A DNA stretch of 64,000 nt from NCBI GenBank assembly GCA_964436015.1, contig CAYTAR010000001.1, positions 28,321-92,320 of the forward strand, given 5' to 3'. Positions 1 to 64,000 of the stretch are shown here, piece after piece. Made by a program: the position numbers and the translations under genes. The number at the start of each line of letters is the position of its first letter. Positions within the stretch are counted from its first letter, which is position 1. The notes under the pieces are model-generated. The model was not told where the DNA came from, did no database searches, and saw only the letters and a list, made by a program, of their open reading frames with translations. The DNA comes from an uncultured Candidatus Saccharibacteria bacterium (GTDB lineage Bacteria; Patescibacteriota; Minisyncoccia; Phycocordibacterales; GCA-2401445).

Positions 1-634
1 ACGACGTCATCCTTCAGTTGCGCCATTTATTTACGGCCAAAAAAATAAGACAGAGGTATTTAATTTGGAGAAAACAGTAACTCTTCTTGAGGATGCAGAA
101 GCTTTTATGGAGAAGCTTGGAAGTGAAGGGAAGGTTGTTCTCTTTGTTGCTAGCAAGAACGAGGCCCTTGATGCGGTTCGCTATGCTGGAGAGACTCTCA
201 ATATGCCATTCTGTGCTGGGCGTTGGATTGGTGGAAGTCTTACTAATTTCCCTGAAATTAAAAAGCGAGTTACATTACTTGAATCACTTCGTGAGCAGAG
301 CGCAAAGGGCGAGCTTGCACGATATACTAAGAAAGAGCAGTTGCTCATTAAGCGAGAGATGGAAGAACTTGAAAAGCGCTTTTCAGGCATTACCAGCCTT
401 AAGCGTGCACCAGACGCTCTTGTGGTAATTGATTCAAAGAAAGAATACATTGCAGTTGCAGAAGCTCAACAGAAAAATGTGCCAATCATTGCATATATGA
501 GTTCAGATTGTAATTTGCAAGATGCGGCGTACCCAGTTGTTGGAAATGACACTTCAAAAGAGAGTATTCGCTTTTTTATGGAGCATATGGTCAACGCATA
601 CTTGCGTGGCAAAAAAGCTCCTGTGCAAAAGTAG
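1..634 (+). CDS. rpsB: 30S ribosomal protein S2, 5'-partial (ORF continues upstream of window; no stop in frame from nt 2)
   Basis: Translation contains VFNLEKT (S2 'IINLEKT' motif upstream of annotated TTG) and GRWIGGSLTNF (S2 signature RW-GG-LTN); followed by tsf as in canonical rpsB-tsf operon. Confidence 0.85.
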   Translation, partial: RRHPSVAPFIYGQKNKTEVFNLEKTVTLLEDAEAFMEKLGSEGKVVLFVASKNEALDAVRYAGETLNMPFCAGRWIGGSLTNFPEIKKRVTLLESLREQSAKGELARYTKKEQLLIKREMEELEKRFSGITSLKRAPDALVVIDSKKEYIAVAEAQQKNVPIIAYMSSDCNLQDAAYPVVGNDTSKESIRFFMEHMVNAYLRGKKAPVQK

Positions 635-663
635 TCTTAGAAGCTAATTAATTTTATATTTTT

Positions 664-1242
664 ATGATTACCACTGAACAAGTGAAGGAACTTCGTGACC
701 AAACAGGTGTTTCAATTATGCAGTGCAAAAAGGCTCTTGAAGAGGTAGGAGGTGACATGGCTAAAGCCCTTGTAGTTCTTAAGAAAAAGAGTAGTGAAAT
801 TTCTGCAAAGAAGTCAGATCGCGAACTCAATGCTGGAACTATCGGCTCATACGTACATTCAAACGGCGTGGTAGCTGGTATGGTTGTCTTGTCATGTGAG
901 ACTGACTTTGTATCAAAGAATGAAGAGTTTCAACGAATGGCGTATGATATTGCAATGCAGGTTACCGCTATGAATCCAGAATACGTTTCGCGCGAAGAGA
1001 TTCCTGAAGATGCAATAAAAACTGCGAAAGAAGTATTTAAAAAGGAAGTTGAAGGAAAACCAAAGGACATCCAAGAGAAAATTTTAGAGGGTAAGATTGA
1101 GGCGTACTTTAAGGATAGAATTCTGCTTTCTCAACCCTTGATTAAGAATCCTGACATGACCGTACAGGGGCTCCTTGATATGGGCGTGCAGAAGTTTGGT
1201 GAAAAGATCAAAATCACCAAGTTTGTGCGCGTTGTTGTCTAA
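664..1242 (+). CDS. tsf: Elongation factor Ts (short form, 192 aa)
   Basis: N-terminal UBA-like EF-Ts motif TEQVKELRDQTGVSIMQCKKALEEVGGDMAKA; position after rpsB. Confidence 0.9.
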   Translation: MITTEQVKELRDQTGVSIMQCKKALEEVGGDMAKALVVLKKKSSEISAKKSDRELNAGTIGSYVHSNGVVAGMVVLSCETDFVSKNEEFQRMAYDIAMQVTAMNPEYVSREEIPEDAIKTAKEVFKKEVEGKPKDIQEKILEGKIEAYFKDRILLSQPLIKNPDMTVQGLLDMGVQKFGEKIKITKFVRVVV

Positions 1243-1613
1243 TGATAATTCTTTTTTATAGCTCTCTTGGGGTACTTGTTGCACTACTCACGCTCTCATA
1301 CATAGAAGGAAACAAAAATGAGCGTTTTTTTGGTTTACTCAGAAGTAAGCTTGATAATGCAACCTATACTTTTGTTACAGGTTTGTTACGTTCATTTACT
1401 ATCTTTTATCGTGAAGCGACAAAAACCATTCAATTAAAAACGAGTGCTTTTATTGAAAGAACAATTAGAGCAGTGGAACATGGTTTGGAGAAGTTGCTCG
1501 TGAAGCTACTTGATATGATTCGTGGTAAACGAGTGTTGCGCCACACATCAAATGGCCCCTCTGCTTTTTTGCAGGATGTTCGTGAATATAAAAATTCATT
1601 GCCACGCCGGTAG
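1242..1613 (+). CDS. Hypothetical small membrane protein (start overlaps tsf stop, ATGA coupling)
   Basis: ORF with N-terminal hydrophobic segment; translational coupling to tsf; no recognisable family. Confidence 0.3.
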   Translation: MIILFYSSLGVLVALLTLSYIEGNKNERFFGLLRSKLDNATYTFVTGLLRSFTIFYREATKTIQLKTSAFIERTIRAVEHGLEKLLVKLLDMIRGKRVLRHTSNGPSAFLQDVREYKNSLPRR

Positions 1614-1702
1614 TAGAAATTTTTATTCAACTGTGCTACTATATTTCGGTTGTTTGAAATAAATTCACATGATTCAACATGTGAATTATGTGAGAGTACA
1701 TT

Positions 1703-1735
1703 CCACCTTAGCTCAGCCTGCCTGCCGGTAGGTGG
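1703..1735 (+). pseudogene. tRNA remnant: 14 nt identical to 5' end of tRNA-Thr (ccaccttagctcag) whose acceptor 5' strand pairs directly with downstream aggtgg
   Basis: ccaccttagctcag at 1703-1716 identical to 1841-1854; CCACCT/AGGTGG pairing closes a mini-hairpin; rest of tRNA missing. Confidence 0.4.
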
Positions 1736-1839
1736 GTTGTAGAGGCGAGAAAGCATGTTATGTTTTTGAGCGGTTTTGTCCAAAACCGTTACAGGTTTGA
1801 GTGTACATTAATTTCAAAATAATATATTGTTATCCAATC

Positions 1840-1912
1840 GCCACCTTAGCTCAGTTGGTAGAGCAACGGTTTTGTAAACCGTAGGTCGTCAGTTCAAGCC
1901 TGACAGGTGGCT
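1840..1912 (+). tRNA. tRNA-Thr (anticodon TGT)
   Basis: Hand-folded cloverleaf: acceptor GCCACCT/AGGTGGC, D-arm GCTC-AGTTGGTA-GAGC, anticodon stem ACGGT/ACCGT with loop TTTGTAA (TGT), variable AGGTC, T-arm GTCAG-TTCAAGC-CTGAC; no encoded CCA. Confidence 0.85.
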
Positions 1913-2125
1913 CAAAGTCTGCACAGTTGGTGGAGGTGAGAGTCTATGGGGATAGACTCGAACGGTTTTGTAAACCGTAGGTCGTCAGTTCAAGCCTGAC
2001 AGGTGGCTCAAAGTCTGCACAGTTGGTGGAGGTGAGAGTCTATGGGGATAGACTCGAACGGTTTTGTAAACCTGATAGTCGTCAGGCGCAATTTCTCAGG
2101 TTGGCTCAAAGTCAGCTCAGTTTTG
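1865..2125 (+). repeat. Tandem direct repeats (period 96 nt; copy 1 1865-1960 includes the 3' half of tRNA-Thr, copy 2 1961-2056 identical, copy 3 2057-~2125 degenerate)
   Basis: Unit aacggttttgtaaaccgtaggtcgtcagttcaagcctgacaggtggctcaaagtctgcacagttggtggaggtgagagtctatggggatagactcg occurs twice perfectly, third copy diverged. Confidence 0.85.
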
Positions 2126-2164
2126 TTACGGTTTTATTTTTAAAACACTACGTGTGTTTTATTT

Positions 2165-2893
2165 ATGTTGTTTTTTCTGTATAATGCTTTTATGTCACGA
2201 GCGCGGCGCCAGTATATTCATCCTATTACTCAAGTTACTCATACCATTGTTAGCACATTAACCACGCTTGGTTTTTCAGCAGTACTTGGTCCAGAACGAG
2301 AAACAGAGTATTACAATTTTGATGCGGTCAATATTCCTTTTGATCATCCATCACGAGACATGCAAGATACGTTTTGGTTGACGGACAAAACTCTTTTAAG
2401 AACACACACAAGTGCGGTGCAGGTGCGATACATGGAAGAGCACGCGCCTCCTCTTGCAATTGTAGTTCCAGGGAAGGTGTACCGAAATGAAGCAACAGAT
2501 GCAACTCATGAGGTTCAGTTCCATCAAATAGAGGTCCTGTATGTGAACAAGAATGTATCTATTGCTCAGCTTAAAGGAATAATTACAAAACTACTTACGA
2601 CAATATTTTCCTCGGACGTTAAAATTCGTTTTAGACAAAGTTATTTTTCGTTTACCGAACCTTCTATTGAGGTAGACGTTTCAAGCCCACGAATAAAAAA
2701 TGGTGCTTGGATTGAGGTGCTTGGCGCAGGTTTAGTTCATCCAAATGTTCTTAAAAATGGGGGAATTGACCCACATGAGTGGAGTGGTTTTGCGTTTGGA
2801 ATAGGCGTGGAGCGTATTGCAATGATTCTTTATGGAATAACAGATATACGCGCTTTCTACGATGGTGATATTCGTTTTTTAAAACAATTTTAG
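2165..2893 (+). CDS. pheS: Phenylalanine--tRNA ligase alpha subunit (catalytic core only, 242 aa)
   Basis: Class II core motifs FDHPSRDMQDTFW, HTSAVQVR, FRQSYFSFTEPS, GFAFGIGVERIAM; immediately followed by pheT. Confidence 0.9.
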   Translation: MLFFLYNAFMSRARRQYIHPITQVTHTIVSTLTTLGFSAVLGPERETEYYNFDAVNIPFDHPSRDMQDTFWLTDKTLLRTHTSAVQVRYMEEHAPPLAIVVPGKVYRNEATDATHEVQFHQIEVLYVNKNVSIAQLKGIITKLLTTIFSSDVKIRFRQSYFSFTEPSIEVDVSSPRIKNGAWIEVLGAGLVHPNVLKNGGIDPHEWSGFAFGIGVERIAMILYGITDIRAFYDGDIRFLKQF

Positions 2894-2894
2894 T

Positions 2895-4853
2895 ATGAAA
2901 TTTTCCTTTGAGTGGTTACAGTCATATATCGGAGAATCTCTTCCTCATCCAGAAAAACTTGCGGAGGTTATTACTCAAAAACTCGCAGAGGTTGAATCAG
3001 TTACCGAGCTTTCAAATGGCGATTTTTGCTTTGATGTAAAAGTGTTACCTGACCGTGCGTGTTATTTACTATCTCACCGTGGTTTAGCATATGAAATTGC
3101 AGCTATTACTGGATTGCCATATCGAGATAAGACTCTTGAATACGGAACATTTAATGAATCCCTTCCGGCACCAGACATCCTTGTTGATCAATTGAGTGAG
3201 TTGGCACGATATTCTCTCGTACGAATTGACGGATTATCCTCAGACACAACACCGCCGTGGATGAAGCAACGGTTACTTGCGGTTGGTCAAAAATCAATTC
3301 ATCCGATTGTTGATGCGATAAACTATATACTTTTTGATATTGGTCAACCGTTGCATGCTTTTGATGCCGACCTAGTCTCAGGGGTAGTCCACGTAAGGTA
3401 TGCAAAACCCGGTGAGTCATTTACAACCCTTGATGGAAAAGAAATTCCACTTACAGTAACAAACGTAGTGATAGCAGATGATTCCGGCATACTCGCGCTT
3501 GCTGGCATAAAGGGTGGAAACCGGGCTGGGGTTAGTAGTACAACGACACGTATCCTTCTTGAGTCAGCTTCATTTAATGCTTCTTATGTGAGGCGCGCTT
3601 CAGGTTCGGTTGGCATTCAAACTGATGCTTCAAAACGTTTTGAGAATAACGTAACGAGCGCATTGGTAATGGTAGGAATGAAGCTCGCTATACAATTATT
3701 GAGAGATATTGCAGGAACTTCACAGACCGAGGTGAGTAAAGCTTCTTCAGTTGTTACTAATCAAGAAAATCGACTTCCTGTAGAATTAAGTCTTTCAAAG
3801 TTGCAAAGTGCGCTAGGTGTGTCAATTGATTCTTCTCAAATTGAACGTTACTTAACTCAACTTCGCTTTGCATATGAAAAAACAGTAGATGGGTATAGTA
3901 TCACTCCGCCTGTGTTTAGAAATGACATTGTAATTCCTGAGGATGTAATAGAGGAAATTGCTCGATTGTACGGATTTGATGAAATCCCTATTGAAGATCT
4001 TGATCTTTCTACAGTAAAAAATAATTCTTCTACACTTTTTGAGCTCATCTCTAGCATGAAATCCTTTTTCATTGAGAGGGGCTACTTAGAGCATTACGGC
4101 AGGGTTCTTATTGGGACAGGGGATATAGCTGTATTGAAGTCATACGCAGAAGATAAAAAATACTTAAGAAATTCACTTTCCCCGGGAATAGTGGCTGTAC
4201 TTGAGCAGAATATTCAACATACTTTATTTGATACTGATAGTGTTGCAATGTTTGAGATAGGCACTGTTTTTAAAAGGGATTCTGAAGAGATAAGGTGCAT
4301 TATTGCTGTTGGACAAAAAACACACAAGAAAAATTCAACTCAAAAAGACATTGAAACCATACTAGATGTTCTGATTGAAGAATATGGAATTTCCGTTACT
4401 CGTAGTGTTTTGCTCGATCATTTAAAATCAACAATTGTTTCTACTCAAACAATTACGTATGTTGAGTTTTCTCTTGCTGATTTAGAAGCGCATGTTTCAA
4501 AAATCCCTTCATCAGACATACTTACTACTTCGCATACTATTACCGAGTACTACACACCGTTCTCTGTGTATCCGAGAATAATTCGCGATGTTGCACTTTT
4601 TACACCACCTGATGTAGATCCTGCGGTAGTTGCGGAACAAATAAGGAAGTCTGCAGGAGAGTATTGCACGGAAGGCCCTGCTCTTTTTGATGTCTATCAG
4701 AAACGTAATGCGCATGGTGATATTGAACAGCAATCCCTCGCTTTTAGGATGGCTTTCCAGTCTACTAGTCGCACACTAACAGATGAGGAAGTTGAAGTGT
4801 TTATGGCTTCTGTGTATCAAAATTTGACGGCAAATGGGTATACAATTAGGTAG
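2895..4853 (+). CDS. pheT: Phenylalanine--tRNA ligase beta subunit (compact, 652 aa)
   Basis: B3/B4 and B5 domain similarity, C-terminal FDVYQ...AFR anticodon-binding-like region; pheS-pheT synteny. Confidence 0.9.
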   Translation: MKFSFEWLQSYIGESLPHPEKLAEVITQKLAEVESVTELSNGDFCFDVKVLPDRACYLLSHRGLAYEIAAITGLPYRDKTLEYGTFNESLPAPDILVDQLSELARYSLVRIDGLSSDTTPPWMKQRLLAVGQKSIHPIVDAINYILFDIGQPLHAFDADLVSGVVHVRYAKPGESFTTLDGKEIPLTVTNVVIADDSGILALAGIKGGNRAGVSSTTTRILLESASFNASYVRRASGSVGIQTDASKRFENNVTSALVMVGMKLAIQLLRDIAGTSQTEVSKASSVVTNQENRLPVELSLSKLQSALGVSIDSSQIERYLTQLRFAYEKTVDGYSITPPVFRNDIVIPEDVIEEIARLYGFDEIPIEDLDLSTVKNNSSTLFELISSMKSFFIERGYLEHYGRVLIGTGDIAVLKSYAEDKKYLRNSLSPGIVAVLEQNIQHTLFDTDSVAMFEIGTVFKRDSEEIRCIIAVGQKTHKKNSTQKDIETILDVLIEEYGISVTRSVLLDHLKSTIVSTQTITYVEFSLADLEAHVSKIPSSDILTTSHTITEYYTPFSVYPRIIRDVALFTPPDVDPAVVAEQIRKSAGEYCTEGPALFDVYQKRNAHGDIEQQSLAFRMAFQSTSRTLTDEEVEVFMASVYQNLTANGYTIR

Positions 4854-4928
4854 CTTGCCAGTGTAGTATTTATTCTCAATTTTTGCTATACTATGCGAAT
4901 ATTTGACACATTGTGTTGAAATTATTGT

Positions 4929-6998
4929 ATGGCAAAAGAAGAAGAAAAAAAAGCAAAAAAGAGTAGTTACGGAGCGGATGATATCACCGTTCTTGAAGGC
5001 CTTGATCCTGTTCGTAAGCGACCGGGAATGTATATCGGCACTACGGGTCAAGATGGTTTACATACACTCATTAGGGAGATTTTTGACAATGGTCGCGATG
5101 AGGCCATGGGTGGCTTTGCGAATGATATAGAAATTGTCCTTCTTCCAAACAACCGAGTTCGAGTCGTTGATAATGGACGAGGTATTCCGGTAGATAAGCA
5201 CAAAAAGACGAAAGTGTCTGCGTTGGAGACCATTATGACCACACTCCATGCAGGAGGTAAGTTTGGTGGGGAGGGATATAAAGTGTCTGGTGGTCTTCAC
5301 GGAGTAGGTGCGTCAGTAGTGAATGCGCTTTCAATATATACTCGAGTTGAGGTGCATCGTGACGGTGGTAAATATGTTCAAGAGTATTCACAGGGAAAAA
5401 AGAAAGCCGATGTAAAAAAGATTGGATCATCTGACAAAAACGGAACCATTGTTACTTTTGAGCCTGATGTTGAAATTTTCAAAGAAATAAAGTATAGCTG
5501 GAATTGGCTCGTGAATCACGTGAGACAACAAGCATACCTTGTAAAAGGAATGCGGGTGAGTGTTATCGATGCGCGTGAATTAAATGAGGTGTATGACCAA
5601 GATTGCTTCTACCTTCGTGAGCTTATGCTCGATGCTCCGTCAATGACGTTTTACTTTGAAGGAGGATTGCAATCAATGGTTCGATTCTATAATGAAATTT
5701 TCAAACCTGTTCATAAGAATATTTTTTATGTAGAAAGAGAAAATATTGATGACAATGTTGTGTCTGTTGAAATTGCTCTTCAGTATGCCGATGATATATC
5801 TTCTCGCGTACTGGCGTTCGCAAACAACATCTACAATAGCGAGGGAGGAACACACCTTACGGGATTTAAAACTGCACTCACTCGTACAATTAATGCGTAT
5901 TTAAAAAAGAATAACCTCCTGAAGGCAGGAGATGAGCCGTTTACTGGAGACGATGTACTTGAAGGATTAACCGCGGTTGTGTCAGTTAAGCTTCGTGATA
6001 TTCAATTTGAAGGTCAAACTAAAGGAAAATTAGGTAGCGTTGAAGCTCGAAGTGCGGTTGAGGCGGTGTTCGGCGAAGCATTTTCAGAGTATCTTGAAGA
6101 ACATCCTGACGATGCTCGCATGATGATACAGAAGACACTGCTCGCAATGCGTGCACGAAAGGCTGCAAAAGCCGCCAAAGACAACGTGTTGCGAAAAGGT
6201 GCGCTTGAGGGTATTACGCTCCCTGGTAAACTTGCTGATTGTCAGACAAAGAAAGCAGAGGATTCAGAGATATTTATTGTAGAAGGAGATTCTGCTGGCG
6301 GATCTGCGAAACAAGGTCGTGATAGGAAAACTCAAGCGATTATGCCTTTACGAGGTAAGATTCTGAATGTTGAGCGTGCACGTTTGGATAAAATGCTCGC
6401 ACATACAGAAATTAAGGCGTTAGTGATTGCATTCGGAACTGCAATTGGTGATGTGTTTGATATTTCTAGATTGAGGTACCATAAAATTATCATTGCAACA
6501 GATGCTGACGTGGATGGTGCGCACATTAGAACCCTACTTCTCACTCTTTTTTATCGTTACTTTAAACCGTTGATAGAAGGGGGGTATGTTTATATTGCAC
6601 AACCGCCACTATACAAGGTAAAAAGAGGAAAAGATATTAACTATTTCTATACTGAATCGGAAAAGAACCAGTATTTGAAAAAAGAGAAGATAGAATTAGA
6701 TACAGAATCTGAAGTTATGGAGTCAGACCAGCCACAAGAGAATGAAGAGGTGGCGGATGAGGTAGTAAGCAAGAAGAGTCCAAAAGTAAGTATTCAACGA
6801 TATAAAGGTTTGGGAGAAATGAACCCTGAAGAGCTTTGGGAAACAACGATGGATCCTGCACGTCGCGTGCTTAAACAGGTAACTATTGAAGATGGGCAAG
6901 AGGCTGATAAGGTATTTGATATATTGATGGGTGTTGATGTCGCTTCACGAAAGTCGTTCATTCAAGATAATGCAAAACTTGCAACTATAGATATATAA
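4929..6998 (+). CDS. gyrB: DNA gyrase subunit B
   Basis: GHKL ATPase motifs (LEGLDPVRKRPGMYIGTT, DNGRGIP, GGLHGVGASVVNALS), Toprim EGDSAGGSAKQGRDR, C-terminal QRYKGLGEMNPEELWETTMDP. Confidence 0.9.
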   Translation: MAKEEEKKAKKSSYGADDITVLEGLDPVRKRPGMYIGTTGQDGLHTLIREIFDNGRDEAMGGFANDIEIVLLPNNRVRVVDNGRGIPVDKHKKTKVSALETIMTTLHAGGKFGGEGYKVSGGLHGVGASVVNALSIYTRVEVHRDGGKYVQEYSQGKKKADVKKIGSSDKNGTIVTFEPDVEIFKEIKYSWNWLVNHVRQQAYLVKGMRVSVIDARELNEVYDQDCFYLRELMLDAPSMTFYFEGGLQSMVRFYNEIFKPVHKNIFYVERENIDDNVVSVEIALQYADDISSRVLAFANNIYNSEGGTHLTGFKTALTRTINAYLKKNNLLKAGDEPFTGDDVLEGLTAVVSVKLRDIQFEGQTKGKLGSVEARSAVEAVFGEAFSEYLEEHPDDARMMIQKTLLAMRARKAAKAAKDNVLRKGALEGITLPGKLADCQTKKAEDSEIFIVEGDSAGGSAKQGRDRKTQAIMPLRGKILNVERARLDKMLAHTEIKALVIAFGTAIGDVFDISRLRYHKIIIATDADVDGAHIRTLLLTLFYRYFKPLIEGGYVYIAQPPLYKVKRGKDINYFYTESEKNQYLKKEKIELDTESEVMESDQPQENEEVADEVVSKKSPKVSIQRYKGLGEMNPEELWETTMDPARRVLKQVTIEDGQEADKVFDILMGVDVASRKSFIQDNAKLATIDI

Positions 6999-7028
6999 AA
7001 AAACCGACCACACGGTCGGTTTTTTTAT
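6996..7028. terminator. Bidirectional rho-independent terminator between convergent gyrB and surface-protein gene
   Basis: aaaaaaccgaccacacggtcggttttttt: GC stem accgacc/ggtcggt flanked by A- and T-runs. Confidence 0.7.
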
Positions 7029-8147
7029 TTAGTTTTGTGTAAAGAGGGGGACGACAAGTTTGTTGTTGTCTGGATTATCTCCCGAAACCTGTTTGCCAGG
7101 GTCAACATTTATAGTTACTGCTTTTTCACCCGCGGTGACTTGATCAAATGCAATAGTAAATTCAATTCTTTCCCCTGGATTGAGTGATTGTTGTGTATCA
7201 GAGGTATACATGTATGCAGGGTAGGTAGGAAGCTGTGCGCTAAAGTACCAGTTGTTTGCACGTGCAGTTCCTGTGTTTGTTACTTCAAAGCGAATCGCTA
7301 CTCGATCTACACGAGAGAAGCTCGTTGTTGCAGTGTACTCATTAGTAAGTCGGTCAAGTGTTCCAGTATCTAAAAGCTTTGGCTCAAGCTCGGGCTTTCC
7401 ACCAGGAACAGCAGTTGGTGTAGTGTTTGGAACAGGGATTCGTATTACTGTTTCAACAGGTGTTTGCTCAAGTGGCTGTGTTGGTGATTGAGTGCTCTGG
7501 CTTACAGGGAGAGCTATTACTTCTTCAGTAGCATCGGTTGAGGTACTAAAGAGAGAATCAGTATTGAGTGAATTTGAATCACTGCTAGTTGATGTACCGC
7601 TATTCGTTGTTGCAGGTAGAGATTCATTTGTAACAGTAATGGTGTTTGTGCCTCTCACCACAATGGTTGCGCCATCAAAGTAGCTTACAAACACAGATAC
7701 TTCAGCGTTCTGAATAGCTGGTGATGAAAGCGTAACTTGAATAGGCATACTAATATCCTTTATCCTGTAGTATGACCCACAACGTACTTGTTCTTCTGTC
7801 GGACTAAAGATTGCAGTAGGGTCAATTCTGTACGTAACATCAGTTACGCATCCAAATGCTATTGCATAGACTCCATCATCTGATGATGGGTTGTTGTGTA
7901 CGACACTTATTGTTGAACTTCCGCCGGTCTCAAGTAGGGAAGGGTTGACGTTAATCGTAATAGATTCTTCATTACCTGAGAAAAGATTTGTAATGAGAGC
8001 TATACTTCTTTCTGCAATTGAGGCAAGAGTAGGGGATGTTTTAGTTAGAATAATTCCCCAAAAACCTATAGCAAAAAACGCAATAACTACCACACTGGTG
8101 ATAAGTGCAATTTTCGCACGTTTTTCTGTTTTTTCTTTGTTTTCCAT
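7029..8147 (-). CDS. Membrane-anchored secreted protein with Ser/Thr-rich linker (cell-surface protein, unknown function)
   Basis: N-terminal TM (ALITSVVVIAFFAIGFWGIIL), long S/T-rich low-complexity region, beta-rich C-terminal domain; no homolog recognised. Confidence 0.55.
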   Translation of the reverse strand: MENKEKTEKRAKIALITSVVVIAFFAIGFWGIILTKTSPTLASIAERSIALITNLFSGNEESITINVNPSLLETGGSSTISVVHNNPSSDDGVYAIAFGCVTDVTYRIDPTAIFSPTEEQVRCGSYYRIKDISMPIQVTLSSPAIQNAEVSVFVSYFDGATIVVRGTNTITVTNESLPATTNSGTSTSSDSNSLNTDSLFSTSTDATEEVIALPVSQSTQSPTQPLEQTPVETVIRIPVPNTTPTAVPGGKPELEPKLLDTGTLDRLTNEYTATTSFSRVDRVAIRFEVTNTGTARANNWYFSAQLPTYPAYMYTSDTQQSLNPGERIEFTIAFDQVTAGEKAVTINVDPGKQVSGDNPDNNKLVVPLFTQN

Positions 8148-8199
8148 ATGTTTTTTAGTATACTATCATACTTTTATGCTTATGTCAATAGTCTGATGT

Positions 8200-8228
8200 T
8201 TGACAAAGTTAAAATAATAGTGTATGAT
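8200..8228 (+). promoter_or_regulatory. Sigma70-like promoter upstream of sortase (-35 TTGACA 8200-8205, 17-nt spacer, -10 TATGAT 8223-8228); SD AGGTGAGG at 8241-8248
   Basis: Consensus hexamers and spacing read directly; RBS 8 nt upstream of ATG 8257. Confidence 0.5.
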
Positions 8229-8256
8229 GTTTTATATGAAAGGTGAGGCAATAATA

Positions 8257-8904
8257 ATGTCAAAGGAGGCATTTTATATTTATTTTTTGATGATATCTTC
8301 TGTGAGTATCATTGCGCTTTTTATGATTGGCATACTTCCATTTAAGAACGTGGAGGCTGACAATGTGCCTTTAGAATTGACACCTATAAAGGCAGAAAAC
8401 AGTGTGATTACTACTGAACAAGTGATTATTCCAGACATTGAATCAGGTATGGTTGAGTATCCAGAGTATCCACGAGAGCTTTACATTCCTCAACTTGAGC
8501 GTAGAATCCAAATTAGTAATCCAATTGAGAGTGATTTGAGCGTGTTAGAGCAAGAACTGCTTACTGGCGCGGTACGTTATCCAACTTCAGCACGCGTGGG
8601 TGAGCCTGGAACTGTTTTTATATTTGGCCACAGTAGCTCTTTGCCAGTGGTAAGAAATCAGAACTTCAAAGCATTTAATGGTATACAAAATCTCCATACT
8701 GGTGATCTTGTACTACTGTATTCAGAAACTGCAGAATATACATACGCAGTTAGTTCCGTTCGAGAGGCTACCGTAGACGGTGGAACAGTACCGCTGATAA
8801 GTGATGGTTTTTATCTAGTGTTGTCTACTTGTAATAATTTAAAAAGTAAAGAAGACAGGTTTATCGTTACGGCAGAATTGGTAGCGGTACGTCAATTACC
8901 TTAA
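8257..8904 (+). CDS. Sortase (transpeptidase; ORF track start 8224, RBS-supported start 8257)
   Basis: N-terminal TM anchor; catalytic His in IFGHSSS, catalytic Cys in LVLSTC (TLxTC motif), conserved Arg in RFIVTAELV. Confidence 0.8.
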   Translation: MSKEAFYIYFLMISSVSIIALFMIGILPFKNVEADNVPLELTPIKAENSVITTEQVIIPDIESGMVEYPEYPRELYIPQLERRIQISNPIESDLSVLEQELLTGAVRYPTSARVGEPGTVFIFGHSSSLPVVRNQNFKAFNGIQNLHTGDLVLLYSETAEYTYAVSSVREATVDGGTVPLISDGFYLVLSTCNNLKSKEDRFIVTAELVAVRQLP

Positions 8905-8914
8905 TAACAAATAT

Positions 8915-11701
8915 ATGAAATATTTTTTCGCAATAGTTATAGTGTTCGCAGGACTTGTGTTGCCACAAGTGTCTTATTCAACAGGAGGACACGGCTGTGT
9001 TCTTGAAATCACCAAATCTGTGTCTAAGACAGAGGTAAAGCCTGGTGATTCAGTAGAGTTTACTCTTGATTTTAAGAATAGTGGGACTGGTAACTGTACG
9101 GGAGGAGGAGTTCGAGTACAAGACGTACTTGACTCAAATCTCACCTTTGTGAGCGCTACGAAATCTTCAAACGTGACACTTGGGTATTACAACGGAGTGC
9201 CGTTATACAATTCACAAAACAATACAGTTAGTTTTAATGCAAACACGCTGAGTCCTGGAGAGGTGGGTTGGGCAAAAATTGTTGCAACCGTGAATCAAAT
9301 TTCAGCTTGTGGCATAACTGAGATAAAGAATAAGGCACAGATTACTTCAAAAGAAATAGCGGGAAGCAGTGTAACTTCTTCAAATCCTTCTGTGTGGGTT
9401 ACGAGTAATGAGGTAGTTATGTCATACAATAAAGTATGTACTCCACCCCTTACCGCTATTTGCGAAGCTGACCCTGCATCAGTGCTCACTAATGAACCGG
9501 TTACCTGGTCTGCATTTGCAACTGGAGGAACTGGATCGTACACGTACGCGTGGAGTGGGGATCAAGGATTGAGTGGTGCTGGTGATACGGTAACCCATTC
9601 ATATGGTTTTGATGGAACAAAGCAAGCGCAAGTTATTGTAACTTCTGGGTCAGACCAATATACCGCTAACTGTAGTGTGAAGGTAACTGAACAACCCCTT
9701 TCGGAAGCGTGTCCGTTCGTACCAGCTCTCAATAGAACAATAATTTCTTTTGGTAATAAGAAAATTTTTGCGAATAGAACTCCCGCAGAGACTTATGTTG
9801 GACCAGTATCAGTAACTGTGCCGTCAGGCACCTACGTAGTTAGTTTGGCGTCATACGATGGCTACACGGGACGACGAACAGCGGTACAAACAAGCGAACG
9901 GTGGTTTCTTGAGCTTGCAAACTCAACACAAAAAGTAGAATCGGGCATTATCGCTGATGTTCCAGATCCAACCAATTCTGATTATGCAAAAATTGAGGAA
10001 ATGGTAAATCAAGCACTCTACATACCTTTCGACGTGACTCATGCCTACGCTCGTCACGCGGTTGTTTTTGGTGGAATATCAGGAACTGGAGCAAATAGCT
10101 TAAACCCGATATGTGCATCTCTTGATCTAGTTAATACAGAAACAGATATTTCACTTGTCTGCGAAGCTGACCCTGCATCAGTGCTCACTAATGAACCGGT
10201 TACCTGGTCTGCATTTGCAACTGGAGGAACTGGATCGTACACGTACGCGTGGAGTGGGGATCAAGGATTGAGTGGTACAAGCAGTTCACTTATGAAGTCG
10301 TATACAACGACGGGAGTAAAAAATGCTTCAGTTACAGTTACTTCAGGTACAAAAACTAAAACAGTAGAATGTAGTGTACAGGTCACACAAAGTACAACAA
10401 ATCCACCTTTAAATGCAGTCTGCGAAGCTGACCCTGCATCAGTGCTCACTAATGAACCGGTTACCTGGTCTGCATTTGCAACTGGAGGAACTGGATCGTA
10501 CACGTACGCGTGGAGTGGGGATGGAGGAGTAAACGCTACTACGAGTACCTTTACTAATACATACTCAACATCTGGTACTAAGAAAAATGAAGTAATTGTT
10601 GTTTCTGGTAGTGATCAGGTTACTCGCGAGTGTACCGTTGAGGTAACTTCAGGAGGAACGGGTGGTTCTCCGTTTGATGCAGTGTGTAAAGTAAGTGCGT
10701 CATCTGTGGGAATTGGATCTCTCGTTACCTATACCGCAGAGGCTGTAGGAGGAACAGGAAATTACACATACCTTTGGAGTGGAGATCAGGTTGATGGTAA
10801 TACGCAAGCGGGCGTTAATACTTCGTATACTTCAGTAGGAACTAAAAACGCGAGCGTTGCAGTAACTTCTGGTAGCGAGACCATTTCTTTGTCATGTAGT
10901 ACGTTGGTTACCGGTGGTGGAGGTGGATGTGTGGGTGGATGTGGTGGGGGTGGACCAACACCGCCTGTAGTAACTTTGCTTAAAAAGTTTTTCCCAGCAG
11001 AAGTAGTGCCACAAGATGAGTATCTTTCAATATACTTGAGTGCAGTTCCATACACCGGACTTGGTCCAACAGCTAAGACGATGATCGTTATCCTCTCTGC
11101 GTTAGTTTTGAGTGCTGGAATTGCATTTCTTCTTTCAAAGAAAATAGCAACACCAGGTGTTGCGCCACTTCGCACAAGAGATGCTCGTACAGAGAATCAT
11201 CCGCTTGCATCGTTTGGTATATTTGAACGGTCTGAAGTAAAGAATACTTCAAAACCTTACACGGAGTTTCTTCCAACTGAAGGCGAAATTCCTTCATACA
11301 TGCGACACGACGCTCACGAAGATACGACTAACGTAAATTATGAAAATGGTTTAAAAGCTACTACTCACACGGTGCATAGTGATGCGCGCGCACTGCTTAC
11401 CGCAATCGCACACAAAGATAGTGGTTCTGCCTTTGCGATTATTCGTGCAGAGCGTGCAAATGAGGTTAAGTTTGCAGAGTACATGACCGAAGTGGTATCT
11501 GCGCTCGATGCGGTATACCGAGAACGAATTGAAGGTAAGTATGCAAATGCAGACCATGAACTCAGTATGTTGTTCTCACGTTGGAGTAGTGAACAATTGG
11601 AGAGATTGATTACTCAGTTACTCCGTGCGGTAAATATGACCTATGCCGATGCGTACACCGCAACTCAGTTAGCTCTCGTTAGTGCACTCAATACTAATTA
11701 A
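8915..11701 (+). CDS. Large surface protein with signal peptide, four PKD-like repeat modules, Gly/Cys-rich stalk, internal sorting-signal-like segment (VPYTG + TM + KK) and 190-aa C-terminal domain
   Basis: Signal peptide MKYFFAIVIVFAGLVLPQVSYS; repeated CEADPASVLTNEPVTWSAFATGGTGSYTYAWSGD modules; GGGGGCVGGCGGGGPTPP; VPYTG-LGPTAKTM-IVILSALVLSAGIAFLL-SKK; adjacent to sortase. Confidence 0.75.
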   Translation: MKYFFAIVIVFAGLVLPQVSYSTGGHGCVLEITKSVSKTEVKPGDSVEFTLDFKNSGTGNCTGGGVRVQDVLDSNLTFVSATKSSNVTLGYYNGVPLYNSQNNTVSFNANTLSPGEVGWAKIVATVNQISACGITEIKNKAQITSKEIAGSSVTSSNPSVWVTSNEVVMSYNKVCTPPLTAICEADPASVLTNEPVTWSAFATGGTGSYTYAWSGDQGLSGAGDTVTHSYGFDGTKQAQVIVTSGSDQYTANCSVKVTEQPLSEACPFVPALNRTIISFGNKKIFANRTPAETYVGPVSVTVPSGTYVVSLASYDGYTGRRTAVQTSERWFLELANSTQKVESGIIADVPDPTNSDYAKIEEMVNQALYIPFDVTHAYARHAVVFGGISGTGANSLNPICASLDLVNTETDISLVCEADPASVLTNEPVTWSAFATGGTGSYTYAWSGDQGLSGTSSSLMKSYTTTGVKNASVTVTSGTKTKTVECSVQVTQSTTNPPLNAVCEADPASVLTNEPVTWSAFATGGTGSYTYAWSGDGGVNATTSTFTNTYSTSGTKKNEVIVVSGSDQVTRECTVEVTSGGTGGSPFDAVCKVSASSVGIGSLVTYTAEAVGGTGNYTYLWSGDQVDGNTQAGVNTSYTSVGTKNASVAVTSGSETISLSCSTLVTGGGGGCVGGCGGGGPTPPVVTLLKKFFPAEVVPQDEYLSIYLSAVPYTGLGPTAKTMIVILSALVLSAGIAFLLSKKIATPGVAPLRTRDARTENHPLASFGIFERSEVKNTSKPYTEFLPTEGEIPSYMRHDAHEDTTNVNYENGLKATTHTVHSDARALLTAIAHKDSGSAFAIIRAERANEVKFAEYMTEVVSALDAVYRERIEGKYANADHELSMLFSRWSSEQLERLITQLLRAVNMTYADAYTATQLALVSALNTN
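9461..9577 (+). repeat. Intragenic nucleotide-identical repeat copy 1 (117 nt) encoding PKD-like module start
   Basis: tgcgaagctgaccctgcatcagtgctcactaatgaaccggttacctggtctgcatttgcaactggaggaactggatcgtacacgtacgcgtggagtggggatcaaggattgagtggt identical to 10160-10276; antisense ORFs share identical peptide MYDPVPPVANADQVTGSLVSTDAGSASQ. Confidence 0.9.
10160..10276 (+). repeat. Intragenic repeat copy 2 (117 nt, identical to copy 1)
   Basis: Direct reading of sequence. Confidence 0.9.
10421..10522 (+). repeat. Intragenic repeat copy 3 (~101 nt identical, then diverges)
   Basis: Direct reading of sequence. Confidence 0.9.
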
Positions 11702-11712
11702 TTCATATAAAT

Positions 11713-11740
11713 AAAAAAATGCCCGATAGGGCATTTTTTT
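11713..11740. terminator. Bidirectional rho-independent terminator between convergent surface-protein gene and dnaE
   Basis: aaaaaaatgcccgatagggcattttttt: stem atgccc/gggcat with flanking A/T runs. Confidence 0.7.
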
Positions 11741-14700
11741 ATGCTTCCTTTGACACAAGTTGCTTTACTTTCTCAATAATTATACTTGGTGTTCCGTTGC
11801 GTTTGGAAAGCTTTCCTTTAACCGCTACGCATGTATCAAGTGCAATTATGTTACCGTATTCAACACACACATCTGGAAATACGACCGCTTCTATTGTTGC
11901 ACTGTAATCTGCAATAGAGATAAACATCATGTGCTTACCTTTCTTTGTAATTATCGGCTTTACTTCTGTGATAATGCCTGGAACTAAAACAGTGCTTCCT
12001 TCAAATCCTGATGTTGCTATGTGGGAGATGGTTGTGGTTTGTTTTGAAAAAATATCAGGAAACGCATCAAGCGGGTGACCGCTAATGTATAAACCAAGTA
12101 GTTCTTTTTCCCACGCAAGAAGTGTACTTGGAGGGAGTTTTTCTGCTTCAGGAAGCTTGATATCTTCAATAGATGTCTCAATAGTAGAGAAAAGCGAATC
12201 TTGATTAAGGGGCTTTCTAGTGGCTTCGCGATTATATGCGAGCAGGTTTTCCAAATGCATTAAGAGCGATGAGCGTTCACCAAAACTATCTAGTGCTCCC
12301 GCTTTGATTAATGATTCCAGTGATTTCTTGTTGAGGTTCTTATCAGTGATACGTGATAAGAAGTTTGAGAGAGAGGTAAAGGCACCGCGCTCTTCACGTT
12401 CAGTAATGATTGAATGGGCGATACCCTCACCAAAATTTTTAATCGTCGTGAGACCAAAACGAATGTGTTCAGTTTTGTCTGATTCAATAACTGAAAATCC
12501 TTCAAAACTGTAATTTACATCAGGTGGGAGAACTGGGATATTCATTCGCTTACACTCGCTAATTATTTCACTTATTTTTTCTACATCGCCTGATTCAGCG
12601 GTGAGAACAGCGGACATGTAAATTGCAGGGAAATTTGCTTTCATGTATGCCGTTTGATACGCCACCCGGCCATAGCTTGCCGCGTGCGCTTTGTTAAAAC
12701 CGTATGCGGCAAAAGGCTCAATTAACTTCCACAGCTTTTCACTTTTCTCAGTACTTAACCCACCAGCAAGGAATCCAGTTCTTAATTTTTCCTTCTGTGC
12801 TTCCATTTCTTCAGGTATTTTTTTACCCATAGCCTTACGTAGCTTGTCTGCTTCAAGCCATGAATAACCCGCAAGGTGAATCGCAATAAGCATGACGTCG
12901 TCCTGATAGGTAATTACACCGTATGACTGTTCAAGTATTGAGCGGAGTCTTTCATCTAGGTACGTTACTAGTTCAGGATTATGTTTTCGTTCAATGTATT
13001 GCGGAATCGACTCCATCGGTCCTGGTCGGTAGAGGGCAACCATTGCGTTGATGTCGTGTATGGTTGAAGGTTTAAGTTCTTTAAGAAATCGAGTCATGCC
13101 GGTACCGTTTAGCTGAAACAGACCTACGGTTTCTCCCCGAGCAAGCATTGCAAATGTTTTCTTGTCAGTGAGATCAATTTTTTCTATATCTATATCAATG
13201 TTTTTGTACTTTTTCACTCGAGCGACTGCATCCGCGAGAATAGAGAGGTTCCGCAAGCCAAGGAAGTCGAATTTTAAAAGCCCCGCATCTTCAACCCCGT
13301 GCATATCATACTGTGTAATGAGCTTCATTTCGCCCTTTGTATCAAACTGGAGTGGGGTAAAGTCAGTAAGTGTGGTTGGAGCAATTACTACACCAGCCGC
13401 ATGCACTGAAATGTGTCGTGCGCATCCTTCAATCTTTTTTGCCATATCAATAATCTCCTTCACCTCATCATCCGATTTGTAGAGTTTCTTTAGTTCCTCT
13501 TCAATTTCAAGGGCTCGGTCAAGCGTCATGGGAAATCCTTGTGAGCCCATAGGGATCAGTTTAGCTATTCTATCGCCAATGGTGTATTCAAAACCGAGCG
13601 CACGAGCAACGTCACGAACTGCACCACGTGCCATCATTGTTCCAAATGTTCCAATTTGAGCAACACAATCTGCACCATACTTAGCTCTGGCATACTCTAT
13701 CATTTCATCTCTCCTTATATCGGCATAATCCATATCAATATCTGGAGCAGAAGGTCGTTCGGGGTTAAGGAATCGCTCAAAGGGAAGTTTATACTCAAGT
13801 GGGTTTACGTTGGTAATACCAGAAAGGTAGGTAACTAGTGACCCTGCAACCGAACCTCTAATTGTAGTAAGAATATTTTTTGAATGAGCAAAATTAAGCA
13901 AGTCAGCCACTACAAGGAAGTAGGGGGCGTATCCCTTCTTTTTTATAATATCAAGCTCGTACTCAATGCGTGCGGTAACCTCAGGAGTATTCTCAAGGTT
14001 TCTTTTTTCAATTCCTTTGTACACCTTATCTCGAAGCGCATCGTCATGTGTCGGGAAGCCATACGTTTCTATTTGAGGAAATACCCATGTCCCAAGTTCA
14101 AGTTCAACAGTGCATGCGTCTGCAATAAGTGTTGTATTGGTTACTGCTTCGGGAATATATGAAAAAGCCGTACACATCTCATCAATGTTCTTAAATGAAA
14201 AATCTTCATTAGGATTGAGTGTGCGTTCACGTCCGCCACCAGACTGTACTGACATAAGTGTTTGCCGTGCAAGACGGTCTTCTTTTTCTAGGTAGTACAG
14301 TGCGTGTGTTGCAACCACAGGTATGTTGAGCTTTCGAGCAAGCTCAATAGTCGCCTTCATAAAAGTATCATGGTTTTCAAGTTCTGTATGACTAGAAAGT
14401 GCGACATAGAGGTTATCTTGGAATGTTTTTTTGTACCAAGAGAGTAATGCCTCTGCTTTGAGTAAGTCATTATCTCGTATCGCGTGTGCGACATCACTGG
14501 TTTCTGCGGGAACAATGGCAATTAGTCCGTCTTTGTACTCTTGTAACAACTCTTTGTCTGCACGGGGTTTGTAGTAGAAGCCTTCAAGGTGTGCTTTTGT
14601 AGTAATTTGAATAAGGTGCTTATAACCCACATTATTTTTTGCTAGCAGAACCACACGTGTGCGTCTGTTATCAATACCCGCTTGCTTATCAAAACGTGTT

Positions 14701-14921
14701 CTTTCTGCGAGGTAGCAATCGATTCCAAGGATAGGTTTTATGTCATTCTTTTTACACTCTTTATAGAACTCAATCGCTCCATACATATTCCCATCATCCG
14801 TTAATGCGAGCGCGGTCATGTTTGATTTTTTGGCATACGCCACAAGTTCCTTGATTTTCGGTAATGCGGAAAGCAGGCTGTAGTGGCTATGGACGTGCAG
14901 ATGGACAAAGTCTTTTTTCAT
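11739..14921 (-). CDS. dnaE: DNA polymerase III alpha subunit (start chosen at MKKDFVHLHVHS; ORF track extends to 15056)
   Basis: PHP domain HLHVHSHYSLLSA at N-terminus, polymerase core motifs (GLLKFDFLGLRNL, PDIDMD), OB-fold C-terminus. Confidence 0.9.
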   Translation of the reverse strand: MKKDFVHLHVHSHYSLLSALPKIKELVAYAKKSNMTALALTDDGNMYGAIEFYKECKKNDIKPILGIDCYLAERTRFDKQAGIDNRRTRVVLLAKNNVGYKHLIQITTKAHLEGFYYKPRADKELLQEYKDGLIAIVPAETSDVAHAIRDNDLLKAEALLSWYKKTFQDNLYVALSSHTELENHDTFMKATIELARKLNIPVVATHALYYLEKEDRLARQTLMSVQSGGGRERTLNPNEDFSFKNIDEMCTAFSYIPEAVTNTTLIADACTVELELGTWVFPQIETYGFPTHDDALRDKVYKGIEKRNLENTPEVTARIEYELDIIKKKGYAPYFLVVADLLNFAHSKNILTTIRGSVAGSLVTYLSGITNVNPLEYKLPFERFLNPERPSAPDIDMDYADIRRDEMIEYARAKYGADCVAQIGTFGTMMARGAVRDVARALGFEYTIGDRIAKLIPMGSQGFPMTLDRALEIEEELKKLYKSDDEVKEIIDMAKKIEGCARHISVHAAGVVIAPTTLTDFTPLQFDTKGEMKLITQYDMHGVEDAGLLKFDFLGLRNLSILADAVARVKKYKNIDIDIEKIDLTDKKTFAMLARGETVGLFQLNGTGMTRFLKELKPSTIHDINAMVALYRPGPMESIPQYIERKHNPELVTYLDERLRSILEQSYGVITYQDDVMLIAIHLAGYSWLEADKLRKAMGKKIPEEMEAQKEKLRTGFLAGGLSTEKSEKLWKLIEPFAAYGFNKAHAASYGRVAYQTAYMKANFPAIYMSAVLTAESGDVEKISEIISECKRMNIPVLPPDVNYSFEGFSVIESDKTEHIRFGLTTIKNFGEGIAHSIITEREERGAFTSLSNFLSRITDKNLNKKSLESLIKAGALDSFGERSSLLMHLENLLAYNREATRKPLNQDSLFSTIETSIEDIKLPEAEKLPPSTLLAWEKELLGLYISGHPLDAFPDIFSKQTTTISHIATSGFEGSTVLVPGIITEVKPIITKKGKHMMFISIADYSATIEAVVFPDVCVEYGNIIALDTCVAVKGKLSKRNGTPSIIIEKVKQLVSKEA

Positions 14922-14946
14922 ACAGAATAGTATACTATACGAGTAT

Positions 14947-15621
14947 ATGAATCGGCGAAAAATCATTGTTGGGGTTGATGAGGTGGGCCGTGGACCGATT
15001 GCTGGTCCTGTAACGGTAGGGATGGTGGTTATATATAAAACCATTCCCACATCCAAATTGCGGGGACTTAAAGACTCAAAAAAACTTTCAGCAAAAAAGC
15101 GTCATGAGTGGGTGGGGAACATACATACATTACGGTCTAAAGGATATTTGACATTTGATTGTGTCTCTATTAACGCAACAGAAATTGATTCAAAAGGAAT
15201 ACGGGCTTGTGTAACGAAGGGGGTAAAAATGCTTGTGAGAAGGCTTAAATTGCATCCAGAAGGAGTCGTCATGCATCTTGATTACGGGATTTCAGCGCCT
15301 CCTCAGTTTACTCAGACACAATACGTCAAAGGTGATGAACGTTTTAGTGAGATTGCTCTCGCTTCAATTCTTGCAAAAGAGACTAGAGACGCATATATGA
15401 TTTCACAGGCGCGAGTGTATCCTAAGTACGGGTTTGAACGTCACAAAGGATACGGTACTCTATTTCACCGTAATAAAGTGAGACAGTACGGTCTTTCTCC
15501 GCTACATAGAAAAACCTTCTGCACAAACAGTTTTGCACTATCTAGACAAAAGGGGATTTCAATGGGGGAAAATAGTAGCATGAGGCCAAAAGCTAAGCAC
15601 TTGCCAAAAAAGAGTCTATAG
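14947..15621 (+). CDS. rnhB: Ribonuclease HII
   Basis: IVGVDEVGRGPIAGPV catalytic DEVGRG motif, DSKKLS motif. Confidence 0.9.
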   Translation: MNRRKIIVGVDEVGRGPIAGPVTVGMVVIYKTIPTSKLRGLKDSKKLSAKKRHEWVGNIHTLRSKGYLTFDCVSINATEIDSKGIRACVTKGVKMLVRRLKLHPEGVVMHLDYGISAPPQFTQTQYVKGDERFSEIALASILAKETRDAYMISQARVYPKYGFERHKGYGTLFHRNKVRQYGLSPLHRKTFCTNSFALSRQKGISMGENSSMRPKAKHLPKKSL

Positions 15622-15638
15622 GGTATGCTATTTCAACT

Positions 15639-15914
15639 ATGACAGTACGAATGCGACATACCCGTTCACATACGGCAAACCGAAGAAGCCACCATGCGCT
15701 TTCTGGAACTCGAATTTCACTTGAAAACGGCGTTCCTCATCAGCGACATCGTGCGAGTGCGGTTACCGGTATGTATCGTGGGAAAAAAGTTATTGATGTT
15801 GATAAAAAAATCAACAAGCGAATGGCAAAGCAAAAACAGCACGCAGAAACTGATCCTGCACATTCACACGACGAGGCTTCAGGAGAAGTAAAAACTCTTC
15901 CAGCAGGTAAGTAA
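15639..15914 (+). CDS. rpmF: 50S ribosomal protein L32 (Cys-less variant with C-terminal basic extension, 91 aa)
   Basis: N-terminus MTVRMRHTRSHTANRRSHHAL matches L32 (MAV..R.S.S...RRSHHAL); canonical CxxC pairs absent. Confidence 0.75.
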   Translation: MTVRMRHTRSHTANRRSHHALSGTRISLENGVPHQRHRASAVTGMYRGKKVIDVDKKINKRMAKQKQHAETDPAHSHDEASGEVKTLPAGK

Positions 15915-15935
15915 TTTATTTTAGAAATACACAGA

Positions 15936-15975
15936 ACGCGAAGTTGTCCTCTGGATAACTTCGCGTTTTTGCTGT
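15936..15975 (+). terminator. Rho-independent terminator after rpmF
   Basis: acgcgaagttgtcctctggataacttcgcgtttttg: 10-bp stem acgcgaagtt/aacttcgcgt plus T-run. Confidence 0.7.
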
Positions 15976-15997
15976 ACTATTCTAAACATAGAATTGT

Positions 15998-16912
15998 TTG
16001 AGAAATATGGCAAATCGGCACCTTTCACGTTCAATTGTTCTTCAGACCCTCTTTGAGTGGGATTTTAATAACTCTCCTAAATCTAATTTTAGCTCAATGG
16101 TTAAGCGTAACATTGAGGAGTTTGCTCCAGGCCTCTCAGACACCTCGTTTATCAATACGCTTATTGATAGTATTGTTCAAAAGAAACCCGATTTGGATTT
16201 AATAATTCAAAAAGCTGCGCCCGAGTGGCCTATTGATAAGATATCAATAGTTGATAGAAATATTCTTAGAATTGGTTTATATGAACTTCTTTTTTCAGAC
16301 AGAAAGGAAGTTCCGGCAAAAGTAGCTATTAACGAATCTGTTGAACTAGCTAAGGCTTTTGGAGGAGAAAATAGTAGTAAGTTTGTTAATGGTGTTCTTG
16401 GTGCAGTGTACAAAGAAATCGGTGAACCGGGCAAGGATGAGGTAAGTAAAAAGAAGCAAAAGAAGAGTATTCCAGATATTCCTTACGAAGAAATGCCTAT
16501 TGAAAAACTAGGGGGTGCGGTTGTGTATTCAAAACATGAGGGAGAAATATATCTCGCACTCATTCATGACATCTTTGGCCACTGGACTCTTTCTAAAGGT
16601 CACTACAAAGAGGGAGAGGATGATGCATCAGGAACTGCTCGGGTAGTGTTAGAGGAAATGGGGTTAGGTGGTTTGGTGCTTAAAGATGAGCTTGGAAAAA
16701 ACGAGTACATTGCAAAAAATCCAGAAAAGGGAAAGATACGAAAACAGGTAGTATATCACTTGGCAGAAGTTCCGTATGCGCCAGTTGTTCTTGGAAAAAA
16801 ACAAGGATTAGATGATGCACGATGGTTTAAATTAACTGAAATACTTGACCTTAATTTTTATGACGATATACTGCCACTTATAACCAAAGCAGTTGGTATA
16901 TTAACAGCATAA
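15998..16912 (+). CDS. nusB: NusB (N-terminal ~150 aa) fused to a C-terminal NUDIX hydrolase domain
   Basis: NusB-like helical N-domain (RSIVLQTLFEWDF...DRNILRIGLYELLF..PAKVAINESVELAKAFGGENSSKFVNGVLG); C-domain carries Nudix box GHYKEGEDDASGTARVVLEEMGL (Gx5Ex7RxUxEExGU, with V at the RE position). Confidence 0.75.
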   Translation: MRNMANRHLSRSIVLQTLFEWDFNNSPKSNFSSMVKRNIEEFAPGLSDTSFINTLIDSIVQKKPDLDLIIQKAAPEWPIDKISIVDRNILRIGLYELLFSDRKEVPAKVAINESVELAKAFGGENSSKFVNGVLGAVYKEIGEPGKDEVSKKKQKKSIPDIPYEEMPIEKLGGAVVYSKHEGEIYLALIHDIFGHWTLSKGHYKEGEDDASGTARVVLEEMGLGGLVLKDELGKNEYIAKNPEKGKIRKQVVYHLAEVPYAPVVLGKKQGLDDARWFKLTEILDLNFYDDILPLITKAVGILTA

Positions 16913-16928
16913 CTTCTAGGGGCGATAT

Positions 16929-17666
16929 ATGGAGGGTGAAGGTATTCACCATCGATCTATCGTTCATAGTCACTCTATGAATTTTAAATCTTTTGAAGAA
17001 CGACTCGGGTTCGTTTTTACTAACCCAAAGTTGCTTGAGCAGGCTTTTACTCACCGTTCGTACTTAAACGAGAATAGAAACTTTAATGCACCGCACAATG
17101 AACGGTTAGAGTTTTTGGGTGATGCAGTTCTAGAGCTTGTTGTTACTGATTACTTGTACAAGGAGTTTCCTACGGATAATGAAGGGGTGTTGACTGCATA
17201 CCGCTCAGCGCTTGTTAACGCACAACTACTAGCTGAAGTCGCGCTACAGTTTGGAATGAATGATCATTTGTTGCTATCTAAGGGAGAAGCAAAAGATACC
17301 GGGCGAGCACGTCAGTATATTCTTGCAAATACTTTTGAATCTGTTACAGGCGCGATTTATTTAGATCAGGGATATGATCGGGCAAAAGATTTTATTTTGA
17401 AAAGTGTCATCCCGCAACTTCCACGAATTCTCAAAGAGCGACTCTGGCAGGATGCAAAAAGTTACTTTCAAGAAAAAGCTCAGGAGGTGCACGGTCAAAC
17501 CCCTGCGTATGTTCTTATTGGTGAATCTGGACCAGATCATGATAAATGTTTTACCGTCGCAGTAAAAATTGGGAATGATCAAATTGCGTCTGGACAGGGA
17601 AAAAGTAAGCAAGAAGCTGAACAAGACGCCGCACGAGTTGGCCTCAAGGTTAAGCAGTGGCTGTAG
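16929..17666 (+). CDS. rnc: Ribonuclease III (alternative start at 16977, MNFKSFEERLG)
   Basis: RNase III signature ERLEFLGDAVLELVVTDYLY, C-terminal dsRBD (GPDHDKCFTVAVKIGNDQIASGQGKSKQEAEQDAA). Confidence 0.9.
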   Translation: MEGEGIHHRSIVHSHSMNFKSFEERLGFVFTNPKLLEQAFTHRSYLNENRNFNAPHNERLEFLGDAVLELVVTDYLYKEFPTDNEGVLTAYRSALVNAQLLAEVALQFGMNDHLLLSKGEAKDTGRARQYILANTFESVTGAIYLDQGYDRAKDFILKSVIPQLPRILKERLWQDAKSYFQEKAQEVHGQTPAYVLIGESGPDHDKCFTVAVKIGNDQIASGQGKSKQEAEQDAARVGLKVKQWL

Positions 17667-17714
17667 TGTTTTATTTCTCCACACGAGAGTAACGTGTAGT
17701 GGTATACTAGTATC

Positions 17715-19979
17715 ATGTATTTAAAATCCCTTGAGTTAAGTGGATTTAAATCCTTTGCAAAAAAGGAGTCCCTTTCTTTTACTGAGTCGGTTACCGCTAT
17801 TGTTGGTCCAAATGGCTCGGGTAAATCAAATACCGCAGAGGCCTTTCGTTTTGTGCTGGGTGAGCAGTCTATTAAGTCTATGCGAGGAAAAAGAGGAGAG
17901 GATTTAATTTGGAGTGGTTCTAAACTGGTTCCTAAAGGAAATAGAGCAAGTGTAAAGGTGGTATTTGATAATGCGAGCCGATTGCTTTCAATTGACCACG
18001 ATGAGGTTTCTTTTGAACGTGTTGTTCACCGAGACGGGGTGAATGAATATTTTATCAATGGATCACCGGTTCGTCTGAAAGATATTTCTGAACTACTTGC
18101 TCATGCAAATATTGGCTCTTCTGGGCATCATATTATCTCGCAAGGAGAGGCCGACAGAATTCTTTCTGTTCAACCAAAGGAGAGAAGGGAAATGATTGAG
18201 GACGCACTTGGTCTTAAGGTGTACCAGTACAAGCGAATTGAAAGCGAAAAGAAGCTTTTAAAAACAAGAGAAAATATTCAATCAGTTCAATCTCTTAGGC
18301 GTGAGATTGCTCCACATATAAAGTTTCTTAAAAAACAGATGGAGAGAATTGAGCGGGTTGCAAAAATGCGAGAAGAGCTTGTGGGGGCATATGCTGAGTA
18401 TCTTAAACGAGAATCAGTGTATTTGTCGTTTGAAAAGAATGCGATTGCACAGAGTCGTGATCCGCTCAAATCTGAACGCTCAATACTTGAGGATCGCATT
18501 ACTCAGACAAAACAACTTATTGAAAAGGACAACCACTCATCTCATGAGTCTGAACAATTGGTTGTAATAGAAACTAAACTCCGAGAGTTGCGTCAGGAAA
18601 AGGAGGTCTACGTTAAGACGATAGGACGCGTAGAAGGTGTAATTGGAGCACTTACGCGAGAGCATGAGCGGAGGATTAAAGAACATGAGTCGAGTGGGGG
18701 AGTCGTTCCGTTTGAAGAGGTTCGTGAGTTTACTGCCTCTCTCCACTTGATAGTTGATGGGGGCTTGGGTGAGACTGACATTGGTAATGTTAAGCGTGCG
18801 CTCGAATCAGTGAAGCATGCAATTTCCACTTTTTTTAAACAACATGAGTGTAGTGCTCATGCGCGCGATATACAGGAATCATTTGAACATGCACGTTCTG
18901 CAGCTGAAGCTGAACGAGCTCATGCTGAAAAAAAACTTGCAGAACTTACTACCACAGAACAAAATCTACTTGCGGAACTTGAATCAGTGAGGCATTCAAT
19001 TGTTAGAACAGAACACGATAGTAGGGACGCTGAACGTTCACTGTTTGAGTCAATGGGTCGCCTGAATGAAATTGCACTCCAATTGAGTGCGCTTTCAAAT
19101 CGAGAGCACATGTACGAGAAGGATGTAAGTGAATTTACTCGTGAATGTGAGGAAGGTGTAGTTTTGGTTGGGCGTTCAATTAAAAACTATGAGCAATTTG
19201 AGGTCGATGTTAATTCTGTTACTGCTGAGGATCGGAGTATTCAACTTGAGCGTAGGAGAAATCTTGAAAAACTTAAAATAAGAATTGAGGATATGGGAGG
19301 TGGAGATTCTGAGGAGATTCAAAAGGAGTACACTGAGGCTGTAGAGCGTGATTCTTTTCTTGAAAAAGAAATTAGTGACCTTGAGCAATCAGCAGAGTCG
19401 CTCACGCAGTTAATTGCTGACTTGGTAGAGAAAATTGAAACGGAGTTTAAGTCAGGCGTGACAAAGATAAATACAGCATTTAATGATTTCTTTACACTCA
19501 TGTTTGGTGGTGGGAAGGCGGGGATCCATGTTGTTGCGCAGAAGAAGAGAGTTCGAAAAAAGAGTGAGATTGAAGAGGTTTTATTAACAGAAGATGATTC
19601 TGAAGAAGAAGAGAAGGATGCTGATGTGGGAATAGATGTTGATGTGTCACTACCACATAAACGAACTAAAGGGCTTATGATGCTCTCAGGTGGTGAACGA
19701 GCATTAACTTCGATTGCGCTTCTTTTCGCTATATCACAAGTAAATCCACCCCCCTTTATTATTCTTGATGAAACTGACGCTGCGCTTGATGAGGCAAACA
19801 GCAGAAAGTATGGAGATATGATTGAAAGTCTTGCGCTTCATTCTCAGCTTATTTTGATTACGCACAACAGGGAAACTATGTCACGCGCACAAGTGCTGTA
19901 TGGGGTAACTATGGGAGGGGATGGCGCCTCAAAGGTTCTTTCGGTACAGTTTGAAGAGGCGGTTGCTGTTGCAAAATAA
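17715..19979 (+). CDS. smc: SMC-family chromosome condensation ATPase (compact, 754 aa; shortened coiled coil/hinge)
   Basis: N-terminal MYLKSLELSGFKSFAKK...AIVGPNGSGKSN (Walker A), C-terminal LSGGERALTSIALLFAI (signature) and FIILDETDAALD (Walker B); scpA/scpB present downstream in window. Confidence 0.8.
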   Translation: MYLKSLELSGFKSFAKKESLSFTESVTAIVGPNGSGKSNTAEAFRFVLGEQSIKSMRGKRGEDLIWSGSKLVPKGNRASVKVVFDNASRLLSIDHDEVSFERVVHRDGVNEYFINGSPVRLKDISELLAHANIGSSGHHIISQGEADRILSVQPKERREMIEDALGLKVYQYKRIESEKKLLKTRENIQSVQSLRREIAPHIKFLKKQMERIERVAKMREELVGAYAEYLKRESVYLSFEKNAIAQSRDPLKSERSILEDRITQTKQLIEKDNHSSHESEQLVVIETKLRELRQEKEVYVKTIGRVEGVIGALTREHERRIKEHESSGGVVPFEEVREFTASLHLIVDGGLGETDIGNVKRALESVKHAISTFFKQHECSAHARDIQESFEHARSAAEAERAHAEKKLAELTTTEQNLLAELESVRHSIVRTEHDSRDAERSLFESMGRLNEIALQLSALSNREHMYEKDVSEFTRECEEGVVLVGRSIKNYEQFEVDVNSVTAEDRSIQLERRRNLEKLKIRIEDMGGGDSEEIQKEYTEAVERDSFLEKEISDLEQSAESLTQLIADLVEKIETEFKSGVTKINTAFNDFFTLMFGGGKAGIHVVAQKKRVRKKSEIEEVLLTEDDSEEEEKDADVGIDVDVSLPHKRTKGLMMLSGGERALTSIALLFAISQVNPPPFIILDETDAALDEANSRKYGDMIESLALHSQLILITHNRETMSRAQVLYGVTMGGDGASKVLSVQFEEAVAVAK

Positions 19980-19982
19980 TCT

Positions 19983-21950
19983 TTATGTAGTAATAGGGGC
20001 AAGTGTGTAATCAATCTGTCTCTCTTCAAGACGGACCGCGGTAACAACAAATGCTACTTGGTCACCTAGTTGAAATTTCTTTTTTCCGGTTTTACCAATA
20101 AGCGCATACTCCTTTTTATCAAAGGTGTAGTAGTCATCTTTCATACTTCTAAGTGAAATCAAACCTTCAGTTTTTGTTGATTCATCCTCCACGTACATAC
20201 CCCATTCAGCCATTCCGCTTATTATGCCAACTCTTCGTTCACCTACGTGTTGTTGCATAAATTCAACTTGCTTGTAACGTATAGATTGGCGTTCTGCGTC
20301 AACTACCTGAAGTTCTCGTTCTGCAATGTGGACACTGAGACGGGGAAGTGTACGTACAAAATCTTTTTGAGGAAGTGTTCTTTCGAGAGCGTGTGCAAGA
20401 AGTCGGTGGACCACTAAATCAGCGTATCTTCTAATAGGTGAGGTGAAGTGGGTGTACGTATCAAACGCAAGTCCAAAATGACCAATATTTTGAGTAGAGT
20501 ATATTGCCTTGCTCATAGTACGGAGAGCTGCGGTACGGATAACTCCAGCTTCTGGTGTTCCATCTACTTTTTTTAAAAGGGAGGTAATATCATCAGCGGA
20601 AACTCGATGTGCTTCTGGAAACGAATACCCAAGCGCTCGCACAAACTGACCAAATGTTTGCATTCGCTCTTTGTGTGGGGCATCATGAACCCGATAGAGG
20701 AAATACAGTGGTATATGAGCTGGATGTTTTTTTGTAAAATCTTCCATGAATTCCGCCACTCTCTTGTTTGCAAGTAGCATGAATTCTTCGACAAGCTTAT
20801 GTGCATCCAGACGAATCTTCTTTTCTATCGACCGAACGCTTCCATCGGGATTGAGATTAAAAGCTACTTCAGAGTCAGCAAAATCAATTGAACCTTGTTT
20901 CGAGCGAGTACGCTGAAGATCTTTTGCAATAATATTGAGCGTGCGTAGGTGTTCATGGTGTTCCTTTTGTGGATCCAAAATAGTTTCTTGTGCTTCCTCA
21001 TATGTAAAGCGGTACATGGAATGAATAATGCTTCTTCCAAACCATTCAGATACAACTTCATTCTTTGTATTGAGCTCAAAAAGTGTTGAAAATGCGAGAC
21101 GGTCAACGTTGGGCTTCAAGCTACACAAGTTGTTTGAAAGTGATTCAGGAAGCATTGGTATTGTTCTGTCTACCAGGTACACAGAAAATGCTCTATTCCT
21201 CGCTTCAAGGTCAAGTGCTGAATTTGGGGTAACAAAGTGTGATACATCGGCAATATGCACGCCAATTTCAGTGTTTCCATTGGGAAGCTTCCTGAATGAA
21301 ATAGCATCATCAAAATCCTTCGCGTTGTAAGGATCAATGGTATACGTAGGAAGTGTGCGAAGGTCTTTTCTAATATGAAGTTCGTGGTTAAGAATGTCAT
21401 TCCACGCGGTTACAAATTCCTCACCCTCGTCTGTCGCAGCAGGAGGAAAATTTGTATCAATTGAGTGCTCAAAGAGAATTGAGTTCATTTCAGTTGCGTG
21501 GTCGTTTTGCTTTCCAAGTGTTTCCTCCACTTCTCCAAAGGGAAGTCCTTGCTTCCATGTTGTAATACGAACGATAACCTTGGTGCCAGACGCGTATGGC
21601 TTTTTTTGATCCAAAAGTGCTATTGGTGCGTACATTCGTTTGCTATCTGCTTTTACCACCATATCCTTTCCTTGTAACGTAACTGTTCCAGCGAATTTCA
21701 TACGCTTACGTTTCTTAATAGACGTTACGTACGCTCCAAGCACTCCTTTGTGAGGAAGTGATACAAGCACCGTGTCGCCGTCGAGTGCAGTGTTAAGGTC
21801 ATTAAAGGCGATAATATACTCTTTTCCATCATGAGTTACGATACCTTCACCACGTCCTAATACGGTAATTATTGATTCAACACCACCTTGTGTACGGAGA
21901 GAGGGTTTTCTTTCTTTTCTGCCACCCCTCTTCTTTTTCATGTATTTCAT
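19983..21950 (-). CDS. rnr: Ribonuclease R (RNB-family 3'-5' exoribonuclease with C-terminal S1 domain)
   Basis: RNB catalytic motifs TIDPYNAKDFDDAIS, HIADVSHFV, C-terminal S1 domain GERRVGIISGMAEWGMYV. Confidence 0.9.
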   Translation of the reverse strand: MKYMKKKRGGRKERKPSLRTQGGVESIITVLGRGEGIVTHDGKEYIIAFNDLNTALDGDTVLVSLPHKGVLGAYVTSIKKRKRMKFAGTVTLQGKDMVVKADSKRMYAPIALLDQKKPYASGTKVIVRITTWKQGLPFGEVEETLGKQNDHATEMNSILFEHSIDTNFPPAATDEGEEFVTAWNDILNHELHIRKDLRTLPTYTIDPYNAKDFDDAISFRKLPNGNTEIGVHIADVSHFVTPNSALDLEARNRAFSVYLVDRTIPMLPESLSNNLCSLKPNVDRLAFSTLFELNTKNEVVSEWFGRSIIHSMYRFTYEEAQETILDPQKEHHEHLRTLNIIAKDLQRTRSKQGSIDFADSEVAFNLNPDGSVRSIEKKIRLDAHKLVEEFMLLANKRVAEFMEDFTKKHPAHIPLYFLYRVHDAPHKERMQTFGQFVRALGYSFPEAHRVSADDITSLLKKVDGTPEAGVIRTAALRTMSKAIYSTQNIGHFGLAFDTYTHFTSPIRRYADLVVHRLLAHALERTLPQKDFVRTLPRLSVHIAERELQVVDAERQSIRYKQVEFMQQHVGERRVGIISGMAEWGMYVEDESTKTEGLISLRSMKDDYYTFDKKEYALIGKTGKKKFQLGDQVAFVVTAVRLEERQIDYTLAPITT

Positions 21951-21993
21951 ATGTATACTCTAGCAGATTCAAACGGTATCCGCATGGGGACTA

Positions 21994-22022
21994 TTGACTG
22001 AAATATAAGTGTTTGTTATTAT
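21994..22022 (+). promoter_or_regulatory. Sigma70-like promoter for rpsP (-35 TTGACT 21994-21999, 17-nt spacer, -10 TATTAT 22017-22022); start codon 8 nt downstream suggests leaderless or near-leaderless transcript
   Basis: Direct reading; divergent from rnr start. Confidence 0.45.
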
Positions 22023-22029
22023 TGCGAGC

Positions 22030-22395
22030 ATGTTAAAAGTCAGATTACAGCGAGTTGGCAGAAAGAATGTACCGGCATTTCGTGTCGTTCTTACTGATTC
22101 ACACAACGGCCCAAAAAGTGGTAAGGTGCTTGAGGTGCTTGGTTTTTACCATGCACAAACAGGTGTATCAGAAATTAATGGAGAGAGAATAAAGCACCAC
22201 ATTTCACTTGGTGCTCAGGTGTCGGACACCATTCATAATATGCTTGTAGAACAAAAGATTATTACAGGCAAAAAGATTAATGTTCTCCCTAGAAAATCTC
22301 CTCTTAAAAAAGATGTTGATGAGTCTGCTACAGAGCAGTCAGCTCCTGCAACAGAAGAAGCTACAAAGCCAGCTGAAGCAGAGGTTGTTGCTTAG
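22030..22395 (+). CDS. rpsP: 30S ribosomal protein S16 with acidic/Ala-rich C-terminal tail (ORF track start 22009)
   Basis: MLKVRLQRVGRKNVPAFRVVLTDSHNGPKSGKVLEVLGFY matches S16 N-terminus. Confidence 0.9.
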   Translation: MLKVRLQRVGRKNVPAFRVVLTDSHNGPKSGKVLEVLGFYHAQTGVSEINGERIKHHISLGAQVSDTIHNMLVEQKIITGKKINVLPRKSPLKKDVDESATEQSAPATEEATKPAEAEVVA

Positions 22396-22492
22396 TGCGA
22401 GGGTATTGACCAAGTAGTAGGTTCTTTCGTAGAATGGTATATGTCGAGCGTGTTGCACGATAATTATTCGTAACTGTAAGTAATAGAAACGT

Positions 22493-22819
22493 ATGGAAAA
22501 AGATATTGAGTTTTTGGATTATGTAGTAAAGGCGTTGGTTGATAATCCAAATGAAGTGAAGCTTAACCGAGTGGTTGATGAGATGGGAGTTTTGATTACT
22601 CTTGATGTGCATCCTGATGACATGGGAAAAATAATTGGACGGTCAGGAAACACTGCAAAAGCTATCAGAACATTACTCCGTGTTGTTGGAATGAAGAATA
22701 ACGCTCGAGTTAATTTAAAGATAAATGAACCAGCAGGAAGCACACGACCAAGTCCTGCTCCTCAGTCACCAGCATCAAAGACTGTAGATGAGGCAATGGA
22801 TGAGCTTAAGCTAGACTAG
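22493..22819 (+). CDS. KH-domain RNA-binding protein (YlqC/UPF0109 family) with Pro/Ser-rich tail
   Basis: KH motif IGRSGNTAKAIRTLL; conserved position between rpsP and trmD. Confidence 0.8.
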   Translation: MEKDIEFLDYVVKALVDNPNEVKLNRVVDEMGVLITLDVHPDDMGKIIGRSGNTAKAIRTLLRVVGMKNNARVNLKINEPAGSTRPSPAPQSPASKTVDEAMDELKLD

Positions 22820-22863
22820 ACCTTATTTGTATAGGCAATAAATCTCAAATATAGACTTAATAC

Positions 22864-22897
22864 AAAAAATGTGGTATGTTCATACCACATTTTTTGT
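22864..22897. terminator. Perfect 15-bp inverted repeat hairpin flanked by A/T runs (attenuator/terminator between KH gene and trmD)
   Basis: aaaaaatgtggtatg ttc ataccacatttttt. Confidence 0.6.
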
Positions 22898-22907
22898 ATA
22901 TATACGT

Positions 22908-23558
22908 ATGATACATTTTCACATCATAACTTTATTTCCGGAAACAGTAACGCCATATCTTGGCGCTTCTATGATGTGGCGCGCTCAGAAAGAAAAAAAG
23001 GTACGTGTATCGGTGTATAATCCTCGTGAGTTTACAAAAAACAAGCATAGAAAAGTAGACGGAAAGCCTTACGGAGGTGGTCCTGGAATGGTAATGTCGG
23101 TGCAACCTATAGTAAGCGCAGTACGTAAAGCGGTTGGAAGGAAGAAGGGTGTTCTTATATTACTAACTTCGCCTCAAGGTGAATTATTTAACAATATTCG
23201 TGCCGAGAAGTATGCATTGCAGTATAAGCATATAGTTATTATTGCGGGACACTATGAAGGGATTGATGCTCGAGTAAAAAAGATTCTTAGAGCAAAAGAG
23301 GTCTCAATTGGAGAATATGTGCTTACGGGAGGTGAGTTACCTGCACTTGTAATACTTGATGCTGTAGTACGCCAAATTCCGGGAGTTCTTGGAAATAGTG
23401 AATCACTTGAAAACCTTAGAGACACTAATGGGGAGTGTTACACTCGTCCAGAAGTGTATGTCCATAATAAAAAGAAGTACCGCGTACCCAAAATACTTCT
23501 TTCGGGAAGGCATAAGGAAATAGAGTTGTGGAGATCAAAAAAGAGTACTAATAACTAA
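22908..23558 (+). CDS. trmD: tRNA (guanine37-N1)-methyltransferase (ORF track start 22869 lies inside the hairpin; ATG 22908 chosen)
   Basis: MIHFHIITLFPE N-terminus, SPOUT motifs GGGPGMVM, IIAGHYEGIDARV, GEYVLTGGELPALV. Confidence 0.9.
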   Translation: MIHFHIITLFPETVTPYLGASMMWRAQKEKKVRVSVYNPREFTKNKHRKVDGKPYGGGPGMVMSVQPIVSAVRKAVGRKKGVLILLTSPQGELFNNIRAEKYALQYKHIVIIAGHYEGIDARVKKILRAKEVSIGEYVLTGGELPALVILDAVVRQIPGVLGNSESLENLRDTNGECYTRPEVYVHNKKKYRVPKILLSGRHKEIELWRSKKSTNN

Positions 23559-23631
23559 TTAAGTACTTTGGCTCAGACACTCATCAAAATACCGCCCTTG
23601 AACATAAAAAGTGTGTTTATCCACAGGGGTA

Positions 23632-23659
23632 TTGACAAGTCTTCAAATATGAGTAAAAT
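23632..23659 (+). promoter_or_regulatory. Sigma70-like promoter of rpoB-rpoC (-35 TTGACA 23632-23637, 16-nt spacer, -10 TAAAAT 23654-23659) followed by ~165-nt leader
   Basis: Direct reading of hexamers and spacing. Confidence 0.5.
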
Positions 23660-23823
23660 TACGCCAACTACACGAGATTGAGTTGCGGGTGTGATGTAGG
23701 TGTTACATTTAATAGCAGTATACGTTGCGACACACTACAAAAAACTACTAAAGGGTGAGTGAGAGGAATCGTTAAGATGCCTCTTTTCTTGTTGTGTGTG
23801 CGACGCTACTTAACAAAATACTC

Positions 23824-26800
23824 ATGGAGAAAAAGTATTTTTCGCGGTATACCAAACCGCTTGTGCCGGTTCCTAATCTGGTTCAAGATCAGATTAAGTC
23901 TTTTGACTGGGTAATAGAGAGTGGTTTAAAAGAAATTTTTAAAGAGTTTTCACCAATAGGTGATTATTCTGGAAAAAAGTTTGAACTATCTTTTGCAAGT
24001 TTTGAAATCGGTGAACCAAAGTTTGACGAGTTCTATGCAAAAGCAAACAAGCTTTCATACGATGCGCCACTAAAAGCGAACATTGTATTACGAAATAAAC
24101 TAAAGGGAACAGAGAAGGAGCAAAAAATCTTCCTCACTGATTTTCCTTTGATGACGAAAAATGGAACATTTGTTATCAACGGCGTTGAGCGAGTGATCGT
24201 ACCGCAACTCATACGATCATTCGGAGTCTCTTTCACTATGCAAGAAGCAAAAGGGAAGCGTCTTTTTGGTGCAAAAATTATTCCATCTCGCGGTGCGTGG
24301 ATAGAGATAGAGTCAGATGCAGATGGAGCTCTCTATGTCAGAATTGATAGAAAGCGTAAGTTTGCACTTACTTCACTTTTACGAGCACTTGGAAGCAAGG
24401 ACGATGCGGCAATCATTGAACTATTTAAGGGAAATGAACTCGCTGTTTCAGCAATACAAAAAACCCTTGAACTAGACCCTGCAAAAACCACCCTTGATGC
24501 GTATATTGAAATTCACAAGAAGCTTCGCGATGGCGATCTCGCAACACCCGAGAATGCACGTGAATTCATTGACTCAATCTTCTCTGAAGAGCGCTACGAT
24601 CTCTCCAACGTAGGGCGCTTCCGTTTTAATAAGCGCTTCAATCTTCCAGTCACTGGAAAAGAAGTAGAGCGACGAACAATTTCACTTGATGATGTTACAA
24701 GAATCGTCAAGCACATTGTAGAGCTTAACAACACACCACACTCCCTCCCTGATGATATTGACCACTTGGGTTCACGACGTGTTCGCTACGTAGGTGAAAT
24801 GATGCAAATGAAGCTTCGTGTTGGTATGTCACACATGAAGAGAAATATTCAGGATAGAATGTCAACGATTGATGTTGATGCTACTCTTCCGGTTCAGTTT
24901 GTAAACCCACGACCGCTCCAAGCACGAATTAAGGAGTTCTATACTACAAACCAATTGTCTCAGTTCATGAACCAAGAGAACATCTTGGCAGAACTTGAGC
25001 ACCTGAGAACTCTTTCGGCACTTGGTCCAGGCGGACTTGAACGAGAACGAGCGGGAATTGAAGTACGTGACGTACACCCAAGCCACTACGGTCGCGTATG
25101 TCCTATTCACACACCTGAAGGTCCAAACATTGGTCTTATTCTAAGACTTTCTACATATGCTCGATTGAATGAATTTGGAATTATTGAAACTCCATACGCA
25201 AAAGTTGAAAATGGTAAAATTACCAATGAGATTGTATACCTAAATGCACTTGAAGAAGAGCAGTATGTTATTGCGCACGCGGCCCTTGAGAAAGATAAGG
25301 ACGGATATATTCTCGGAGATAACATTGAAGTACGAACTAAAGGAAACCGATCAGTAGCTACACGTGATCAGGTTCAGTTTATTGATGTTGCTGCTAATCA
25401 GGCATTTTCAATTGCTACATCAACTATTCCTTTTCTTAACCACGATGATGCAAACCGTGCACTCATGGGTTCAAACATGCAAAAACAAGCTACTCCATGT
25501 ATCATGCCGGAGGCACCACTCGTTGCTACGGGTATAGAAGAGCAAGCGGCTCGAGATATTGGAAGATTAGTTTATTCAGATGAATCAGGAGTGGTAACGT
25601 ATGTTGACGCAAATAAAATCATCGTTACTAATGAGAAGAAAAAAGACACTGAGTACAAATTGATTACATTTACGCGCACAAACGGTTTTACCGCGTATCA
25701 TCACCGACCGGCAGTAACACTTAACCAAAAAGTAAAGAAAGGTGATCTTCTTGCAGATACTTCATCATCTGACAGGGGACAGATTGCCCTTGGACAAAAC
25801 GTCCTTGTGGCATTTATGTCATGGTCAGGAAATAACTATGAGGACGCAATCATTCTTTCTAGTCGTCTAGTAAAGAATAGCAAATTTACTTCAATACACA
25901 TTGATGAGTTCTCAGTGAACGTGCACGACACAAAACTTGGTCCAGAAGTTACTACACACGATATTCCAAATGTCGGAGAATCAAAACTCAAAAACATTGA
26001 TGAAGACGGTATCGTGCGAATCGGTGCGGAAGTTCGTGCGGGAGATATATTGGTTGGTAAAATTACTCCAAAGGGCGAAACACAACTAACCCCAGAAGAG
26101 CGACTCCTTCGTTCCATCTTTGGTGAGAAGGCTCGTGATGTAAAAGACACCTCACTCCGAATGCCTAACGGTAAGGAAGGTAGAATCATTGATGTTAAGG
26201 TATTTTCTCGAGAAAAGGGTGACGAGCTTGAAAGTGGGGTTATTAAGAAAATATACATTCAGGTTGCACAGCTCCGATCTATTAGCGTCGGTGACAAACT
26301 TGCCGGACGACACGGAAACAAAGGTGTTATTTCAAAGATACTTCCAGAAGAAGACATGCCTTACATGAAGGACGGACGACCGGTTGATGTTATCTTAACA
26401 CCACTTGGTGTACCGTCTCGTATGAACTTGGGGCAGATTATGGAAATGCACCTTGGACTTGCTGCACATACGCTTAATTACCAAGCGATAGTTCCAGCAT
26501 TCGAAGGGGCTACAGATTCAGAAATAAAGGATGAACTTGAAAAGTCAGGATATCCGCGTGATGGAAAGATTCAGCTTTTTGATGGAAGAACTGGAGACCC
26601 ATTCAATCAGAAGAGCGCGGTTGGATACATGTACATCCTTAAGCTTCACCACATGGTTGAAGATAAGATTCACATGCGTTCAATTGGTCCATACTCACTT
26701 ATTACACAACAACCACTTGGTGGTAAAGCACAAGGTGGAGGACAGCGCTTCGGAGAAATGGAAGTCTGGGCACTCCTCGGGTATGGCGCAGCGCATACTC

Positions 26801-26997
26801 TTCGTGAAATTCTTACTATCAAGTCTGATGACATTGTAGGACGATCAGCAGCGTTTGATTCAATAGTTCGTGGTGCTCCGATTGATCAGCCAAATATTCC
26901 AGCCTCATTCAACATTCTCCTTAACAATCTTCGTGGTTTAGCATTGGACGTTGAGCTTGTACATCCAAAACCAGCAGAAGTATCACATAAAGCCTAA
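23824..26997 (+). CDS. rpoB: DNA-directed RNA polymerase subunit beta (compact, ~1058 aa; ORF track start 23794)
   Basis: Hallmark motifs FGEKARDVKDTSLRMPNG, GRHGNKGVISKI, MRSIGPYSLITQQPLGGKAQGGGQRFGEMEVWAL. Confidence 0.95.
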   Translation: MEKKYFSRYTKPLVPVPNLVQDQIKSFDWVIESGLKEIFKEFSPIGDYSGKKFELSFASFEIGEPKFDEFYAKANKLSYDAPLKANIVLRNKLKGTEKEQKIFLTDFPLMTKNGTFVINGVERVIVPQLIRSFGVSFTMQEAKGKRLFGAKIIPSRGAWIEIESDADGALYVRIDRKRKFALTSLLRALGSKDDAAIIELFKGNELAVSAIQKTLELDPAKTTLDAYIEIHKKLRDGDLATPENAREFIDSIFSEERYDLSNVGRFRFNKRFNLPVTGKEVERRTISLDDVTRIVKHIVELNNTPHSLPDDIDHLGSRRVRYVGEMMQMKLRVGMSHMKRNIQDRMSTIDVDATLPVQFVNPRPLQARIKEFYTTNQLSQFMNQENILAELEHLRTLSALGPGGLERERAGIEVRDVHPSHYGRVCPIHTPEGPNIGLILRLSTYARLNEFGIIETPYAKVENGKITNEIVYLNALEEEQYVIAHAALEKDKDGYILGDNIEVRTKGNRSVATRDQVQFIDVAANQAFSIATSTIPFLNHDDANRALMGSNMQKQATPCIMPEAPLVATGIEEQAARDIGRLVYSDESGVVTYVDANKIIVTNEKKKDTEYKLITFTRTNGFTAYHHRPAVTLNQKVKKGDLLADTSSSDRGQIALGQNVLVAFMSWSGNNYEDAIILSSRLVKNSKFTSIHIDEFSVNVHDTKLGPEVTTHDIPNVGESKLKNIDEDGIVRIGAEVRAGDILVGKITPKGETQLTPEERLLRSIFGEKARDVKDTSLRMPNGKEGRIIDVKVFSREKGDELESGVIKKIYIQVAQLRSISVGDKLAGRHGNKGVISKILPEEDMPYMKDGRPVDVILTPLGVPSRMNLGQIMEMHLGLAAHTLNYQAIVPAFEGATDSEIKDELEKSGYPRDGKIQLFDGRTGDPFNQKSAVGYMYILKLHHMVEDKIHMRSIGPYSLITQQPLGGKAQGGGQRFGEMEVWALLGYGAAHTLREILTIKSDDIVGRSAAFDSIVRGAPIDQPNIPASFNILLNNLRGLALDVELVHPKPAEVSHKA

Positions 26998-26998
26998 T

Positions 26999-29900
26999 AT
27001 GACTACTATGCAAAAGAAAACAATAGATCAAGGAAATAATTTTGAATTACTGTCACTACGACTTGCGTCGCCTGACAGGATTCTTGACTGGTCACACGGA
27101 GAAGTTACAAAACCAGAAACAATAAACTACCGAACACAGAGAAGTGAAAAGGGTGGTTTGTTTGATGAGAAAATCTTTGGGCCAGAAAAAGATTTTGAGT
27201 GTTACTGTGGAAAGTATCGTGGTATTCGATACAAGAATATCGTTTGTGAAAAGTGTGGAGTTGAAGTAACTCGTTCAATCGTGAGACGAGAGCGAATGGG
27301 GCACATTACTCTTGCTACTCCGGTGTCACACATTTGGTTTCTTCGTGGAGTGCCATCTCGTATTGGTATGCTTCTTGGACTGAACACTGCAGATTTGGAG
27401 CGAGTAATTTACTTTGCAGGGTATATTGTTACCAACGTTATCCAATCAGAAAAAGAGCGAATTCAACGTGAAATTGATAGTGAATTTAAGTCAAAAGTAA
27501 AGACACTTCAGGATGAACGATCAAAAGAGAAACTAAAAGAGCTACTTCAGAATGCAAAACGAGAAGTGGATTCAATTGTTGAGGGGGCAGTTCTTGATGA
27601 AGTTCAGTACCATAAATTCTCAATGAAGTATGGAACCATGTTTGAAGCAGGAATTGGAGCAGAAGCAATACACGAAATATTTAGAAAACTTGATTTGAAC
27701 AAACTTTCAGAACGCTTGCAAGAACAAATTTCAAAAGCGGGTGCAGTTGATCGAGTAAAGCTTAACCGAAGACACTCAGTGGTAAAGGCGATGATAAGTA
27801 ATAACATCAGACCTGAATGGATGTTCTTAACAAACATTCCGGTTATTCCACCTGGTCTTCGCCCTATGGTTGCGCTCGTTGGAGGTAGACACGCGACATC
27901 AGATGTAAACGATCTTTACCGACGGGTACTCAACAGAAATAATCGTCTCAAGAAACTTCTTGATATTAGTGCTCCAGATGTAATTCTTCGTAACGAAAAA
28001 AGAATTCTTCAAGAAGCAGTTGATGCTTTGATAGACAATTCAATCCGTCATGGAAATGCAATGTTCTCAGCAATGAGTCAGGCACAACGTCGTCCACTCA
28101 AGTCTTTATCTGACAACCTTAAAGGAAAGCAGGGACTTTTGAGACAAAACTTGCTTGGTAAGCGAGTAGACTATTCAGGTCGTTCGGTAATTGTAGTTGG
28201 TCCTGAGTTGAAACTTAATCAGTGTGGACTTCCGAAACATATGGCGCTTGAGTTGTTCCGTCCATTCGTAATCTCAGGTCTCTTGAAGCGTGAACTTGCA
28301 TTCAACATCAGAGGAGCAGGAAAACTTATTGATGAAGGAAGGGATGAGGTGTGGGCTATTCTTGAAGAAGTCATTAAAGATAAGCATGTTCTTTTGAACC
28401 GAGCACCGACCCTCCACCGACTCGGTATACAAGCATTCCAACCGATTCTGATTGAAGGAAATGCGATCCAGGTACACCCACTCGTCTGTACTGCTTTTAA
28501 CGCAGACTTTGACGGTGACCAGATGGCAGTACACGTTCCGCTTTCAAAGGAAGCTCAATCTGAAGCAGCGCATATCATGGCGTCAAATAAGAACTTGCTT
28601 GGACCAGGAAACGGCGAATCAATCGTTTCTCCAAAGCTTGATATTGTATTGGGCGCGTACTGGATGACAAAGGAGGTACAAGGAGAGAAGGGAGAAGGAA
28701 AATATTTTGCAACTCCAAATGATGCAATAACCGCGTTTGATTTCGGTGATGTTGCATTTAGAGCAAAAATCAAAGTTATGCCAACCGACAAACCTCGGTA
28801 TGCAAAGTTTGAAGGTAAAGTATTTGAAACAACCGTAGGACGATTGCTCTTCAACTCAGTACTTCCAAAAGATTACGCATACATCAACATAGAAGTGAAC
28901 AAGAAAGAAATGTCTATGATGATTGACGACCTAATCAACCGTTATGGAATTGATGCAGTTCCACCGGTGCTTGATAAGGTGAAGGCGTTCGGATTTAAGT
29001 ACGTTACCTATTCTGGAGTTACCTGGGGAATTGATGAAATTATTGTTCCTGCTGAAAAACCAACCATTATTGCAGAAGCTCGCAAGAAGTCAGAAGAAAT
29101 CATTGCTCAGTTCAATGATGGTCTCTTGTCTGAAGAAGAGCGATACAGAAAGAATATTGAGATCTGGCACGGAGCAAAAAGCGCAGTTGAGTCCCTCGTT
29201 CCAGCATCTCTTGATCCAAACGGTTCAGCGAGTGACATGTACAAGTCTGGAGCTCGAGGAACACTTAACTCAATTTCACAAATGAGTGGAATGAAAGGTT
29301 TGATTCAGAACACTTCTGGAGAAACAATTGAGTATCCGGTAATTTCATCTATGAAAGAAGGACTTACTCCAATTGAATACTTTACAACTACACACGGTTC
29401 ACGAAAAGGTCTTGCCGATACCGCGCTCAATACTGCTAAAGCAGGATACCTCACGAGACGTCTTTTCGTTGTTGCTCAGGAGGCAATCATCAGTAGCGAA
29501 GACTGTAAGACAAAAACTGGTATTGTTGTAAAACGAGACAATATGTCAGGTATTGATATTCCTCTATCAAGGAATATTCGTGGCAGACACCTCTCTGAAG
29601 ATGTTGTTGATTCAAAAGGAGAGATGCTCTTTAAGAAAGGACATTTCCTCTCTAAATTTGACGCACTTGAAATTGAAAAAGCTGGCGTTTCTGAGGTGTC
29701 AGTATTTTCTCCGCTAACGTGTAAGACTCCTCGTGGTGTTTGTAAGAAATGTTACGGAATGGATCTCGGAACAAATAAATTGATTGAAGTCGGTGAAGCG
29801 GTGGGAACTGTTGCCGCGCAAGCGATTGGTGAGCCAGGAACACAGCTTACTATGCGTACGTTCCACTCTGGAGGTACTGCGCAGGTTGGAGGAGATATTA

Positions 29901-30703
29901 CCGCAGGTCTTCCTCGTGTTGAAGAAGTATTTGAACGACGAATTCCACGAAATCCCGCGATTGTATCAACGGTAAGTGGTTTAGTTTCAGAAATACGAAC
30001 AACAGGAAAAGAGAAAATGATTGTTGTTACTCCAGACCTTGAGGATAAAGGAAAGGCAAAGAAAGGAAAGGAAAGTATTGAATACCCACTTCACTTCCGA
30101 CGAACTCCAATTGTGCGCGTGGGAGAGAAAGTTGTTAAGGGTCAATTATTGACTGATGGTTCTGCTGATATTCAAGAAATATTCAAGTATGGTGGAAAGA
30201 TTGCAGCACAGGAGTACATCATTCATGAAATTAGTAAAATTTATGAACTTCAAGGTGCTTCTATTTCACGAAAGCATATTGAAGTGATTGTGCGACAAAT
30301 GTTCTCACGAAGAAAGATTATTGACAGAGGCACTACCAAGTTCTCACAAGGAGATGTGGTAGAGGAAGCACTCTTTGTTGAAGAAAATGAAAGAGTGAGT
30401 GCAGAGGGTGGAGAAGTTGCAAAGGGTGAAGAACTCATTATGGGAATTTCAGAAGTGTCATTGACACGAAAGAGTTTCCTTTCAGCTGCTTCGTTCCAAA
30501 ATACAACTAAGGTACTCATTAACGCATCAATCAGAGGAAGTAGTGATAAACTAACCGGACTCATGGAAAATGTTATTATTGGACGTTTGATTCCTGCAGG
30601 TACTGGATATGCGGGAAGTCCAAAAAACGCACTCGTTGAAGAAGTCCGCCGTACACAAGAAGCAGAGTATGTAGCCGTTAATGGAGTAGAAGAAGAAATA
30701 TAA
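26999..30703 (+). CDS. rpoC: DNA-directed RNA polymerase subunit beta' (ATG 26999 immediately after rpoB stop; ORF track start 26951 overlaps rpoB)
   Basis: Zn-binding CYCGKYRGIRYKNIVCEKCGVEV, catalytic NADFDGDQMAVHVP, trigger loop/bridge helix regions. Confidence 0.95.
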   Translation: MTTMQKKTIDQGNNFELLSLRLASPDRILDWSHGEVTKPETINYRTQRSEKGGLFDEKIFGPEKDFECYCGKYRGIRYKNIVCEKCGVEVTRSIVRRERMGHITLATPVSHIWFLRGVPSRIGMLLGLNTADLERVIYFAGYIVTNVIQSEKERIQREIDSEFKSKVKTLQDERSKEKLKELLQNAKREVDSIVEGAVLDEVQYHKFSMKYGTMFEAGIGAEAIHEIFRKLDLNKLSERLQEQISKAGAVDRVKLNRRHSVVKAMISNNIRPEWMFLTNIPVIPPGLRPMVALVGGRHATSDVNDLYRRVLNRNNRLKKLLDISAPDVILRNEKRILQEAVDALIDNSIRHGNAMFSAMSQAQRRPLKSLSDNLKGKQGLLRQNLLGKRVDYSGRSVIVVGPELKLNQCGLPKHMALELFRPFVISGLLKRELAFNIRGAGKLIDEGRDEVWAILEEVIKDKHVLLNRAPTLHRLGIQAFQPILIEGNAIQVHPLVCTAFNADFDGDQMAVHVPLSKEAQSEAAHIMASNKNLLGPGNGESIVSPKLDIVLGAYWMTKEVQGEKGEGKYFATPNDAITAFDFGDVAFRAKIKVMPTDKPRYAKFEGKVFETTVGRLLFNSVLPKDYAYINIEVNKKEMSMMIDDLINRYGIDAVPPVLDKVKAFGFKYVTYSGVTWGIDEIIVPAEKPTIIAEARKKSEEIIAQFNDGLLSEEERYRKNIEIWHGAKSAVESLVPASLDPNGSASDMYKSGARGTLNSISQMSGMKGLIQNTSGETIEYPVISSMKEGLTPIEYFTTTHGSRKGLADTALNTAKAGYLTRRLFVVAQEAIISSEDCKTKTGIVVKRDNMSGIDIPLSRNIRGRHLSEDVVDSKGEMLFKKGHFLSKFDALEIEKAGVSEVSVFSPLTCKTPRGVCKKCYGMDLGTNKLIEVGEAVGTVAAQAIGEPGTQLTMRTFHSGGTAQVGGDITAGLPRVEEVFERRIPRNPAIVSTVSGLVSEIRTTGKEKMIVVTPDLEDKGKAKKGKESIEYPLHFRRTPIVRVGEKVVKGQLLTDGSADIQEIFKYGGKIAAQEYIIHEISKIYELQGASISRKHIEVIVRQMFSRRKIIDRGTTKFSQGDVVEEALFVEENERVSAEGGEVAKGEELIMGISEVSLTRKSFLSAASFQNTTKVLINASIRGSSDKLTGLMENVIIGRLIPAGTGYAGSPKNALVEEVRRTQEAEYVAVNGVEEEI

Positions 30704-30707
30704 CTTC

Positions 30708-32396
30708 ATGAATTCAACCATAGAGCAAATCAAGGATAGGCTCTCTATAGTTGATGTGGTAAGTCAATACGTTACGCTAGAAAAATCGGGAAGCAACTAT
30801 AAAGGTCGTTCGCCGTTTACAAACGAGAAGACACCGTCTTTCTTTGTATCTGCCGAACGGAATTTGTACCACTGTTTCTCATCAGGTAAAGGGGGAGATA
30901 TATTTACCTTTATCTCTGAAATGGAGGGTGTGGACTTTAAGGGCGCGCTTCGCATACTAGCTGAGCGCGCTGGAGTCTCCCTTACTCCGACTGATAAAAG
31001 CCAAAGTGATCTTCGTGAAAGACTGTTTGCAGTCATGAAGGACTGCGCATACTTTTATCAGCAAAGTCTACTTCGTAAACCTGAAGCACTTACGTACCTT
31101 GAGTCTCGAGGTATTACGTCCGACACTATAAAAATGTTCGGTATTGGGTATGCTCCAAAACAATGGAATGGTGCATATACGTGGCTTCATACTAAAGCTC
31201 ATCATAAAAAGGAAGATATTGTTAGTGCGGGAGTAGCTAAGCAGGGCGAACGAGCAGATCCGTACGATCGTTTGAGAGAGCGAATAGTCTTTCCTATACG
31301 AGACGCAGCGGGGCGTGTCATTGCATTTACAGGAAGAATTTTGCCTGGTTCAACGGCAAAAGATGCGAATGCAAAGTACATCAATAGTCCAGAAACAGAT
31401 CTTTATAAAAAGTCAGAAGTACTATTTGGTTTTGATTTAGCAAAACAATCAATACGTACGCAAAAAACAGTGTTGGTTATGGAAGGTCAAATGGATGTTA
31501 TACTCGCACATCAATACGGGTACGCTAACGCAATTGCTCTTTCAGGTACTGCATTTTCAGATACACAGGTAACACTCATTGCAAGACTTGCCACATCGGT
31601 AGTGTTTGCACTTGATTCTGATACAGCTGGAAAAAAAGCTCTGTTAAAGAGCTCGTTTACGGCACTAAAACATGGTCTAATTGTGCACTCACTGTCACTA
31701 CCTGATGGAAAGGACCCTGCTGATATATTTTCAACCAATTCACGTGAGTGGGAAGAGTTATTTAGTAAAAGAAAGCATATTATAACGGCACTCATACAGG
31801 AGGTTACTGAGAAAGAACATGATAAACATGCAAGACAGCATGCAATAGCAAAAATGGTATACCCACTCATAAAAGCACTTCCATCAAAGACTGAACAGGG
31901 ATATTTCATCCATGAGGTAACCCGTGCGCTTGTTGGGGTGAACGAGGCTATGGTTCAATCTGAAATAGCTCGACTGCAGATTGATGATTTTGTTACCACA
32001 GAACATAGTGTTACATCACCCATTCCTGAACGTAACAATATTTCAGTAACCGCAGAAGAAATTTTTTCTGTAATTCGGTGGCAAAGAGGGCTCCAAACAC
32101 AAATGATACCTGTAGATGAAATTGAAGCAGAAGTATCGTCAATAATTAAGAAATACGAAATTGAACACGACCTTATCGTTGCGGTGTCCGAGCAAAAAAT
32201 TTTTGAAGTAGAGCTTAAGTACCAAGATAGTGATGAGGATTTACATAAAAAGGTACGAGGGTTAATTGAGGTATTTAGAAAACGATGTGTTGATTGGAAG
32301 CGAAATAAAATACAACAACAAATTGCAGATGCGGAACGAAAAGAGGATGTTGAGAAACTTGAAAAATTAAAGAAAGAGTATCAACAAATATCATGA
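30708..32396 (+). CDS. dnaG: DNA primase (zinc-ribbon ligands largely substituted)
   Basis: N-terminal EKTPSFFVS...YHCFSSGKGGD (canonical CPFH...CFGCG), Toprim domain (VLVMEGQMDVI, ALDSDTAGKKA); 4 nt after rpoC stop. Confidence 0.9.
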   Translation: MNSTIEQIKDRLSIVDVVSQYVTLEKSGSNYKGRSPFTNEKTPSFFVSAERNLYHCFSSGKGGDIFTFISEMEGVDFKGALRILAERAGVSLTPTDKSQSDLRERLFAVMKDCAYFYQQSLLRKPEALTYLESRGITSDTIKMFGIGYAPKQWNGAYTWLHTKAHHKKEDIVSAGVAKQGERADPYDRLRERIVFPIRDAAGRVIAFTGRILPGSTAKDANAKYINSPETDLYKKSEVLFGFDLAKQSIRTQKTVLVMEGQMDVILAHQYGYANAIALSGTAFSDTQVTLIARLATSVVFALDSDTAGKKALLKSSFTALKHGLIVHSLSLPDGKDPADIFSTNSREWEELFSKRKHIITALIQEVTEKEHDKHARQHAIAKMVYPLIKALPSKTEQGYFIHEVTRALVGVNEAMVQSEIARLQIDDFVTTEHSVTSPIPERNNISVTAEEIFSVIRWQRGLQTQMIPVDEIEAEVSSIIKKYEIEHDLIVAVSEQKIFEVELKYQDSDEDLHKKVRGLIEVFRKRCVDWKRNKIQQQIADAERKEDVEKLEKLKKEYQQIS

Positions 32397-32455
32397 ATCT
32401 ATAATACGTCAACTATTCACAAATTTTATAAACAGTGTATAACTGTACCATATAT

Positions 32456-33703
32456 ATGAAAACTAAAAAAAAGAAGCTCGGAGCGAAAAAGAAACCAGTC
32501 ACTAAAAAACAGGTTAAAAAAATAGCAAAGAAGGTTATTAAGAAGACTAAGAAAACTGCGGTAAAGAAAGCAGAAAAGAAAAGTGCGCCAAAAAAGCAAC
32601 CGAAGGTAAAAGCACCAAAACTTTCAAAAAAAGAGCGTGAGCGAAATACACACATAAATCGTTTGGTTGCGAAAGGAAAAGAGCGTGGCTTTGTTACTTA
32701 TGATGAAATTCTAAAGGAGTTTCCAACTATTGAGGATGATATTGTCTTTTTGGAGGAGCTCTATGAGCATTTGAGTGTATCTGGTATTGATCTTCTTGAA
32801 GGTGGTAACTTGCTTGAGCTTGAACCTGAGCCTGCACATGGTAAGTACTTGTACACGCGTAACGAGAGCTCGTACGACTCAATTCAAATGTATTTGAAGG
32901 GTATTGGACAATATTCTCTTCTTACTGGTGGTCAAGAAAAAGAATTAGCAAAACGTATTGTTGCAGGAGATCCTGAAGCAAAGAACTTGCTTGCACGGGC
33001 AAACTTGCGTCTGGTTGTTTCTATCGCGAAGAAGTATGTGGGACGAAGCCCTGACCTAACCCTTCTGGACCTTATTCAAGAAGGAAACCTTGGTCTTTTT
33101 AAAGCAGTAGATAAGTTTGATTGGACAAAGGGATATAAGTTTTCAACATACGCGACATGGTGGATTAGACAAGCAATCACGAGAGCGCTCGCTGACCAAT
33201 CACGGACCATTCGTATCCCAGTACACATGGTAGAAACGATAGCGAAGTATAAGCAGGTAGTACGCCGACTTTCACAAGACTTGGGACGTGACCCTCTTCC
33301 TGATGAGATTGCGATTGAAATGGGTGTAGAAATAGAAAAAATTCATACGATTGAGAAAATTAGCCAAGACACGATTTCGCTTGAGGCGCCGGTCGGAGAT
33401 GATACTGATGATTCAAAATCAACACTGAGAGACTTTATTCCTGATGAGAAAATTCTTTCTCCTGATCAAGAGTCATCACGTAGAATTTTATCAGACCAGA
33501 TAAAGACAGTACTGTCTGACCTATCAGAAAAAGAGCGAAAAATCCTTGAGATGCGAAATGGTCTTCTTGATGGAATCACACACACGCTTGAAGAGGTGGG
33601 GAAGGAGTTCGGTGTTACTCGTGAGCGTATCAGACAAATTGAGGCAAAAGCACACGAAAAAATTCGTCAGCACGAAATGACGGAGCAACTCAAGAGTTAC
33701 TAG
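32456..33703 (+). CDS. rpoD: RNA polymerase sigma factor RpoD with histone-H1-like Lys-rich N-terminal region (ORF track start 32435)
   Basis: Region 2 ([40 protein letters not shown]), region 3/4 ([15 protein letters not shown]...[23 protein letters not shown]); N-terminal ~60 aa are K/A/P-rich. Confidence 0.9.
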
Positions 33704-34115
33704 GTCATCAATAGAGACCTATTGACGCACTATAGTGATGCGTGGTATTTTCCTTTTGGAAGAAATTCACTCTCGTATCAAAAACCACCCTCGCCTGAAG
33801 TGAGGTAATGGTGGCCTGAAGCCATTTTACAAAGTGGAAAAACACAACTGAATATGCTTGACCCTTACTCCATTGTCACTTTGGATGAAAGTCCATCCAT
33901 GCTTGACATGTACGCTCTTACTTCGTTCGCGAAAAGGAATTCACTCTTGAAGAGATCGAGGCACTCTCCGGTGGAGCTTTTGAATAAGGTAAGAAAATCG
34001 CTTCATGACATATATGTTGCGTGCGGTTTGCTTATTCTCTTCGTCTGTGTACTCGGCATTGCGCTTGTCGGTATGACACAAAATTCCTCCGTTACGGTTT
34101 TCGGACTCGTCGTGT

Positions 34116-34520
34116 GTGGGTTTACACATTGCAGGTGTTGTTGTATACGGCGGAGTTCTGTTTACAAGTAAAAACAGATACTCCAGATTAATGGAGCACT
34201 TATGCTCTCCTCCGCATGAAGTGAGTCGCGAATACGAAGTACTACTTATTGCGAGAAATCTTAACCTGGGAATTCTTTCTCTACTGTCAATGCGCGAAAG
34301 TGAGTTACGACGACTAGTTGATGCTTGCTTGTTCTCCATCACTCAGGAGATACTTCGGATTGAAAATGAAGGAAAGAGAGCTGGCTCATCTTATTCCGAA
34401 CTGCGAGAAGAGTTTGCTCAGAAGCATCGTTTATTCTTGAAATACGAACTTGCAGGAGAAGATTGGGGATATTATTTCAGAAAGGCGGAAATGCTTCTCA
34501 GTCGACCACTTGAATCTTAA
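34116..34520 (+). CDS. Hypothetical protein (region 33854-34520 has two overlapping frames; possible degraded gene)
   Basis: ORF ends 8 nt before a strong terminator; upstream ORF 33854-34171 in another frame; no family recognised. Confidence 0.3.
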   Translation: MGLHIAGVVVYGGVLFTSKNRYSRLMEHLCSPPHEVSREYEVLLIARNLNLGILSLLSMRESELRRLVDACLFSITQEILRIENEGKRAGSSYSELREEFAQKHRLFLKYELAGEDWGYYFRKAEMLLSRPLES

Positions 34521-34527
34521 GTGGTTA

Positions 34528-34560
34528 GCAAAACCCAAGCGCATGCGCTTGGGTTTTTTC
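34528..34560 (+). terminator. Rho-independent terminator
   Basis: aaacccaagcgcatgcgcttgggttttttc: 11-bp stem cccaagcgcat/atgcgcttggg plus T-run. Confidence 0.75.
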
Positions 34561-34779
34561 TATAGACAACATAGTAAAATGTATTAGTTTGTTTTATACT
34601 TTATGTAGTATGAATTCTACAGAAAACATCAAATCAACATGTGAAAAGACTTAGAGACTGTCCAAAACCTCACGTCGGAATGAAATGTTCAAATTTTTAA
34701 GTAAAAATAGATATTTTGAGGAATAATATATGGATATGGTGACGAGAAATAGCCATTTTGTAGCGAGAATTTGAGTATT

Positions 34780-35060
34780 TCAGCCGGCGAGCGTGTTTGG
34801 TTTTCCTTTACGGTGAAGTATTAGCTTTTGCGCGAACCCACTTTGCACGCGCGGAGCGCGTGGTGACTTGAAACTGCGTCTTACGCTCCGATTGCGTGGA
34901 AATGCTAACCAATGCGGCTCGGCCGCGCGCGCCTTGCTCGCGCGGGGCAAAACCCAAAAATTTCCTTTTCATTTTTTGTCGGCCCCCCACACACCCGCCG
35001 CGAAGCGGAAGATTTGAAAGGAAAGAAATTTTATGGTTTTACTGCCGCCGCTTCAATTTC
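34780..35060. other. GC-rich (~60% GC) non-coding segment with multiple GC stems in an otherwise AT-rich locus; unidentified (candidate structured RNA or foreign remnant)
   Basis: Runs such as ggctcggccgcgcgcgccttgctcgcgcgggg, ggccccccacacacccgccgcgaagcgg; ORFs here are Arg-rich artefacts. Confidence 0.4.
34812..34847 (-). repeat. Left copy of 36-bp inverted repeat (32/36 identical to 41445-41480 in opposite orientation)
   Basis: + strand ggtgaagtattagcttttgcgcgaacccactttgca = reverse complement of tgcaaagtgggttcgcgcaaaagctaatacttcacc; right copy tgcgaagtgggttcgcgcaaaggctaatacatcacc. Confidence 0.85.
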
Positions 35061-35068
35061 AACATACT

Positions 35069-35115
35069 TGTAATATATTACATTATTGTCATAGGACACA
35101 ATATTTGGCTATAAT
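35069..35115 (+). promoter_or_regulatory. Promoter of XRE-led operon (-35 TTGTCA 35086-35091, -10 TATAAT 35110-35115) overlapped by a 14-bp perfect palindrome TGTAATATATTACA (35069-35082), candidate XRE operator
   Basis: Direct reading. Confidence 0.5.
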
Positions 35116-35121
35116 ACATCT

Positions 35122-35334
35122 GTGAATATGAAAACCCCAACATCCAAACTTAGCAAGAACATCAAGCGAATACGCGAGCAAAAAGAAATGACACAAGGTG
35201 ATATTTGTCGTGCGGTCGGGCTTGATCGTGCTCAAATGAGCAACATTGAAGCGGGCAAAGGCAATCCCACGCTTGCCACTATTGAGAAAATCGCCCAAGC
35301 GTTGGGAGTATCAAGTGACGAGCTTTTGAAATAA
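35122..35334 (+). CDS. XRE-family helix-turn-helix transcriptional regulator (70 aa)
   Basis: Canonical HTH_3: LSKNIKRIREQKEMTQGDICRAVGLDRAQMSNIEAGKGNPTLATIEKIAQALGVSSDELL. Confidence 0.85.
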   Translation: MNMKTPTSKLSKNIKRIREQKEMTQGDICRAVGLDRAQMSNIEAGKGNPTLATIEKIAQALGVSSDELLK

Positions 35335-35338
35335 ATTT

Positions 35339-36409
35339 ATGAAGAAATCTAAAAAAATAAAAGTTGCGCTTGTTGGTATAGGAAATTGCGCAAGTTCTCT
35401 TGTTCAAGGTGTTTCATTTTATTCAAGATCAGAAAATACGACAGTCGGGTTAATGCATCCCAATTTTGCCGGATTTAAGGTGTCTGATATTGAATTTGTT
35501 ACCGCGTTTGATGTCGATAAAAGAAAAGTGGGAAAAGATCTCGCAGAAGCAATATTTCAAAAACCTAACTGTGCCAAGAAGTTTCAAGGGGTTGAACTAT
35601 TAAATATCAAGGTATTGAAGGGACACGTTTTAGATGGTGTAGCACCTCATATGCAAGAATACTTTATTGTCGATGACGAACAGAAATCAGTTGACATTGC
35701 GCAGGAATTACATAAAAGCGGCGCAGAAATGCTCATCTCTTATTTACCAGTGGGTAGTGCTGAAGCGTCGAGATTTTATGCTAATGAGGCAATAAAGGCT
35801 GGAGTCGGATTTATTAACGCTATTCCTGAATTTATTTGTTCTAAGCCAGAATGGATAGCTAAATTTAAAGAAAAAGGAATACCTTGTGCTGGTGATGATA
35901 TAAAATCACAATTTGGCGCAACTATTTTGCATAGGATTGTAACAAGATTTATTGAAGATCGTGGACATAAGATTGATAACACATATCAATTAAATATCGG
36001 CGGGAATACAGATTTTTTAAACATGAAAGATGAAAGTCGATTGGCTTCAAAAAGATTATCAAAAACGAATGCGGTGACTTCAATACTTGGAGAAAAAGAG
36101 TTCGGGGTTCGAATTGGTCCTAGTGATTACATACCACACCTTAATGACAATAAAATTTGCTATATAAATGTTAAAGGTAAACAATTTGGAGGACTACCTT
36201 TTGAATTAGATATTAAATTAAGTGTTGAAGATAGCCCGAATAGTGCTGGTGTTATGATAGATGTTATTAGAGCCATGAGAGTTGCCCTTGATTGTGGAAT
36301 CTCGGGAAACTTAGAAGCAATTAGTGCATACTATTTTAAGTCACCAGAAGTTCAATATAGAGACGATATTGCTAGGACAATGGTTGAAGACTTTATCAAT
36401 TTTAATTAA
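35339..36409 (+). CDS. ino1: myo-Inositol-1-phosphate synthase (short archaeal/bacterial type, 356 aa)
   Basis: NAD-binding KVALVGIGNCASSLVQG (yeast Ino1 LVGLGGNNGSTL), QLNIGGNTDF (SYNHLGNNDG), SKRLSKTNAV (SKEISKSNVV). Confidence 0.8.
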   Translation: MKKSKKIKVALVGIGNCASSLVQGVSFYSRSENTTVGLMHPNFAGFKVSDIEFVTAFDVDKRKVGKDLAEAIFQKPNCAKKFQGVELLNIKVLKGHVLDGVAPHMQEYFIVDDEQKSVDIAQELHKSGAEMLISYLPVGSAEASRFYANEAIKAGVGFINAIPEFICSKPEWIAKFKEKGIPCAGDDIKSQFGATILHRIVTRFIEDRGHKIDNTYQLNIGGNTDFLNMKDESRLASKRLSKTNAVTSILGEKEFGVRIGPSDYIPHLNDNKICYINVKGKQFGGLPFELDIKLSVEDSPNSAGVMIDVIRAMRVALDCGISGNLEAISAYYFKSPEVQYRDDIARTMVEDFINFN

Positions 36410-36418
36410 TAAGATTTT

Positions 36419-37639
36419 ATGATTTACATACATAAAAAAGAATTATTAGAGCCTGAGTATGAATTTGTCGAACGTAAAGGTCTTGGACACCCAGACACCT
36501 TGTCGGATGCTCTTGCTGAGTTTTTGTCAGTTAACTATTCAAACTATACTCTGAAGAATTTCGGCGCAGTCTTACATCATAATTTTGATAAAGTTGGATT
36601 ACTTGGAGGTGCTTCATTTGTAAAATTTGGTGAGGGATACTTAACAAAACCTATAAGAGTATTACTTAACGGTCGCGCTTCAACAAAATTCGGGGATAAA
36701 AATATTCCTGTTGAAGATTTGTTAAAATCTTGGGTTAGTGAATTTCTGCTAAACAAATTTAGAGATCTAATAAAAGAAAGTGATCTGGAAATTCATTATA
36801 ATTTAAGTACTCAAAGTAGCCCTGGTAAAACTGAAGACTTTAAGTCTACAAATACTCCTCGAAAGTTTTGGTTTGAACCAAGAAATTTTGACGATCTTCC
36901 GGAGACTAAAAAATTATTCTCCAATGATACTTCTTTGGGTGTAGGTTACGCTCCTCATTCTAAATTAGAGAGACTTGTTTTAGATATTGAAGAAACTTTA
37001 AACTCTAAGAGTTTTAAAAAGGATCATCCGTGGATAGGATCCGATATTAAAATAATGGGCACGAGGCATGGTCAGCAGTTTGGTATAACTTTATGCATAC
37101 CGCAAATAGCTAACTACGTACATTCGGTTGATGAATATAGACAAAATTTAGAGCAGACTAAACAAGTTATTTTCAGGATTTCTCAAAATGTTGGAATAAA
37201 TAATCTTGAGTTATCGTGTAATACTCGTGATAATTTAGAGACAAAAGAACTTTATCTTACGGCGATCGGTTCATCAATAGAAAGCGGTGATGAAGGTTTG
37301 GTTGGTAGAGGGAATAGAGTAAACGGGATAATTTCACCTACAAGACTTATGAGCATGGAAGGGGCTTGCGGTAAAAATCCTGTTTATCATATCGGCAAGA
37401 TTTACTATGTGGCTGCCAACGAGATTAGTAAAAAAATATTTGAAAAGTTTGGCGTCGCAAATGAAGTTTCTTTGATTAGCCAAAGTGGCCGAGATTTACT
37501 TGATCCATGGAAGACCTTCGTTACTTTATACAATTCAGATATAAGCGAAGAACTGGTTCTGATTTTTGTTGAAAACGAGTTAAAAAATATTCCAGAAATA
37601 ACCAGAGGCCTATTAGAGAATAAATTAAGGCTATTTTAA
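36419..37639 (+). CDS. mat: S-adenosylmethionine synthetase, archaeal type (PF01941-like), 406 aa
   Basis: Near-colinear with archaeal MAT: [79 protein letters not shown]; lacks bacterial MetK GHPDKIxDQISD and GGGAFSGKD motifs. Confidence 0.85.
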
Positions 37640-37650
37640 ATTTTAATGTT

Positions 37651-38775
37651 ATGGAAAAGATGCCTAATCAAGAAAAAGAAATAACAAGACTGGAATATTT
37701 GACTACCCATGTTGGTCTAGTCAGGCAACTTGATGAAAAATATTTGCTTGATGAGAAAGTATATTCAACAGATATTCAAAATGAAAGCTTATTAGAACAC
37801 ATACCGACAATTAAGCCGGATAGAGTGATTAGACAGGAAGGAGACACGACTATTTTTACTTCAGCTGGTATTCAGCACCTTGAAACTCTTGAACGTGACA
37901 AAATTAATTTAGAAAGGGAGAAGTTCAAAATTGCACAACCGGTTGTTCGCAGTCAGTTTATGGATAAGATCAAAGAAGGTTATTCGACATCTTTTATAGA
38001 TGAGGCCACCACTCAACTCGGAGTATCTGATGAAGATTTTTTTAGTATGTGTAAACAAATGGTAATCAATTCGTTAAATCATGATGCGGATATACAAAAA
38101 TACCATTTAACAATTGAGGCTCAGGATGATCGTTGGGGTCAAAAAAAGTTCACCAAATTAGTCGTTACTTTGTATTATGATGGGAACGAAGTGTCAGAAG
38201 GTGTATATATAGATAAATTTCCTAAAATTGATGGGCAGACTGTCTCTGTTGCCGAAACAACCCACAGCGCCGAAAGATTTAATTGGATTCACAGAGAAAA
38301 TCGAGACCGACCATATTTTATTGGCTTTGAAGAATTCTATAATACTGATAATAAAGATGATGTCGCAAGAATTATAGATCCCGTCAGAACTGCTACATTG
38401 ATGCTCATGCAAGGAGTTGTTCCATCACATAAGGATCCCGGATTCAGATTAAGACAGCTGATTAAAAGATTTGTGGAAAGAAATGCCGAGACTTCTTTTT
38501 CTGAAGATAGACTTTTAAATTTATCACATGATTTTTGGTTAGGAAATAACGTTGAAGGAATTGTTGATAAGGTCGAGATTCGTGAATTGTTAAAGAAAGA
38601 AATGACACGTGCTCAAAATGTACACATTGTCAGTTGGGTCGAGATAAATACTGGTAAGAAAATTAAGGTTGATGTGAATCTAAGCACAGATGAATTTCTT
38701 AAAAGGATCTATTCTTCATCACCAGAGGAGATTATTGGGGTAGTAAAAAGTATTAATTTAAAAAAATATGAGTAA
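37651..38775 (+). CDS. Alanyl-tRNA synthetase catalytic-domain paralog (truncated, 374 aa; motif 3 degenerate) - putative amino acid ligase
   Basis: Colinear matches to E. coli AlaRS N-terminal region: TTIFTSAGIQ (LLFTNAGMNQ), AQPVVRSQ (SQRCVRAG), RIIDPVRTATLMLMQGVVPSHKDPGFRLRQLIKRFVER ([39 protein letters not shown]); position of DTGMGLERI occupied by ETTHSAERF; no editing or C-Ala domains. Confidence 0.7.
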   Translation: MEKMPNQEKEITRLEYLTTHVGLVRQLDEKYLLDEKVYSTDIQNESLLEHIPTIKPDRVIRQEGDTTIFTSAGIQHLETLERDKINLEREKFKIAQPVVRSQFMDKIKEGYSTSFIDEATTQLGVSDEDFFSMCKQMVINSLNHDADIQKYHLTIEAQDDRWGQKKFTKLVVTLYYDGNEVSEGVYIDKFPKIDGQTVSVAETTHSAERFNWIHRENRDRPYFIGFEEFYNTDNKDDVARIIDPVRTATLMLMQGVVPSHKDPGFRLRQLIKRFVERNAETSFSEDRLLNLSHDFWLGNNVEGIVDKVEIRELLKKEMTRAQNVHIVSWVEINTGKKIKVDVNLSTDEFLKRIYSSSPEEIIGVVKSINLKKYE

Positions 38776-39445
38776 ACTTTTTTTAAGCGGTGGTGGCGAT
38801 ATAGAGACATCTTATCCGTTCGATAGTCTATTCTTTGATTCACTGCCACAGAGCGCGAATATTCTTTATATTCCCATTGCAATGGCAACCACCATGGCTA
38901 GAACAGAAGCATCTTTTGACTGGTTTTCAAAATTGATTTCAAGTCATTCAAGTAGCGACAAACACTTGGACTTTACTGTGTGGAATACTGGAGATTCTTT
39001 ACCTATCCTACATAATTACAATGCTGTATATGTTGGTGGTGGTAATACATATAGACTCTTGATGATGTTAGAAAAACCAGGAATGCTTGATGCTCTAAAA
39101 AAATATATCAGAAATGGTGGTATCTATTATGGTGGGAGCGCCGGTGCCGTGATTGTTGGTAAAAGCTTACGGACAGTGGATGAAGAAAATTTAGAAAATT
39201 ATTCAAAGCGTGATGGTATGAATCTTATTAATAATCTTTCTATATTCCCACATTTTTCAGATAGTGAGGAGCAAAAAAATATCATTAGAAATATCTGTGG
39301 CAATTATGCTTTAACGATAGCCGCGCTTCCTGAAGGCTCAGGTCTTGTTCTCGATGAGCGAGGCATAAGTGTTTACGGTAATATGTATTTATATGAACAA
39401 GAAAAGAAAACTCTTTTTTATACATCTGGGCAAATTATCAAGTAA
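38768..39445 (+). CDS. Peptidase S51 family protein (peptidase E / cyanophycinase-like serine hydrolase)
   Basis: VYVGGGNTYRLL, nucleophile motif YGGSAGAV, His in IFPHFSD; overlaps upstream gene by 8 nt. Confidence 0.7.
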   Translation: MSKLFLSGGGDIETSYPFDSLFFDSLPQSANILYIPIAMATTMARTEASFDWFSKLISSHSSSDKHLDFTVWNTGDSLPILHNYNAVYVGGGNTYRLLMMLEKPGMLDALKKYIRNGGIYYGGSAGAVIVGKSLRTVDEENLENYSKRDGMNLINNLSIFPHFSDSEEQKNIIRNICGNYALTIAALPEGSGLVLDERGISVYGNMYLYEQEKKTLFYTSGQIIK

Positions 39446-40595
39446 TTCTGGTCATACAGCGCGATTGCGGTATGAGTTAAAGGATATCAGCAAGACGGCG
39501 GATATTTCGATTCTGTCTTTGACAAATGAGCCTGACCAATCTTTCATCAATAAAAATCCAAATATACATTTTTATGTTTTGCCGATTAAGTTTAATGGCT
39601 GGAAAGTCGTTAATTTGGGTCATATTGTAGGGCAGATAAATGAAATAATCAGCTTTTGTAAGCCAGATATTGTTATTTTGTGTGTTGAGATCTGGGATTT
39701 AATTTTAGGGTTACATAAAAAAATATCTGACAAAGTAGTGTTTTGTGCTATATGCCACGCAATGCCATTTTTGGGTTCACCCTTGAATCCAACAAAATCC
39801 TTTGAATCAGATGTAAGGAAATTTGCTAATAAGCAAACGCTAAAATACAGAAAAAACTATATTACCAAACATTACAGAGAATTTCCTAAAATTATAAACT
39901 CTGGCTTACTAATTGCAAATAATGCAACCGTTGCTTTTTATTTCAAAAATTATTTCCCGAGGTCATCGTTTTGGAGACAAGTGCCTCATGTTACAGTTGA
40001 TCCGCTTAAAACGTCTAAAACCCTAGATATTGAGTATGATTTTTGTTATATGGCGAGAATGGAGAAAGGAAAAGGAGTAGAATATCTGCAAGATTTGTTT
40101 AGCAGAATTTCAATCAAGTTGGGTAGAAAAATCAGTGTGGCAATCATGGGCAGAGCTGATGATAAGTACTCCCAAGAAGAACTTAGAGGGCTACTTGAAA
40201 GTGAAGGTGAATCTTTTTCCGTTCGTTTTTTCGGTTGGGCTGATGATAAAACCAAAGCTGAAGTGTTGAGTAAAAGTGGTTGTTTTATTTATCCGTCAAC
40301 TTACGATAATTTTCCGACAGTGGTTAATGAAGCTATGGCTCATAGCTTACCTGTGGCAATGTGGGATACTCTTTTTTATAAAGTTAACTATTCTGACATA
40401 AAGTCTGTATCTGTGGCTACTCCTTTTAATGTTGAGCATCTGGCTTCAGTGGCCGTGAATCTGTTACAAGGAAAATCTACCTTACGTCGCCATTCTATAG
40501 AATACATAAAGGAAAATGGTGGCTCCAGATCAGTCGCAAAAGATGATCTTATACTATTTGATGAGATAATTAAGCGTTATGAAAGAAATAAATAA
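39393..40595 (+). CDS. Glycosyltransferase family 4 (GT-B; MshA/PIG-A-like retaining GT); ORF track start 39369
   Basis: C-terminal GT4 signature FIYPSTYDNFPTVVNEAMAHSLPVAMWD (EX7E-type motif). Confidence 0.8.
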   Translation: MNKKRKLFFIHLGKLSSNSGHTARLRYELKDISKTADISILSLTNEPDQSFINKNPNIHFYVLPIKFNGWKVVNLGHIVGQINEIISFCKPDIVILCVEIWDLILGLHKKISDKVVFCAICHAMPFLGSPLNPTKSFESDVRKFANKQTLKYRKNYITKHYREFPKIINSGLLIANNATVAFYFKNYFPRSSFWRQVPHVTVDPLKTSKTLDIEYDFCYMARMEKGKGVEYLQDLFSRISIKLGRKISVAIMGRADDKYSQEELRGLLESEGESFSVRFFGWADDKTKAEVLSKSGCFIYPSTYDNFPTVVNEAMAHSLPVAMWDTLFYKVNYSDIKSVSVATPFNVEHLASVAVNLLQGKSTLRRHSIEYIKENGGSRSVAKDDLILFDEIIKRYERNK

Positions 40596-41352
40596 TAACT
40601 TTGAAAGAATTTTCCCGAAAAAGAATGTTATTGTAATGCTTCATGCTCACGCTGATGATGAATCTTTCTTGTCGGCTGGTACTATAAATGAATTTATAGT
40701 ACGCAATTATAATGTCTTATTGATCTATTTGGCTACAGGTCTTATTGAAGAAGAAAAAAGAACAACAATTAGACGGAAAGAGCTCACCGAAGCTTTAAAG
40801 GTCTTGGGAGTAAAAAATGTAGAGTTTCTTGAGTATTGTGAACCTAAATATACCGTAAATGGTAAACCTCTTTATTTACAATCAATAAAAGAAATTTCAA
40901 ATAACATTAGAACAATTATTGAAAAAAGAGGTATAAAACATTATACGCTTTTTTCATATGATAAAAACGGTGGCTACGGCAATAAAGATCATCTCGTAGT
41001 ACATAAGGCAGGTAGGTTGTTATTCGTAAATTCGTCACCGGTTAGTCTACTATTTGAGATGACAATCCCAAGAGATGTATACTTGCGTTGGATCGGAAAA
41101 TATAAAAATAATGTTCCTGAATTATATTTACCGAAACTAAATTACTGGTCTACAGAATTTGGACTAAAAAACGAAGAGATTGATTATTTTTTTTTATTAA
41201 ACTCTCTACAAATAAAATTAAAGAAAAAAGCTCTTAGTAAACATGTCTCACAAATAAAGAATAAGGAATTCCCATTATCTCTCACTAATGCCGATTTTAT
41301 AGAATTATTCGGTAGAGAATATTTTGCTTATATTGATACATCGATTCTGTAA
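40579..41352 (+). CDS. PIG-L/LmbE-family N-acetylglucosaminyl deacetylase (MshB/BshB-like)
   Basis: VIVMLHAHADDESFLSAGTI (AHPDDE motif), GNKDHLVVHKAG (HxDH zinc ligands); overlaps upstream gene by 17 nt. Confidence 0.8.
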   Translation: MKEINNNFERIFPKKNVIVMLHAHADDESFLSAGTINEFIVRNYNVLLIYLATGLIEEEKRTTIRRKELTEALKVLGVKNVEFLEYCEPKYTVNGKPLYLQSIKEISNNIRTIIEKRGIKHYTLFSYDKNGGYGNKDHLVVHKAGRLLFVNSSPVSLLFEMTIPRDVYLRWIGKYKNNVPELYLPKLNYWSTEFGLKNEEIDYFFLLNSLQIKLKKKALSKHVSQIKNKEFPLSLTNADFIELFGREYFAYIDTSIL

Positions 41353-41444
41353 GGTGTCACTAACTTGACCGAAGCACAGAGCGAACATGAAGAAAGCACC
41401 GGAGAGGCTCTGTGAACGAATGTGAGCGGCGAGTGCAAGGTGCT

Positions 41445-41480
41445 TGCGAAGTGGGTTCGCGCAAAGGCTAATACATCACC
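41445..41480 (+). repeat. Right copy of 36-bp inverted repeat (pairs with 34812-34847), followed by weak hairpin/T-run 41487-41512
   Basis: tgcgaagtgggttcgcgcaaaggctaatacatcacc; lies in 5' leader of helicase gene. Confidence 0.85.
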
Positions 41481-41538
41481 AATCAACCCGTCAGAATGGC
41501 GGGTTTTTTTGCGCGAGGATACAAGGTATACTACTGCA

Positions 41539-44451
41539 ATGAGTACTGAATTTGAGAAACGGTATAAATCCCTTAATACCGAGCAGAGGTCCGCCGTTGA
41601 TACTACAGAGGGACCAGTAATGGTTGTAGCAGGTCCAGGAACGGGCAAAACTACGATATTAACGCTCCGAATTGCAAACATACTCCGTACTACCGATACG
41701 CCTCCACACGCTATTCTAGCAATTACCTACACTGACGCTGGTGTACGTGCAATACGTAAGAAGCTAACTGAAATTATAGGTGACCGAGCTGCAGAGGTGG
41801 CCATACACACATTTCACAGTTTTTCCCATTCAGTGCTCACAGAGTTCAAAGACCATGTTCCTCATGTAAGTGAAAGTGAGCAAATGAATGATACAGAGAT
41901 TGAGCACATGATTCACTCAATCCTTGATAAAAAAAAGTATGCAATTCTTAGACCGCTCGGACGCCCAGATCTCTATGTAAACGACATTATTCGTGGTATC
42001 AGCTCTCTAAAAAAGGACGCTATTTCTCCTGATGACTTGCGAACATTTGCGAGGAGGGGGATTGAAATGGTTTCTACAAGTGAAGATTCAATTTCAACTC
42101 GTGGAAAATCAAAAGGGTCGCTTAAGGCAGAAGCTAAAAAGCAAATTCAAAAATACGAAAAGACGCTACTTCTTGCAGATATGTATCAAGAATACGAAGA
42201 GAGAAAAAGAGAGGAATCACGCATTGACTACGATGATCTAATCCTTGAATTACTCGCCGTGTTCTCTCAAGACGAGTTATTGCTTCAGTTACTCCAAGAA
42301 AAGTTTTTGTATGTACACATAGATGAGCATCAGGATACAAATGATTCGCAAAATCTGATACTCCAAAGTATTATTTCTTTTTTTACAACACCAAATATTT
42401 TTATTGTTGGAGATGAGAAACAAGCAATATACCGTTTTCAAGGCGCATCGGTAAAAAACTTTTTACATTTTTCTGAAAAGTATCCTACTATTCAAACCAT
42501 TCCACTTACTCATAACTATCGTTCTAATCAACGCATCCTTGATGCATCACATGCGGTCATAATGCACAACTACACCGAAGCTAATTCTGCTACACTACTC
42601 ATTCCACTTACCGGCTCAAAAACTGAAGCCCCTACACAACCACTTACGGTTATCACTGGAGGAACTGAAGGAGACACGTTGTCTGCGCTTGTTGAAGATA
42701 TTACTCTTAAGCCCGATCAAGAAACGGTGGCTGTAATTGTAAGAAAGAATGCTGAAGTTGACTCTCTGCTTTCATTTTTGCAAGCACGCGGAGTATCTGC
42801 GTCTGCAGAAAGGGGAGTTGATATTCTTTCACACCCGCTCACTCTGTTGTTTTTTGCATTACTTCGTGTCGCGGTCGACTCAAGCGATACGGAAGCGCTC
42901 GCTATAACGGTGTCACATGGCTTGTGGAACCTTTCATTCGCGGATTCAGTGGTAGCGCTTTCACTAATAAAGAAAGGTGATACGGAAAGTGTTGTGCAGA
43001 TGATTCCACAATTAAAGTTAATCACAAAAGAAAAAACAAAGGAGGGGGTTATCTCATTTCTTATCTACCTCGCTGAAGTAAGTACATTTCTTGCAAAAGT
43101 AACCGCGCATCCTCTTTCCTCCGAAGTGTGGCGAAATATTCTCACATTAAGTGAACATATTGCGACTGCAAAGAAAACGCGTGATCCACATACAGTTGTG
43201 TCACACTTGCTTTCATATCAAGGAGGTAAGCGAGTTAAGAAAATTTTTTATACCGTTGGAGCGGAATCCGCCCGCGTATTTGTTATGACTGCGCACGGAA
43301 GTAAGGGGCTGGAGTATGATCATGTGTATATACCATACGCCACTGAAGAATCGTGGATACGAACCAAGACTCATGCGGAGTTCTTTATACTTCCAAGTAC
43401 GGGTTTTGATAGTCATCATTTACAAGACGAAAGGCGCCTATTTTATGTCGCGCTTACTCGCGCACGAAAGACAGTAACGTTTGGTTGTATGGAAAGAATG
43501 AATGATGGACGTACTGTCTCTCCATTGCGTTTTATTTCTGATATTCCCAATGAGCTTGTTGTTAACAAAACTGCACCTTATACGACGGCATATACCTTGC
43601 ATACTACTCACGGAAACTATGAATACGCAGAAAAAGAAATTCGTGATTATACAGAACAAGTGTTGCGTTCAAAAGGTATTTCAGTAACCGCTCTGAATCA
43701 CTTCATGGACTGTCCGAGAAAATTTTACTATCAAAGTATTCTTAAAATTCCTCACCCTCCGAATCCTAGTTCTGAAAAGGGAAATGCGATGCACCATGCA
43801 ATATCAGCAGTATGGAATACAAAAAAATTCTCAGAACGTGCAATTCTTGAAACGCTAGATTCATCAATACTACAGTTCCTAAAGAAATCAGATCTACGGA
43901 AAAGTGATTCTGAAGTTCTCTATGACGAGTTAGCTGAAATCATTCCTGCACTCTCAAAATCGCTCGTGGGGCACTTTAACCAAAGTGGAGTAGTTAAATC
44001 AGAGTCATGGGTAGAATCAGCATTTGTGCATAAAGGGGAGAGTTTTAAGTTGCATGGAAAAATGGACACGATAATTGAAACAGAATCAGAAATTCAGGTC
44101 TATGATTATAAAACAAAAAAAGCGATGTCTGATAACGAAATTCTTGGACTTACGAAGGGAAGTGATGGTGCATATTGGAGACAGCTTATATTCTATTCTC
44201 GACTACTCGCTGATACTAGTTCGCGTATAAAGAAAAAGGTTACCCCGTATCTCATGTTTATAATTCCAAATGAGCGTGGTGACTGTAAGACCTATACCCA
44301 CGAGATTACCAATGATGATATTTCTCGAGTTGAGGGAGAACTTACAAAGCTTATTGATTCGGTTCAAGATGGTACGTTCCTCACCATGTCTTGCAATAAA
44401 AAAGAATGCGAGTGGTGCGCTCTTTCAAGTAAGAATGACCAGAAAGACTAA
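41539..44451 (+). CDS. UvrD/PcrA-family SF1 helicase fused to C-terminal Cas4/AddB-like PD-(D/E)xK nuclease with 4-Cys cluster (ORF track start 41422 includes the repeat)
   Basis: Helicase motifs VVAGPGTGKTT (I), VHIDEHQDTNDSQ (II), IVGDEKQAIYRFQGAS (III), HNYRSNQRI (IV), HGSKGLEYDHVYIP, RRLFYVALTRARK (VI); nuclease region MDCPRKFYY...VYDYKTKK...YWRQLIFYSRLL...CNKKECEWC. Confidence 0.85.
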   Translation: MSTEFEKRYKSLNTEQRSAVDTTEGPVMVVAGPGTGKTTILTLRIANILRTTDTPPHAILAITYTDAGVRAIRKKLTEIIGDRAAEVAIHTFHSFSHSVLTEFKDHVPHVSESEQMNDTEIEHMIHSILDKKKYAILRPLGRPDLYVNDIIRGISSLKKDAISPDDLRTFARRGIEMVSTSEDSISTRGKSKGSLKAEAKKQIQKYEKTLLLADMYQEYEERKREESRIDYDDLILELLAVFSQDELLLQLLQEKFLYVHIDEHQDTNDSQNLILQSIISFFTTPNIFIVGDEKQAIYRFQGASVKNFLHFSEKYPTIQTIPLTHNYRSNQRILDASHAVIMHNYTEANSATLLIPLTGSKTEAPTQPLTVITGGTEGDTLSALVEDITLKPDQETVAVIVRKNAEVDSLLSFLQARGVSASAERGVDILSHPLTLLFFALLRVAVDSSDTEALAITVSHGLWNLSFADSVVALSLIKKGDTESVVQMIPQLKLITKEKTKEGVISFLIYLAEVSTFLAKVTAHPLSSEVWRNILTLSEHIATAKKTRDPHTVVSHLLSYQGGKRVKKIFYTVGAESARVFVMTAHGSKGLEYDHVYIPYATEESWIRTKTHAEFFILPSTGFDSHHLQDERRLFYVALTRARKTVTFGCMERMNDGRTVSPLRFISDIPNELVVNKTAPYTTAYTLHTTHGNYEYAEKEIRDYTEQVLRSKGISVTALNHFMDCPRKFYYQSILKIPHPPNPSSEKGNAMHHAISAVWNTKKFSERAILETLDSSILQFLKKSDLRKSDSEVLYDELAEIIPALSKSLVGHFNQSGVVKSESWVESAFVHKGESFKLHGKMDTIIETESEIQVYDYKTKKAMSDNEILGLTKGSDGAYWRQLIFYSRLLADTSSRIKKKVTPYLMFIIPNERGDCKTYTHEITNDDISRVEGELTKLIDSVQDGTFLTMSCNKKECEWCALSSKNDQKD

Positions 44452-44457
44452 ACTTAA

Positions 44458-45138
44458 TTAACGAATTGATTCAATAAGTTCAATCATCTGATGCAAAGAT
44501 CGTGTACCTTGAATTTCACCAACAATATTCTTGTCTTTATAAACAAGCATAAATGGTGCACCTTGTGCCCCCGCATCTATTGCCTCAGTAGCATGCGTAC
44601 GTATCTTGTCGCTTAGGCGTGGATTACGCTCACATTGAGTTAATTGATTTTCACTAAGGGAGTGTAAATTAGCGATACTTTTAATAAAAGATACATGGTC
44701 TATGTTTTGAGGTAGGGGCTTTGCATTATGTAGCGCATCGAGCATATTCCAAAATCGGTAAGGTTCAGTATACATTGAACTCACACATTCAAGTGCGAGC
44801 GCTTCTCTTGGTGAATTTGGATTCTCGTTTGCAATGGGGAAGTGTCGGTAGACCCACGCAAGCTCTCCTTTCTTTCCGTAAGTTTCCATGAGTTTTCGTA
44901 CCACCGAGACATGGAAAGCAACACAGTACAAGCACTCTGTATCAGAGTACTCTACAATGACAATAGGGGCATCAGGATTCCCAAGCCAGTGATCTTCTGC
45001 GACTGAGGGGGAGTTTGTACCTGCAACTACCGTAGTATTGAGTATTGGAGCCGGTTCATCCGGAAGCAATAAAAAAGCGATTGCAATAATGACCGATGCT
45101 ACTATAACCGCTTTGTCACGAGCTTTAAAAAAAGTCAT
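44458..45138 (-). CDS. DsbA-like thioredoxin-fold thiol:disulfide oxidoreductase, membrane-anchored
   Basis: N-terminal TM; CxxC active site in YSDTECLYCVAFH; thioredoxin-fold length. Confidence 0.7.
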   Translation of the reverse strand: MTFFKARDKAVIVASVIIAIAFLLLPDEPAPILNTTVVAGTNSPSVAEDHWLGNPDAPIVIVEYSDTECLYCVAFHVSVVRKLMETYGKKGELAWVYRHFPIANENPNSPREALALECVSSMYTEPYRFWNMLDALHNAKPLPQNIDHVSFIKSIANLHSLSENQLTQCERNPRLSDKIRTHATEAIDAGAQGAPFMLVYKDKNIVGEIQGTRSLHQMIELIESIR

Positions 45139-45191
45139 ACATATACCTTAAATGTTTATATCCTACCGTTAGAATATGATACCATAGTAGC

Positions 45192-45986
45192 GTGAATATA
45201 ACTGATTCAATTATACTTGGGGTGGTTCAAGGGATTACTGAGTTTCTGCCAATTTCGTCAACCGGACACTTAATTCTCATGCGAGATTTTTTTGGTATCG
45301 CTGATACAGACGGTCTTGCGTTTGATGCAATACTGCATCTCTCAACCGCGCTCGCTATAGCCTTTTTCTTTAGAGTAGATATTGCTCGTATGTTACAAAA
45401 AATTCTGCGCCCCATTAATTTTATCCGAACAGGTGGTGTCAGACTTCTTGCGCCTTATATAATTGCAGGTGTTCCGGTAGTTATTGTAGGTTTGCTTGCC
45501 GAAGGGTATATTGAAAGTATATTTAGATCAAGCACTCTTGTTGCATTCATGCTTATTGCGGGGGGAGTGTTGTTTATTGTCTCTGAAAAAGTAGGGGACA
45601 AACGTCCCGCTCAAACAAACACCGTATCAATTAAACAGGCTTTCTTTATAGGACTTCTTCAAGTACTCGCACTTATCCCAGGAATGTCACGCTCAGGGTC
45701 TACTATCAGCGCGGGACTTATTTCTGGTGTGTCTAGAACGACTTCCGCGCGCTTTACTTTTCTTATGGCGCTTCCATTACTAATTGGAGCGGGTGCAAAG
45801 AAGTTTTTTGATATCAGCGGTGATGCTTCTTTTGAGTACGCTCCACTTATTGTTGCTTCTCTCACTTCGTTTGCTGTTGGGTATATTTCACTCAGGTGGC
45901 TGATGAGAATTCTTTCAAAAAAGTCGCTTATTCCTTTTGCGGTCTATCGTTTTGTACTTGCAGGAGTAATACTTGCCTTTTTCTGA
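45192..45986 (+). CDS. uppP: Undecaprenyl-diphosphatase
   Basis: LGVVQGITEFLPISSTGHLIL, PGMSRSGSTISAGL motifs; 8 TM profile. Confidence 0.9.
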   Translation: MNITDSIILGVVQGITEFLPISSTGHLILMRDFFGIADTDGLAFDAILHLSTALAIAFFFRVDIARMLQKILRPINFIRTGGVRLLAPYIIAGVPVVIVGLLAEGYIESIFRSSTLVAFMLIAGGVLFIVSEKVGDKRPAQTNTVSIKQAFFIGLLQVLALIPGMSRSGSTISAGLISGVSRTTSARFTFLMALPLLIGAGAKKFFDISGDASFEYAPLIVASLTSFAVGYISLRWLMRILSKKSLIPFAVYRFVLAGVILAFF

Positions 45987-46007
45987 TAATTATGTTATAA
46001 TATATAT

Positions 46008-46709
46008 ATGACATCAGAGACTACGAGATTTATGTTTGTCCTGCCGATACTGTTTCAGAGTATTATTTATATTGTTATATATATACCATTTAAGGTCTTT
46101 GCTCGTTTTAAAGTGCATGGACTAGAAGAGTTGTCTTTACAACCACAAGGGTTAATTTTTGCTCCGAATCACACCAGTGAGTGGGATCCGATACTTGTTC
46201 GTTTCGCACTTCCACTATTCTCAAGGAAGTTCAGTCCTATGTACTATGTGGCTCGGCAAAGACGTGAGTATACAGAATCAGGTTTGAGACAGTTTTTTTA
46301 TGGAGGTGTTTTTTTCAAATTAGTTGGCGGTTATCCTCGTTACTCAGGTAAAAAAAATTACAATTACTCACTGTTCAATCATATACATCTGTTAAAAAGA
46401 AAAAAAAATGTTACTATTTTCCCTGAAGGAAAAAAGTATGTTGGTGAGATTAATAGAAAAGTTCATGGAGGGGTAGCATTTCTCTCTCATGTAACCAGTA
46501 CACCAGTGATTCCTGTTGCAATCAAAGGTATAGAAAACTTCTCATTAATACGTTTCTTTTCTTTTAAAATGAGAATTTCTGTTACATTTGGAAAGCCAAT
46601 TGATCCACTTACTATTATTCCGCAAACAAATCCAGCTGTTGAAGACTACCAACTAGGTGCACAGTTTATATGGGAAAAAATTCTTGATTTACAACAGCAG
46701 AAACTATGA
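46008..46709 (+). CDS. plsC: 1-acyl-sn-glycerol-3-phosphate acyltransferase family (PlsC/OlsA-like)
   Basis: HxxxxD motif NHTSEWDP, FPEGKK motif, N-terminal TM. Confidence 0.75.
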   Translation: MTSETTRFMFVLPILFQSIIYIVIYIPFKVFARFKVHGLEELSLQPQGLIFAPNHTSEWDPILVRFALPLFSRKFSPMYYVARQRREYTESGLRQFFYGGVFFKLVGGYPRYSGKKNYNYSLFNHIHLLKRKKNVTIFPEGKKYVGEINRKVHGGVAFLSHVTSTPVIPVAIKGIENFSLIRFFSFKMRISVTFGKPIDPLTIIPQTNPAVEDYQLGAQFIWEKILDLQQQKL

Positions 46710-47458
46710 TTACAATAAAAAAACTGACTATTCTAGAGGGAAAGAATAAAAAAACAATAGAATTTGGTATAGCAAATACTCCTGAGGAATTAGAAAAAAT
46801 TTTTAAACTTAGATTTGAAGAGTACTCTAAAAGAGATTATATTTTCAATGAGCGTTACCAAGACAAAAGAGAAGTAGACTTCTATGATGGGCTTATAAGT
46901 ACAAAATATTTCTGTGCATTCCTAGAAGGAAAATTGATAGGTACTATACGGTTAATTACTGAAAAACCACTACCAACGGAACAATATTTTGATTTTACTC
47001 CTCCAGACGAAATAAAAAATCTTCCTAAAGAAAAGTTAGCAGAACTAGGTAGATTTATTGTAATTCCACCTGATCGAGACAAAAAAATTTTTTTACCAAG
47101 AAATGTAGTTTTACTTTTTTTAATAGAAGTGCTTGTCACTTACGCGAAAGAACAAGGTTTAGTGGGCGGATATGCATTTATAAAGCAGTCTTTGATTATA
47201 AAGTTAAAAAAGCTGTCTGCGCCAATTAAGCAAATACCTGTTTATAAAATGCATTATCCAGATGATGGTTCTTTATACAAGTATTTTTATCAAAAAGAAA
47301 ATCCCGTCTTTCCTTGTTATTATGTGTTAGAGGATTTTCAAAAGTACCTGAATAAATTAATTCATTCAGAATGGTTGTTCAAAAAGATAGGCATAGGTCA
47401 TTTTCAATTACGTAGCAACTTATATACTAAGTTTTTAAAAGTTTTTAAGGTATTATAA
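46706..47458 (+). CDS. GNAT-fold N-acyltransferase, N-acyl amino acid synthase / OlsB-like (putative)
   Basis: GKLIGTIRLI and ELGRFIV motifs resembling NAS/OlsB/exosortase-associated acyltransferases; start overlaps plsC stop (ATGA). Confidence 0.5.
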   Translation: MITIKKLTILEGKNKKTIEFGIANTPEELEKIFKLRFEEYSKRDYIFNERYQDKREVDFYDGLISTKYFCAFLEGKLIGTIRLITEKPLPTEQYFDFTPPDEIKNLPKEKLAELGRFIVIPPDRDKKIFLPRNVVLLFLIEVLVTYAKEQGLVGGYAFIKQSLIIKLKKLSAPIKQIPVYKMHYPDDGSLYKYFYQKENPVFPCYYVLEDFQKYLNKLIHSEWLFKKIGIGHFQLRSNLYTKFLKVFKVL

Positions 47459-47462
47459 AGGT

Positions 47463-48167
47463 ATGTTAAATGATACTTTCTGGGAAAAATATTTTTCTGT
47501 GTATGATGCCTTGAATAAATTAATACCTTATCAGGAATTATTAAATCAAATTGTCCTTTCGGCGGGAGAATTAAATGATAAAAAGATACTTGATGCGGGT
47601 TCTGGTACAGGTAATCTCTCTGTGTTGCTTTCTATGTCTGGGGCTACCGTTACGGGAATAGATTATTCTAGAGTAGGGGTATCTATACATAAATCAAAAT
47701 TGCCGAATAGTAAAGTGGTAGTTTCTAATTTGTGCGATTTGCTTCCATTCGAAAGTTCTGAATTTGATGTTGTGGTTTCAAATAATACACTTTACACGAT
47801 TCCTAGGAAGGAAAGAGAGTCTATAGCGCATGAGTTTTTTAGAGTATTAAAACCTGGTGGAAGGGTGGTTATATCTAATCTCAAAGTTAACTTTTCACCA
47901 TTAAAAATTTATATTGACCATTTACAAAAGTCTTTATCAGTAAATGGTTTCTTGAAGACAGTTTATACAGCTTGTAAACTCATACATCCTACAATTAAAA
48001 TTTTTTATTATAATAAATTAATTCAAAACGAAAACCGTAGTGGCTCATATGATTTTTTTGAAGATAATGAGCAATCAGAACTTTTAATTAGAGCCGGATT
48101 TTCGAAAATAACTCTTGTTAAAGATGTATATTCCAAGCAAGGTGAATTAGTGGTCGCTCTAAAATAA
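47463..48167 (+). CDS. Class I SAM-dependent methyltransferase
   Basis: Motif I ILDAGSGTGNLSVLL, motif post-I VTGIDYS, motif II FDVVVSNNTLY, LKPGGRVVIS. Confidence 0.8.
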   Translation: MLNDTFWEKYFSVYDALNKLIPYQELLNQIVLSAGELNDKKILDAGSGTGNLSVLLSMSGATVTGIDYSRVGVSIHKSKLPNSKVVVSNLCDLLPFESSEFDVVVSNNTLYTIPRKERESIAHEFFRVLKPGGRVVISNLKVNFSPLKIYIDHLQKSLSVNGFLKTVYTACKLIHPTIKIFYYNKLIQNENRSGSYDFFEDNEQSELLIRAGFSKITLVKDVYSKQGELVVALK

Positions 48168-49772
48168 ATGAATAGTTTTCTCAGCATTTTAATTTATTTT
48201 GTGTTAGTCACCAATGTTATATTGGGTGTTGTTATTCTTTCAAGAGGGATAAAAAATACACTTAATATACTATTCGGGATGCTTACATTTAGTGTATCTT
48301 TTTGGTGTATAAGTGTCATTGGTTTTTATTCACCTAATTTCCCACTTGAAACTAAATGGACGGCGTGGACACATCTGTTTGCATTACTAATAAGTTATAT
48401 TTTTTTCTTTTTCAGCACCCGTTTCCCCTCCAAGATGCGCATACGTAAATTAATTTACTTCATTGCCTTCATTCTATTTTTTGTAGTTGTTTATCTACTA
48501 TTTTACAGCAACATTATTGTAGGAAATACTATTGATTTTAAATATGAGGTCAACTTTGGTTACTACATCTACGCATTGATTATTTCTTTTTTCTTTTTAT
48601 CTGGCTACTATACATTTGCACTTCAGTATCGCAATCAGAGTGAACATGTAAAAAAGAATCAAATCAAATATATTTTTTTAGGCTCGTTTTTATCTTCTAT
48701 ACCAGCTATTATTACTAATCTTTTGCTTCCTGCTATAGGTATTTTTAACTATACGTGGCTTGGTCCAATATTTACAGTCTTTCTTGTGGGCTCTATCTTT
48801 ATAGCTATTTTTAGATTTCACCTCTTCAATATTAAAGTTATTATTACTGAAATAATTTCTATTTTCATAATTTCAGTTCTAACAATAGAGATGTTTTTAG
48901 CACAATCAGTTATTTCACTCCTAACAAAAACTTTTGTTTTGATGCTCTTTACTGTACTTTCTTATTTCCTTATAAGAAGTGTCTACAAAGAAGTTGAAGC
49001 AAAGGAGGAAAACTTTAAGCTTGCGGCTAATCTCTCTAAAGCAAATGCTAAACTCCGTGCGCTTGATAGGCAGAAATCAGAATTTCTTTCTATTGCGTCT
49101 CACCAAATACGAGGACCGCTCGCTTCTATCAAGGGTTACGCCTCGCTTATCTTAGAGGGGTCTTTTGGTAAGATTAATCCTAAAGCACGTGAAGCGGTTG
49201 AGCGTATCTTTAGTTCCAGTCACAACCTCGTCCTTGTGGTTAATGATTTCCTTGATGTGTCTCGAATTGATCAAGACAACATGAAGCTCACCCCGGTGTT
49301 GCTTGATTGGAGAAAGGTGGCTAAAGAAACTATTGATGAGCTCCAACCCTCAGTTGAGAAGCGTGGTCTTAAGATTAAGTTTTCAACTGACAAGAAGGTG
49401 TCCTACCCAATATATGCTGATATAGGTAAAGTAAAGCAAATAATTTCTAACCTTGTAGATAATGCTGTGAAATATACTCCAAAGGGAAGTATTGCAGTAT
49501 TCCTTGAAAAGAAAAAGGATGTATTTCGTCTTACCATTTCAGATACTGGTATTGGTATGAGTGAAGAAACAATTTCAGTATTGTTTGAAAAATTCAGTCG
49601 TGCAAAAGACGCTGGAAAAGTAAATATTATGGGCACCGGACTCGGTTTGTATGTCGTTAAGAAGCTTGCGATAATGCAAAAGGGTAAAGTGTGGGCAGAA
49701 TCAGATGGAGAAGGCAAGGGTTCTCGCTTTATAGTGGAATTTCCAATTCATACAGAAAAAAGTGCAACATAA
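48168..49772 (+). CDS. Sensor histidine kinase with 7-TM N-terminal sensor domain (orphan: no adjacent response regulator)
   Basis: HisKA H-box LSIASHQIRGPLASI; HATPase_c N-box DNAVKYT, G1 DTGIGM, G2 GTGLGLYVVKKL; start ATG immediately follows methyltransferase stop. Confidence 0.85.
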   Translation: MNSFLSILIYFVLVTNVILGVVILSRGIKNTLNILFGMLTFSVSFWCISVIGFYSPNFPLETKWTAWTHLFALLISYIFFFFSTRFPSKMRIRKLIYFIAFILFFVVVYLLFYSNIIVGNTIDFKYEVNFGYYIYALIISFFFLSGYYTFALQYRNQSEHVKKNQIKYIFLGSFLSSIPAIITNLLLPAIGIFNYTWLGPIFTVFLVGSIFIAIFRFHLFNIKVIITEIISIFIISVLTIEMFLAQSVISLLTKTFVLMLFTVLSYFLIRSVYKEVEAKEENFKLAANLSKANAKLRALDRQKSEFLSIASHQIRGPLASIKGYASLILEGSFGKINPKAREAVERIFSSSHNLVLVVNDFLDVSRIDQDNMKLTPVLLDWRKVAKETIDELQPSVEKRGLKIKFSTDKKVSYPIYADIGKVKQIISNLVDNAVKYTPKGSIAVFLEKKKDVFRLTISDTGIGMSEETISVLFEKFSRAKDAGKVNIMGTGLGLYVVKKLAIMQKGKVWAESDGEGKGSRFIVEFPIHTEKSAT

Positions 49773-50208
49773 TCATTTATCTCAAACTGAATATTCCTAT
49801 GGAGTTGTACCTTTCTTCAAAAACGAAGAAGGTAATATTGAAATACTTTTCGTGTGCCAGGTTGAAGGGAAATGGGGTTTTCCTAAGGGGCACTCTGAAG
49901 AAAATGAAGATCCGCTTATTACCGCACAACGTGAGTTTAGCGAGGAGACGGGAATAACTGATTTTGAATTGTTAGACCCATTTTTATTTACCGAAACATA
50001 CACTCATACGAAAGATGGCATTTCCAGAGTGAAGATAGTCGAATACGCTCCTGTGCTAGTACTATCAAAAGATACCGACATCCAAGAAGCTGAGATTGCT
50101 GAGATAGCGTGGGTTACTCTTTCTTCCACTCCAGCGTTTGAACTTACACCTGGAAGAGCGGAGGTGTATGTGCAGGCATGTAAATATGTCACCGAGAAGC
50201 ACCTTTAA
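49762..50208 (+). CDS. NUDIX hydrolase
   Basis: Nudix box GFPKGHSEENEDPLITAQREFSEETGI. Confidence 0.85.
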   Translation: MQHNHLSQTEYSYGVVPFFKNEEGNIEILFVCQVEGKWGFPKGHSEENEDPLITAQREFSEETGITDFELLDPFLFTETYTHTKDGISRVKIVEYAPVLVLSKDTDIQEAEIAEIAWVTLSSTPAFELTPGRAEVYVQACKYVTEKHL

Positions 50209-50214
50209 TTCTAT

Positions 50215-51207
50215 TTGTTTTTCTGGTACACTCAAAGGGTGAAAAAACGTCTGTTATCGGCAATAAAGCCCACTGGGGAGTTGCATATAGGCAACTATTT
50301 TGGTGCCATTAAACAGTTTGTAGCATTGCAGGATACGACAGAATCCTTTGTTTTTGTCGCAGACTACCATGCGCTCAACCATATACAGAATAAAGAAAAG
50401 ATGGAAGCTCACACTCTCTCTGTTACCGCAGGGTATATTGCTTGTGGAATGGACCCAGAGAAAGTAGTACTTTTTAAGCAGTCAGATGTGTCTGCACATG
50501 CTGAACTCGCGATCATATTTAACTCTATTACGACCATGCCGTACTTAATGCGCGCGCATGCGTTTAAAGACGCGGAAGCAAAAAATAAAGATATTAGTGT
50601 AGGCACATTTGATTATCCGATTCTTATGGCATCAGATATTTTGCTATATAGTCCGGATATTGTTCCAGTAGGGCAAGATCAAAAGCAACATATTGAAATT
50701 GCTCGTGACACCGCTGAGAAGTTTAATAGAATTTTCGGTGAGACATTCTCTCTTCCTGAACCATTTATTATTGAATCAGTTAAATCAGTCCCAGGAATTG
50801 ATGGTAGGAAGATGAGTAAGAGCTACAGCAATACTATCCCGCTTTTTGGCGAAGATGAAGAAATTAGGAAAGCGTGTATGAGTATTGTTACAAATTCAAA
50901 TGCAAAAGGAACTCCTAACGACCCGAATGATACACTCTTTACTCTTATTTCGTATTTTGTGGATGACACGGAAAAAGAAAATCTCAAAGACAGGTATATT
51001 GCAGGAGATCTTGGATACAAAGAAGCAAAGGAATTACTTACGGATAACATACTAGCTCATATCACTCCTTTCAGAGAAAAGTATAGAGAAATATTAGGCA
51101 AACCCGATTATATACATTCGCTTTTGCATAAGGGGGCGGAGAAGGTGCGCGGTATCGCATCACAAAAATTACTTGAAGCAAAAAGGGCAATAGGGGTCAA
51201 CGTATAA
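50215..51207 (+). CDS. trpS: Tryptophan--tRNA ligase
   Basis: Class I HIGH-type (PTGELHIGNYFGA) and KMSKS (GRKMSKSYSNTI) motifs; 330 aa. Confidence 0.9.
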   Translation: MFFWYTQRVKKRLLSAIKPTGELHIGNYFGAIKQFVALQDTTESFVFVADYHALNHIQNKEKMEAHTLSVTAGYIACGMDPEKVVLFKQSDVSAHAELAIIFNSITTMPYLMRAHAFKDAEAKNKDISVGTFDYPILMASDILLYSPDIVPVGQDQKQHIEIARDTAEKFNRIFGETFSLPEPFIIESVKSVPGIDGRKMSKSYSNTIPLFGEDEEIRKACMSIVTNSNAKGTPNDPNDTLFTLISYFVDDTEKENLKDRYIAGDLGYKEAKELLTDNILAHITPFREKYREILGKPDYIHSLLHKGAEKVRGIASQKLLEAKRAIGVNV

Positions 51208-51217
51208 CAAATAATGT

Positions 51218-52621
51218 ATGAAAGAAAGAATATATATAAAAAATCTTAGTCATCACATCGGGAATGAAGTAGTAGTATTGGGCTGGGTTGATATACGTAG
51301 AGATCACGGTAAACTTATTTTTTTAGACATTAGGGATGAAACTGGAAAAGTGCAAGCGGTCGCACTTCCAAACCGTACTGAAGCAAAAGCTATCGCGGAA
51401 AAACTTCGAACTGAATGGGTTGTTGAAATAGTTGCACTAGTAAATCCTCGACCCGAGAAAATGATTAAGGAAGGGGAGGCTAATGGTGCAATCGAGCTTG
51501 AACTTGTATCAATTACTGTTTTAAATGAAGCACTTACTCCAGCAATAAGTATTGATACTGATGGGTATGAGGTCGGAGAAGATGTTCGCCTTGCACATAG
51601 ATATCTTGATTTGAGACGCGCACGAATGCAACGAAACATACGCAAGCGCTACGAAGTCACAAAATTTATTCGTGACTACATGGACGCGAAAGGTTTTGTT
51701 GAAATAGAAACTCCACTATTGACCAAATCCACTCCAGAAGGGGCTCGAGACTACGTGGTTCCTTCTCGTCTTGAGAATGGCTCATTTTACGCTCTGCCAC
51801 AGTCCCCACAGCAATATAAACAGTTACTCATGGCTTCTGGGTTTGAAAAGTATTTTCAAATAGCTCGGTGTATGCGAGATGAAGACACGAGGGGTGACAG
51901 ACAGCCTGAATTTACTCAGCTTGATATGGAAATGTCCTTCACTACACGTGAGGAAGTAATGGCACTTAATGAAGAGCTTTTGATTGATGTGGTTAAGGTT
52001 CTATTTCCAGAAAAGAAAATACAACAAATTCCATTTCCACGACTTTCTTATAAAGAAGCAATGGAAAAATATGGAAATGACCGACCTGATTTAAGGGAAG
52101 ATAAAAAAGATCCAAACCTCCTTGCTTTTTGCTGGGTAATTGATTTTCCACTTTTTGAGAAAACTGATAATGGAAAACTTACTTTTAGTCACAATCCTTT
52201 TTGTTCACCGAGAGAAGAGTACGTCTCTCAGTTATCACAAAAAAAGAATTTAGAGTCTATCATTTCTAACCAATACGACATTGCATTAAATGGACTTGAA
52301 ATTGGTGGTGGAAGTATTCGTATCCATAATGCTGAGTTACAGCGCACCGTGTTTGAAATTCTTGGTCATTCCGATACTAATATTGATCAAAACTTTGGAC
52401 ATATGCTGAATGCCTTTAAAACCGGAACACCTCCACATGGGGGAATCGCATGGGGTTTTGACCGGTTCATGTCAATCTTGCTTAATGAACCAAACATTCG
52501 TGAAGTCATCGCTTTTCCTAAAACAGGAGAAGGCAAAGATTTACTCCTAACTGCCCCAAGTCAAATTTCACCGGAACAGCTTCTTGAGCTTGGAATATCA
52601 ATAAAAAAAGAAAAGAAATAA
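51218..52621 (+). CDS. aspS: Aspartate--tRNA ligase, bacterial-type catalytic core lacking the GAD insertion domain (467 aa)
   Basis: OB anticodon-binding N-domain; QSPQQYKQLLMASGFEKYFQIARCMRDEDTRGDRQPEFTQLDMEMSF (bacterial AspRS motif 2 region), motif 3 GGGSIRIHN...GIAWGFDRFMSILL. Confidence 0.85.
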   Translation: MKERIYIKNLSHHIGNEVVVLGWVDIRRDHGKLIFLDIRDETGKVQAVALPNRTEAKAIAEKLRTEWVVEIVALVNPRPEKMIKEGEANGAIELELVSITVLNEALTPAISIDTDGYEVGEDVRLAHRYLDLRRARMQRNIRKRYEVTKFIRDYMDAKGFVEIETPLLTKSTPEGARDYVVPSRLENGSFYALPQSPQQYKQLLMASGFEKYFQIARCMRDEDTRGDRQPEFTQLDMEMSFTTREEVMALNEELLIDVVKVLFPEKKIQQIPFPRLSYKEAMEKYGNDRPDLREDKKDPNLLAFCWVIDFPLFEKTDNGKLTFSHNPFCSPREEYVSQLSQKKNLESIISNQYDIALNGLEIGGGSIRIHNAELQRTVFEILGHSDTNIDQNFGHMLNAFKTGTPPHGGIAWGFDRFMSILLNEPNIREVIAFPKTGEGKDLLLTAPSQISPEQLLELGISIKKEKK

Positions 52622-53346
52622 TGACTGAGTTTTTAGTGCGAACAGAACAGTTTGAAGGACCGTTGGAAACACTTCTTACGCTTATTGAAAAGCGAAAGAT
52701 GCTAATCAACGACATCTCGCTTTCAGCAGTTACCGACGACTATATTACTCACTTGAAATCCTTAGGGCATTTTCCAACTGAACACACTGCTCAGTTTATT
52801 CTTATTGCCTCCACACTTCTACTCATTAAATCAAAGTCACTTCTACCAATTCTTTCATTTACCAATGAAGAGAAGGGAGATATGGCTAATTTGGAGCGCA
52901 GATTACGTGCATTTAAAATAATTCAAGAGGCGGGTTTTGAATTAAGAAAAAGGTTTGGATCAAACATGCTTTTTTCTCGTACTGCACGAAAAAGTATTGA
53001 TATAGTTTTTGCTCCATCACAAGACTTAACTCCCGAAAGACTTTTTCCTGCTCTAGAAGAGATGCTCAAAAGAGTGCCAGTGAAAACACCTCGCAAATCA
53101 GCCACAATACACACCACGGTTACTCTTGAAGAGATGATTGTAAAGCTTACTGAGCGAGTAACTCAAACACTTAAAACAAGTTTCAAAGAGTTTACAAAGG
53201 ACAGTACACAGAAGGTAGATATTATAGTAAGTTTTCTTGCCCTGCTTGAATTGGTAAAACAGGGTACTATAAAGGCAGAACAAGAGCACCGATTCTCAGA
53301 TATAGACATAGAATCACATAATGTATCACTTCCTCATTACGGATAA
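52621..53346 (+). CDS. scpA: Segregation and condensation protein A
   Basis: N-terminal FEGPLETLLTLIEKRKMLINDISLSAVTDDYI; ATG overlaps aspS stop. Confidence 0.85.
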   Translation: MTEFLVRTEQFEGPLETLLTLIEKRKMLINDISLSAVTDDYITHLKSLGHFPTEHTAQFILIASTLLLIKSKSLLPILSFTNEEKGDMANLERRLRAFKIIQEAGFELRKRFGSNMLFSRTARKSIDIVFAPSQDLTPERLFPALEEMLKRVPVKTPRKSATIHTTVTLEEMIVKLTERVTQTLKTSFKEFTKDSTQKVDIIVSFLALLELVKQGTIKAEQEHRFSDIDIESHNVSLPHYG

Positions 53347-53364
53347 ATACGCTACCATTATCCA

Positions 53365-53949
53365 ATGCATCAAACACATCGAGTAATTGAGACAATCTTG
53401 TTTTATACCGCAGAACCGCAAACGGTTGATGCTCTTTGTAGTATGCTGTCTTTAACTCGGGACCAGGTTGAGAAGGGAATACACGATTTAAAAAAAAGAC
53501 TTATTGATAGCGGAAGTGGAATAAGTGTAATTCGTCATAATGATACAGTTGAGCTTCGTACTCATTCAGATTTCGGCACGCTTATTGAGCAGATTCGTAA
53601 AGATGAACTTACCAGAGATATCGGTAAAGCAGGTTTGGAAACAGTGGCCATCTTACTCTATCTTGGAAATTCAACACGGAGTGATATAGACTATATACGA
53701 GGTGTGAACTCATCTTTTATACTTCGTAACTTAGTTATGAGAGGTTTGGTTACTAGAGTTGAGCATCCAACAGATCAAAGAACGCACCTATACTCACTCA
53801 CCACTGACGCGCTTGCTCATCTTGGAATAACTTCAAGTGAGCAACTTCCTGATTTTGAGAAAATACGACAGACACTCCGTAAAACTCTTGATGAACAAAA
53901 TGATACCGAAGAAGTGTCCACAACCACTGCTGAATCACCACAAGTATAG
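53365..53949 (+). CDS. scpB: Segregation and condensation protein B
   Basis: Tandem winged-helix ScpB pattern (IETILFYTAEPQTVDAL..., GLETVAILLYLGNSTRSDIDYIRGVN). Confidence 0.85.
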   Translation: MHQTHRVIETILFYTAEPQTVDALCSMLSLTRDQVEKGIHDLKKRLIDSGSGISVIRHNDTVELRTHSDFGTLIEQIRKDELTRDIGKAGLETVAILLYLGNSTRSDIDYIRGVNSSFILRNLVMRGLVTRVEHPTDQRTHLYSLTTDALAHLGITSSEQLPDFEKIRQTLRKTLDEQNDTEEVSTTTAESPQV

Positions 53950-53953
53950 TGTT

Positions 53954-54976
53954 ATGAAATTTATTACTCTTACAGAAGAACATAAAAAGCAAATTGGATC
54001 AATCCTTATCCCTCTCGCTTTGCTGTCAGTGATACCATTTACTCCTGATGCTACTGAAGTGGTTACTCCAGAGCCAGAGGATCAGATTGTGCAAGAAATA
54101 CCGGCTCCAAATGACCCTTTTGGTGATATTGTTGTTCACGCTCAATCAGCAATAGTTCTTGATGTCACCAAAAATGAGATACTGTTTGAAAAAAATGCTG
54201 ATGTACAATTACCACTTGCGTCTGTCACAAAACTTATGACCGCATATGTTGCTCACGAGCTAACAGAGCGGGGGAATGAAATAGTTATTACAGCAGAAGC
54301 GTTGAGGGAAGAAGGGGATTCTGGTTTGTACTTACATGAACGGTGGGATGTTCGTGACCTCATGGATTTTACGCTTTTAGTGTCATCAAATGATGGTGCA
54401 CGTGCTATTGCATCAGCAATTGGATCTCTCTTCGCCTCTCAAGTACATTCCGCATCCACTTCGCAAGTGGTAAATAGTAAAGTATCCTCTTTTATTTCAA
54501 GCAGCACAGTAGATACCAGTATCCCTCCGCACGACGTTTTCGTTGAACTTATGAATGTAGCGGCGAAAGACATGGGACTTGAATCTACTTATTTTCACAA
54601 TGCTTCAGGGCTAGATATAAGCGATTCTCAATCGGGTGCATATGGTTCTGCACGTGACATGGCACATTTGATATCTACCATGTACAAGAAAGATAATCAT
54701 ATGCTTGATGCTACTAAATACACCGAGCTTTCTTTTACTTCAATAGACGAACTTCCTCATGGAGCAACGAATACAAACGATGTTCTTGCTAATTTACCAA
54801 ATGTTCTTGGCTCAAAAACAGGCTATACTGATCTAGCTGGGGGCAATCTCGTAGTGTTGATTGATGCGGGTATTAACTATCCTATTGCAATTGCAGTACT
54901 TGGTTCAACCTATGACAAAAGATTCTCTGATGTTGAGTTACTAGCATGGAAAGCGCTTGAGCGCATTGCACAATAG
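53954..54976 (+). CDS. D-alanyl-D-alanine carboxypeptidase (PBP5/DacA-like serine peptidase); ORF track start 53837 overlaps scpB
   Basis: Signal/TM then SxxK active site LPLASVTKLMTAYVA, SxN (SSND), KTG (SKTGYT) motifs. Confidence 0.8.
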   Translation: MKFITLTEEHKKQIGSILIPLALLSVIPFTPDATEVVTPEPEDQIVQEIPAPNDPFGDIVVHAQSAIVLDVTKNEILFEKNADVQLPLASVTKLMTAYVAHELTERGNEIVITAEALREEGDSGLYLHERWDVRDLMDFTLLVSSNDGARAIASAIGSLFASQVHSASTSQVVNSKVSSFISSSTVDTSIPPHDVFVELMNVAAKDMGLESTYFHNASGLDISDSQSGAYGSARDMAHLISTMYKKDNHMLDATKYTELSFTSIDELPHGATNTNDVLANLPNVLGSKTGYTDLAGGNLVVLIDAGINYPIAIAVLGSTYDKRFSDVELLAWKALERIAQ

Positions 54977-55015
54977 CGTTTTGCGCTATTTAAGCTACGC
55001 CGTATAATACAGTGT

Positions 55016-56077
55016 ATGCTTGCAATTGCCGATATTGTTAAGATTTTCATTCCCGCACTTACCGCGTTTATTATTGGCATTTTGTGCACTCCGTTTCTCA
55101 CACACATTCTCTACAAGTACCAGTTATGGAAAAAAGAAGCGAGAACGGCTGGTTTAGGAGGTGGCTCTACTCCTATTTTTAATAATCTTCATAAAGAAAA
55201 AGAGGTGGGAACACCTAAAATGGGTGGGGTCATTATCTGGGGAAGCGTAACTGTAACGATATTCTTTTTCTTTATTCTTGCGCAACTGACAAATATTCCA
55301 CTTTTAGAAAAACTTGATTTTTTGAGCAGAAATCAAACATGGCTACCACTTTTTACACTTATTGTTGCCTCGCTACTTGGGTTGTTTGATGACTACTTAT
55401 CAGTCAAAGGAACTGGTGGTTACATCGCGGGTGGTTTGCCACTACGTGTGAGAATAGCCATGGTTCTTGCAATAGGCGCAGTAGGGGGGTGGTGGTTTCA
55501 ATATAAACTGGATGGATTTACAGAAATAGTATTTCCGTTCTTTGGTGTGGTAGATTTTGGTATTCTTTTTATTCCGTTCTTTGCGCTCATGATGCTTGCT
55601 ATATTCTCGGGTGGAGTAATTGACGGAATTGATGGTCTTGCGGGTGGGGTAATGGCAAGCTCATTTGCTGCGTATGCGATTATTGCTTTTGCGCAGAATC
55701 AAATAAATATCGCAACTTTTTGTACTGTAGTAGTTGGTGGCATTCTTGCGTTTCTTTGGTTTAATGTACCTCCTGCTCGTTTTTATATGTCTGAAACCGG
55801 CATGCTTGGACTTACCACTACACTTACTGTTATTGCATTTCTAACGAATGCAGTTATAGTTTTACCCCTAATTGCATTTCCTCTTATCATATCTTCACTT
55901 TCAGTAATCATACAGATACTTTCAAAAAAGATTTTCAAGAAAAAGTTCTTCCTTGTGGCTCCTATTCACCACCACTTTGAAGCAATTGGTTGGCCGGGGA
56001 GTAAGGTGGTTATGAGAACATGGATTTTATCAATCGTCTGTTCAATAGCGGGTACGATACTTGCCCTTGTCGCATAG
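55016..56077 (+). CDS. mraY: Phospho-N-acetylmuramoyl-pentapeptide-transferase
   Basis: MraY topology and motifs (TPKMGGVII, DDYLSV, NVPPARFYMSETG, HHHFE). Confidence 0.9.
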   Translation: MLAIADIVKIFIPALTAFIIGILCTPFLTHILYKYQLWKKEARTAGLGGGSTPIFNNLHKEKEVGTPKMGGVIIWGSVTVTIFFFFILAQLTNIPLLEKLDFLSRNQTWLPLFTLIVASLLGLFDDYLSVKGTGGYIAGGLPLRVRIAMVLAIGAVGGWWFQYKLDGFTEIVFPFFGVVDFGILFIPFFALMMLAIFSGGVIDGIDGLAGGVMASSFAAYAIIAFAQNQINIATFCTVVVGGILAFLWFNVPPARFYMSETGMLGLTTTLTVIAFLTNAVIVLPLIAFPLIISSLSVIIQILSKKIFKKKFFLVAPIHHHFEAIGWPGSKVVMRTWILSIVCSIAGTILALVA

Positions 56078-57176
56078 TATGAAAGAGCGCCGTGTTGATT
56101 TTTTATTTCTATCCTCAATCCTTGCGTTACTCATTGTAGGTTTTGTGATTTTTATTTCTGCATCAATGGGACTTTTTGCTCGCGAAGGTGCAGATTTTGT
56201 GCGTATCATTACCCGACAACTTATTTTTGGTTTTCTTTTTGGCGGTACCGCACTAGTACTTATGTCTCAGGTTCACTACAGAAACCTGCGTAGGTTTGCT
56301 TTTTACATTTTTCTCGCATCTATTGCTATATCTTTACTCGTTTTTGTGCCTGGTATTGGCTTTGAGAGCGGTGGTGCAAGACGTTGGATTTCACTCGGCA
56401 TAGTTTCATTCCAACCATCGGAGCTTCTAAAAATAGGCTTTGTTATCTACCTTTCTGCTTGGCTCTCAGGAATAAAAGGGAATATGCACTCATTTAAGTA
56501 TGGTGTTTTGCCTTTTATCTTACTCATTGGAGTAGTTGGAACTATTCTTTTCTTTGAACCAGATGGCGGAACTCTTCTCGTTATTGCGATAACCGCAGGA
56601 TGTATGTACATTGCAGCCGGTGCAAAAATAAAAAACATTCTCACCTTATTTGTATTTGGAGCTATCCTTGCTGGTCTCATTGTATGGCAAAAACCTTATA
56701 TCCTTGATCGTCTGACCACTTTTCTACAGCCTGAATTAGATTTACAAGGTTCAGGATATCAAATAAACCAGTCACTCATTGCCATAGGATCTGGGCAGTT
56801 TTTTGGTAGAGGGTTTGGTCAGAGTATACAAAAATTTAGTTACTTACCCGAACCGATTGGAGACTCAATATTTGCAGTTACAGCTGAAGAATTTGGATTT
56901 TTGGGTTCAGTTACACTATTAGCGCTCTACATGACATTTCTTGTATTTGGCTTACGTATTGCAAAGCATGCTCCAGATTTGTTCGGTGGACTACTGGTGG
57001 TAGGAATTGTTATACTAGTAGTGTCGCAGTCATTGATTAACATATCGGCAATGCTCGGCATTTTCCCATTATCAGGAATGCCTTTAATTTTTGTTAGTCA
57101 CGGTGGTACTGCGCTTGCGGTTACACTAGCATCTCTCGGTATTGTCTTGAATGTTTCTAAATATCAACGCAAATGA
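56061..57176 (+). CDS. ftsW: SEDS-family peptidoglycan glycosyltransferase FtsW/RodA (alternative start 56082)
   Basis: 10-TM profile, conserved RWISLGIVSFQPSELLKI, FGLRIAKHAPD, mraY-ftsW-murG synteny. Confidence 0.85.
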   Translation: MPLSHSMKERRVDFLFLSSILALLIVGFVIFISASMGLFAREGADFVRIITRQLIFGFLFGGTALVLMSQVHYRNLRRFAFYIFLASIAISLLVFVPGIGFESGGARRWISLGIVSFQPSELLKIGFVIYLSAWLSGIKGNMHSFKYGVLPFILLIGVVGTILFFEPDGGTLLVIAITAGCMYIAAGAKIKNILTLFVFGAILAGLIVWQKPYILDRLTTFLQPELDLQGSGYQINQSLIAIGSGQFFGRGFGQSIQKFSYLPEPIGDSIFAVTAEEFGFLGSVTLLALYMTFLVFGLRIAKHAPDLFGGLLVVGIVILVVSQSLINISAMLGIFPLSGMPLIFVSHGGTALAVTLASLGIVLNVSKYQRK

Positions 57177-58297
57177 AAATAGCTTTTACAGGAGGTTCGT
57201 CTGGAGGACATTTCTATCCACTTATTGCAGTGGCGGATGCTATTCGTGCAATCGAAGAAAGGGAACGTCTTGTGCCCGTACAACTTTACTTCATAGGCCC
57301 AGAGCCATATAACGAAAGAATGCTTTTTGAGCGGAATATTTCGTTTGTACGGCTTTCTGCAGGAAAAGTACGAACTTATTTTTCTTTACTGAATGTGCTG
57401 GATGTGTTCAAAACAATAAGTGGAAGCATGCACGCAGTACTCAAACTGTGGAGCCTGTATCCTGATGTAATATTCTCGAAAGGAAGTTATGCTTCCTTTC
57501 CCGTAATAATAGCGGCACGTATACTTAGAATACCAGTTATTATTCATGAATCTGACACTGTTCCTGGTAGGGCAAATATGTTTGCGTCATCTTTTGCTAA
57601 ACGCATTGCTATTTCGTACCCAAGTACCATGAGTTACTTTAAAAGAAAAGACGTAGTAGCTCACACTGGAAATCCTGTCAGAAATGAAATGAAATTCCCT
57701 GAAAAAAATGGTGCATTGGAGCATTTTAATCTTGAAAAAGGGATACCCACGATGCTTATACTTGGCGGATCGCAGGGGTCTCAGATCATAAATGAAGCAA
57801 TTTTAAATGCACTTCCTACACTTCTCTCTGAGGTACAAGTAATACATCAAGTAGGTAAAAACAACTTTGAGGAAACAAAAGTACTTGCTGATGTAATACT
57901 ACATGGACATCCGGAAAAAAAGAGGTACCACCAGTATCCATATTTGCCAGTTCTTGATATGAGATACGCAGCTGGAATCGCGGACATTGTTATAACTCGT
58001 GCAGGTTCTACACTTTTTGAAATAGCTCTTTGGGGAGTTCCTGCGATTATCATTCCAATTACAGAATCAAACGGCAACCATCAACGAGAAAATGCCTATG
58101 CATACGCAAGAAGTGGAGCAGGTCATGTAATAGAAGAAAAAAACCTAACTCCAGGAATTATTACAGCTGAAGTAAGAAAAATACTTTCTGACGAGACACT
58201 TAGAACGCGAATGTCATCCGCTGGAAAGGATTTTGGCAAACCAAATGCTGCAGATGTCATCGCACAAGAGCTTATTCGAATTGCAATCTCACATTAG
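57173..58297 (+). CDS. murG: UDP-GlcNAc:Mur-pentapeptide-PP-undecaprenol GlcNAc transferase
   Basis: MKIAFTGGSSGGHFYPLIAVADAI (G-loop), GGSQGSQ motif, C-terminal GT28 domain. Confidence 0.9.
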   Translation: MKIAFTGGSSGGHFYPLIAVADAIRAIEERERLVPVQLYFIGPEPYNERMLFERNISFVRLSAGKVRTYFSLLNVLDVFKTISGSMHAVLKLWSLYPDVIFSKGSYASFPVIIAARILRIPVIIHESDTVPGRANMFASSFAKRIAISYPSTMSYFKRKDVVAHTGNPVRNEMKFPEKNGALEHFNLEKGIPTMLILGGSQGSQIINEAILNALPTLLSEVQVIHQVGKNNFEETKVLADVILHGHPEKKRYHQYPYLPVLDMRYAAGIADIVITRAGSTLFEIALWGVPAIIIPITESNGNHQRENAYAYARSGAGHVIEEKNLTPGIITAEVRKILSDETLRTRMSSAGKDFGKPNAADVIAQELIRIAISH

Positions 58298-58298
58298 T

Positions 58299-59657
58299 AT
58301 GAACAGTGAACAAGAAAAGCAAATAGTAGTACGTTTTCCACCAAGCCCAACAGGCTTTCTTCATGTGGGGAGTGCGCGAACCGCATTGTTCAATTACTTG
58401 TTTGCAAAAAAGATGAACGGTAAACTCATTTTGAGAATTGAGGACACAGATACTGATCGCTCTGAAAAACATTTTGAAGAAAATATTATTGAAGGCCTTA
58501 ATTGGCTTGGTATTACATATGATGAATTTTATCGACAGTCCGAACGTACAGAAATATATACCTCTTACTTACATCGATTGGTTGAAAGTGGTCACGCCTA
58601 CGTATCAAATGAACCCGCAAAATCAGGGGAGGGTACAGTTGATGTAGTTCGTTTCAAAAATCCAAACACCTGTATTACTTTCACGGATGCGGTTCGTGGA
58701 GAAATTACTTTTGATACAACCGACCTTAAAGACTTTGTTATCGCAAAAAGTATGACGGAACCACTCTACCACCTTGCGGTAGTGGTTGATGATTTTGAAA
58801 TGGGGGTAACTCACATAATCAGAGGGGAAGACGGGATATCAAACACACCACGGCAAATTTTAATACAGGAAGCTTTAGGTGCACCAAGACCGGTATACGC
58901 ACACATACCACTTATACTTGGCCCCGACAGGTCCAAACTCTCCAAGCGGCACGGTGCTGAACCAATAACATCGCTCCGTGATGATGGGTACCTTGCTGAA
59001 TCAGTAATAAACCACCTTGCGTTTCTTGGATGGAACCCAGGAGATGAACGAGAGATTATGCGCATACATGAGCTAATTGACTCCTTTTCTCTTGATCACA
59101 TACAGAAAGGGGGTGCGATTTGGAATCAAGAAAAATTACTCTGGTATAACCATGAGTATCTAAAACTTCTTTCAGCACAAGACCGTTTTGATCTCGCAAA
59201 ACGATTTATTCCTTCTGACCTCATGAATATGGAGTCGTATACTGATGAAAAAATGAAAAAAGTGCTCACCGTTCTATCTGAGCGAGAAATCAAAAAACTG
59301 AGTGATATACCGCACTGCTATACGAGCGGTATGTTCTCATACTTTTTTGAGAAACCTACATTTGGAAGAAACATACTTTGCTTTAAGGAACAGTCCGCAG
59401 ACCACGCATCTCACCATTTATCTCAAATTGAAGAGAGGCTACAGTCTATTACAGAATCACAGTTTTCTGCAGCGAACATAAAAGAATCATTGTGGAATTA
59501 TGCAACTGAGCATGGTAGGGGAGAAGTCCTCTGGCCGTTTAGAGTGGCGCTTACTGGCAGAGAAAAGTCTCCTGATCCTTTTATCGTAGCTGAAATTGTA
59601 GGCAAGAAAGAAACATTCTCAAGAATAATCAATGCAAAAAAACTTTTATCACAGTAA
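58299..59657 (+). CDS. gltX: Glutamate--tRNA ligase (ATG 58299 two nt after murG stop; ORF track start 58233)
   Basis: Class I HIGH-type PSPTGFLHVGSARTALFNY, KMSKS-type KLSKRHG, 453 aa. Confidence 0.9.
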   Translation: MNSEQEKQIVVRFPPSPTGFLHVGSARTALFNYLFAKKMNGKLILRIEDTDTDRSEKHFEENIIEGLNWLGITYDEFYRQSERTEIYTSYLHRLVESGHAYVSNEPAKSGEGTVDVVRFKNPNTCITFTDAVRGEITFDTTDLKDFVIAKSMTEPLYHLAVVVDDFEMGVTHIIRGEDGISNTPRQILIQEALGAPRPVYAHIPLILGPDRSKLSKRHGAEPITSLRDDGYLAESVINHLAFLGWNPGDEREIMRIHELIDSFSLDHIQKGGAIWNQEKLLWYNHEYLKLLSAQDRFDLAKRFIPSDLMNMESYTDEKMKKVLTVLSEREIKKLSDIPHCYTSGMFSYFFEKPTFGRNILCFKEQSADHASHHLSQIEERLQSITESQFSAANIKESLWNYATEHGRGEVLWPFRVALTGREKSPDPFIVAEIVGKKETFSRIINAKKLLSQ

Positions 59658-60945
59658 ACAAAGTCTTTCTATCATTACTTTTATTGTTTTTGTGCTGTGT
59701 GCAGTAGCACTGTCTGTGTCCGCACAGAACGTTGATGACCTTCAGAATAAAATAGTTGAACGGGGAAGTCTTATTCAGCAACTTGAAGAAGAAATTGCTC
59801 GACAGCAACGAGAAATAGTTTTGGTACAAAAAGAGAAAATGTCTCTTGAAAATACCGTTCAAACATTGACCCTCTCTGAAAAAAAAATAAACACCGATAT
59901 TAGACTGACTGAAGCCAAAATAGCTCAGACAAGTAACAATATTGAAAGCCTAAATTTTGAAATAGGATTTAAACTTGCCGATATAACTAAGACAGAAACT
60001 GCTTTATCACGAAGTATTATCTCTATCAATGATTCAGATTCCTATTCACTTGTTGAACTCCTACTCAGGTATGACACGTTATCTGATTTCTGGAATGAGT
60101 ATGATGCAATATCACAGTTTCAAATTAGATTGCGAGAAAACTTACAAACACTGAAGCAACTCAAAGATGAACTTGAAGACAAGAAACGATTGCTTCTTGA
60201 AAGTAACAACAAGCTTTCAAATTTTAAAAAGGATTTAAGTGGCCAAAAGGAAGCTGTGGTCTACACCAAGACAGAAAAAAATTCTTTACTTGAGGATACA
60301 AAGAATAAAGAATCTGAGTACCAAAAAATCCTTAATGAAAAGATTGCTCAAAAAGCTAAGTTTGAAAAAGAACTTCAAGAGTTTGAAGCTCAATTAAAGT
60401 TTATTCTTGACCCAACCTCCATCCCTCGTCCTGGTACTCCTGTTTTTAGATGGCCACTAGCTTCTGTGCGTATTACTCAGATGTTTGGTAACAGTGAGTT
60501 TGCAAAAAATAATCCAAGCGTTTACGGGGGGCGAGCATATCACCCAGGGATTGATCTTGCTGCACCGATTGGAACGAGAATTGTAGCTCCTCTTGCTGGT
60601 GTAGTGGTTGCAACTGGCAATACCGACTCAAAGAAAGGTTGCTACTCATGGGGCAAATGGATTCTTATTACTCATCCAAATGGCCTCACGACACTATATG
60701 CACACCTCTCATCTATAAACGTGTCTACTGGAGAAACGGTCTCTACTGGAGATACTATTGGATATACTGGAAATACTGGATACAGCACCGGCCCACACCT
60801 TCACTTCACTGTATACGCAACTGAAGGAGTTGAAGTAGTTCCATTTGAAAGTATACGGACTACAACCGCATGTGCAGGCCTTACAACACCCGCAGCTGCA
60901 ACAAGTGCGTACCTTGATCCAATTGACTACCTTCCTAAGCTATAA
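59632..60945 (+). CDS. Peptidase M23 family murein hydrolase with N-terminal coiled coil (EnvC-like)
   Basis: Signal peptide, coiled-coil repeats, M23 catalytic motifs HPGIDLAAPIGT and GNTGYSTGPHLHF. Confidence 0.85.
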   Translation: MQKNFYHSKQSLSIITFIVFVLCAVALSVSAQNVDDLQNKIVERGSLIQQLEEEIARQQREIVLVQKEKMSLENTVQTLTLSEKKINTDIRLTEAKIAQTSNNIESLNFEIGFKLADITKTETALSRSIISINDSDSYSLVELLLRYDTLSDFWNEYDAISQFQIRLRENLQTLKQLKDELEDKKRLLLESNNKLSNFKKDLSGQKEAVVYTKTEKNSLLEDTKNKESEYQKILNEKIAQKAKFEKELQEFEAQLKFILDPTSIPRPGTPVFRWPLASVRITQMFGNSEFAKNNPSVYGGRAYHPGIDLAAPIGTRIVAPLAGVVVATGNTDSKKGCYSWGKWILITHPNGLTTLYAHLSSINVSTGETVSTGDTIGYTGNTGYSTGPHLHFTVYATEGVEVVPFESIRTTTACAGLTTPAAATSAYLDPIDYLPKL

Positions 60946-61315
60946 GGGTATTAGAATAGGGGAGTACTCCCTGTTACACGTATAAAAAACAATTCAGTTT
61001 TTTTGTTTTACTTCACTCGGATTAGTAGGAAAAACTTCTCACTAACTAAGTCCAGTTTGCAAATGTAATGTATGGCAAATTTTTATTTATATTTTTTGTT
61101 TTTCATGAATATAATATTCTAATGCATACTTGTATCATTCTATTTGTTAATAAATGAGTTATTGGTGAGGGAGTAAAAATATTTATATAGCAAAGCCTTT
61201 TCTGTATTGTTGTGTCGCAAAAGATATATTGTGCGACACATATATACTTTATATAACAAAGGAAAATCAATTACAGAAATACCCCGCCCTATATAGTGAC
61301 TCTGCGCAATTAGTA

Positions 61316-61348
61316 AAAAAACAGGCGCAATCTTTTGCGCCTGTTTAG
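61316..61348 (-). terminator. Rho-independent terminator downstream of minus-strand gene 61373-61843
   Basis: aaaaaaacaggcgcaatcttttgcgcctgttt: stem caggcgcaa/ttgcgcctg with T-run on minus strand. Confidence 0.65.
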
Positions 61349-61372
61349 AAACAACCGTACTTGTCTGATCCC

Positions 61373-61843
61373 CTAGCTTCGGTTGGCTGGAATTAGAAAA
61401 CCATGTATTTGTGCATACGACGAAGCTCCATGCACGTCACGTTTCTCAATTTTCCTGATCATCTCCAGACTATGTGTAATCATAGTCACCAACCCGTCGC
61501 CTTTCCCGTTCAGCTTTGTGAGCTCCTGGGGCGCCTCCATAAGCACTTGTTCAACCATACCTGTGGTTGAGCTAATGGTCTTGCACACCTGTTCGTACGT
61601 ACGACCGTGATAGATCCACACGTAGTACGTCATTCGTGCGAGCGTGCGAACTTTTGTGGAGATGCGCGACAGCGTGCGCAGGTATCCAGTGCGGCTAAAC
61701 CGTTCACACGCATCCTGCACTTCAGTACAGGTGCGGTTGATGATGAGCCTTTTTCTTTCTTCGGTCAAAACTCGCTCCTTACAGGTTTTCTTTGCATAGA
61801 ACAGTGAATTGGTTTTGCGTGCCGTAAACAGTTGCGTGTTCAT
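61373..61843 (-). CDS. Hypothetical protein with probable C-terminal HTH (sigma region-4-like) segment
   Basis: 156-aa ORF bounded by terminator; segment GRTYEQVCKTISSTTGMVEQVLMEA resembles HTH; no firm family. Confidence 0.4.
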   Translation of the reverse strand: MNTQLFTARKTNSLFYAKKTCKERVLTEERKRLIINRTCTEVQDACERFSRTGYLRTLSRISTKVRTLARMTYYVWIYHGRTYEQVCKTISSTTGMVEQVLMEAPQELTKLNGKGDGLVTMITHSLEMIRKIEKRDVHGASSYAQIHGFLIPANRS

Positions 61844-61904
61844 GTCTGGGATAATTAAACAATATCATTATGTATTTGTCAATTACGTTACTAAATCTAA
61901 GTTA

Positions 61905-61935
61905 ATACAAAAAACCGCCAATGGGCGGTTTTTTG
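61905..61935. terminator. Bidirectional rho-independent terminator
   Basis: aaaaaaccgccaatgggcggtttttt. Confidence 0.7.
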
Positions 61936-61936
61936 A

Positions 61937-62389
61937 TTAGTAGTACTTTTCCCAACAAGGCTTTGATGCACCCCATGGTGATAGTCCTTGATGCTCGTAT
62001 AAGTATTTAGCGTATAGAATATTCCCTTGTGGTGAAAATATATCAATGCCCATCTCTAGTGCTTTCTCACCGTGGTAATACTCATTGATCTGCATTATTC
62101 CGATATCGCGAGAATCAATCTCACCTCTCAGAACTTCTCCATTACCATCGTAGTGTCGCATACCAGATTCACATCTAGCAACGGCAACCATGCTTGGGAT
62201 ATCTTTAAACTCTTCAAAGAGTACCTCTTTCGCCTGTTTTGCCATTGTCTCCTTTTGTGTTTTTTCAATCCGAATACGTTCTATATACGATGCTTCACTC
62301 ATACCCATCTGTTGGTTCAACACCTCAGTTGAGGGTGAGTAACCAAAGAAAAGCATTGTAATTACTGTAGCAAATGTTGTTATTGTCAT
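61937..62389 (-). CDS. Lysozyme-like / lytic transglycosylase (SLT) domain protein with N-terminal TM
   Basis: Catalytic-region pattern AVARCESGMRHY...DIGIMQINEYY (E-S ... G-hMQI of SLT family). Confidence 0.65.
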   Translation of the reverse strand: MTITTFATVITMLFFGYSPSTEVLNQQMGMSEASYIERIRIEKTQKETMAKQAKEVLFEEFKDIPSMVAVARCESGMRHYDGNGEVLRGEIDSRDIGIMQINEYYHGEKALEMGIDIFSPQGNILYAKYLYEHQGLSPWGASKPCWEKYY

Positions 62390-62534
62390 AGTATGTGAAT
62401 ATTAAATTCACGTACATATTATAGCACATTAAACACTAATTTGTCAAGTATTTATGCCCATTTTTGTTATTATTAACCCCAAAAAACCATATGTAGAGCC
62501 ACATAAAAACAAAACTTATTGATAACTATTTGGC

Positions 62535-62846
62535 CTATTTTAGCGTAGATTCACTAACCACCCGAAGCAATGCCTCCCTATCGTCATCAGGAGCGACAGT
62601 ATTAACAAACTGGTGATTGCACTTTACACAAAGGAAGCGAATTCTTTCAATACTTCCCTTTCTTTCAATACAGATAGGCTTCATCAAGCCTTTGCAAAGG
62701 CAATTCCTATCTCCCGGATTAATATCAACGTGTTTACTGTACAGGCATGAAGGACAATGGTTTCTATACCCATTTCCACTCACGCTACAGCCACATGACT
62801 CACACGTAAAATCTTCAATATGCCTTTTAAATCGAGGAGTTTCCAT
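62535..62846 (-). CDS. RNHCP-domain zinc-ribbon protein (start chosen at METPRFKRH; ORF track extends to 62966)
   Basis: FTCESCGC...YRNHCPSC...CLCKG...CVKCNHQF Cys pattern with literal RNHCP motif. Confidence 0.55.
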   Translation of the reverse strand: METPRFKRHIEDFTCESCGCSVSGNGYRNHCPSCLYSKHVDINPGDRNCLCKGLMKPICIERKGSIERIRFLCVKCNHQFVNTVAPDDDREALLRVVSESTLK

Positions 62847-62871
62847 GTGTATATATTCACTGCACTGGAGA

Positions 62872-63117
62872 CTATGCGTGTGGTTTTCTTGAAAGCATAC
62901 TTCTATTCCCTGGATCGTTTGGCAAAATAAAGTACAAAACAATGTACGCGAGTCCAAATGGAACAAAACCGGTGCCTATAAGCAACACAATAAAGATTGC
63001 ACGCACAACTGTGGGGTCAACTCCGTAGTATGTAGCAATACCACCACATACTCCCAAGAACTTTTTATCAGTTGATGAAAGATACATTTTTTTCATAAAT
63101 CCATAATACCATACCAT
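62872..63117 (-). CDS. PspC-domain membrane protein (likely start MKKMYLSS at 63096)
   Basis: DKKFLGVCGGIATYYGVDPTVVRAIFIVL matches PspC domain; TM helix follows. Confidence 0.7.
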   Translation of the reverse strand: MVWYYGFMKKMYLSSTDKKFLGVCGGIATYYGVDPTVVRAIFIVLLIGTGFVPFGLAYIVLYFILPNDPGNRSMLSRKPHA

Positions 63118-63216
63118 CCCAAAGTAAAAAGCACACCCTTTTCAAATAGGCAAAACATTGCTATAATTCCCCGTGTTTTCGGTACTAAAAAGAAGAGATT
63201 AACACTAAAGAGAAAT

Positions 63217-63519
63217 ATGACCCAAACAGAGACCATACGAGATGCAGAAGAGAAAGCGAGTCAAAACATAGCGCAGGCACACACAGATGCACATGCGCTC
63301 ATTGCACAGGCGAAGCTTGATGCTCAATTAAAGATTTCTGCCCACAAAGAGGAGATGGTATCAACACGCACACGTGCCATTGAAGCAAAAAAAGCAGACT
63401 ATAAACAACTCTACAAAGAAATTCTAGTTGCTTCGGAAAGAAAAAAAGAAGAACTTACACGTACAGTCTATACTACCAAAGAAAAAGCAGTATCTTTTAT
63501 ACTCAAAGAGTTGATGTAG
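63217..63519 (+). CDS. Putative V/A-type ATP synthase small coiled-coil subunit (G/H-like)
   Basis: 100-aa, no TM, all-helical charged sequence; immediately precedes subunit-I-like gene. Confidence 0.45.
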   Translation: MTQTETIRDAEEKASQNIAQAHTDAHALIAQAKLDAQLKISAHKEEMVSTRTRAIEAKKADYKQLYKEILVASERKKEELTRTVYTTKEKAVSFILKELM

Positions 63520-63526
63520 TTTAATT

Positions 63527-64000
63527 ATGGCAGTAGTACCGCTAAAAAAAATACGACTATACATACACAAAAGTGCACGTGATATTGTGCTAGCCGAACT
63601 ACAGAATGTTGGTGCAATGTCATTTGAGGAAGTTTCGTCTGTTGACGGTCTTCAAAAATACTCTCAGACTGAGTTTGATCTTAACCGTGAACTAGCGAAT
63701 ATTGAGTTTGCAATTTCTTTCCTGAATACACATGTTCCAGAGAAGGTTTCTCTTAAGAAGAAACTTGAGGGAAATTTTATAACAACAACCGATGAAGAGT
63801 GCAGGAAAATTGAAAAGGAATTCCCTTACCAATCAATTGTTCAAGAATTGCAACACATGGAGCGTGAGTTAAATGTAATTCATTCAAGAACAACCGAAAT
63901 TGAAGGTCTTATAAATACACTTACTCCTTGGCAGTCTTATAAAGAAATACTTTCTGTTAGCCAAGATACCGCACAAACAATAGCTACATATATATACGGC
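63527..64000 (+). CDS. Putative V/A-type ATP synthase subunit I, 3'-partial (runs off window)
   Basis: Open frame from ATG 63527 to window end; N-terminus MAVVPLKKIRLYIHKSARDIVLAELQNVGAMSFEEV resembles subunit I N-terminal pattern (M..P.KK...........L.ELQ..G..H.E.). Confidence 0.45.
   Translation, partial: MAVVPLKKIRLYIHKSARDIVLAELQNVGAMSFEEVSSVDGLQKYSQTEFDLNRELANIEFAISFLNTHVPEKVSLKKKLEGNFITTTDEECRKIEKEFPYQSIVQELQHMERELNVIHSRTTEIEGLINTLTPWQSYKEILSVSQDTAQTIATYIYG

Follow-up and report, generated by a model that had tools for sequence, protein, structure and literature searches.

The window, that is, the whole 64-kb stretch of DNA analysed here, encodes a 374-residue truncated paralog of alanyl-tRNA synthetase (AlaRS) that belongs to a large, ancient and wholly unannotated family. 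The reading that we favour, with a probability of roughly 0.4, is that this paralog is an AlaRS-derived aminoacyl-transfer enzyme with a role outside translation, and that the family works with an archaeal-type SAM synthetase (methionine adenosyltransferase, MAT) and an S51 hydrolase in a conserved small-molecule pathway of amino acid and sugar. The paralog probably loads a small amino acid onto a metabolite, and not onto tRNA for translation. Its family comprises about 325 clusters (50% identity) with E<1e-10, mostly from Patescibacteria (CPR) and in part from reduced Bacillota. All members that have a name in their source are called 'hypothetical protein', and a word-indexed search with a wide alignment added three further proteins, none of them named.

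The first-pass annotation had described the open reading frame as a 374-residue truncated copy of the AlaRS catalytic domain, colinear with the N-terminal part of AlaRS, and our comparisons bear this out. The protein consists of the class II aminoacylation core followed by the Mid1 half of the tRNA-recognition domain. Global alignment of the family profile to AlaRS with hhalign gave a probability of 99.3% (E 2e-19), residues 1-374 of the paralog running colinearly with residues 1-389 of the E. coli enzyme. The motif pairings proposed earlier (FTSAGIQ with FTNAGMNQ, QPVVRSQ with QRCVRAG, ETTHSAERF with DTGMGLERI) and the helix PSHKDPGFRLRQLIKR were all recovered on alignment. Taken as a single sequence, the paralog resembles AlaRS weakly, since its score with Pfam tRNA-synt_2c (PF01411; 22.3 bits, E 5.8e-5) is below the gathering score of 30.3 and phmmer against the PDB gave E 0.13. 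The family profile, when run against PDB sequences, matched AlaRS and nothing else (top match 3hxu, E 9e-8); judged from sequence through this profile, the relationship to AlaRS is far above chance level. An AlphaFold2 model of the paralog (pLDDT 85.3, pTM 0.84) was used to search with Foldseek, and the top 27 matches were all AlaRS (E 1e-11 to 5e-8), with GlyRS-alpha next. The paralog shares its fold with AlaRS and runs colinearly with it, and no other class II family came ahead in the profile or the structure comparison. It contains no editing domain and no C-Ala domain, as had been claimed, nor a Mid2/Asp400 element, and the position of Asn303 is occupied by His (H260).

We matched the active-site residues to their equivalents in E. 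coli AlaRS, given in brackets: R100 (R69), F115 (F90), W162 (W170), E180 (E209), E183 (N212), V185 (V214), E202 (D235), T204 (G237), S206 (G239) and R209 (R242). Sequence identity between family members and the paralog is about 20-25%. Among 142 relatives the motif-2 Arg (R100), the adenine-stacking Phe (F115), the motif-3 Arg (R209) and an acidic residue at position 202 are each found in 142/142, the Glu-Arg of motif 3 is invariant, W162 is kept in 136/142 and D/E183 in 120/142. Judged by its alignment, the family has retained its class II core: the motif-2 Arg, stacking Phe and motif-3 Arg, and in the alanine pocket the counterparts of Trp170 and Asp235. Motif 3 of the paralog itself reads ETTHSAER, in which both glycines are replaced (T204 and S206) and E208-R209 are retained. 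The description of this motif as degenerate holds for the paralog and its clade but not as a trait of the family, where about 90% of the 142 relatives have the canonical D-x-G-F-G-x-E-R, mostly as D-I-G-F-G-L-E-R, and the clade of the paralog is the outlier. The alanine-pocket set Asn212/Asp235/Gly237 is not kept in the paralog, which has E183, E202 and T204 at these positions; the family has D/E183, D202 (mostly Asp) and G204, the change of Asn212 to Asp or Glu being family-wide. The basic Mid1 helix, whose AlaRS counterpart contacts the tRNA acceptor stem, is conserved in the family: the helix-loop-helix has a median net charge of +4 and is positive in 95% of members, and that of E. coli AlaRS is the same.

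That the paralog is a true alanyl-tRNA synthetase of minimal or split form, active in translation, would account for the AlaRS fold, the class II motifs and the retained helix for the acceptor stem, yet we consider it barely credible. On the contig of one family member (locus L021) there is a canonical AlaRS, 39.8% identical to the E. coli enzyme over 35-420 and with its editing domain present, and since the two share a contig the role of housekeeping AlaRS does not fall to the family. For the same reason the case that the first-pass annotation had set against itself, a sole AlaRS paired with a separately encoded C-terminal half, falls away for the family; no gene for such a half adjoins the paralog, and tblastn with E. 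coli AlaRS found nothing in the 64-kb window. With the canonical AlaRS of L021 and this empty search, we rejected the sole or split AlaRS. The paralog shares with canonical AlaRS (class IId) the fold, colinearity over 1-389, motifs 2 and 3, the Trp170/Asp235 pocket and the basic Mid1 helix. It differs in more than its missing domains: it has a shorter motif-2 loop and no 189-208 insertion, the family as a whole has an acid in place of Asn212, and the window protein has Glu for Asp235 and Thr for Gly237. The protein also stops short of the Asp400 element, the G3:U70 reader, and its scores lie far below curated cutoffs, reaching 19.3 bits with NCBIfam alaS (TIGR00344) against a cutoff of 457.

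Free-standing paralogs of the AlaRS catalytic domain had been called not well described; one, AcmF, with the same two domains, has in fact been characterised. AcmF acts in the biosynthesis of ascamycin in Streptomyces sp. JCM9888 / 80H647 and is an Ala-tRNA-dependent aminoacyl transferase of 370 aa, with the substitutions N219Q and D232E, and with Glu232 essential. The likeness of the paralog to AcmF (GenBank KJ817374) is drawn from the published description of AcmF and from residue positions; the residue numbering of AcmF was matched by none of the proteins P0001-P0181. On this basis both proteins stand alone with aminoacylation and tRNA-recognition domains only (370 and 374 aa), keep the motif-2 Arg (R93 in AcmF, R100 in the paralog) and the Glu209 equivalent (E216, E180), replace Asn212 (Q219, E183), have Glu for Asp235 (E232, E202; most of the family keeps Asp at 202), and are without the Asp-plus-Asn reader of G3:U70. 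Also as described there, acmF lies beside genes for an aminoacyl-tRNA synthetase (aaRS), a hydrolase and a radical-SAM enzyme, like the genes of the paralog family. The same source reports AcmF to be without most ATP-binding residues; in the paralog family the motif-2 Arg, the stacking Phe and motif 3 are retained, while both glycines of motif 3 are gone from the clade of the paralog. The distance from the motif-2 Arg to the E-x-x-[Q/E] strand is 123 residues in AcmF and 80 in the paralog. AcmF belongs to an actinomycete antibiotic cluster whose product has an adenosine sulfamate as its base; the paralog family is found in CPR core-genome loci with MAT, S51, glycosyltransferases and SerRS.

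The precedent of AcmF, with its like architecture, D-to-E change and aaRS-hydrolase-paralog gene order, argues for aminoacyl transfer. The acyl donor would, in the form that we favour, be an aminoacyl-tRNA as in AcmF, with an adenylate made in situ as the main alternative; we favour the tRNA because the clade of the paralog is without both motif-3 glycines, shows the AcmF-like D-to-E change and keeps the acceptor-stem helix. The adjacency of SerRS, seen at 16/46 loci though not in the window, is a further, indirect hint at this donor. Two points count the other way. The invariant arginines of motifs 2 and 3 suggest ATP binding, and with it adenylation in situ rather than the use of aminoacyl-tRNA, and recognition of tRNA is uncertain because the paralog ends before the Asp400 element and has His in place of Asn303.

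The paralog lies in a biosynthetic-looking operon, as the first-pass annotation had it, with the gene order Ino1-MAT-paralog-S51-GT4-PIG-L (Table 1). The operon structure is marked by stop/start overlaps (8 nt between the stop of the paralog and the start of S51), a promoter-like site and a terminator-like hairpin. Homologues of the small HTH regulator adjoin the cluster in L031 and L008, and a GC-rich segment, conserved at other loci next to the cluster, continues from the left arm of the bracketing repeat to ~35100. In the region ahead of the operon Rfam gave no riboswitch or leader RNA at gathering score, only sub-threshold noise, and PADLOC returned no anti-phage defence match. The FeeM/LuxI-like synthase, PlsC and methyltransferase genes downstream were considered as parts of the system and set aside, being absent from other loci.

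Table 1. Features of the operon, with positions in the window.
Feature	Position	Strand	Remarks
Inverted repeat bracketing operon, left arm	34812..34850	.	39 nt
Sigma-70-like promoter match	35086..35115	+	Best of region; TTGTCA-18-TATAAT, 11/12 positions
XRE-type HTH regulator	35122..35334	+	70 aa; first operon gene
Myo-inositol-1-phosphate (inositol-3-phosphate) synthase (Ino1)	35339..36409	+	Top NCBIfam model mycothiol-type INO1, below cutoff
Archaeal-type methionine adenosyltransferase (SAM synthetase, MAT)	36419..37639	+	Signature motifs intact
Truncated AlaRS paralog ('AlaL')	37651..38775	+	ATG start; 374 aa
S51 (PepE-like) serine hydrolase	38768..39445	+	GGSAGA nucleophile, His and Glu motifs retained
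GT4-family glycosyltransferase	39369..40595	+	Family type of MshA, BshA, PIG-A; without close solved relative
PIG-L family de-N-acetylase	40579..41352	+	Top NCBIfam models MshB and Mca, nearest structure MshB; both weak
Inverted repeat, right arm	41442..41480	.	35/39 nt identical to left arm, reverse orientation
Terminator-like hairpin	41485..41505	+	Just 3' of PIG-L; 9 bp stem, then T-run

The GT4, PIG-L, aaRS-derived and Ino1 genes, all within 35339-41352, recall the mycothiol pathway, in which the order Ino1, GT4, PIG-L and aaRS-derived enzyme is the same and where the last, by functional analogy only with the MshC/BshC step, might acylate the amine of glucosamine. By this analogy the likeliest acceptor in the window operon would be the amine of glucosaminyl-inositol. 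Ino1 would supply inositol phosphate, GT4 would add GlcNAc and PIG-L would remove the acetyl group, leaving a free amine according to MshA/MshB logic, which the paralog would acylate with a small L-amino acid of the size of Ala, Ser or Gly. The amino acid would be held by E202, while E183 could be a base or an anchor for the incoming amine. The S51 hydrolase might be the corresponding amidase, in the manner of AcmE or Mca, with a part in trimming, proofreading or recycling, and SAM from MAT would feed some step, for instance methylation or radical-SAM tailoring. We rejected for S51 the role of a Cys-type glutaminase that would supply an AsnA-like amidation: its nucleophile is Ser (GGSAGA), and the His and Glu of PepE are kept.

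The analogy does not extend to orthology with the Msh/Bsh set, given that GT4 and PIG-L score far below the MshA, BshA and MshB cutoffs (NCBIfam, BshA 15.9 bits vs 273.7 and MshB 43 vs 224). MshC is a class I CysRS paralog in which zinc selects cysteine, whereas the paralog is class II, AlaRS-derived and without conserved zinc Cys/His; unlike the mycothiol pathway, the operon has no MshD-like acetyltransferase. Since the GT4 and PIG-L genes, and Ino1 with them, are confined to one super-clade of the family, glucosaminyl-inositol is not the family-wide acceptor; we dropped a mycothiol-like pathway for the family as a whole, in which MAT and S51 are the constant partners, and kept it for the window operon. 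The role of the near-universal MAT is left unexplained by the glucosaminyl-inositol scheme. It also counts against our favoured reading that there is no SerRS in the 64-kb window and that the role given to S51 comes by analogy.

The same genes could serve an ATP-dependent amino acid:amine ligase, a functional analogue of MshC/BshC, in which the paralog would make an aminoacyl-adenylate to be attacked by the amine of glucosaminyl-inositol (or another acceptor), without tRNA and with the helical domain as a scaffold. We hold this to be possible but rather unlikely. It agrees with the Ino1/GT4/PIG-L neighbours, with the invariance of the motif-2 Arg, stacking Phe and motif-3 Glu-Arg in the 142 members and their ~90% canonical GxGxER, and with the ability of the AlaRS core to acylate amines other than tRNA, seen in its ATP-dependent lactyltransferase activity; this ability counts equally for the reading that we favour. 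The span of the paralog, matching AlaRS 1-389, is also near that of a 368-residue N-terminal fragment of AlaRS which, in the deletion literature, reportedly forms the adenylate and does not charge tRNA. However, both motif-3 glycines are gone in the clade of the paralog, the acid at the Asn212 position adjoins the alpha-phosphate site (the AcmF equivalent, Gln219, touches the sulfamate), and the conserved basic acceptor-stem helix and the adjacency of SerRS would be left unexplained.

The main contextual signal, a near-obligate link to the archaeal-type SAM synthetase and S51, had escaped the first-pass annotation. At 46 non-redundant loci the most constant neighbour was MAT (43), followed by S51 (35), SerRS (16), GT4 (13), a second glycosyltransferase family (11), Ino1 (9), PIG-L (8) and radical SAM (6). 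The link is reciprocal: of the loci of the bacterial MAT clade that are flanked by 3 kb or more on each side, 17/23 carry the paralog, compared with 0/8 archaeal-like MAT loci. SerRS tracks the paralog and not MAT (15/33 vs 1/22, Fisher p = 9e-4). The paralog is fused in some members to S51 (P0166), to two types of glycosyltransferase and to a methyltransferase that is MTS/TRM5-TYW2-like, a weak family assignment (E about 1e-6 to 1e-7); none is fused to MAT. Gene order and fusions link the family to MAT, S51, glycosyltransferases and SerRS. In L004 and L005 an S66 (MccF-family) peptidase takes the place of S51, APH-like and Zeta-like kinases occur at some loci, and translation genes (SerRS, GluRS, RelA) are frequent neighbours. 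The cluster sits in core-genome territory of minimal-genome organisms. No bacterial MetK was found in ~1.07 Mb of contigs, where about one copy would be expected by chance, so that this absence is uninformative on whether the MAT is a second, dedicated enzyme.

With MAT at 43/46 loci, and reciprocally linked, the acceptor might instead be a SAM-derived adenosyl compound sitting in the old ATP pocket of an AcmF-type transferase. MAT would make the scaffold, an aaRS (SerRS in many loci) would supply aminoacyl-tRNA, and S51, a hydrolase of a dipeptidase family, would cleave the aminoacyl-adenosyl product of the paralog for immunity, activation or recycling; N-aminoacyl-SAM would in formal terms be a dipeptide, and glycosyltransferases, methyltransferases, radical-SAM enzymes and kinases would tailor the product. 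We judge this distinctly unlikely, although several observations agree with it. Methyltransferase and radical-SAM genes are far rarer than MAT, so that SAM supply for tailoring alone is insufficient for the linkage; the Phe and Arg of the adenine sandwich are invariant; and the acid replacing Asn212 lies beside the alpha-phosphate position, where the sulfonium would sit. The set of aaRS, hydrolase, truncated AlaRS-like protein and radical SAM parallels acmD-acmE-acmF-acmH, and the S66 peptidase and the kinases would fit as well. On the other hand, the MAT looks ordinary and possibly is the sole one, and it could be a housekeeping neighbour since its motifs are intact and no MetK was found in ~1 Mb. 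The invariant motif-2 Arg would adjoin the cationic sulfonium, we know of no metabolite of an aminoacyl-SAM-derived kind, and the core-genome setting in minimal-genome organisms speaks against it too.

The retained nucleic-acid-binding helix, the translation-gene neighbours and the MTS/TRM5-TYW2-like fusion partner would suit an enzyme like GluQRS (YadB) or EpmA (PoxA), activating an amino acid and placing it on a modified tRNA nucleoside or a translation factor; the SAM-dependent, radical-SAM and glycosyl steps would then be parts of one hypermodification. Roles in tRNA and protein modification have precedents among aaRS paralogs. We nevertheless find such a role improbable: inositol-phosphate synthase, PIG-L and S51 suit small-molecule chemistry better, the methyltransferase assignment is weak, and no tRNA gene was found consistently linked to the paralog loci. 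More improbable still is a non-catalytic regulator or scaffold of MAT, analogous to HisZ, the HisRS paralog that regulates HisG. The tight, reciprocal linkage to MAT and the degenerate motif 3 in the clade of the paralog could be so explained, but HisZ-like degeneration of the catalytic motifs is not seen. The catalytic residues do not vary among the 142 divergent members, which would be unexpected in a pseudo-enzyme; the fusions are to S51 and glycosyltransferases, none to MAT, and MAT occurs without the paralog at roughly a quarter of informative loci.

Beyond the window operon, we propose tentatively, and as a rather unlikely generalisation in its full form, that MAT, the truncated AlaRS paralog and S51 form the core of an unrecognised pathway widespread in CPR/Patescibacteria and some reduced Bacillota, often accompanied by SerRS, glycosyltransferases and radical-SAM enzymes. 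A small aminoacyl group, probably from aminoacyl-tRNA, would be placed on a SAM-derived or amino-sugar acceptor, and the product would belong to a new class of aminoacylated metabolites, either as a mycothiol-like cofactor of ultra-small bacteria or as an aminoacyl-nucleoside for host interaction. AsnA, HisZ, EpmA/PoxA, GluQRS, the SerRS-like amino acid:carrier-protein ligases and AlaX (which are editing-domain paralogs) resemble the paralog in using an aaRS core in a non-translational acyl-transfer or regulatory role. To our knowledge none of them derives from the AlaRS catalytic domain and none is linked to MAT and S51.

AlaRS is regarded as among the aaRSs that have been most stable in evolution and as having few paralogs, and AcmF, one enzyme of an antibiotic pathway, is the sole characterised paralog of its catalytic domain that we found in the literature. 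The family described here indicates that such paralogs are numerous and concentrated in CPR bacteria, a group with a poorly understood metabolism, and its function is directly testable because the gene partnership with MAT, S51, SerRS and glycosyltransferases is reproducible. Should the product of the enzyme be an aminoacylated glucosaminyl-inositol or a compound of the aminoacyl-adenosyl kind, it would be a new conserved metabolite of ultra-small bacteria, and the enzyme would represent a second, independent recruitment of an aaRS as a ligase, parallel to MshC. The enzyme would then also offer a scaffold on which chemo-enzymatic aminoacylation could be built.

The 374-aa ORF that the first-pass annotation called a truncated alanyl-tRNA synthetase (AlaRS) paralog is present as described, and all the motif pairings with AlaRS quoted there were reproduced. 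Taken as a single sequence it looks marginally AlaRS-like: Pfam tRNA-synt_2c matches only residues 231-284 (22.3 bits, E 5.8e-5, under the gathering score), the NCBIfam alaS model reaches 19 bits where 457 are required, phmmer against the PDB gives E 0.13, and tblastn of the window with E. coli AlaRS missed the ORF. Once relatives are added, the relationship is secure. The PDB matches of a 20-sequence profile are AlaRS chains only (best 3hxu, E 9e-8), and a global hhalign comparison of a 142-sequence family alignment with AlaRS (E. coli and a CPR AlaRS) gives a probability of 99.3% and E 2e-19, colinear between window residues 1-374 and E. coli AlaRS 1-389. AlphaFold2 gives a confident model (pLDDT 85.3, pTM 0.84). 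When the PDB is searched with it by Foldseek, AlaRS takes the first 27 places (E 1e-11 to 5e-8), with GlyRS-alpha and PylRS next, so that AlaRS comes first by profile and by fold, in agreement with the annotation.

A word-indexed search yielded 32 clusters of relatives, labelled 'hypothetical protein' wherever named, and in an exhaustive profile search 867 representatives passed E<1e-3, of which 325 passed E<1e-10 and 175 passed E<1e-30; with few exceptions they are free-standing and 330-430 aa long. Among the taxonomic labels Patescibacteria predominate (Uhrbacteria, Gracilibacteria, Paceibacterota, Shapirobacteria), and Bacillota are represented by at least one member with a reduced genome. 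Three distant high-GC or acidic members (P0151, P0168, P0172), possibly of archaeal or halophilic origin, carry a Cys-rich, zinc-ribbon-like segment (CxxC...C) before the AlaRS-like core.

We counted conservation in 142 diverse members, using window numbering. Motif-2 R100 (E. coli AlaRS Arg69), the adenine-stacking F115 and motif-3 R209 (Arg242) are present in 142/142, motif-3 E208 in 139 and W162 (Trp170) in 136. E180 (Glu209) is kept in 107 and is Gln in 19, and position 202 (Asp235) is Asp in 132 and Glu in 10. The degenerate motif 3 reported earlier is real in the window protein, which reads E202-T-T204-H-S206-A-E208-R209 against D235-T-G237-M-G239-L-E-R242 in AlaRS, but it is not a family trait: Gly stands at 204 (Gly237) in 116/142 and at 206 (Gly239) in 134/142. 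Since motif 3 is largely conserved across the 142 members, its degeneracy is peculiar to the clade of the window protein. Against the ≥80% family consensus, this protein differs at six positions only, five of which line the active site (N117D, G182S, D202E, G204T, G206S). Family-wide differences from AlaRS are Asp or Glu in place of Asn212 (120/142), a shorter motif-2 loop and loss of the 189-208 insertion. As read from sequence, the alignment shows an AlaRS-derived catalytic core in which the adenine and alpha-phosphate site is predicted to be intact, together with a pocket for a small amino acid and an extra acid at the Asn212 position; a HisZ-like regulator, after the HisRS paralog, is a less likely identity for such a protein.

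The most AlaRS-like stretch of the helical domain (D243, R246, G255, P258-S259, G264-Y-R266, R268, K272) matches the AlaRS segment bearing Asn303, which with Asp400 we take to be the reader of G3:U70 in E. coli AlaRS. Position 303 is Asn in 75/142 members and His in the window protein, and the C-terminus falls short of the Asp400 element. For the AlaRS reader, a review gives an Asp-plus-Asn architecture. The helix-loop-helix has a net charge of +4, equal to that of E. coli AlaRS, and is positive in 95% of members; a basic acceptor-stem helix is retained in the family. A tRNA- or protein-modifying enzyme is one of the less likely readings of this helix-bearing protein.

The paralog is not the housekeeping AlaRS. 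In one relative (locus L021) the contig that carries the paralog also encodes, 8 kb away, a canonical AlaRS with 39.8% identity to the E. coli enzyme over residues 35-420 and the editing-domain residues 575-698 also matched. The 64-kb window holds neither alaS nor a gene for the AlaRS C-terminal half, and with the L021 enzyme this speaks against the paralog and a separate C-half forming the sole AlaRS. A true minimal AlaRS is likewise less likely.

The surrounding genes form the biosynthetic-looking operon noticed earlier (35122-41352), with several stop/start overlaps.

Features of the paralog operon and its surroundings
Feature	Position	Strand	Remarks
928-aa protein	8915-11701	+	DUF11, PKD, SprB repeats
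rpoD-operon gap	33704-35121		~1.4 kb, ORF-poor
Inverted repeat, 39 nt	34812-34850 / 41442-41480		35/39 nt identical; blastn E 1.5e-9 within window
GC-rich element	~34846-35100		non-coding
Promoter-like site	35086-35115		region's best
XRE-type HTH (HTH_3) regulator, 70 aa	35122-35334	+	Pfam E 2.8e-15; between promoter-like site and Ino1
Inositol-phosphate synthase (Ino1)	35339-36409	+
Archaeal-type methionine adenosyltransferase (MAT)	36419-37639	+
AlaRS paralog, 374 aa	37651-38775	+	ATG start
S51 peptidase	38768-39445	+
GT4 glycosyltransferase	39369-40595	+
PIG-L deacetylase	40579-41352	+
Terminator-like hairpin	41485-41505
PlsC-type acyltransferase, FeeM/LuxI-like synthase, SAM methyltransferase	46008-48167	+	in a row, ~5 kb downstream of operon
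Histidine kinase	48168-49772		HisKA and HATPase_c only

MAT can be aligned over its whole length with the M. jannaschii enzyme and has intact signature motifs, and S51 retains the Ser, His and Glu motifs known from PepE; judging by these motifs, both partners look catalytically competent. For PIG-L, the best NCBIfam matches (MshB and Mca) and the nearest solved structure (MshB) are all weak. L031 (76% identity) and L008 have homologues of the HTH regulator beside the cluster.

Core chromosomal genes (pheT, gyrB, dnaE, smc, rnr, rpoB, rpoC, dnaG, rpoD) lie upstream, and an addA-like gene and, further on, gltX follow. The inverted repeat brackets the operon, whose GC content (35339-41352) is 34.4% against ~41% on either flank, with PIG-L at 29.8%; repeat and composition suggest a laterally acquired or mobile cassette within the core chromosome. 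The GC-rich element recurs beside the cluster in relatives (L007:9935-10145; L008:7252-7396; L031:4169-4251; L009:3851-3886; L081:2309-2368 and 6096-6155), with two inverted copies flanking MAT-S51-paralog in L081. It contains a perfect hairpin, CACGCGC-GGA-GCGCGTG, then GTGACTTGAAAC, matched no Rfam family, and may be a REP/MITE-like repeat, the edge of a cassette or a structured RNA. Against Rfam, the rpoD-operon gap gave sub-threshold matches only (Atu_C9, 21.9 bits, E 0.003, 34530-34651, minus strand). Downstream, the FeeM/LuxI-like gene encodes an N-acyl-amino-acid (autoinducer-type) synthase; in LuxI-type enzymes the SAM amine is the acylation target. Elsewhere, the cluster is not accompanied by this gene's trio, which is therefore probably unrelated to the operon. 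Histidine kinase homologues lie a few kb from the cluster in seven loci (L004, L005, L014, L026, L027, L029, L034; HisKA_7TM in L004 and L027), and the kinase may regulate the system. The 928-aa protein, in an otherwise housekeeping region, is probably surface or adhesin-like.

Across relatives' loci from public contigs and GTDB genomes, the paralog shares its locus with a serine hydrolase and glycosyltransferases, in some cases fused to one of them, and almost always adjoins a SAM synthetase. In a census of genes ≤4 kb away (46 loci, non-redundant at 80% identity), we found MAT in 43, S51 in 35, seryl-tRNA synthetase (SerRS) in 16, GT4 in 13, a second glycosyltransferase-like family (c5) in 11, Ino1 in 9, PIG-L in 8, radical SAM in 6, Amidohydrolase_2 and RelA/SpoT in 4 each and an APH-like kinase in 3. 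Ino1, GT4 and PIG-L are confined to one super-clade; MAT and S51 persist down to 25% paralog identity. Counts that use L015 (Candidatus Gracilibacteria) are underestimates: read with genetic code 11, its MAT, paralog, S51 and GT4 are recovered in short pieces only, as expected if UGA is a sense codon, which is reported for Gracilibacteria. The MAT linkage is reciprocal: among 80 metagenome MAT loci, scored where ≥3 kb lay on both sides, the paralog accompanies 17/23 bacterial-clade MATs (paralog or S51, 19/23) versus 0/8 archaeal-like ones. MAT-S51 pairs (L037, L038, L039, L045, L084) and Ino1-MAT pairs (L036, L040, L048, L058) also occur with no detectable paralog and are thus associated in their own right. 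SerRS tracks the paralog, not MAT (15/33 vs 1/22 loci, Fisher p = 9e-4), in many arrangements and several deep sub-clades (L022, L025, L028, L035, L043, L053, L054, L055, L061, L065, L070, L075, L080, L082; fragments in L015 and L081); it is absent from the window and its super-clade. tRNA-Ser genes are also frequent near these loci. Fusions of the paralog to S51 (P0166), c5 (P0159, P0125), a GT-A-like domain (P0133) and a methyltransferase (P0145) confirm functional linkage.

Free-standing AlaRS catalytic-domain paralogs, held by the annotation to be hardly described, have a precedent in AcmF of ascamycin biosynthesis, a truncated, AlaRS-like enzyme of 370 aa that consists of just an aminoacylation and a tRNA-recognition domain, with substitutions N219Q and D232E and no Asp-plus-Asn G3:U70 reader. 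AcmF transfers alanine from Ala-tRNA-Ala, supplied by the full-length AlaRS AcmD, to an adenosine analogue bound in the old adenylate pocket, with the analogue's sulfamate amine as acceptor. Its active-site residues R93, E216, Q219 and essential E232 correspond to R100, E180, E183 and E202 of the window protein, and its gene order, acmD (aaRS), acmE (hydrolase), acmF, with radical-SAM acmH nearby, resembles the SerRS, S51 and paralog partnership. However, AcmF reportedly lacks most ATP-binding residues, while motif 3 and the stacking Phe persist in our family; the motif-2 Arg and the E-x-x-[Q/E] strand are 80 residues apart here and 123 in AcmF; and the biological setting is entirely different. 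By analogy, drawn from described residues, architecture and gene order, the paralog may work like AcmF.

In this operon, Ino1, GT4 and PIG-L would build a glucosaminyl-inositol with a free amine, following mycothiol and bacillithiol logic; the paralog would attach a small amino acid to that amine, and the cognate amidase of the product would be S51. For the window's clade we lean towards aminoacyl-tRNA as acyl donor, given the loss of both motif-3 glycines, the D-to-E change common to AcmF, the conserved acceptor-stem helix and the SerRS linkage elsewhere in the family. In-situ adenylation by the paralog itself is a strong rival, as the motif-2 and motif-3 arginines are invariant and the AlaRS core is known to acylate amines via an acyl-adenylate (lactyltransferase activity). 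The main feature that the acylation scheme leaves unexplained is the near-universal MAT. It may be the sole MAT of these organisms, since no MetK was seen in ~1 Mb of contigs; or it may supply an adenosyl acceptor for the paralog, whose aminoacyl-SAM-type product would then be a dipeptide and a natural S51 substrate. By its predicted chemistry, the paralog would represent a widespread variant of the recently recognised stand-alone AlaRS catalytic-domain paralogs that act as aminoacyl transferases, with a partner set (MAT, S51, SerRS and glycosyltransferases) not previously described.

What the first reader, a model, noticed from the sequence alone, without database searches (positions are those of the whole stretch)
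46008..49772. AT-rich island: PlsC-like acyltransferase + N-acyl amino acid synthase-like GNAT + SAM methyltransferase + orphan 7TM histidine kinase (candidate aminolipid cluster)
Four genes are coupled by overlapping or abutting start and stop codons, and the region is very AT-rich compared with flanking core genes.

Established knowledge: ornithine/lysine/glycine lipids are made by an OlsB-type GNAT N-acyltransferase plus an OlsA PlsC-family O-acyltransferase, and some lineages add OlsG-type N-methyltransferases.

Seen here: a PlsC-family protein (HxxxxD, FPEG), then a GNAT-like protein with an ELGRF motif, then a class I methyltransferase, then a sensor kinase with no response regulator.

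Inference: this is a possible (methylated) aminolipid pathway with an attached membrane sensor. Alternatively the PlsC is simply the housekeeping lysophosphatidate acyltransferase.
Basis: partly seen in the sequence, partly recalled or inferred. Interest (0 to 1): 0.55.

Follow-up and report, generated by a model that had tools for sequence, protein, structure and literature searches.

The report
Swappable lipid-signal synthase and sensor module
In this tiny-genome (CPR/Patescibacteria) bacterium, an enzyme pair that should make a methylated fatty-acyl amino-acid compound is inherited as one unit with the membrane sensor half of the neighbouring histidine kinase. That is the pattern seen in bacterial "dialect" signalling loci, whereas the lipid acyltransferase next door is an ordinary resident gene.

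Summary
Four tightly packed genes at 46008-49772 encode a PlsC-family acyltransferase, a LuxI/FeeM/OlsB-clan N-acyltransferase (NAS), a class I SAM methyltransferase (MT) and a multi-TM histidine kinase (HK) with no response regulator. This is the most AT-rich stretch of the window.

The functional unit differs from the one proposed.
- **Linkage.** In 18 non-redundant CPR loci with enough flank, MT adjoins NAS in 17 (fused once). A 7TM kinase adjoins in all 18. PlsC lies within 3 kb in only 9.
- **Replacement.** In a syntenic relative (L060), NAS+MT is replaced by an unrelated 536-aa protein. PlsC stays at backbone identity (54%). The kinase catalytic half is 83% identical, but the sensor half only about 20%. 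The breakpoint coincides with the GC jump near 48,950.
- **Co-variation.** Across 18 cassettes, NAS, MT and the 7TM half co-vary (Mantel r 0.45-0.68, p=2e-4). The catalytic half does not (r about 0.1).
- **Other variants.** Other relatives carry an acyl-ACP-reductase-like enzyme in the same slot.

Best reading: a matched pair of acyl-amide synthase and membrane sensor, comparable to LuxM/LuxN or CqsA/CqsS and polymorphic like comQXP or agr.

The NAS-kinase adjacency in CPR was already noted by Bernard et al. 2020. The MT linkage, the module swap and the backbone status of PlsC are new here. Product and ligand remain untested.

The parts
46008..46709 (+). PlsC/LPLAT-family acyltransferase. A resident backbone gene upstream of the variable slot, not part of the swapped module.
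   Evidence: PF01553 at E 4.7e-11. HX4D at residues 55-60 and FPEG at 138-141. It is 54% identical to the L060 ortholog, the same level as the flanking BacA, DsbA and UvrD genes. It is only 28-40% identical to PlsCs beside other NAS cassettes. No OlsA model hit.
46706..47458 (+). N-acyltransferase (NAS) of the LuxI / FeeM / OlsB GNAT clan, belonging to a CPR-specific subfamily. Predicted to condense a fatty acyl thioester with an amino compound.
   Evidence: FeeM 42 bits, Autoind_synth 26, Acetyltransf_5 26, TIGR03694 49 bits, below its cut-off of 112. The family is tight: 42 clusters, then a drop from E 1e-65 to 1e-6. AF2 model pLDDT 92.7. Foldseek hits: BjaI 1e-8, LasI, EsaI, FeeM 1e-6. Invariant residues R36, Y40, D58, D61, R82, E113 and R116 align with the RpaI/BjaI motifs.
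47463..48167 (+). Class I SAM-dependent methyltransferase (MT), the obligate partner of the NAS.
   Evidence: Methyltransf_11 at E 1e-19. Adjacent to NAS in 17 of 18 informative loci. Fused to NAS in one 522-aa ORF at L015 6875-8443. Co-varies with NAS (Mantel r 0.55) and with the 7TM half (r 0.45), both p=2e-4.
48168..48992 (+). Sensor half of the histidine kinase: a HisKA_7TM-type bundle plus two further TM helices (9 helices in all). This is the third component of the variable module.
   Evidence: AF2 model pLDDT 94, nine helices plus a beta-hairpin at 118-128. It is 36-45% identical to the sensor halves of other NAS-linked kinases, but about 20% identical to the syntenic L060 kinase. GC is 0.293. 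Mantel correlation with NAS r=0.68, p=2e-4.
48993..49772 (+). Transmitter half of the kinase (HisKA dimerisation domain with His312, plus HATPase_c). A resident, conserved core with no receiver domain.
   Evidence: HisKA 1.5e-15 and HATPase_c 2.8e-26. All catalytic boxes are present. It is 83% identical to L060. GC is 0.399. It does not co-vary with its own sensor half (r=0.10, p=0.23).
45973..46001 (+). Possible promoter upstream of PlsC (TTGCCT-17-TATAAT with an extended TG), preceded by a weak terminator-like hairpin at 45960-45976.
   Evidence: Consensus scan only. The number of promoter-like sites in the region is not above the shuffled expectation, so this is a weak indication.

Best explanation
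The working unit is NAS + MT + the membrane sensor half of the adjacent histidine kinase (about 46706-48992). The four-gene "aminolipid cluster" is not the unit.

**Proposed mechanism**
1. The NAS transfers a fatty acyl group from an acyl thioester to an amino acid or a related amine.
2. The methyltransferase methylates the product. The most economical guess is esterification of the carboxylate, giving a neutral N-acyl amino acid methyl ester that resembles an acyl-homoserine lactone.
3. This lipophilic compound is recognised inside the 9-helix sensor domain of the kinase.
4. The kinase then changes autophosphorylation at His312 and signals to a response regulator encoded elsewhere.

**How the locus evolves**
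- Enzyme(s) and sensor domain form a matched specificity module.
- That module is exchanged as a block onto a conserved kinase core.
- Alternative modules (unknown protein X, or an acyl-ACP-reductase-like enzyme) occupy the same slot in relatives.

**Shown versus inferred**
- Shown: family assignments, conserved linkage, the NAS-MT fusion, co-variation, and the mosaic breakpoint.
- Inferred: the chemistry of the product, the site of methylation, that the sensor binds the product, and whether the compound is a cell-to-cell signal or a membrane constituent being monitored.
For: **Linkage**
- There are 37 NAS clusters. Of 18 non-redundant loci with at least 2.6 kb on both sides, MT is adjacent in 17.
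- An NAS-type 7TM kinase lies within 3 kb in 16. The other two have a divergent or slightly more distant 7TM kinase.
- Flanking genes differ between lineages.

**Fusion**
- L015 encodes NAS and MT as a single 522-aa ORF.

**Mosaic structure**
- Window versus the syntenic locus L060: sigma70 89%, BacA 65%, PlsC 54%, kinase residues 281-534 83%, kinase residues 1-270 about 20%. NAS+MT is replaced there by an unrelated 536-aa protein.
- A second syntenic pair, L005 versus L058, shows the same pattern.
- The discordance also runs the other way. L012 versus L030: NAS 70, MT 68, 7TM 73, catalytic half 28.

**Co-variation**
- NAS~7TM r=0.68, MT~7TM r=0.45, NAS~MT r=0.55, all p=2e-4.
- NAS~CAT r=0.09 and 7TM~CAT r=0.10, both not significant.

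**Composition**
- The GC discontinuity falls on the same boundary in both the window and L060.

**Variants consistent with matched specificity**
- The one MT-less cassette (L007) has a divergent sensor, 25-32% identical to the others.
- More distant 7TM kinases follow an acyl-ACP-reductase-like enzyme, another fatty-acyl-processing enzyme.

**Sensor domain**
- Conserved aromatic and polar residues sit inside the TM helices: W46, W64, T68, H69, Y126, Y132, Y135 and W197-L-G-P200.
- An independent study scored the Yonathbacteria ortholog's sensor against a CqsS N-terminal HMM at 2.3e-10, and listed the pair as a candidate quorum-sensing system (PMC7567580, Table S4).
Against: - No product, ligand binding or kinase response has been measured.
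- No response regulator lies in the window or within 9 kb in 17 of 18 loci, so the output is unknown.
- No ACP or acyl-activating enzyme is seen in the 64 kb, and CPR bacteria generally lack fatty-acid synthesis. The acyl donor is therefore unexplained.
- The methyltransferase cannot be assigned to O- versus N-methylation from sequence.
- Co-inheritance of enzyme and sensor would also arise from direct protein-protein contact, or from a sensor that monitors a membrane lipid, without any secreted signal.
- The sensor model has no significant solved homolog.
- Divergence between the syntenic genomes is deep (about 55-65% for ordinary proteins), so the swap is old. The low GC cannot be read simply as recent transfer.
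Confidence: 0.55

Rival explanations
1. Membrane aminolipid pathway. NAS acts like OlsB, PlsC like OlsA and MT like OlsG, together building a possibly methylated acyloxyacyl aminolipid as a bulk membrane lipid. The kinase regulates or monitors this pathway.
For: - The NAS passes the Pfam threshold for Acetyltransf_5, the OlsB family, in 41 of 43 members.
- PlsC directly precedes the cassette in the window and in 8 other lineages.
- A PlsC gene also precedes the slot in the X-type and reductase-type variants, so some link between PlsC and the kinase locus is plausible.
Against: - PlsC is absent within 3 kb in half of the informative loci, and within 8-9 kb in several, including Yonathbacteria, L012, L017, L022 and L052.
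- PlsC follows genome phylogeny, not cassette type.
- No hit to NCBIfam's OlsA equivalog model.
- This reading gives no reason why the sensor half of the kinase should be swapped together with NAS+MT.
- Acyloxyacyl lipids need 3-hydroxy-acyl donors from fatty-acid synthesis, which CPR genomes generally lack (established knowledge).
Confidence: 0.17
2. Canonical LuxI-type synthase. The GNAT uses SAM as amino donor and makes an acyl-homoserine lactone, as proposed for CPR "LuxI homologs" by Bernard et al. 2020. The kinase is its LuxN-like receptor, and the methyltransferase is a tailoring or unrelated enzyme.
For: - The best structural matches are AHL synthases: BjaI 1e-8, LasI, EsaI, MesI.
- The best PDB sequence hits are RpaI and BjaI.
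- The LuxI hallmark positions are kept, with Tyr in place of Phe and Trp.
- An archaeal-type SAM synthetase lies 9 kb upstream, and directly beside the cassette in L007.
- JGI annotates family members as AHL synthetase.
Against: - The family scores at least as well against FeeM and OlsB-type models: FeeM 43/43 with 42 bits, against Autoind_synth at 26 bits.
- The shared N-terminal motif is, from my own recollection, common to the whole clan, so it does not prove SAM use.
- A near-obligate, once-fused methyltransferase has no role in AHL synthesis.
- No LuxR-type receptor appears in any neighbourhood listing.
Confidence: 0.15
3. No small-molecule ligand is involved. NAS and MT (or X, or the reductase) are accessory proteins that dock on the 7TM domain, either controlling the kinase or being controlled by it. 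Co-inheritance then reflects a protein-protein interface, as with accessory proteins of intramembrane-sensing kinases.
For: - The co-variation and block exchange are equally well explained by a physical interface.
- The NAS carries an extra N-terminal beta-hairpin (residues 2-22) and a C-terminal extension (225-246), neither accounted for by its matches to the shorter (~190-210-residue) LuxI and FeeM structures, that could mediate docking.
Against: - Three or more unrelated enzyme folds would each have had to evolve an interface with the same domain family.
- All identifiable slot enzymes act on fatty acyl thioesters, which points to a shared class of lipophilic products as the common denominator.
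- The catalytic residues of the NAS are invariant, and the MT has an intact SAM motif in the window copy, so enzymatic activity is being maintained.
Confidence: 0.1

Closest known systems
LuxM/LuxN, AinS/AinR and CqsA/CqsS (Vibrio), LqsA/LqsS (Legionella): an autoinducer synthase encoded next to a multi-TM sensor kinase
   Same: - A fatty-acyl-derived signal synthase sits directly beside a polytopic membrane histidine kinase.
- That kinase has no periplasmic domain and would bind a lipophilic ligand within the membrane.
- An ortholog's sensor matched a CqsS N-terminal HMM in PMC7567580.
   Different: - The synthase belongs to a different branch (FeeM/OlsB/LuxI clan, CPR-specific) and comes with an obligate methyltransferase.
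- The kinase is not a hybrid: it has no receiver domain, and no LuxU/LuxO-type relay or response regulator lies nearby.
- The sensor is of HisKA_7TM type. Homology to CqsS or LuxN was not tested here.
Polymorphic pherotype loci: comQXP(A) of Bacillus subtilis and agrBDC(A) of staphylococci
   Same: - The variable region covers the signal-making genes plus the membrane sensor half of the kinase, while the cytoplasmic kinase half is conserved. For ComP this is documented in PMC4008528; for agr it rests on established knowledge.
- Here the sensor half is about 20% identical and the catalytic half 83% identical between syntenic genomes.
   Different: - The signals in those systems are ribosomal peptides. 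Here the module encodes lipid-modifying enzymes and no precursor peptide.
- The variation is between deeply diverged genomes, not between strains of one species.
- Alternative modules hold unrelated enzyme families.
- The response regulator is not in the locus.
N-acyl amino acid synthases (FeeM; NasY-type enzymes linked to the PEP-CTERM/exosortase system, TIGR03694)
   Same: - Same fold and Pfam family: FeeM 42 bits, and Foldseek match to 2g0b at 1e-6 with TM 0.71.
- The conserved Glu/Arg pair (ELGR) is present.
   Different: - The score of 48.6 is far below the TIGR03694 cut-off of 112.
- There is no ACP (FeeL-like) and no exosortase context.
- The protein is about 50 residues longer, with extra N- and C-terminal elements.
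- It is always paired with an MT and a 7TM kinase.
OlsB/OlsA(/OlsG) ornithine-lipid pathway
   Same: - A GNAT N-acyltransferase of the same clan (Acetyltransf_5 above threshold).
- A PlsC-family gene immediately upstream in this window.
- A methyltransferase present.
   Different: - PlsC linkage is facultative and not specific to the NAS.
- No OlsA model hit.
- OlsG relationship was not tested.
- Ols clusters do not carry a co-evolving sensor kinase.
N-acyl alanine methyl esters (NAMEs) of Roseovarius tolerans
   Same: The predicted chemistry, an N-acyl amino acid followed by a SAM-dependent methyl ester, would give exactly this AHL-like compound class.
   Different: - NAME biosynthetic genes are unknown (PMC11580390), so no sequence comparison is possible.
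- NAMEs are not known to signal.
- O-methylation here is an inference.

Membership tests
LuxI-type acyl-homoserine-lactone synthase (PF00765) | Sequence match to the family model above the curated threshold | tested here: met
   Autoind_synth 26.4 bits against a cut-off of 24, which is marginal. 39 of 43 family members match.
LuxI-type acyl-homoserine-lactone synthase (PF00765) | LuxI fold and the conserved N-terminal Arg / aromatic / Asp-x2-Asp / Arg / Glu-x2-Arg positions | tested here: met
   Foldseek hits BjaI 1e-8, LasI 8e-8, EsaI 4e-7. R36, Y40, Y45, D58, D61, R82, E113 and R116 align to the RpaI/BjaI motifs, with Tyr replacing Phe and Trp. From my own knowledge these positions are shared with the OlsB and NAS families, so they do not discriminate between them.
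LuxI-type acyl-homoserine-lactone synthase (PF00765) | Uses SAM as amino donor and releases MTA plus a lactone | not testable with these tools
   Needs an enzyme assay.
LuxI-type acyl-homoserine-lactone synthase (PF00765) | Paired LuxR-type (Autoind_bind) receptor | tested here: not met
   No such domain appears among the Pfam-annotated neighbours in L001-L008. The partner is a 7TM kinase instead.
N-acyl amino acid synthase, FeeM type (PF21926) | Sequence match above threshold and FeeM-like fold | tested here: met
   42.2 bits against a cut-off of 27, with 43 of 43 members matching. Foldseek match to 2g0b at E 1.2e-6, TM(target) 0.71.
N-acyl amino acid synthase, FeeM type (PF21926) | Acylates a free amino acid using acyl-ACP | not testable with these tools
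   No ACP gene in the 64 kb. A conserved basic helix (K160, K166) lies where, by my reading of the Pfam alignment coordinates, LuxI enzymes dock ACP (PMC4234381; conservation). This is a lead only.
PEP-CTERM/exosortase-associated acyltransferase (TIGR03694) | Score above the curated cut-off, and an exosortase neighbourhood | tested here: not met
   48.6 bits against a cut-off of 111.95. No exosortase or PEP-CTERM genes appear in any locus listing.
OlsB/OlsA ornithine-lipid pathway | OlsB-family N-acyltransferase domain (PF13444) | tested here: met
   25.8 bits against a cut-off of 22.4. 41 of 43 members match.
OlsB/OlsA ornithine-lipid pathway | Dedicated OlsA-type O-acyltransferase partner | tested here: not met
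   The window PlsC gives no hit to NF052553 (OlsA) at E<=0.1. PlsC lies within 3 kb in only 9 of 18 loci. PlsC persists when NAS is replaced and tracks genome phylogeny.
OlsB/OlsA ornithine-lipid pathway | OlsG-type N-methyltransferase | not tested
   No OlsG sequence or model was available. The MT matches only generic class I models.
PlsC / lysophospholipid acyltransferase family (PF01553) | HX4D and (F/Y)PEG catalytic blocks, and a family model match | tested here: met
   NHTSEWD at 54-60, FPEGKK at 138-143, VIPVAI at 167-172. PF01553 43 bits against a cut-off of 23. TIGR00530, the AGPAT subfamily model, scores only 29.7 against 103, so the acceptor substrate is open.
Synthase + membrane sensor-kinase quorum-sensing pair (LuxM/LuxN, CqsA/CqsS) | Signal synthase gene adjacent to a polytopic sensor kinase, conserved across lineages | tested here: met
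   16-18 of 18 informative loci.
Synthase + membrane sensor-kinase quorum-sensing pair (LuxM/LuxN, CqsA/CqsS) | Sensor domain homologous to CqsS or LuxN | not tested
   Reported for the Yonathbacteria ortholog (CqsS N-terminal HMM at 2.3e-10; PMC7567580 Table S4). NCBIfam gave no named family for the sensor half, and no solved homolog exists.
Synthase + membrane sensor-kinase quorum-sensing pair (LuxM/LuxN, CqsA/CqsS) | Hybrid kinase with a receiver domain feeding a phosphorelay | tested here: not met
   The only domains are HisKA and HATPase_c. No receiver domain occurs anywhere in the window.
Pherotype-type polymorphic locus (comQXP, agrBDC) | The variable block spans the signal-biosynthesis genes and the sensor half of the kinase, while the kinase core is conserved | tested here: met
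   Window versus L060: sensor about 20%, core 83%. L012 versus L030: the reverse discordance. Mantel tests support this. The GC boundary coincides.
Pherotype-type polymorphic locus (comQXP, agrBDC) | Peptide pheromone precursor and a cognate response regulator in the operon | tested here: not met
   A response regulator lies within 9 kb in only 1 of 18 loci. No open reading frame sits between the four abutting genes, so the module encodes enzymes and no precursor peptide.
HisKA_7TM sensor kinases (PF16927) | Match to the 7TM model above threshold | tested here: inconclusive
   The window protein scores 23.1 bits against a cut-off of 28.6. Orthologous kinases (L006, L008, L058, L060) and the second, divergent 7TM kinases in related loci pass. 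The AF2 model shows a 7-helix bundle plus 2 further helices.

The most novel reading that the evidence does not exclude
CPR/Patescibacteria carry a polymorphic "lipid dialect" locus. A conserved kinase core, often preceded by PlsC, accepts interchangeable modules. Each module consists of a fatty-acyl-derived signal synthase and its matched 7TM sensor domain. The synthase can be NAS+methyltransferase, an acyl-ACP-reductase-like enzyme, or an uncharacterised ~540-aa protein.

This would be the lipid counterpart of peptide pherotypes. [quoted passage not shown]
Probability: 0.3. Interest if true: 0.8.

Novelty: new variant of a known kind. Interest (0 to 1): 0.62.

Why it matters
- **Biology of CPR bacteria.** They are ultra-small, mostly uncultured episymbionts whose communication with hosts and with each other is almost unknown. 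A matched synthase-sensor module that is exchanged as a block would be a concrete, cloneable candidate for such communication.
- **Testability.** About 1.5 kb (46706-48167) can be expressed to identify the molecule, and the sensor halves can be swapped between kinase cores to test specificity.
- **Generality.** It would extend the "pherotype" principle from peptide signals to lipid-derived ones.
- **Annotation.** The PlsC gene here should not be read as OlsA, and the GNAT should not be named an AHL synthase without an assay.

Tried and rejected
- **Mobile-element origin of the AT-rich island.** I found no flanking repeats and no tRNA or other Rfam feature nearby. No integrase or transposase was noted, though window ORFs were not screened for these families. 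The cassette is also AT-richer than its flanks in 14 of 14 lineages. The low GC is therefore a property of the module and does not point to a recent insertion.
- **Promoter and terminator scan.** Counts were not above the shuffled expectation.
- **Response regulator search.** Searching with CheY, PhoB and Spo0F found none in the window.
- **ACP search.** None found in the window.
- **Typing the methyltransferase as O- or N-directed.** PDB and NCBIfam hits mix phosphoethanolamine N-MTs, peptide N- and C-terminal MTs and UbiG/UbiE O-MTs. Undecidable.
- **Separating LuxI from NAS by models and fold.** The three Pfam models and the Foldseek hits are nearly equidistant. Undecidable.
- **Naming the sensor domain.** NCBIfam gave nothing meaningful. 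Foldseek gave only generic GPCR-like 7-helix similarity, with no hit at E<=1e-3. I do not interpret the top hit, a cannabinoid receptor.
- **Identifying protein X (L060/L058).** No Pfam, NCBIfam or PDB match.
  - The AFDB fold library was not available.
  - The window's own contig could not be retrieved, so a second plsC, the response regulator and the acyl-activation genes could not be looked for genome-wide.
  - Craig et al. 2011 (PMC3187218) is not held.

Full report
**1. The observation**

The four ORFs exist as described:
- PlsC-like, 46008-46709
- NAS-like GNAT, 46706-47458
- Class I methyltransferase (MT), 47463-48167
- Multi-TM histidine kinase (HK), 48168-49772

The junctions are a 4-nt overlap, a 4-nt gap and a direct abutment. 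Tight packing is not exclusive to these genes. uppP ends 21 nt upstream of PlsC, and a Nudix gene overlaps the kinase end by 11 nt.

Pfam and NCBIfam confirm the families, and the cited motifs are present.

The region is the most AT-rich 3.7-kb stretch of the window, at 0.330 GC against 0.397 +/- 0.023. At finer scale, the low-GC core runs from about 46,350 to 48,950 and ends inside the kinase gene. The sensor half is 0.293 GC and the catalytic half 0.399.

No receiver domain, second PlsC or second kinase occurs in the 64 kb. Relatives place the organism in CPR/Patescibacteria (Paceibacterota-like).

**2. What the GNAT is**

It belongs to a tight CPR-specific subfamily: 42 clusters at 90% identity, then a gap from E 1e-65 to 1e-6. 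The subfamily lies about equally far from three Pfam families:

| Pfam model | Members matching (of 43) |
|---|---|
| FeeM | 43 |
| Acetyltransf_5 (OlsB) | 41 |
| Autoind_synth (LuxI) | 39 |

A confident AF2 model (pLDDT 92.7) matches AHL synthases (BjaI 1e-8, LasI, EsaI, MesI, RpaI, TofI) and FeeM (1e-6).

Invariant residues R36, Y40, D58, D61, R82, E113 and R116 align with the LuxI-type motifs of RpaI and BjaI. From my own recollection these positions are common to the whole clan, so they do not settle whether SAM or an amino acid is the substrate. TIGR03694 is missed by a wide margin, 48.6 against a cut-off of 112.

So this is an N-acyltransferase of the LuxI/NAS/OlsB clan with an unknown amine substrate.

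**3. Conserved neighbourhood**

I examined homologs from protein searches, 15 genome loci and 34 metagenome loci. They give 37 NAS clusters. Of 18 non-redundant loci with at least 2.6 kb on both sides:
- MT is adjacent in 17.
- An NAS-type 7TM kinase lies within 3 kb in 16. The other two have a divergent or slightly more distant 7TM kinase.
- PlsC lies within 3 kb in 9.
- A response regulator lies within 9 kb in 1.

Gene order varies (NAS-MT-HK or MT-NAS-HK), and flanking genes differ between lineages. In L015, NAS and MT are fused in one 522-aa ORF. Several loci carry a second, divergently transcribed HisKA_7TM kinase, sometimes truncated. The cassette is AT-richer than its flanks in 14 of 14 loci.

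**4. The decisive comparison**

L060 (GCA_040879725.1) is syntenic with the window: sigma70-UvrD-DsbA-BacA-PlsC-[slot]-7TM HK. There the slot holds one 536-aa protein ("X") with no Pfam, NCBIfam or PDB match, in place of NAS+MT. L058 holds a homolog of X (45% identity) in a DnaK-DnaJ-PlsC-[slot]-HK-TrpRS context that is syntenic with the NAS-bearing L005.

| Protein (window vs L060) | Identity |
|---|---|
| sigma70 | 89% |
| BacA | 65% |
| UvrD | 54.5% |
| DsbA | 54% |
| PlsC | 54% |
| Kinase residues 281-534 | 83% |
| Kinase residues 1-270 | about 20% |

The switch in identity falls at about residue 270-280, around window position 48,980. This coincides with the GC jump. L060 shows the same compositional boundary: X 0.324, sensor 0.319, catalytic half 0.397, rest 0.393.

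The window's sensor half is 36-45% identical to the sensor halves of other NAS-linked kinases, whose catalytic halves are only 28-51% identical to it.

The discordance also runs in the opposite direction. For L012 versus L030: NAS 70, MT 68, sensor 73, catalytic 28. Different evolutionary rates of the two halves therefore cannot explain it.

Mantel tests over 18 cassettes:

| Pair | r | p |
|---|---|---|
| NAS ~ sensor | 0.68 | 2e-4 |
| NAS ~ MT | 0.55 | 2e-4 |
| MT ~ sensor | 0.45 | 2e-4 |
| NAS ~ catalytic | 0.09 | 0.24 |
| sensor ~ catalytic | 0.10 | 0.23 |

The heritable module is therefore NAS + MT + sensor half, set on a resident kinase core.

**5. PlsC**

PlsC identity follows genome relatedness. 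It is 54% to L060, 48% to L058 and 43% to L059a, none of which is NAS-linked. It is only 28-40% to PlsCs beside other NAS cassettes. There is no OlsA model hit.

A PlsC-family gene nevertheless precedes the slot in several variants:
- X type (L058, L060)
- Reductase type (L062/L063)
- A PlsC-HAD-HK arrangement in L059

PlsC is therefore associated with the kinase locus in one clade, not with the NAS specifically. Whether it takes part in the pathway or is the housekeeping lysophospholipid acyltransferase remains open. The rest of the genome could not be reached.

**6. Breadth of the sensor family**

I searched the sensor half alone against 1.84 billion representatives. It finds 31 proteins at E<=1e-30, 522 at <=1e-10 and 1874 at <=1e-3, mostly 520-560-aa kinases.

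Sampling more distant members gave:
- One further MT-NAS-HK cassette (L061).
- Two loci where the slot enzyme is a 383-393-aa homolog of long-chain acyl-ACP reductase / the PigE N-terminal reductase (NF053554 1e-41; PDB 6jzq 1e-11). One of these has PlsC and a stand-alone receiver upstream.

Every identifiable slot enzyme acts on fatty acyl thioesters.

**7. The sensor and the kinase**

The AF2 model (pLDDT 94) has nine TM helices and a beta-hairpin at 118-128. Loop charges fit an N-out topology, by my reading of the sequence.

Conserved aromatic and polar residues cluster towards the predicted outer half of the bundle: W46 (invariant in 61 sequences), W64, T68, H69, Y126, Y132, Y135, P188 and W197-L-G-P200.

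There is no solved homolog, only generic 7-helix similarity at E>=4e-3. No named NCBIfam family matches. The transmitter has all catalytic boxes, so it is presumably an active kinase whose response regulator is encoded elsewhere.

**8. Mechanism proposed**

1. The NAS makes an N-acyl amide.
2. The MT methylates it. The guess is a carboxyl methyl ester, which would give a neutral AHL-like molecule.
3. The matched sensor domain perceives it, and the kinase core relays the signal.

The single MT-less cassette (L007) has a clearly different sensor, 25-32% identical to the others. This fits a different ligand, but it is one data point.

What is shown: families, linkage, the fusion, co-variation and the mosaic breakpoint. 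What is inferred: the chemistry, ligand recognition, and whether the compound is secreted or a membrane constituent.

Rivals are an Ols-like aminolipid pathway, a true AHL synthase, and a protein-protein partnership with no ligand. Each is listed with its tests in the rival explanations.

**9. Comparison with the literature**

- Bernard et al. 2020 (PMC7567580) list 18 CPR "LuxI homolog / putative sensory kinase" pairs as candidate quorum-sensing systems. Their pair 18 (OHA82507/OHA82508, Yonathbacteria RIFCSPLOWO2_01_FULL_43_27) comes from the same Yonathbacteria genome as my L001/L021 locus, whose sensor matched their CqsS N-terminal HMM. A search of the held supplementary files (several truncated) found no mention of a methyltransferase, and the passages read do not describe a module swap.
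- The pattern of a conserved kinase core with a variable sensor plus signal genes is that of comQXP (PMC4008528) and agr (established knowledge).
- Genes for N-acyl alanine methyl esters are unknown (PMC11580390).
- NAS genes are otherwise known to be linked to exosortase systems (Craig et al. 2011, cited in PMC7293339; paper not held).

**10. Verdict**

This is a new variant of a known kind: a synthase plus sensor-kinase pair with pherotype-like modularity, built on lipid enzymes in CPR bacteria.

Interest is 0.62. The adjacency was already published and nothing is tested biochemically. However, the block exchange of enzyme and sensor domain is a specific, new and directly testable result.

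Noticed in passing
window 35339-41352: A second AT-rich block (GC 0.33-0.36) encodes the following:
- myo-inositol-1-phosphate synthase
- an archaeal-type AdoMet synthetase (PF01941)
- a 374-aa unknown protein with a weak class-II AlaRS-core hit
- a Peptidase_S51
- a GT1 glycosyltransferase
- a PIG-L deacetylase

This set recalls GlcN-inositol (mycothiol- or GPI-like) chemistry. In L007, four of these genes (Ino1, AdoMet synthetase, S51 and the unknown) lie directly downstream of PlsC-NAS-HK. A functional link, such as SAM supply or a shared product, is possible.
   Followed up: partly
L060 6701-8311; L058 6699-8408: A 536-569-aa protein family (45% identical between the two loci) has no Pfam, NCBIfam or PDB match. 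It occupies the slot between PlsC and the 7TM kinase in place of NAS+MT. It is AT-rich together with the sensor half in L060. Conserved HWHGY and HIEPHHG motifs suggest an enzyme.
   Followed up: partly
L062 3138-6659; L063; L064 1595-4385: Another variant of the locus: PlsC, then a 383-393-aa long-chain acyl-ACP-reductase / PigE-N-like enzyme, then a HisKA_7TM kinase. In L062/L063 a stand-alone 135-aa receiver protein is transcribed divergently upstream.
   Followed up: partly
L010 5233-6900, L011 180-1898, L017 5235-6932, L013 4425-5675, L012 5108-6091, L018 7689-8765 (all minus strand): A second HisKA_7TM kinase is transcribed divergently from the NAS. Its sensor is 18-24% identical to the window kinase's sensor half in the three full-length copies measured (L010, L011, L017). 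In three loci it is truncated and lacks the ATPase domain.
   Followed up: partly
proteins P0095, P0096, P0172 (1495-1561 aa); P0075, P0081, P0085 (240-300 aa): The sensor-domain family includes giant proteins with 2-4 tandem 7TM stretches. It also includes stand-alone 7TM proteins without a kinase.
   Followed up: no
L001 5069-7061; L060 10059-10869; L064 679-1467: Alpha/beta hydrolases (Hydrolase_4 / Abhydrolase_1) recur next to the kinase locus in unrelated contexts, and in L001 and L060 a small DUF397 protein lies beside them. They may be lipases or thioesterases supplying or degrading acyl compounds.
   Followed up: no
L059 6001-6744 and 11062-11742: One Patescibacteria contig carries two PlsC paralogs 4 kb apart, 20% identical to each other. 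The second is followed by a HAD hydrolase and a histidine kinase. At least some CPR genomes therefore have more than one PlsC.
   Followed up: partly
window 41422-44451: A 1009-aa UvrD-type helicase with a C-terminal region. In the L060 ortholog this region is annotated PDDEXK_1 / Cas4-like nuclease (AddA-like). It lies between the two AT-rich blocks and is only 54.5% identical to the L060 copy, although the nearby sigma70 is 89% identical.
   Followed up: no
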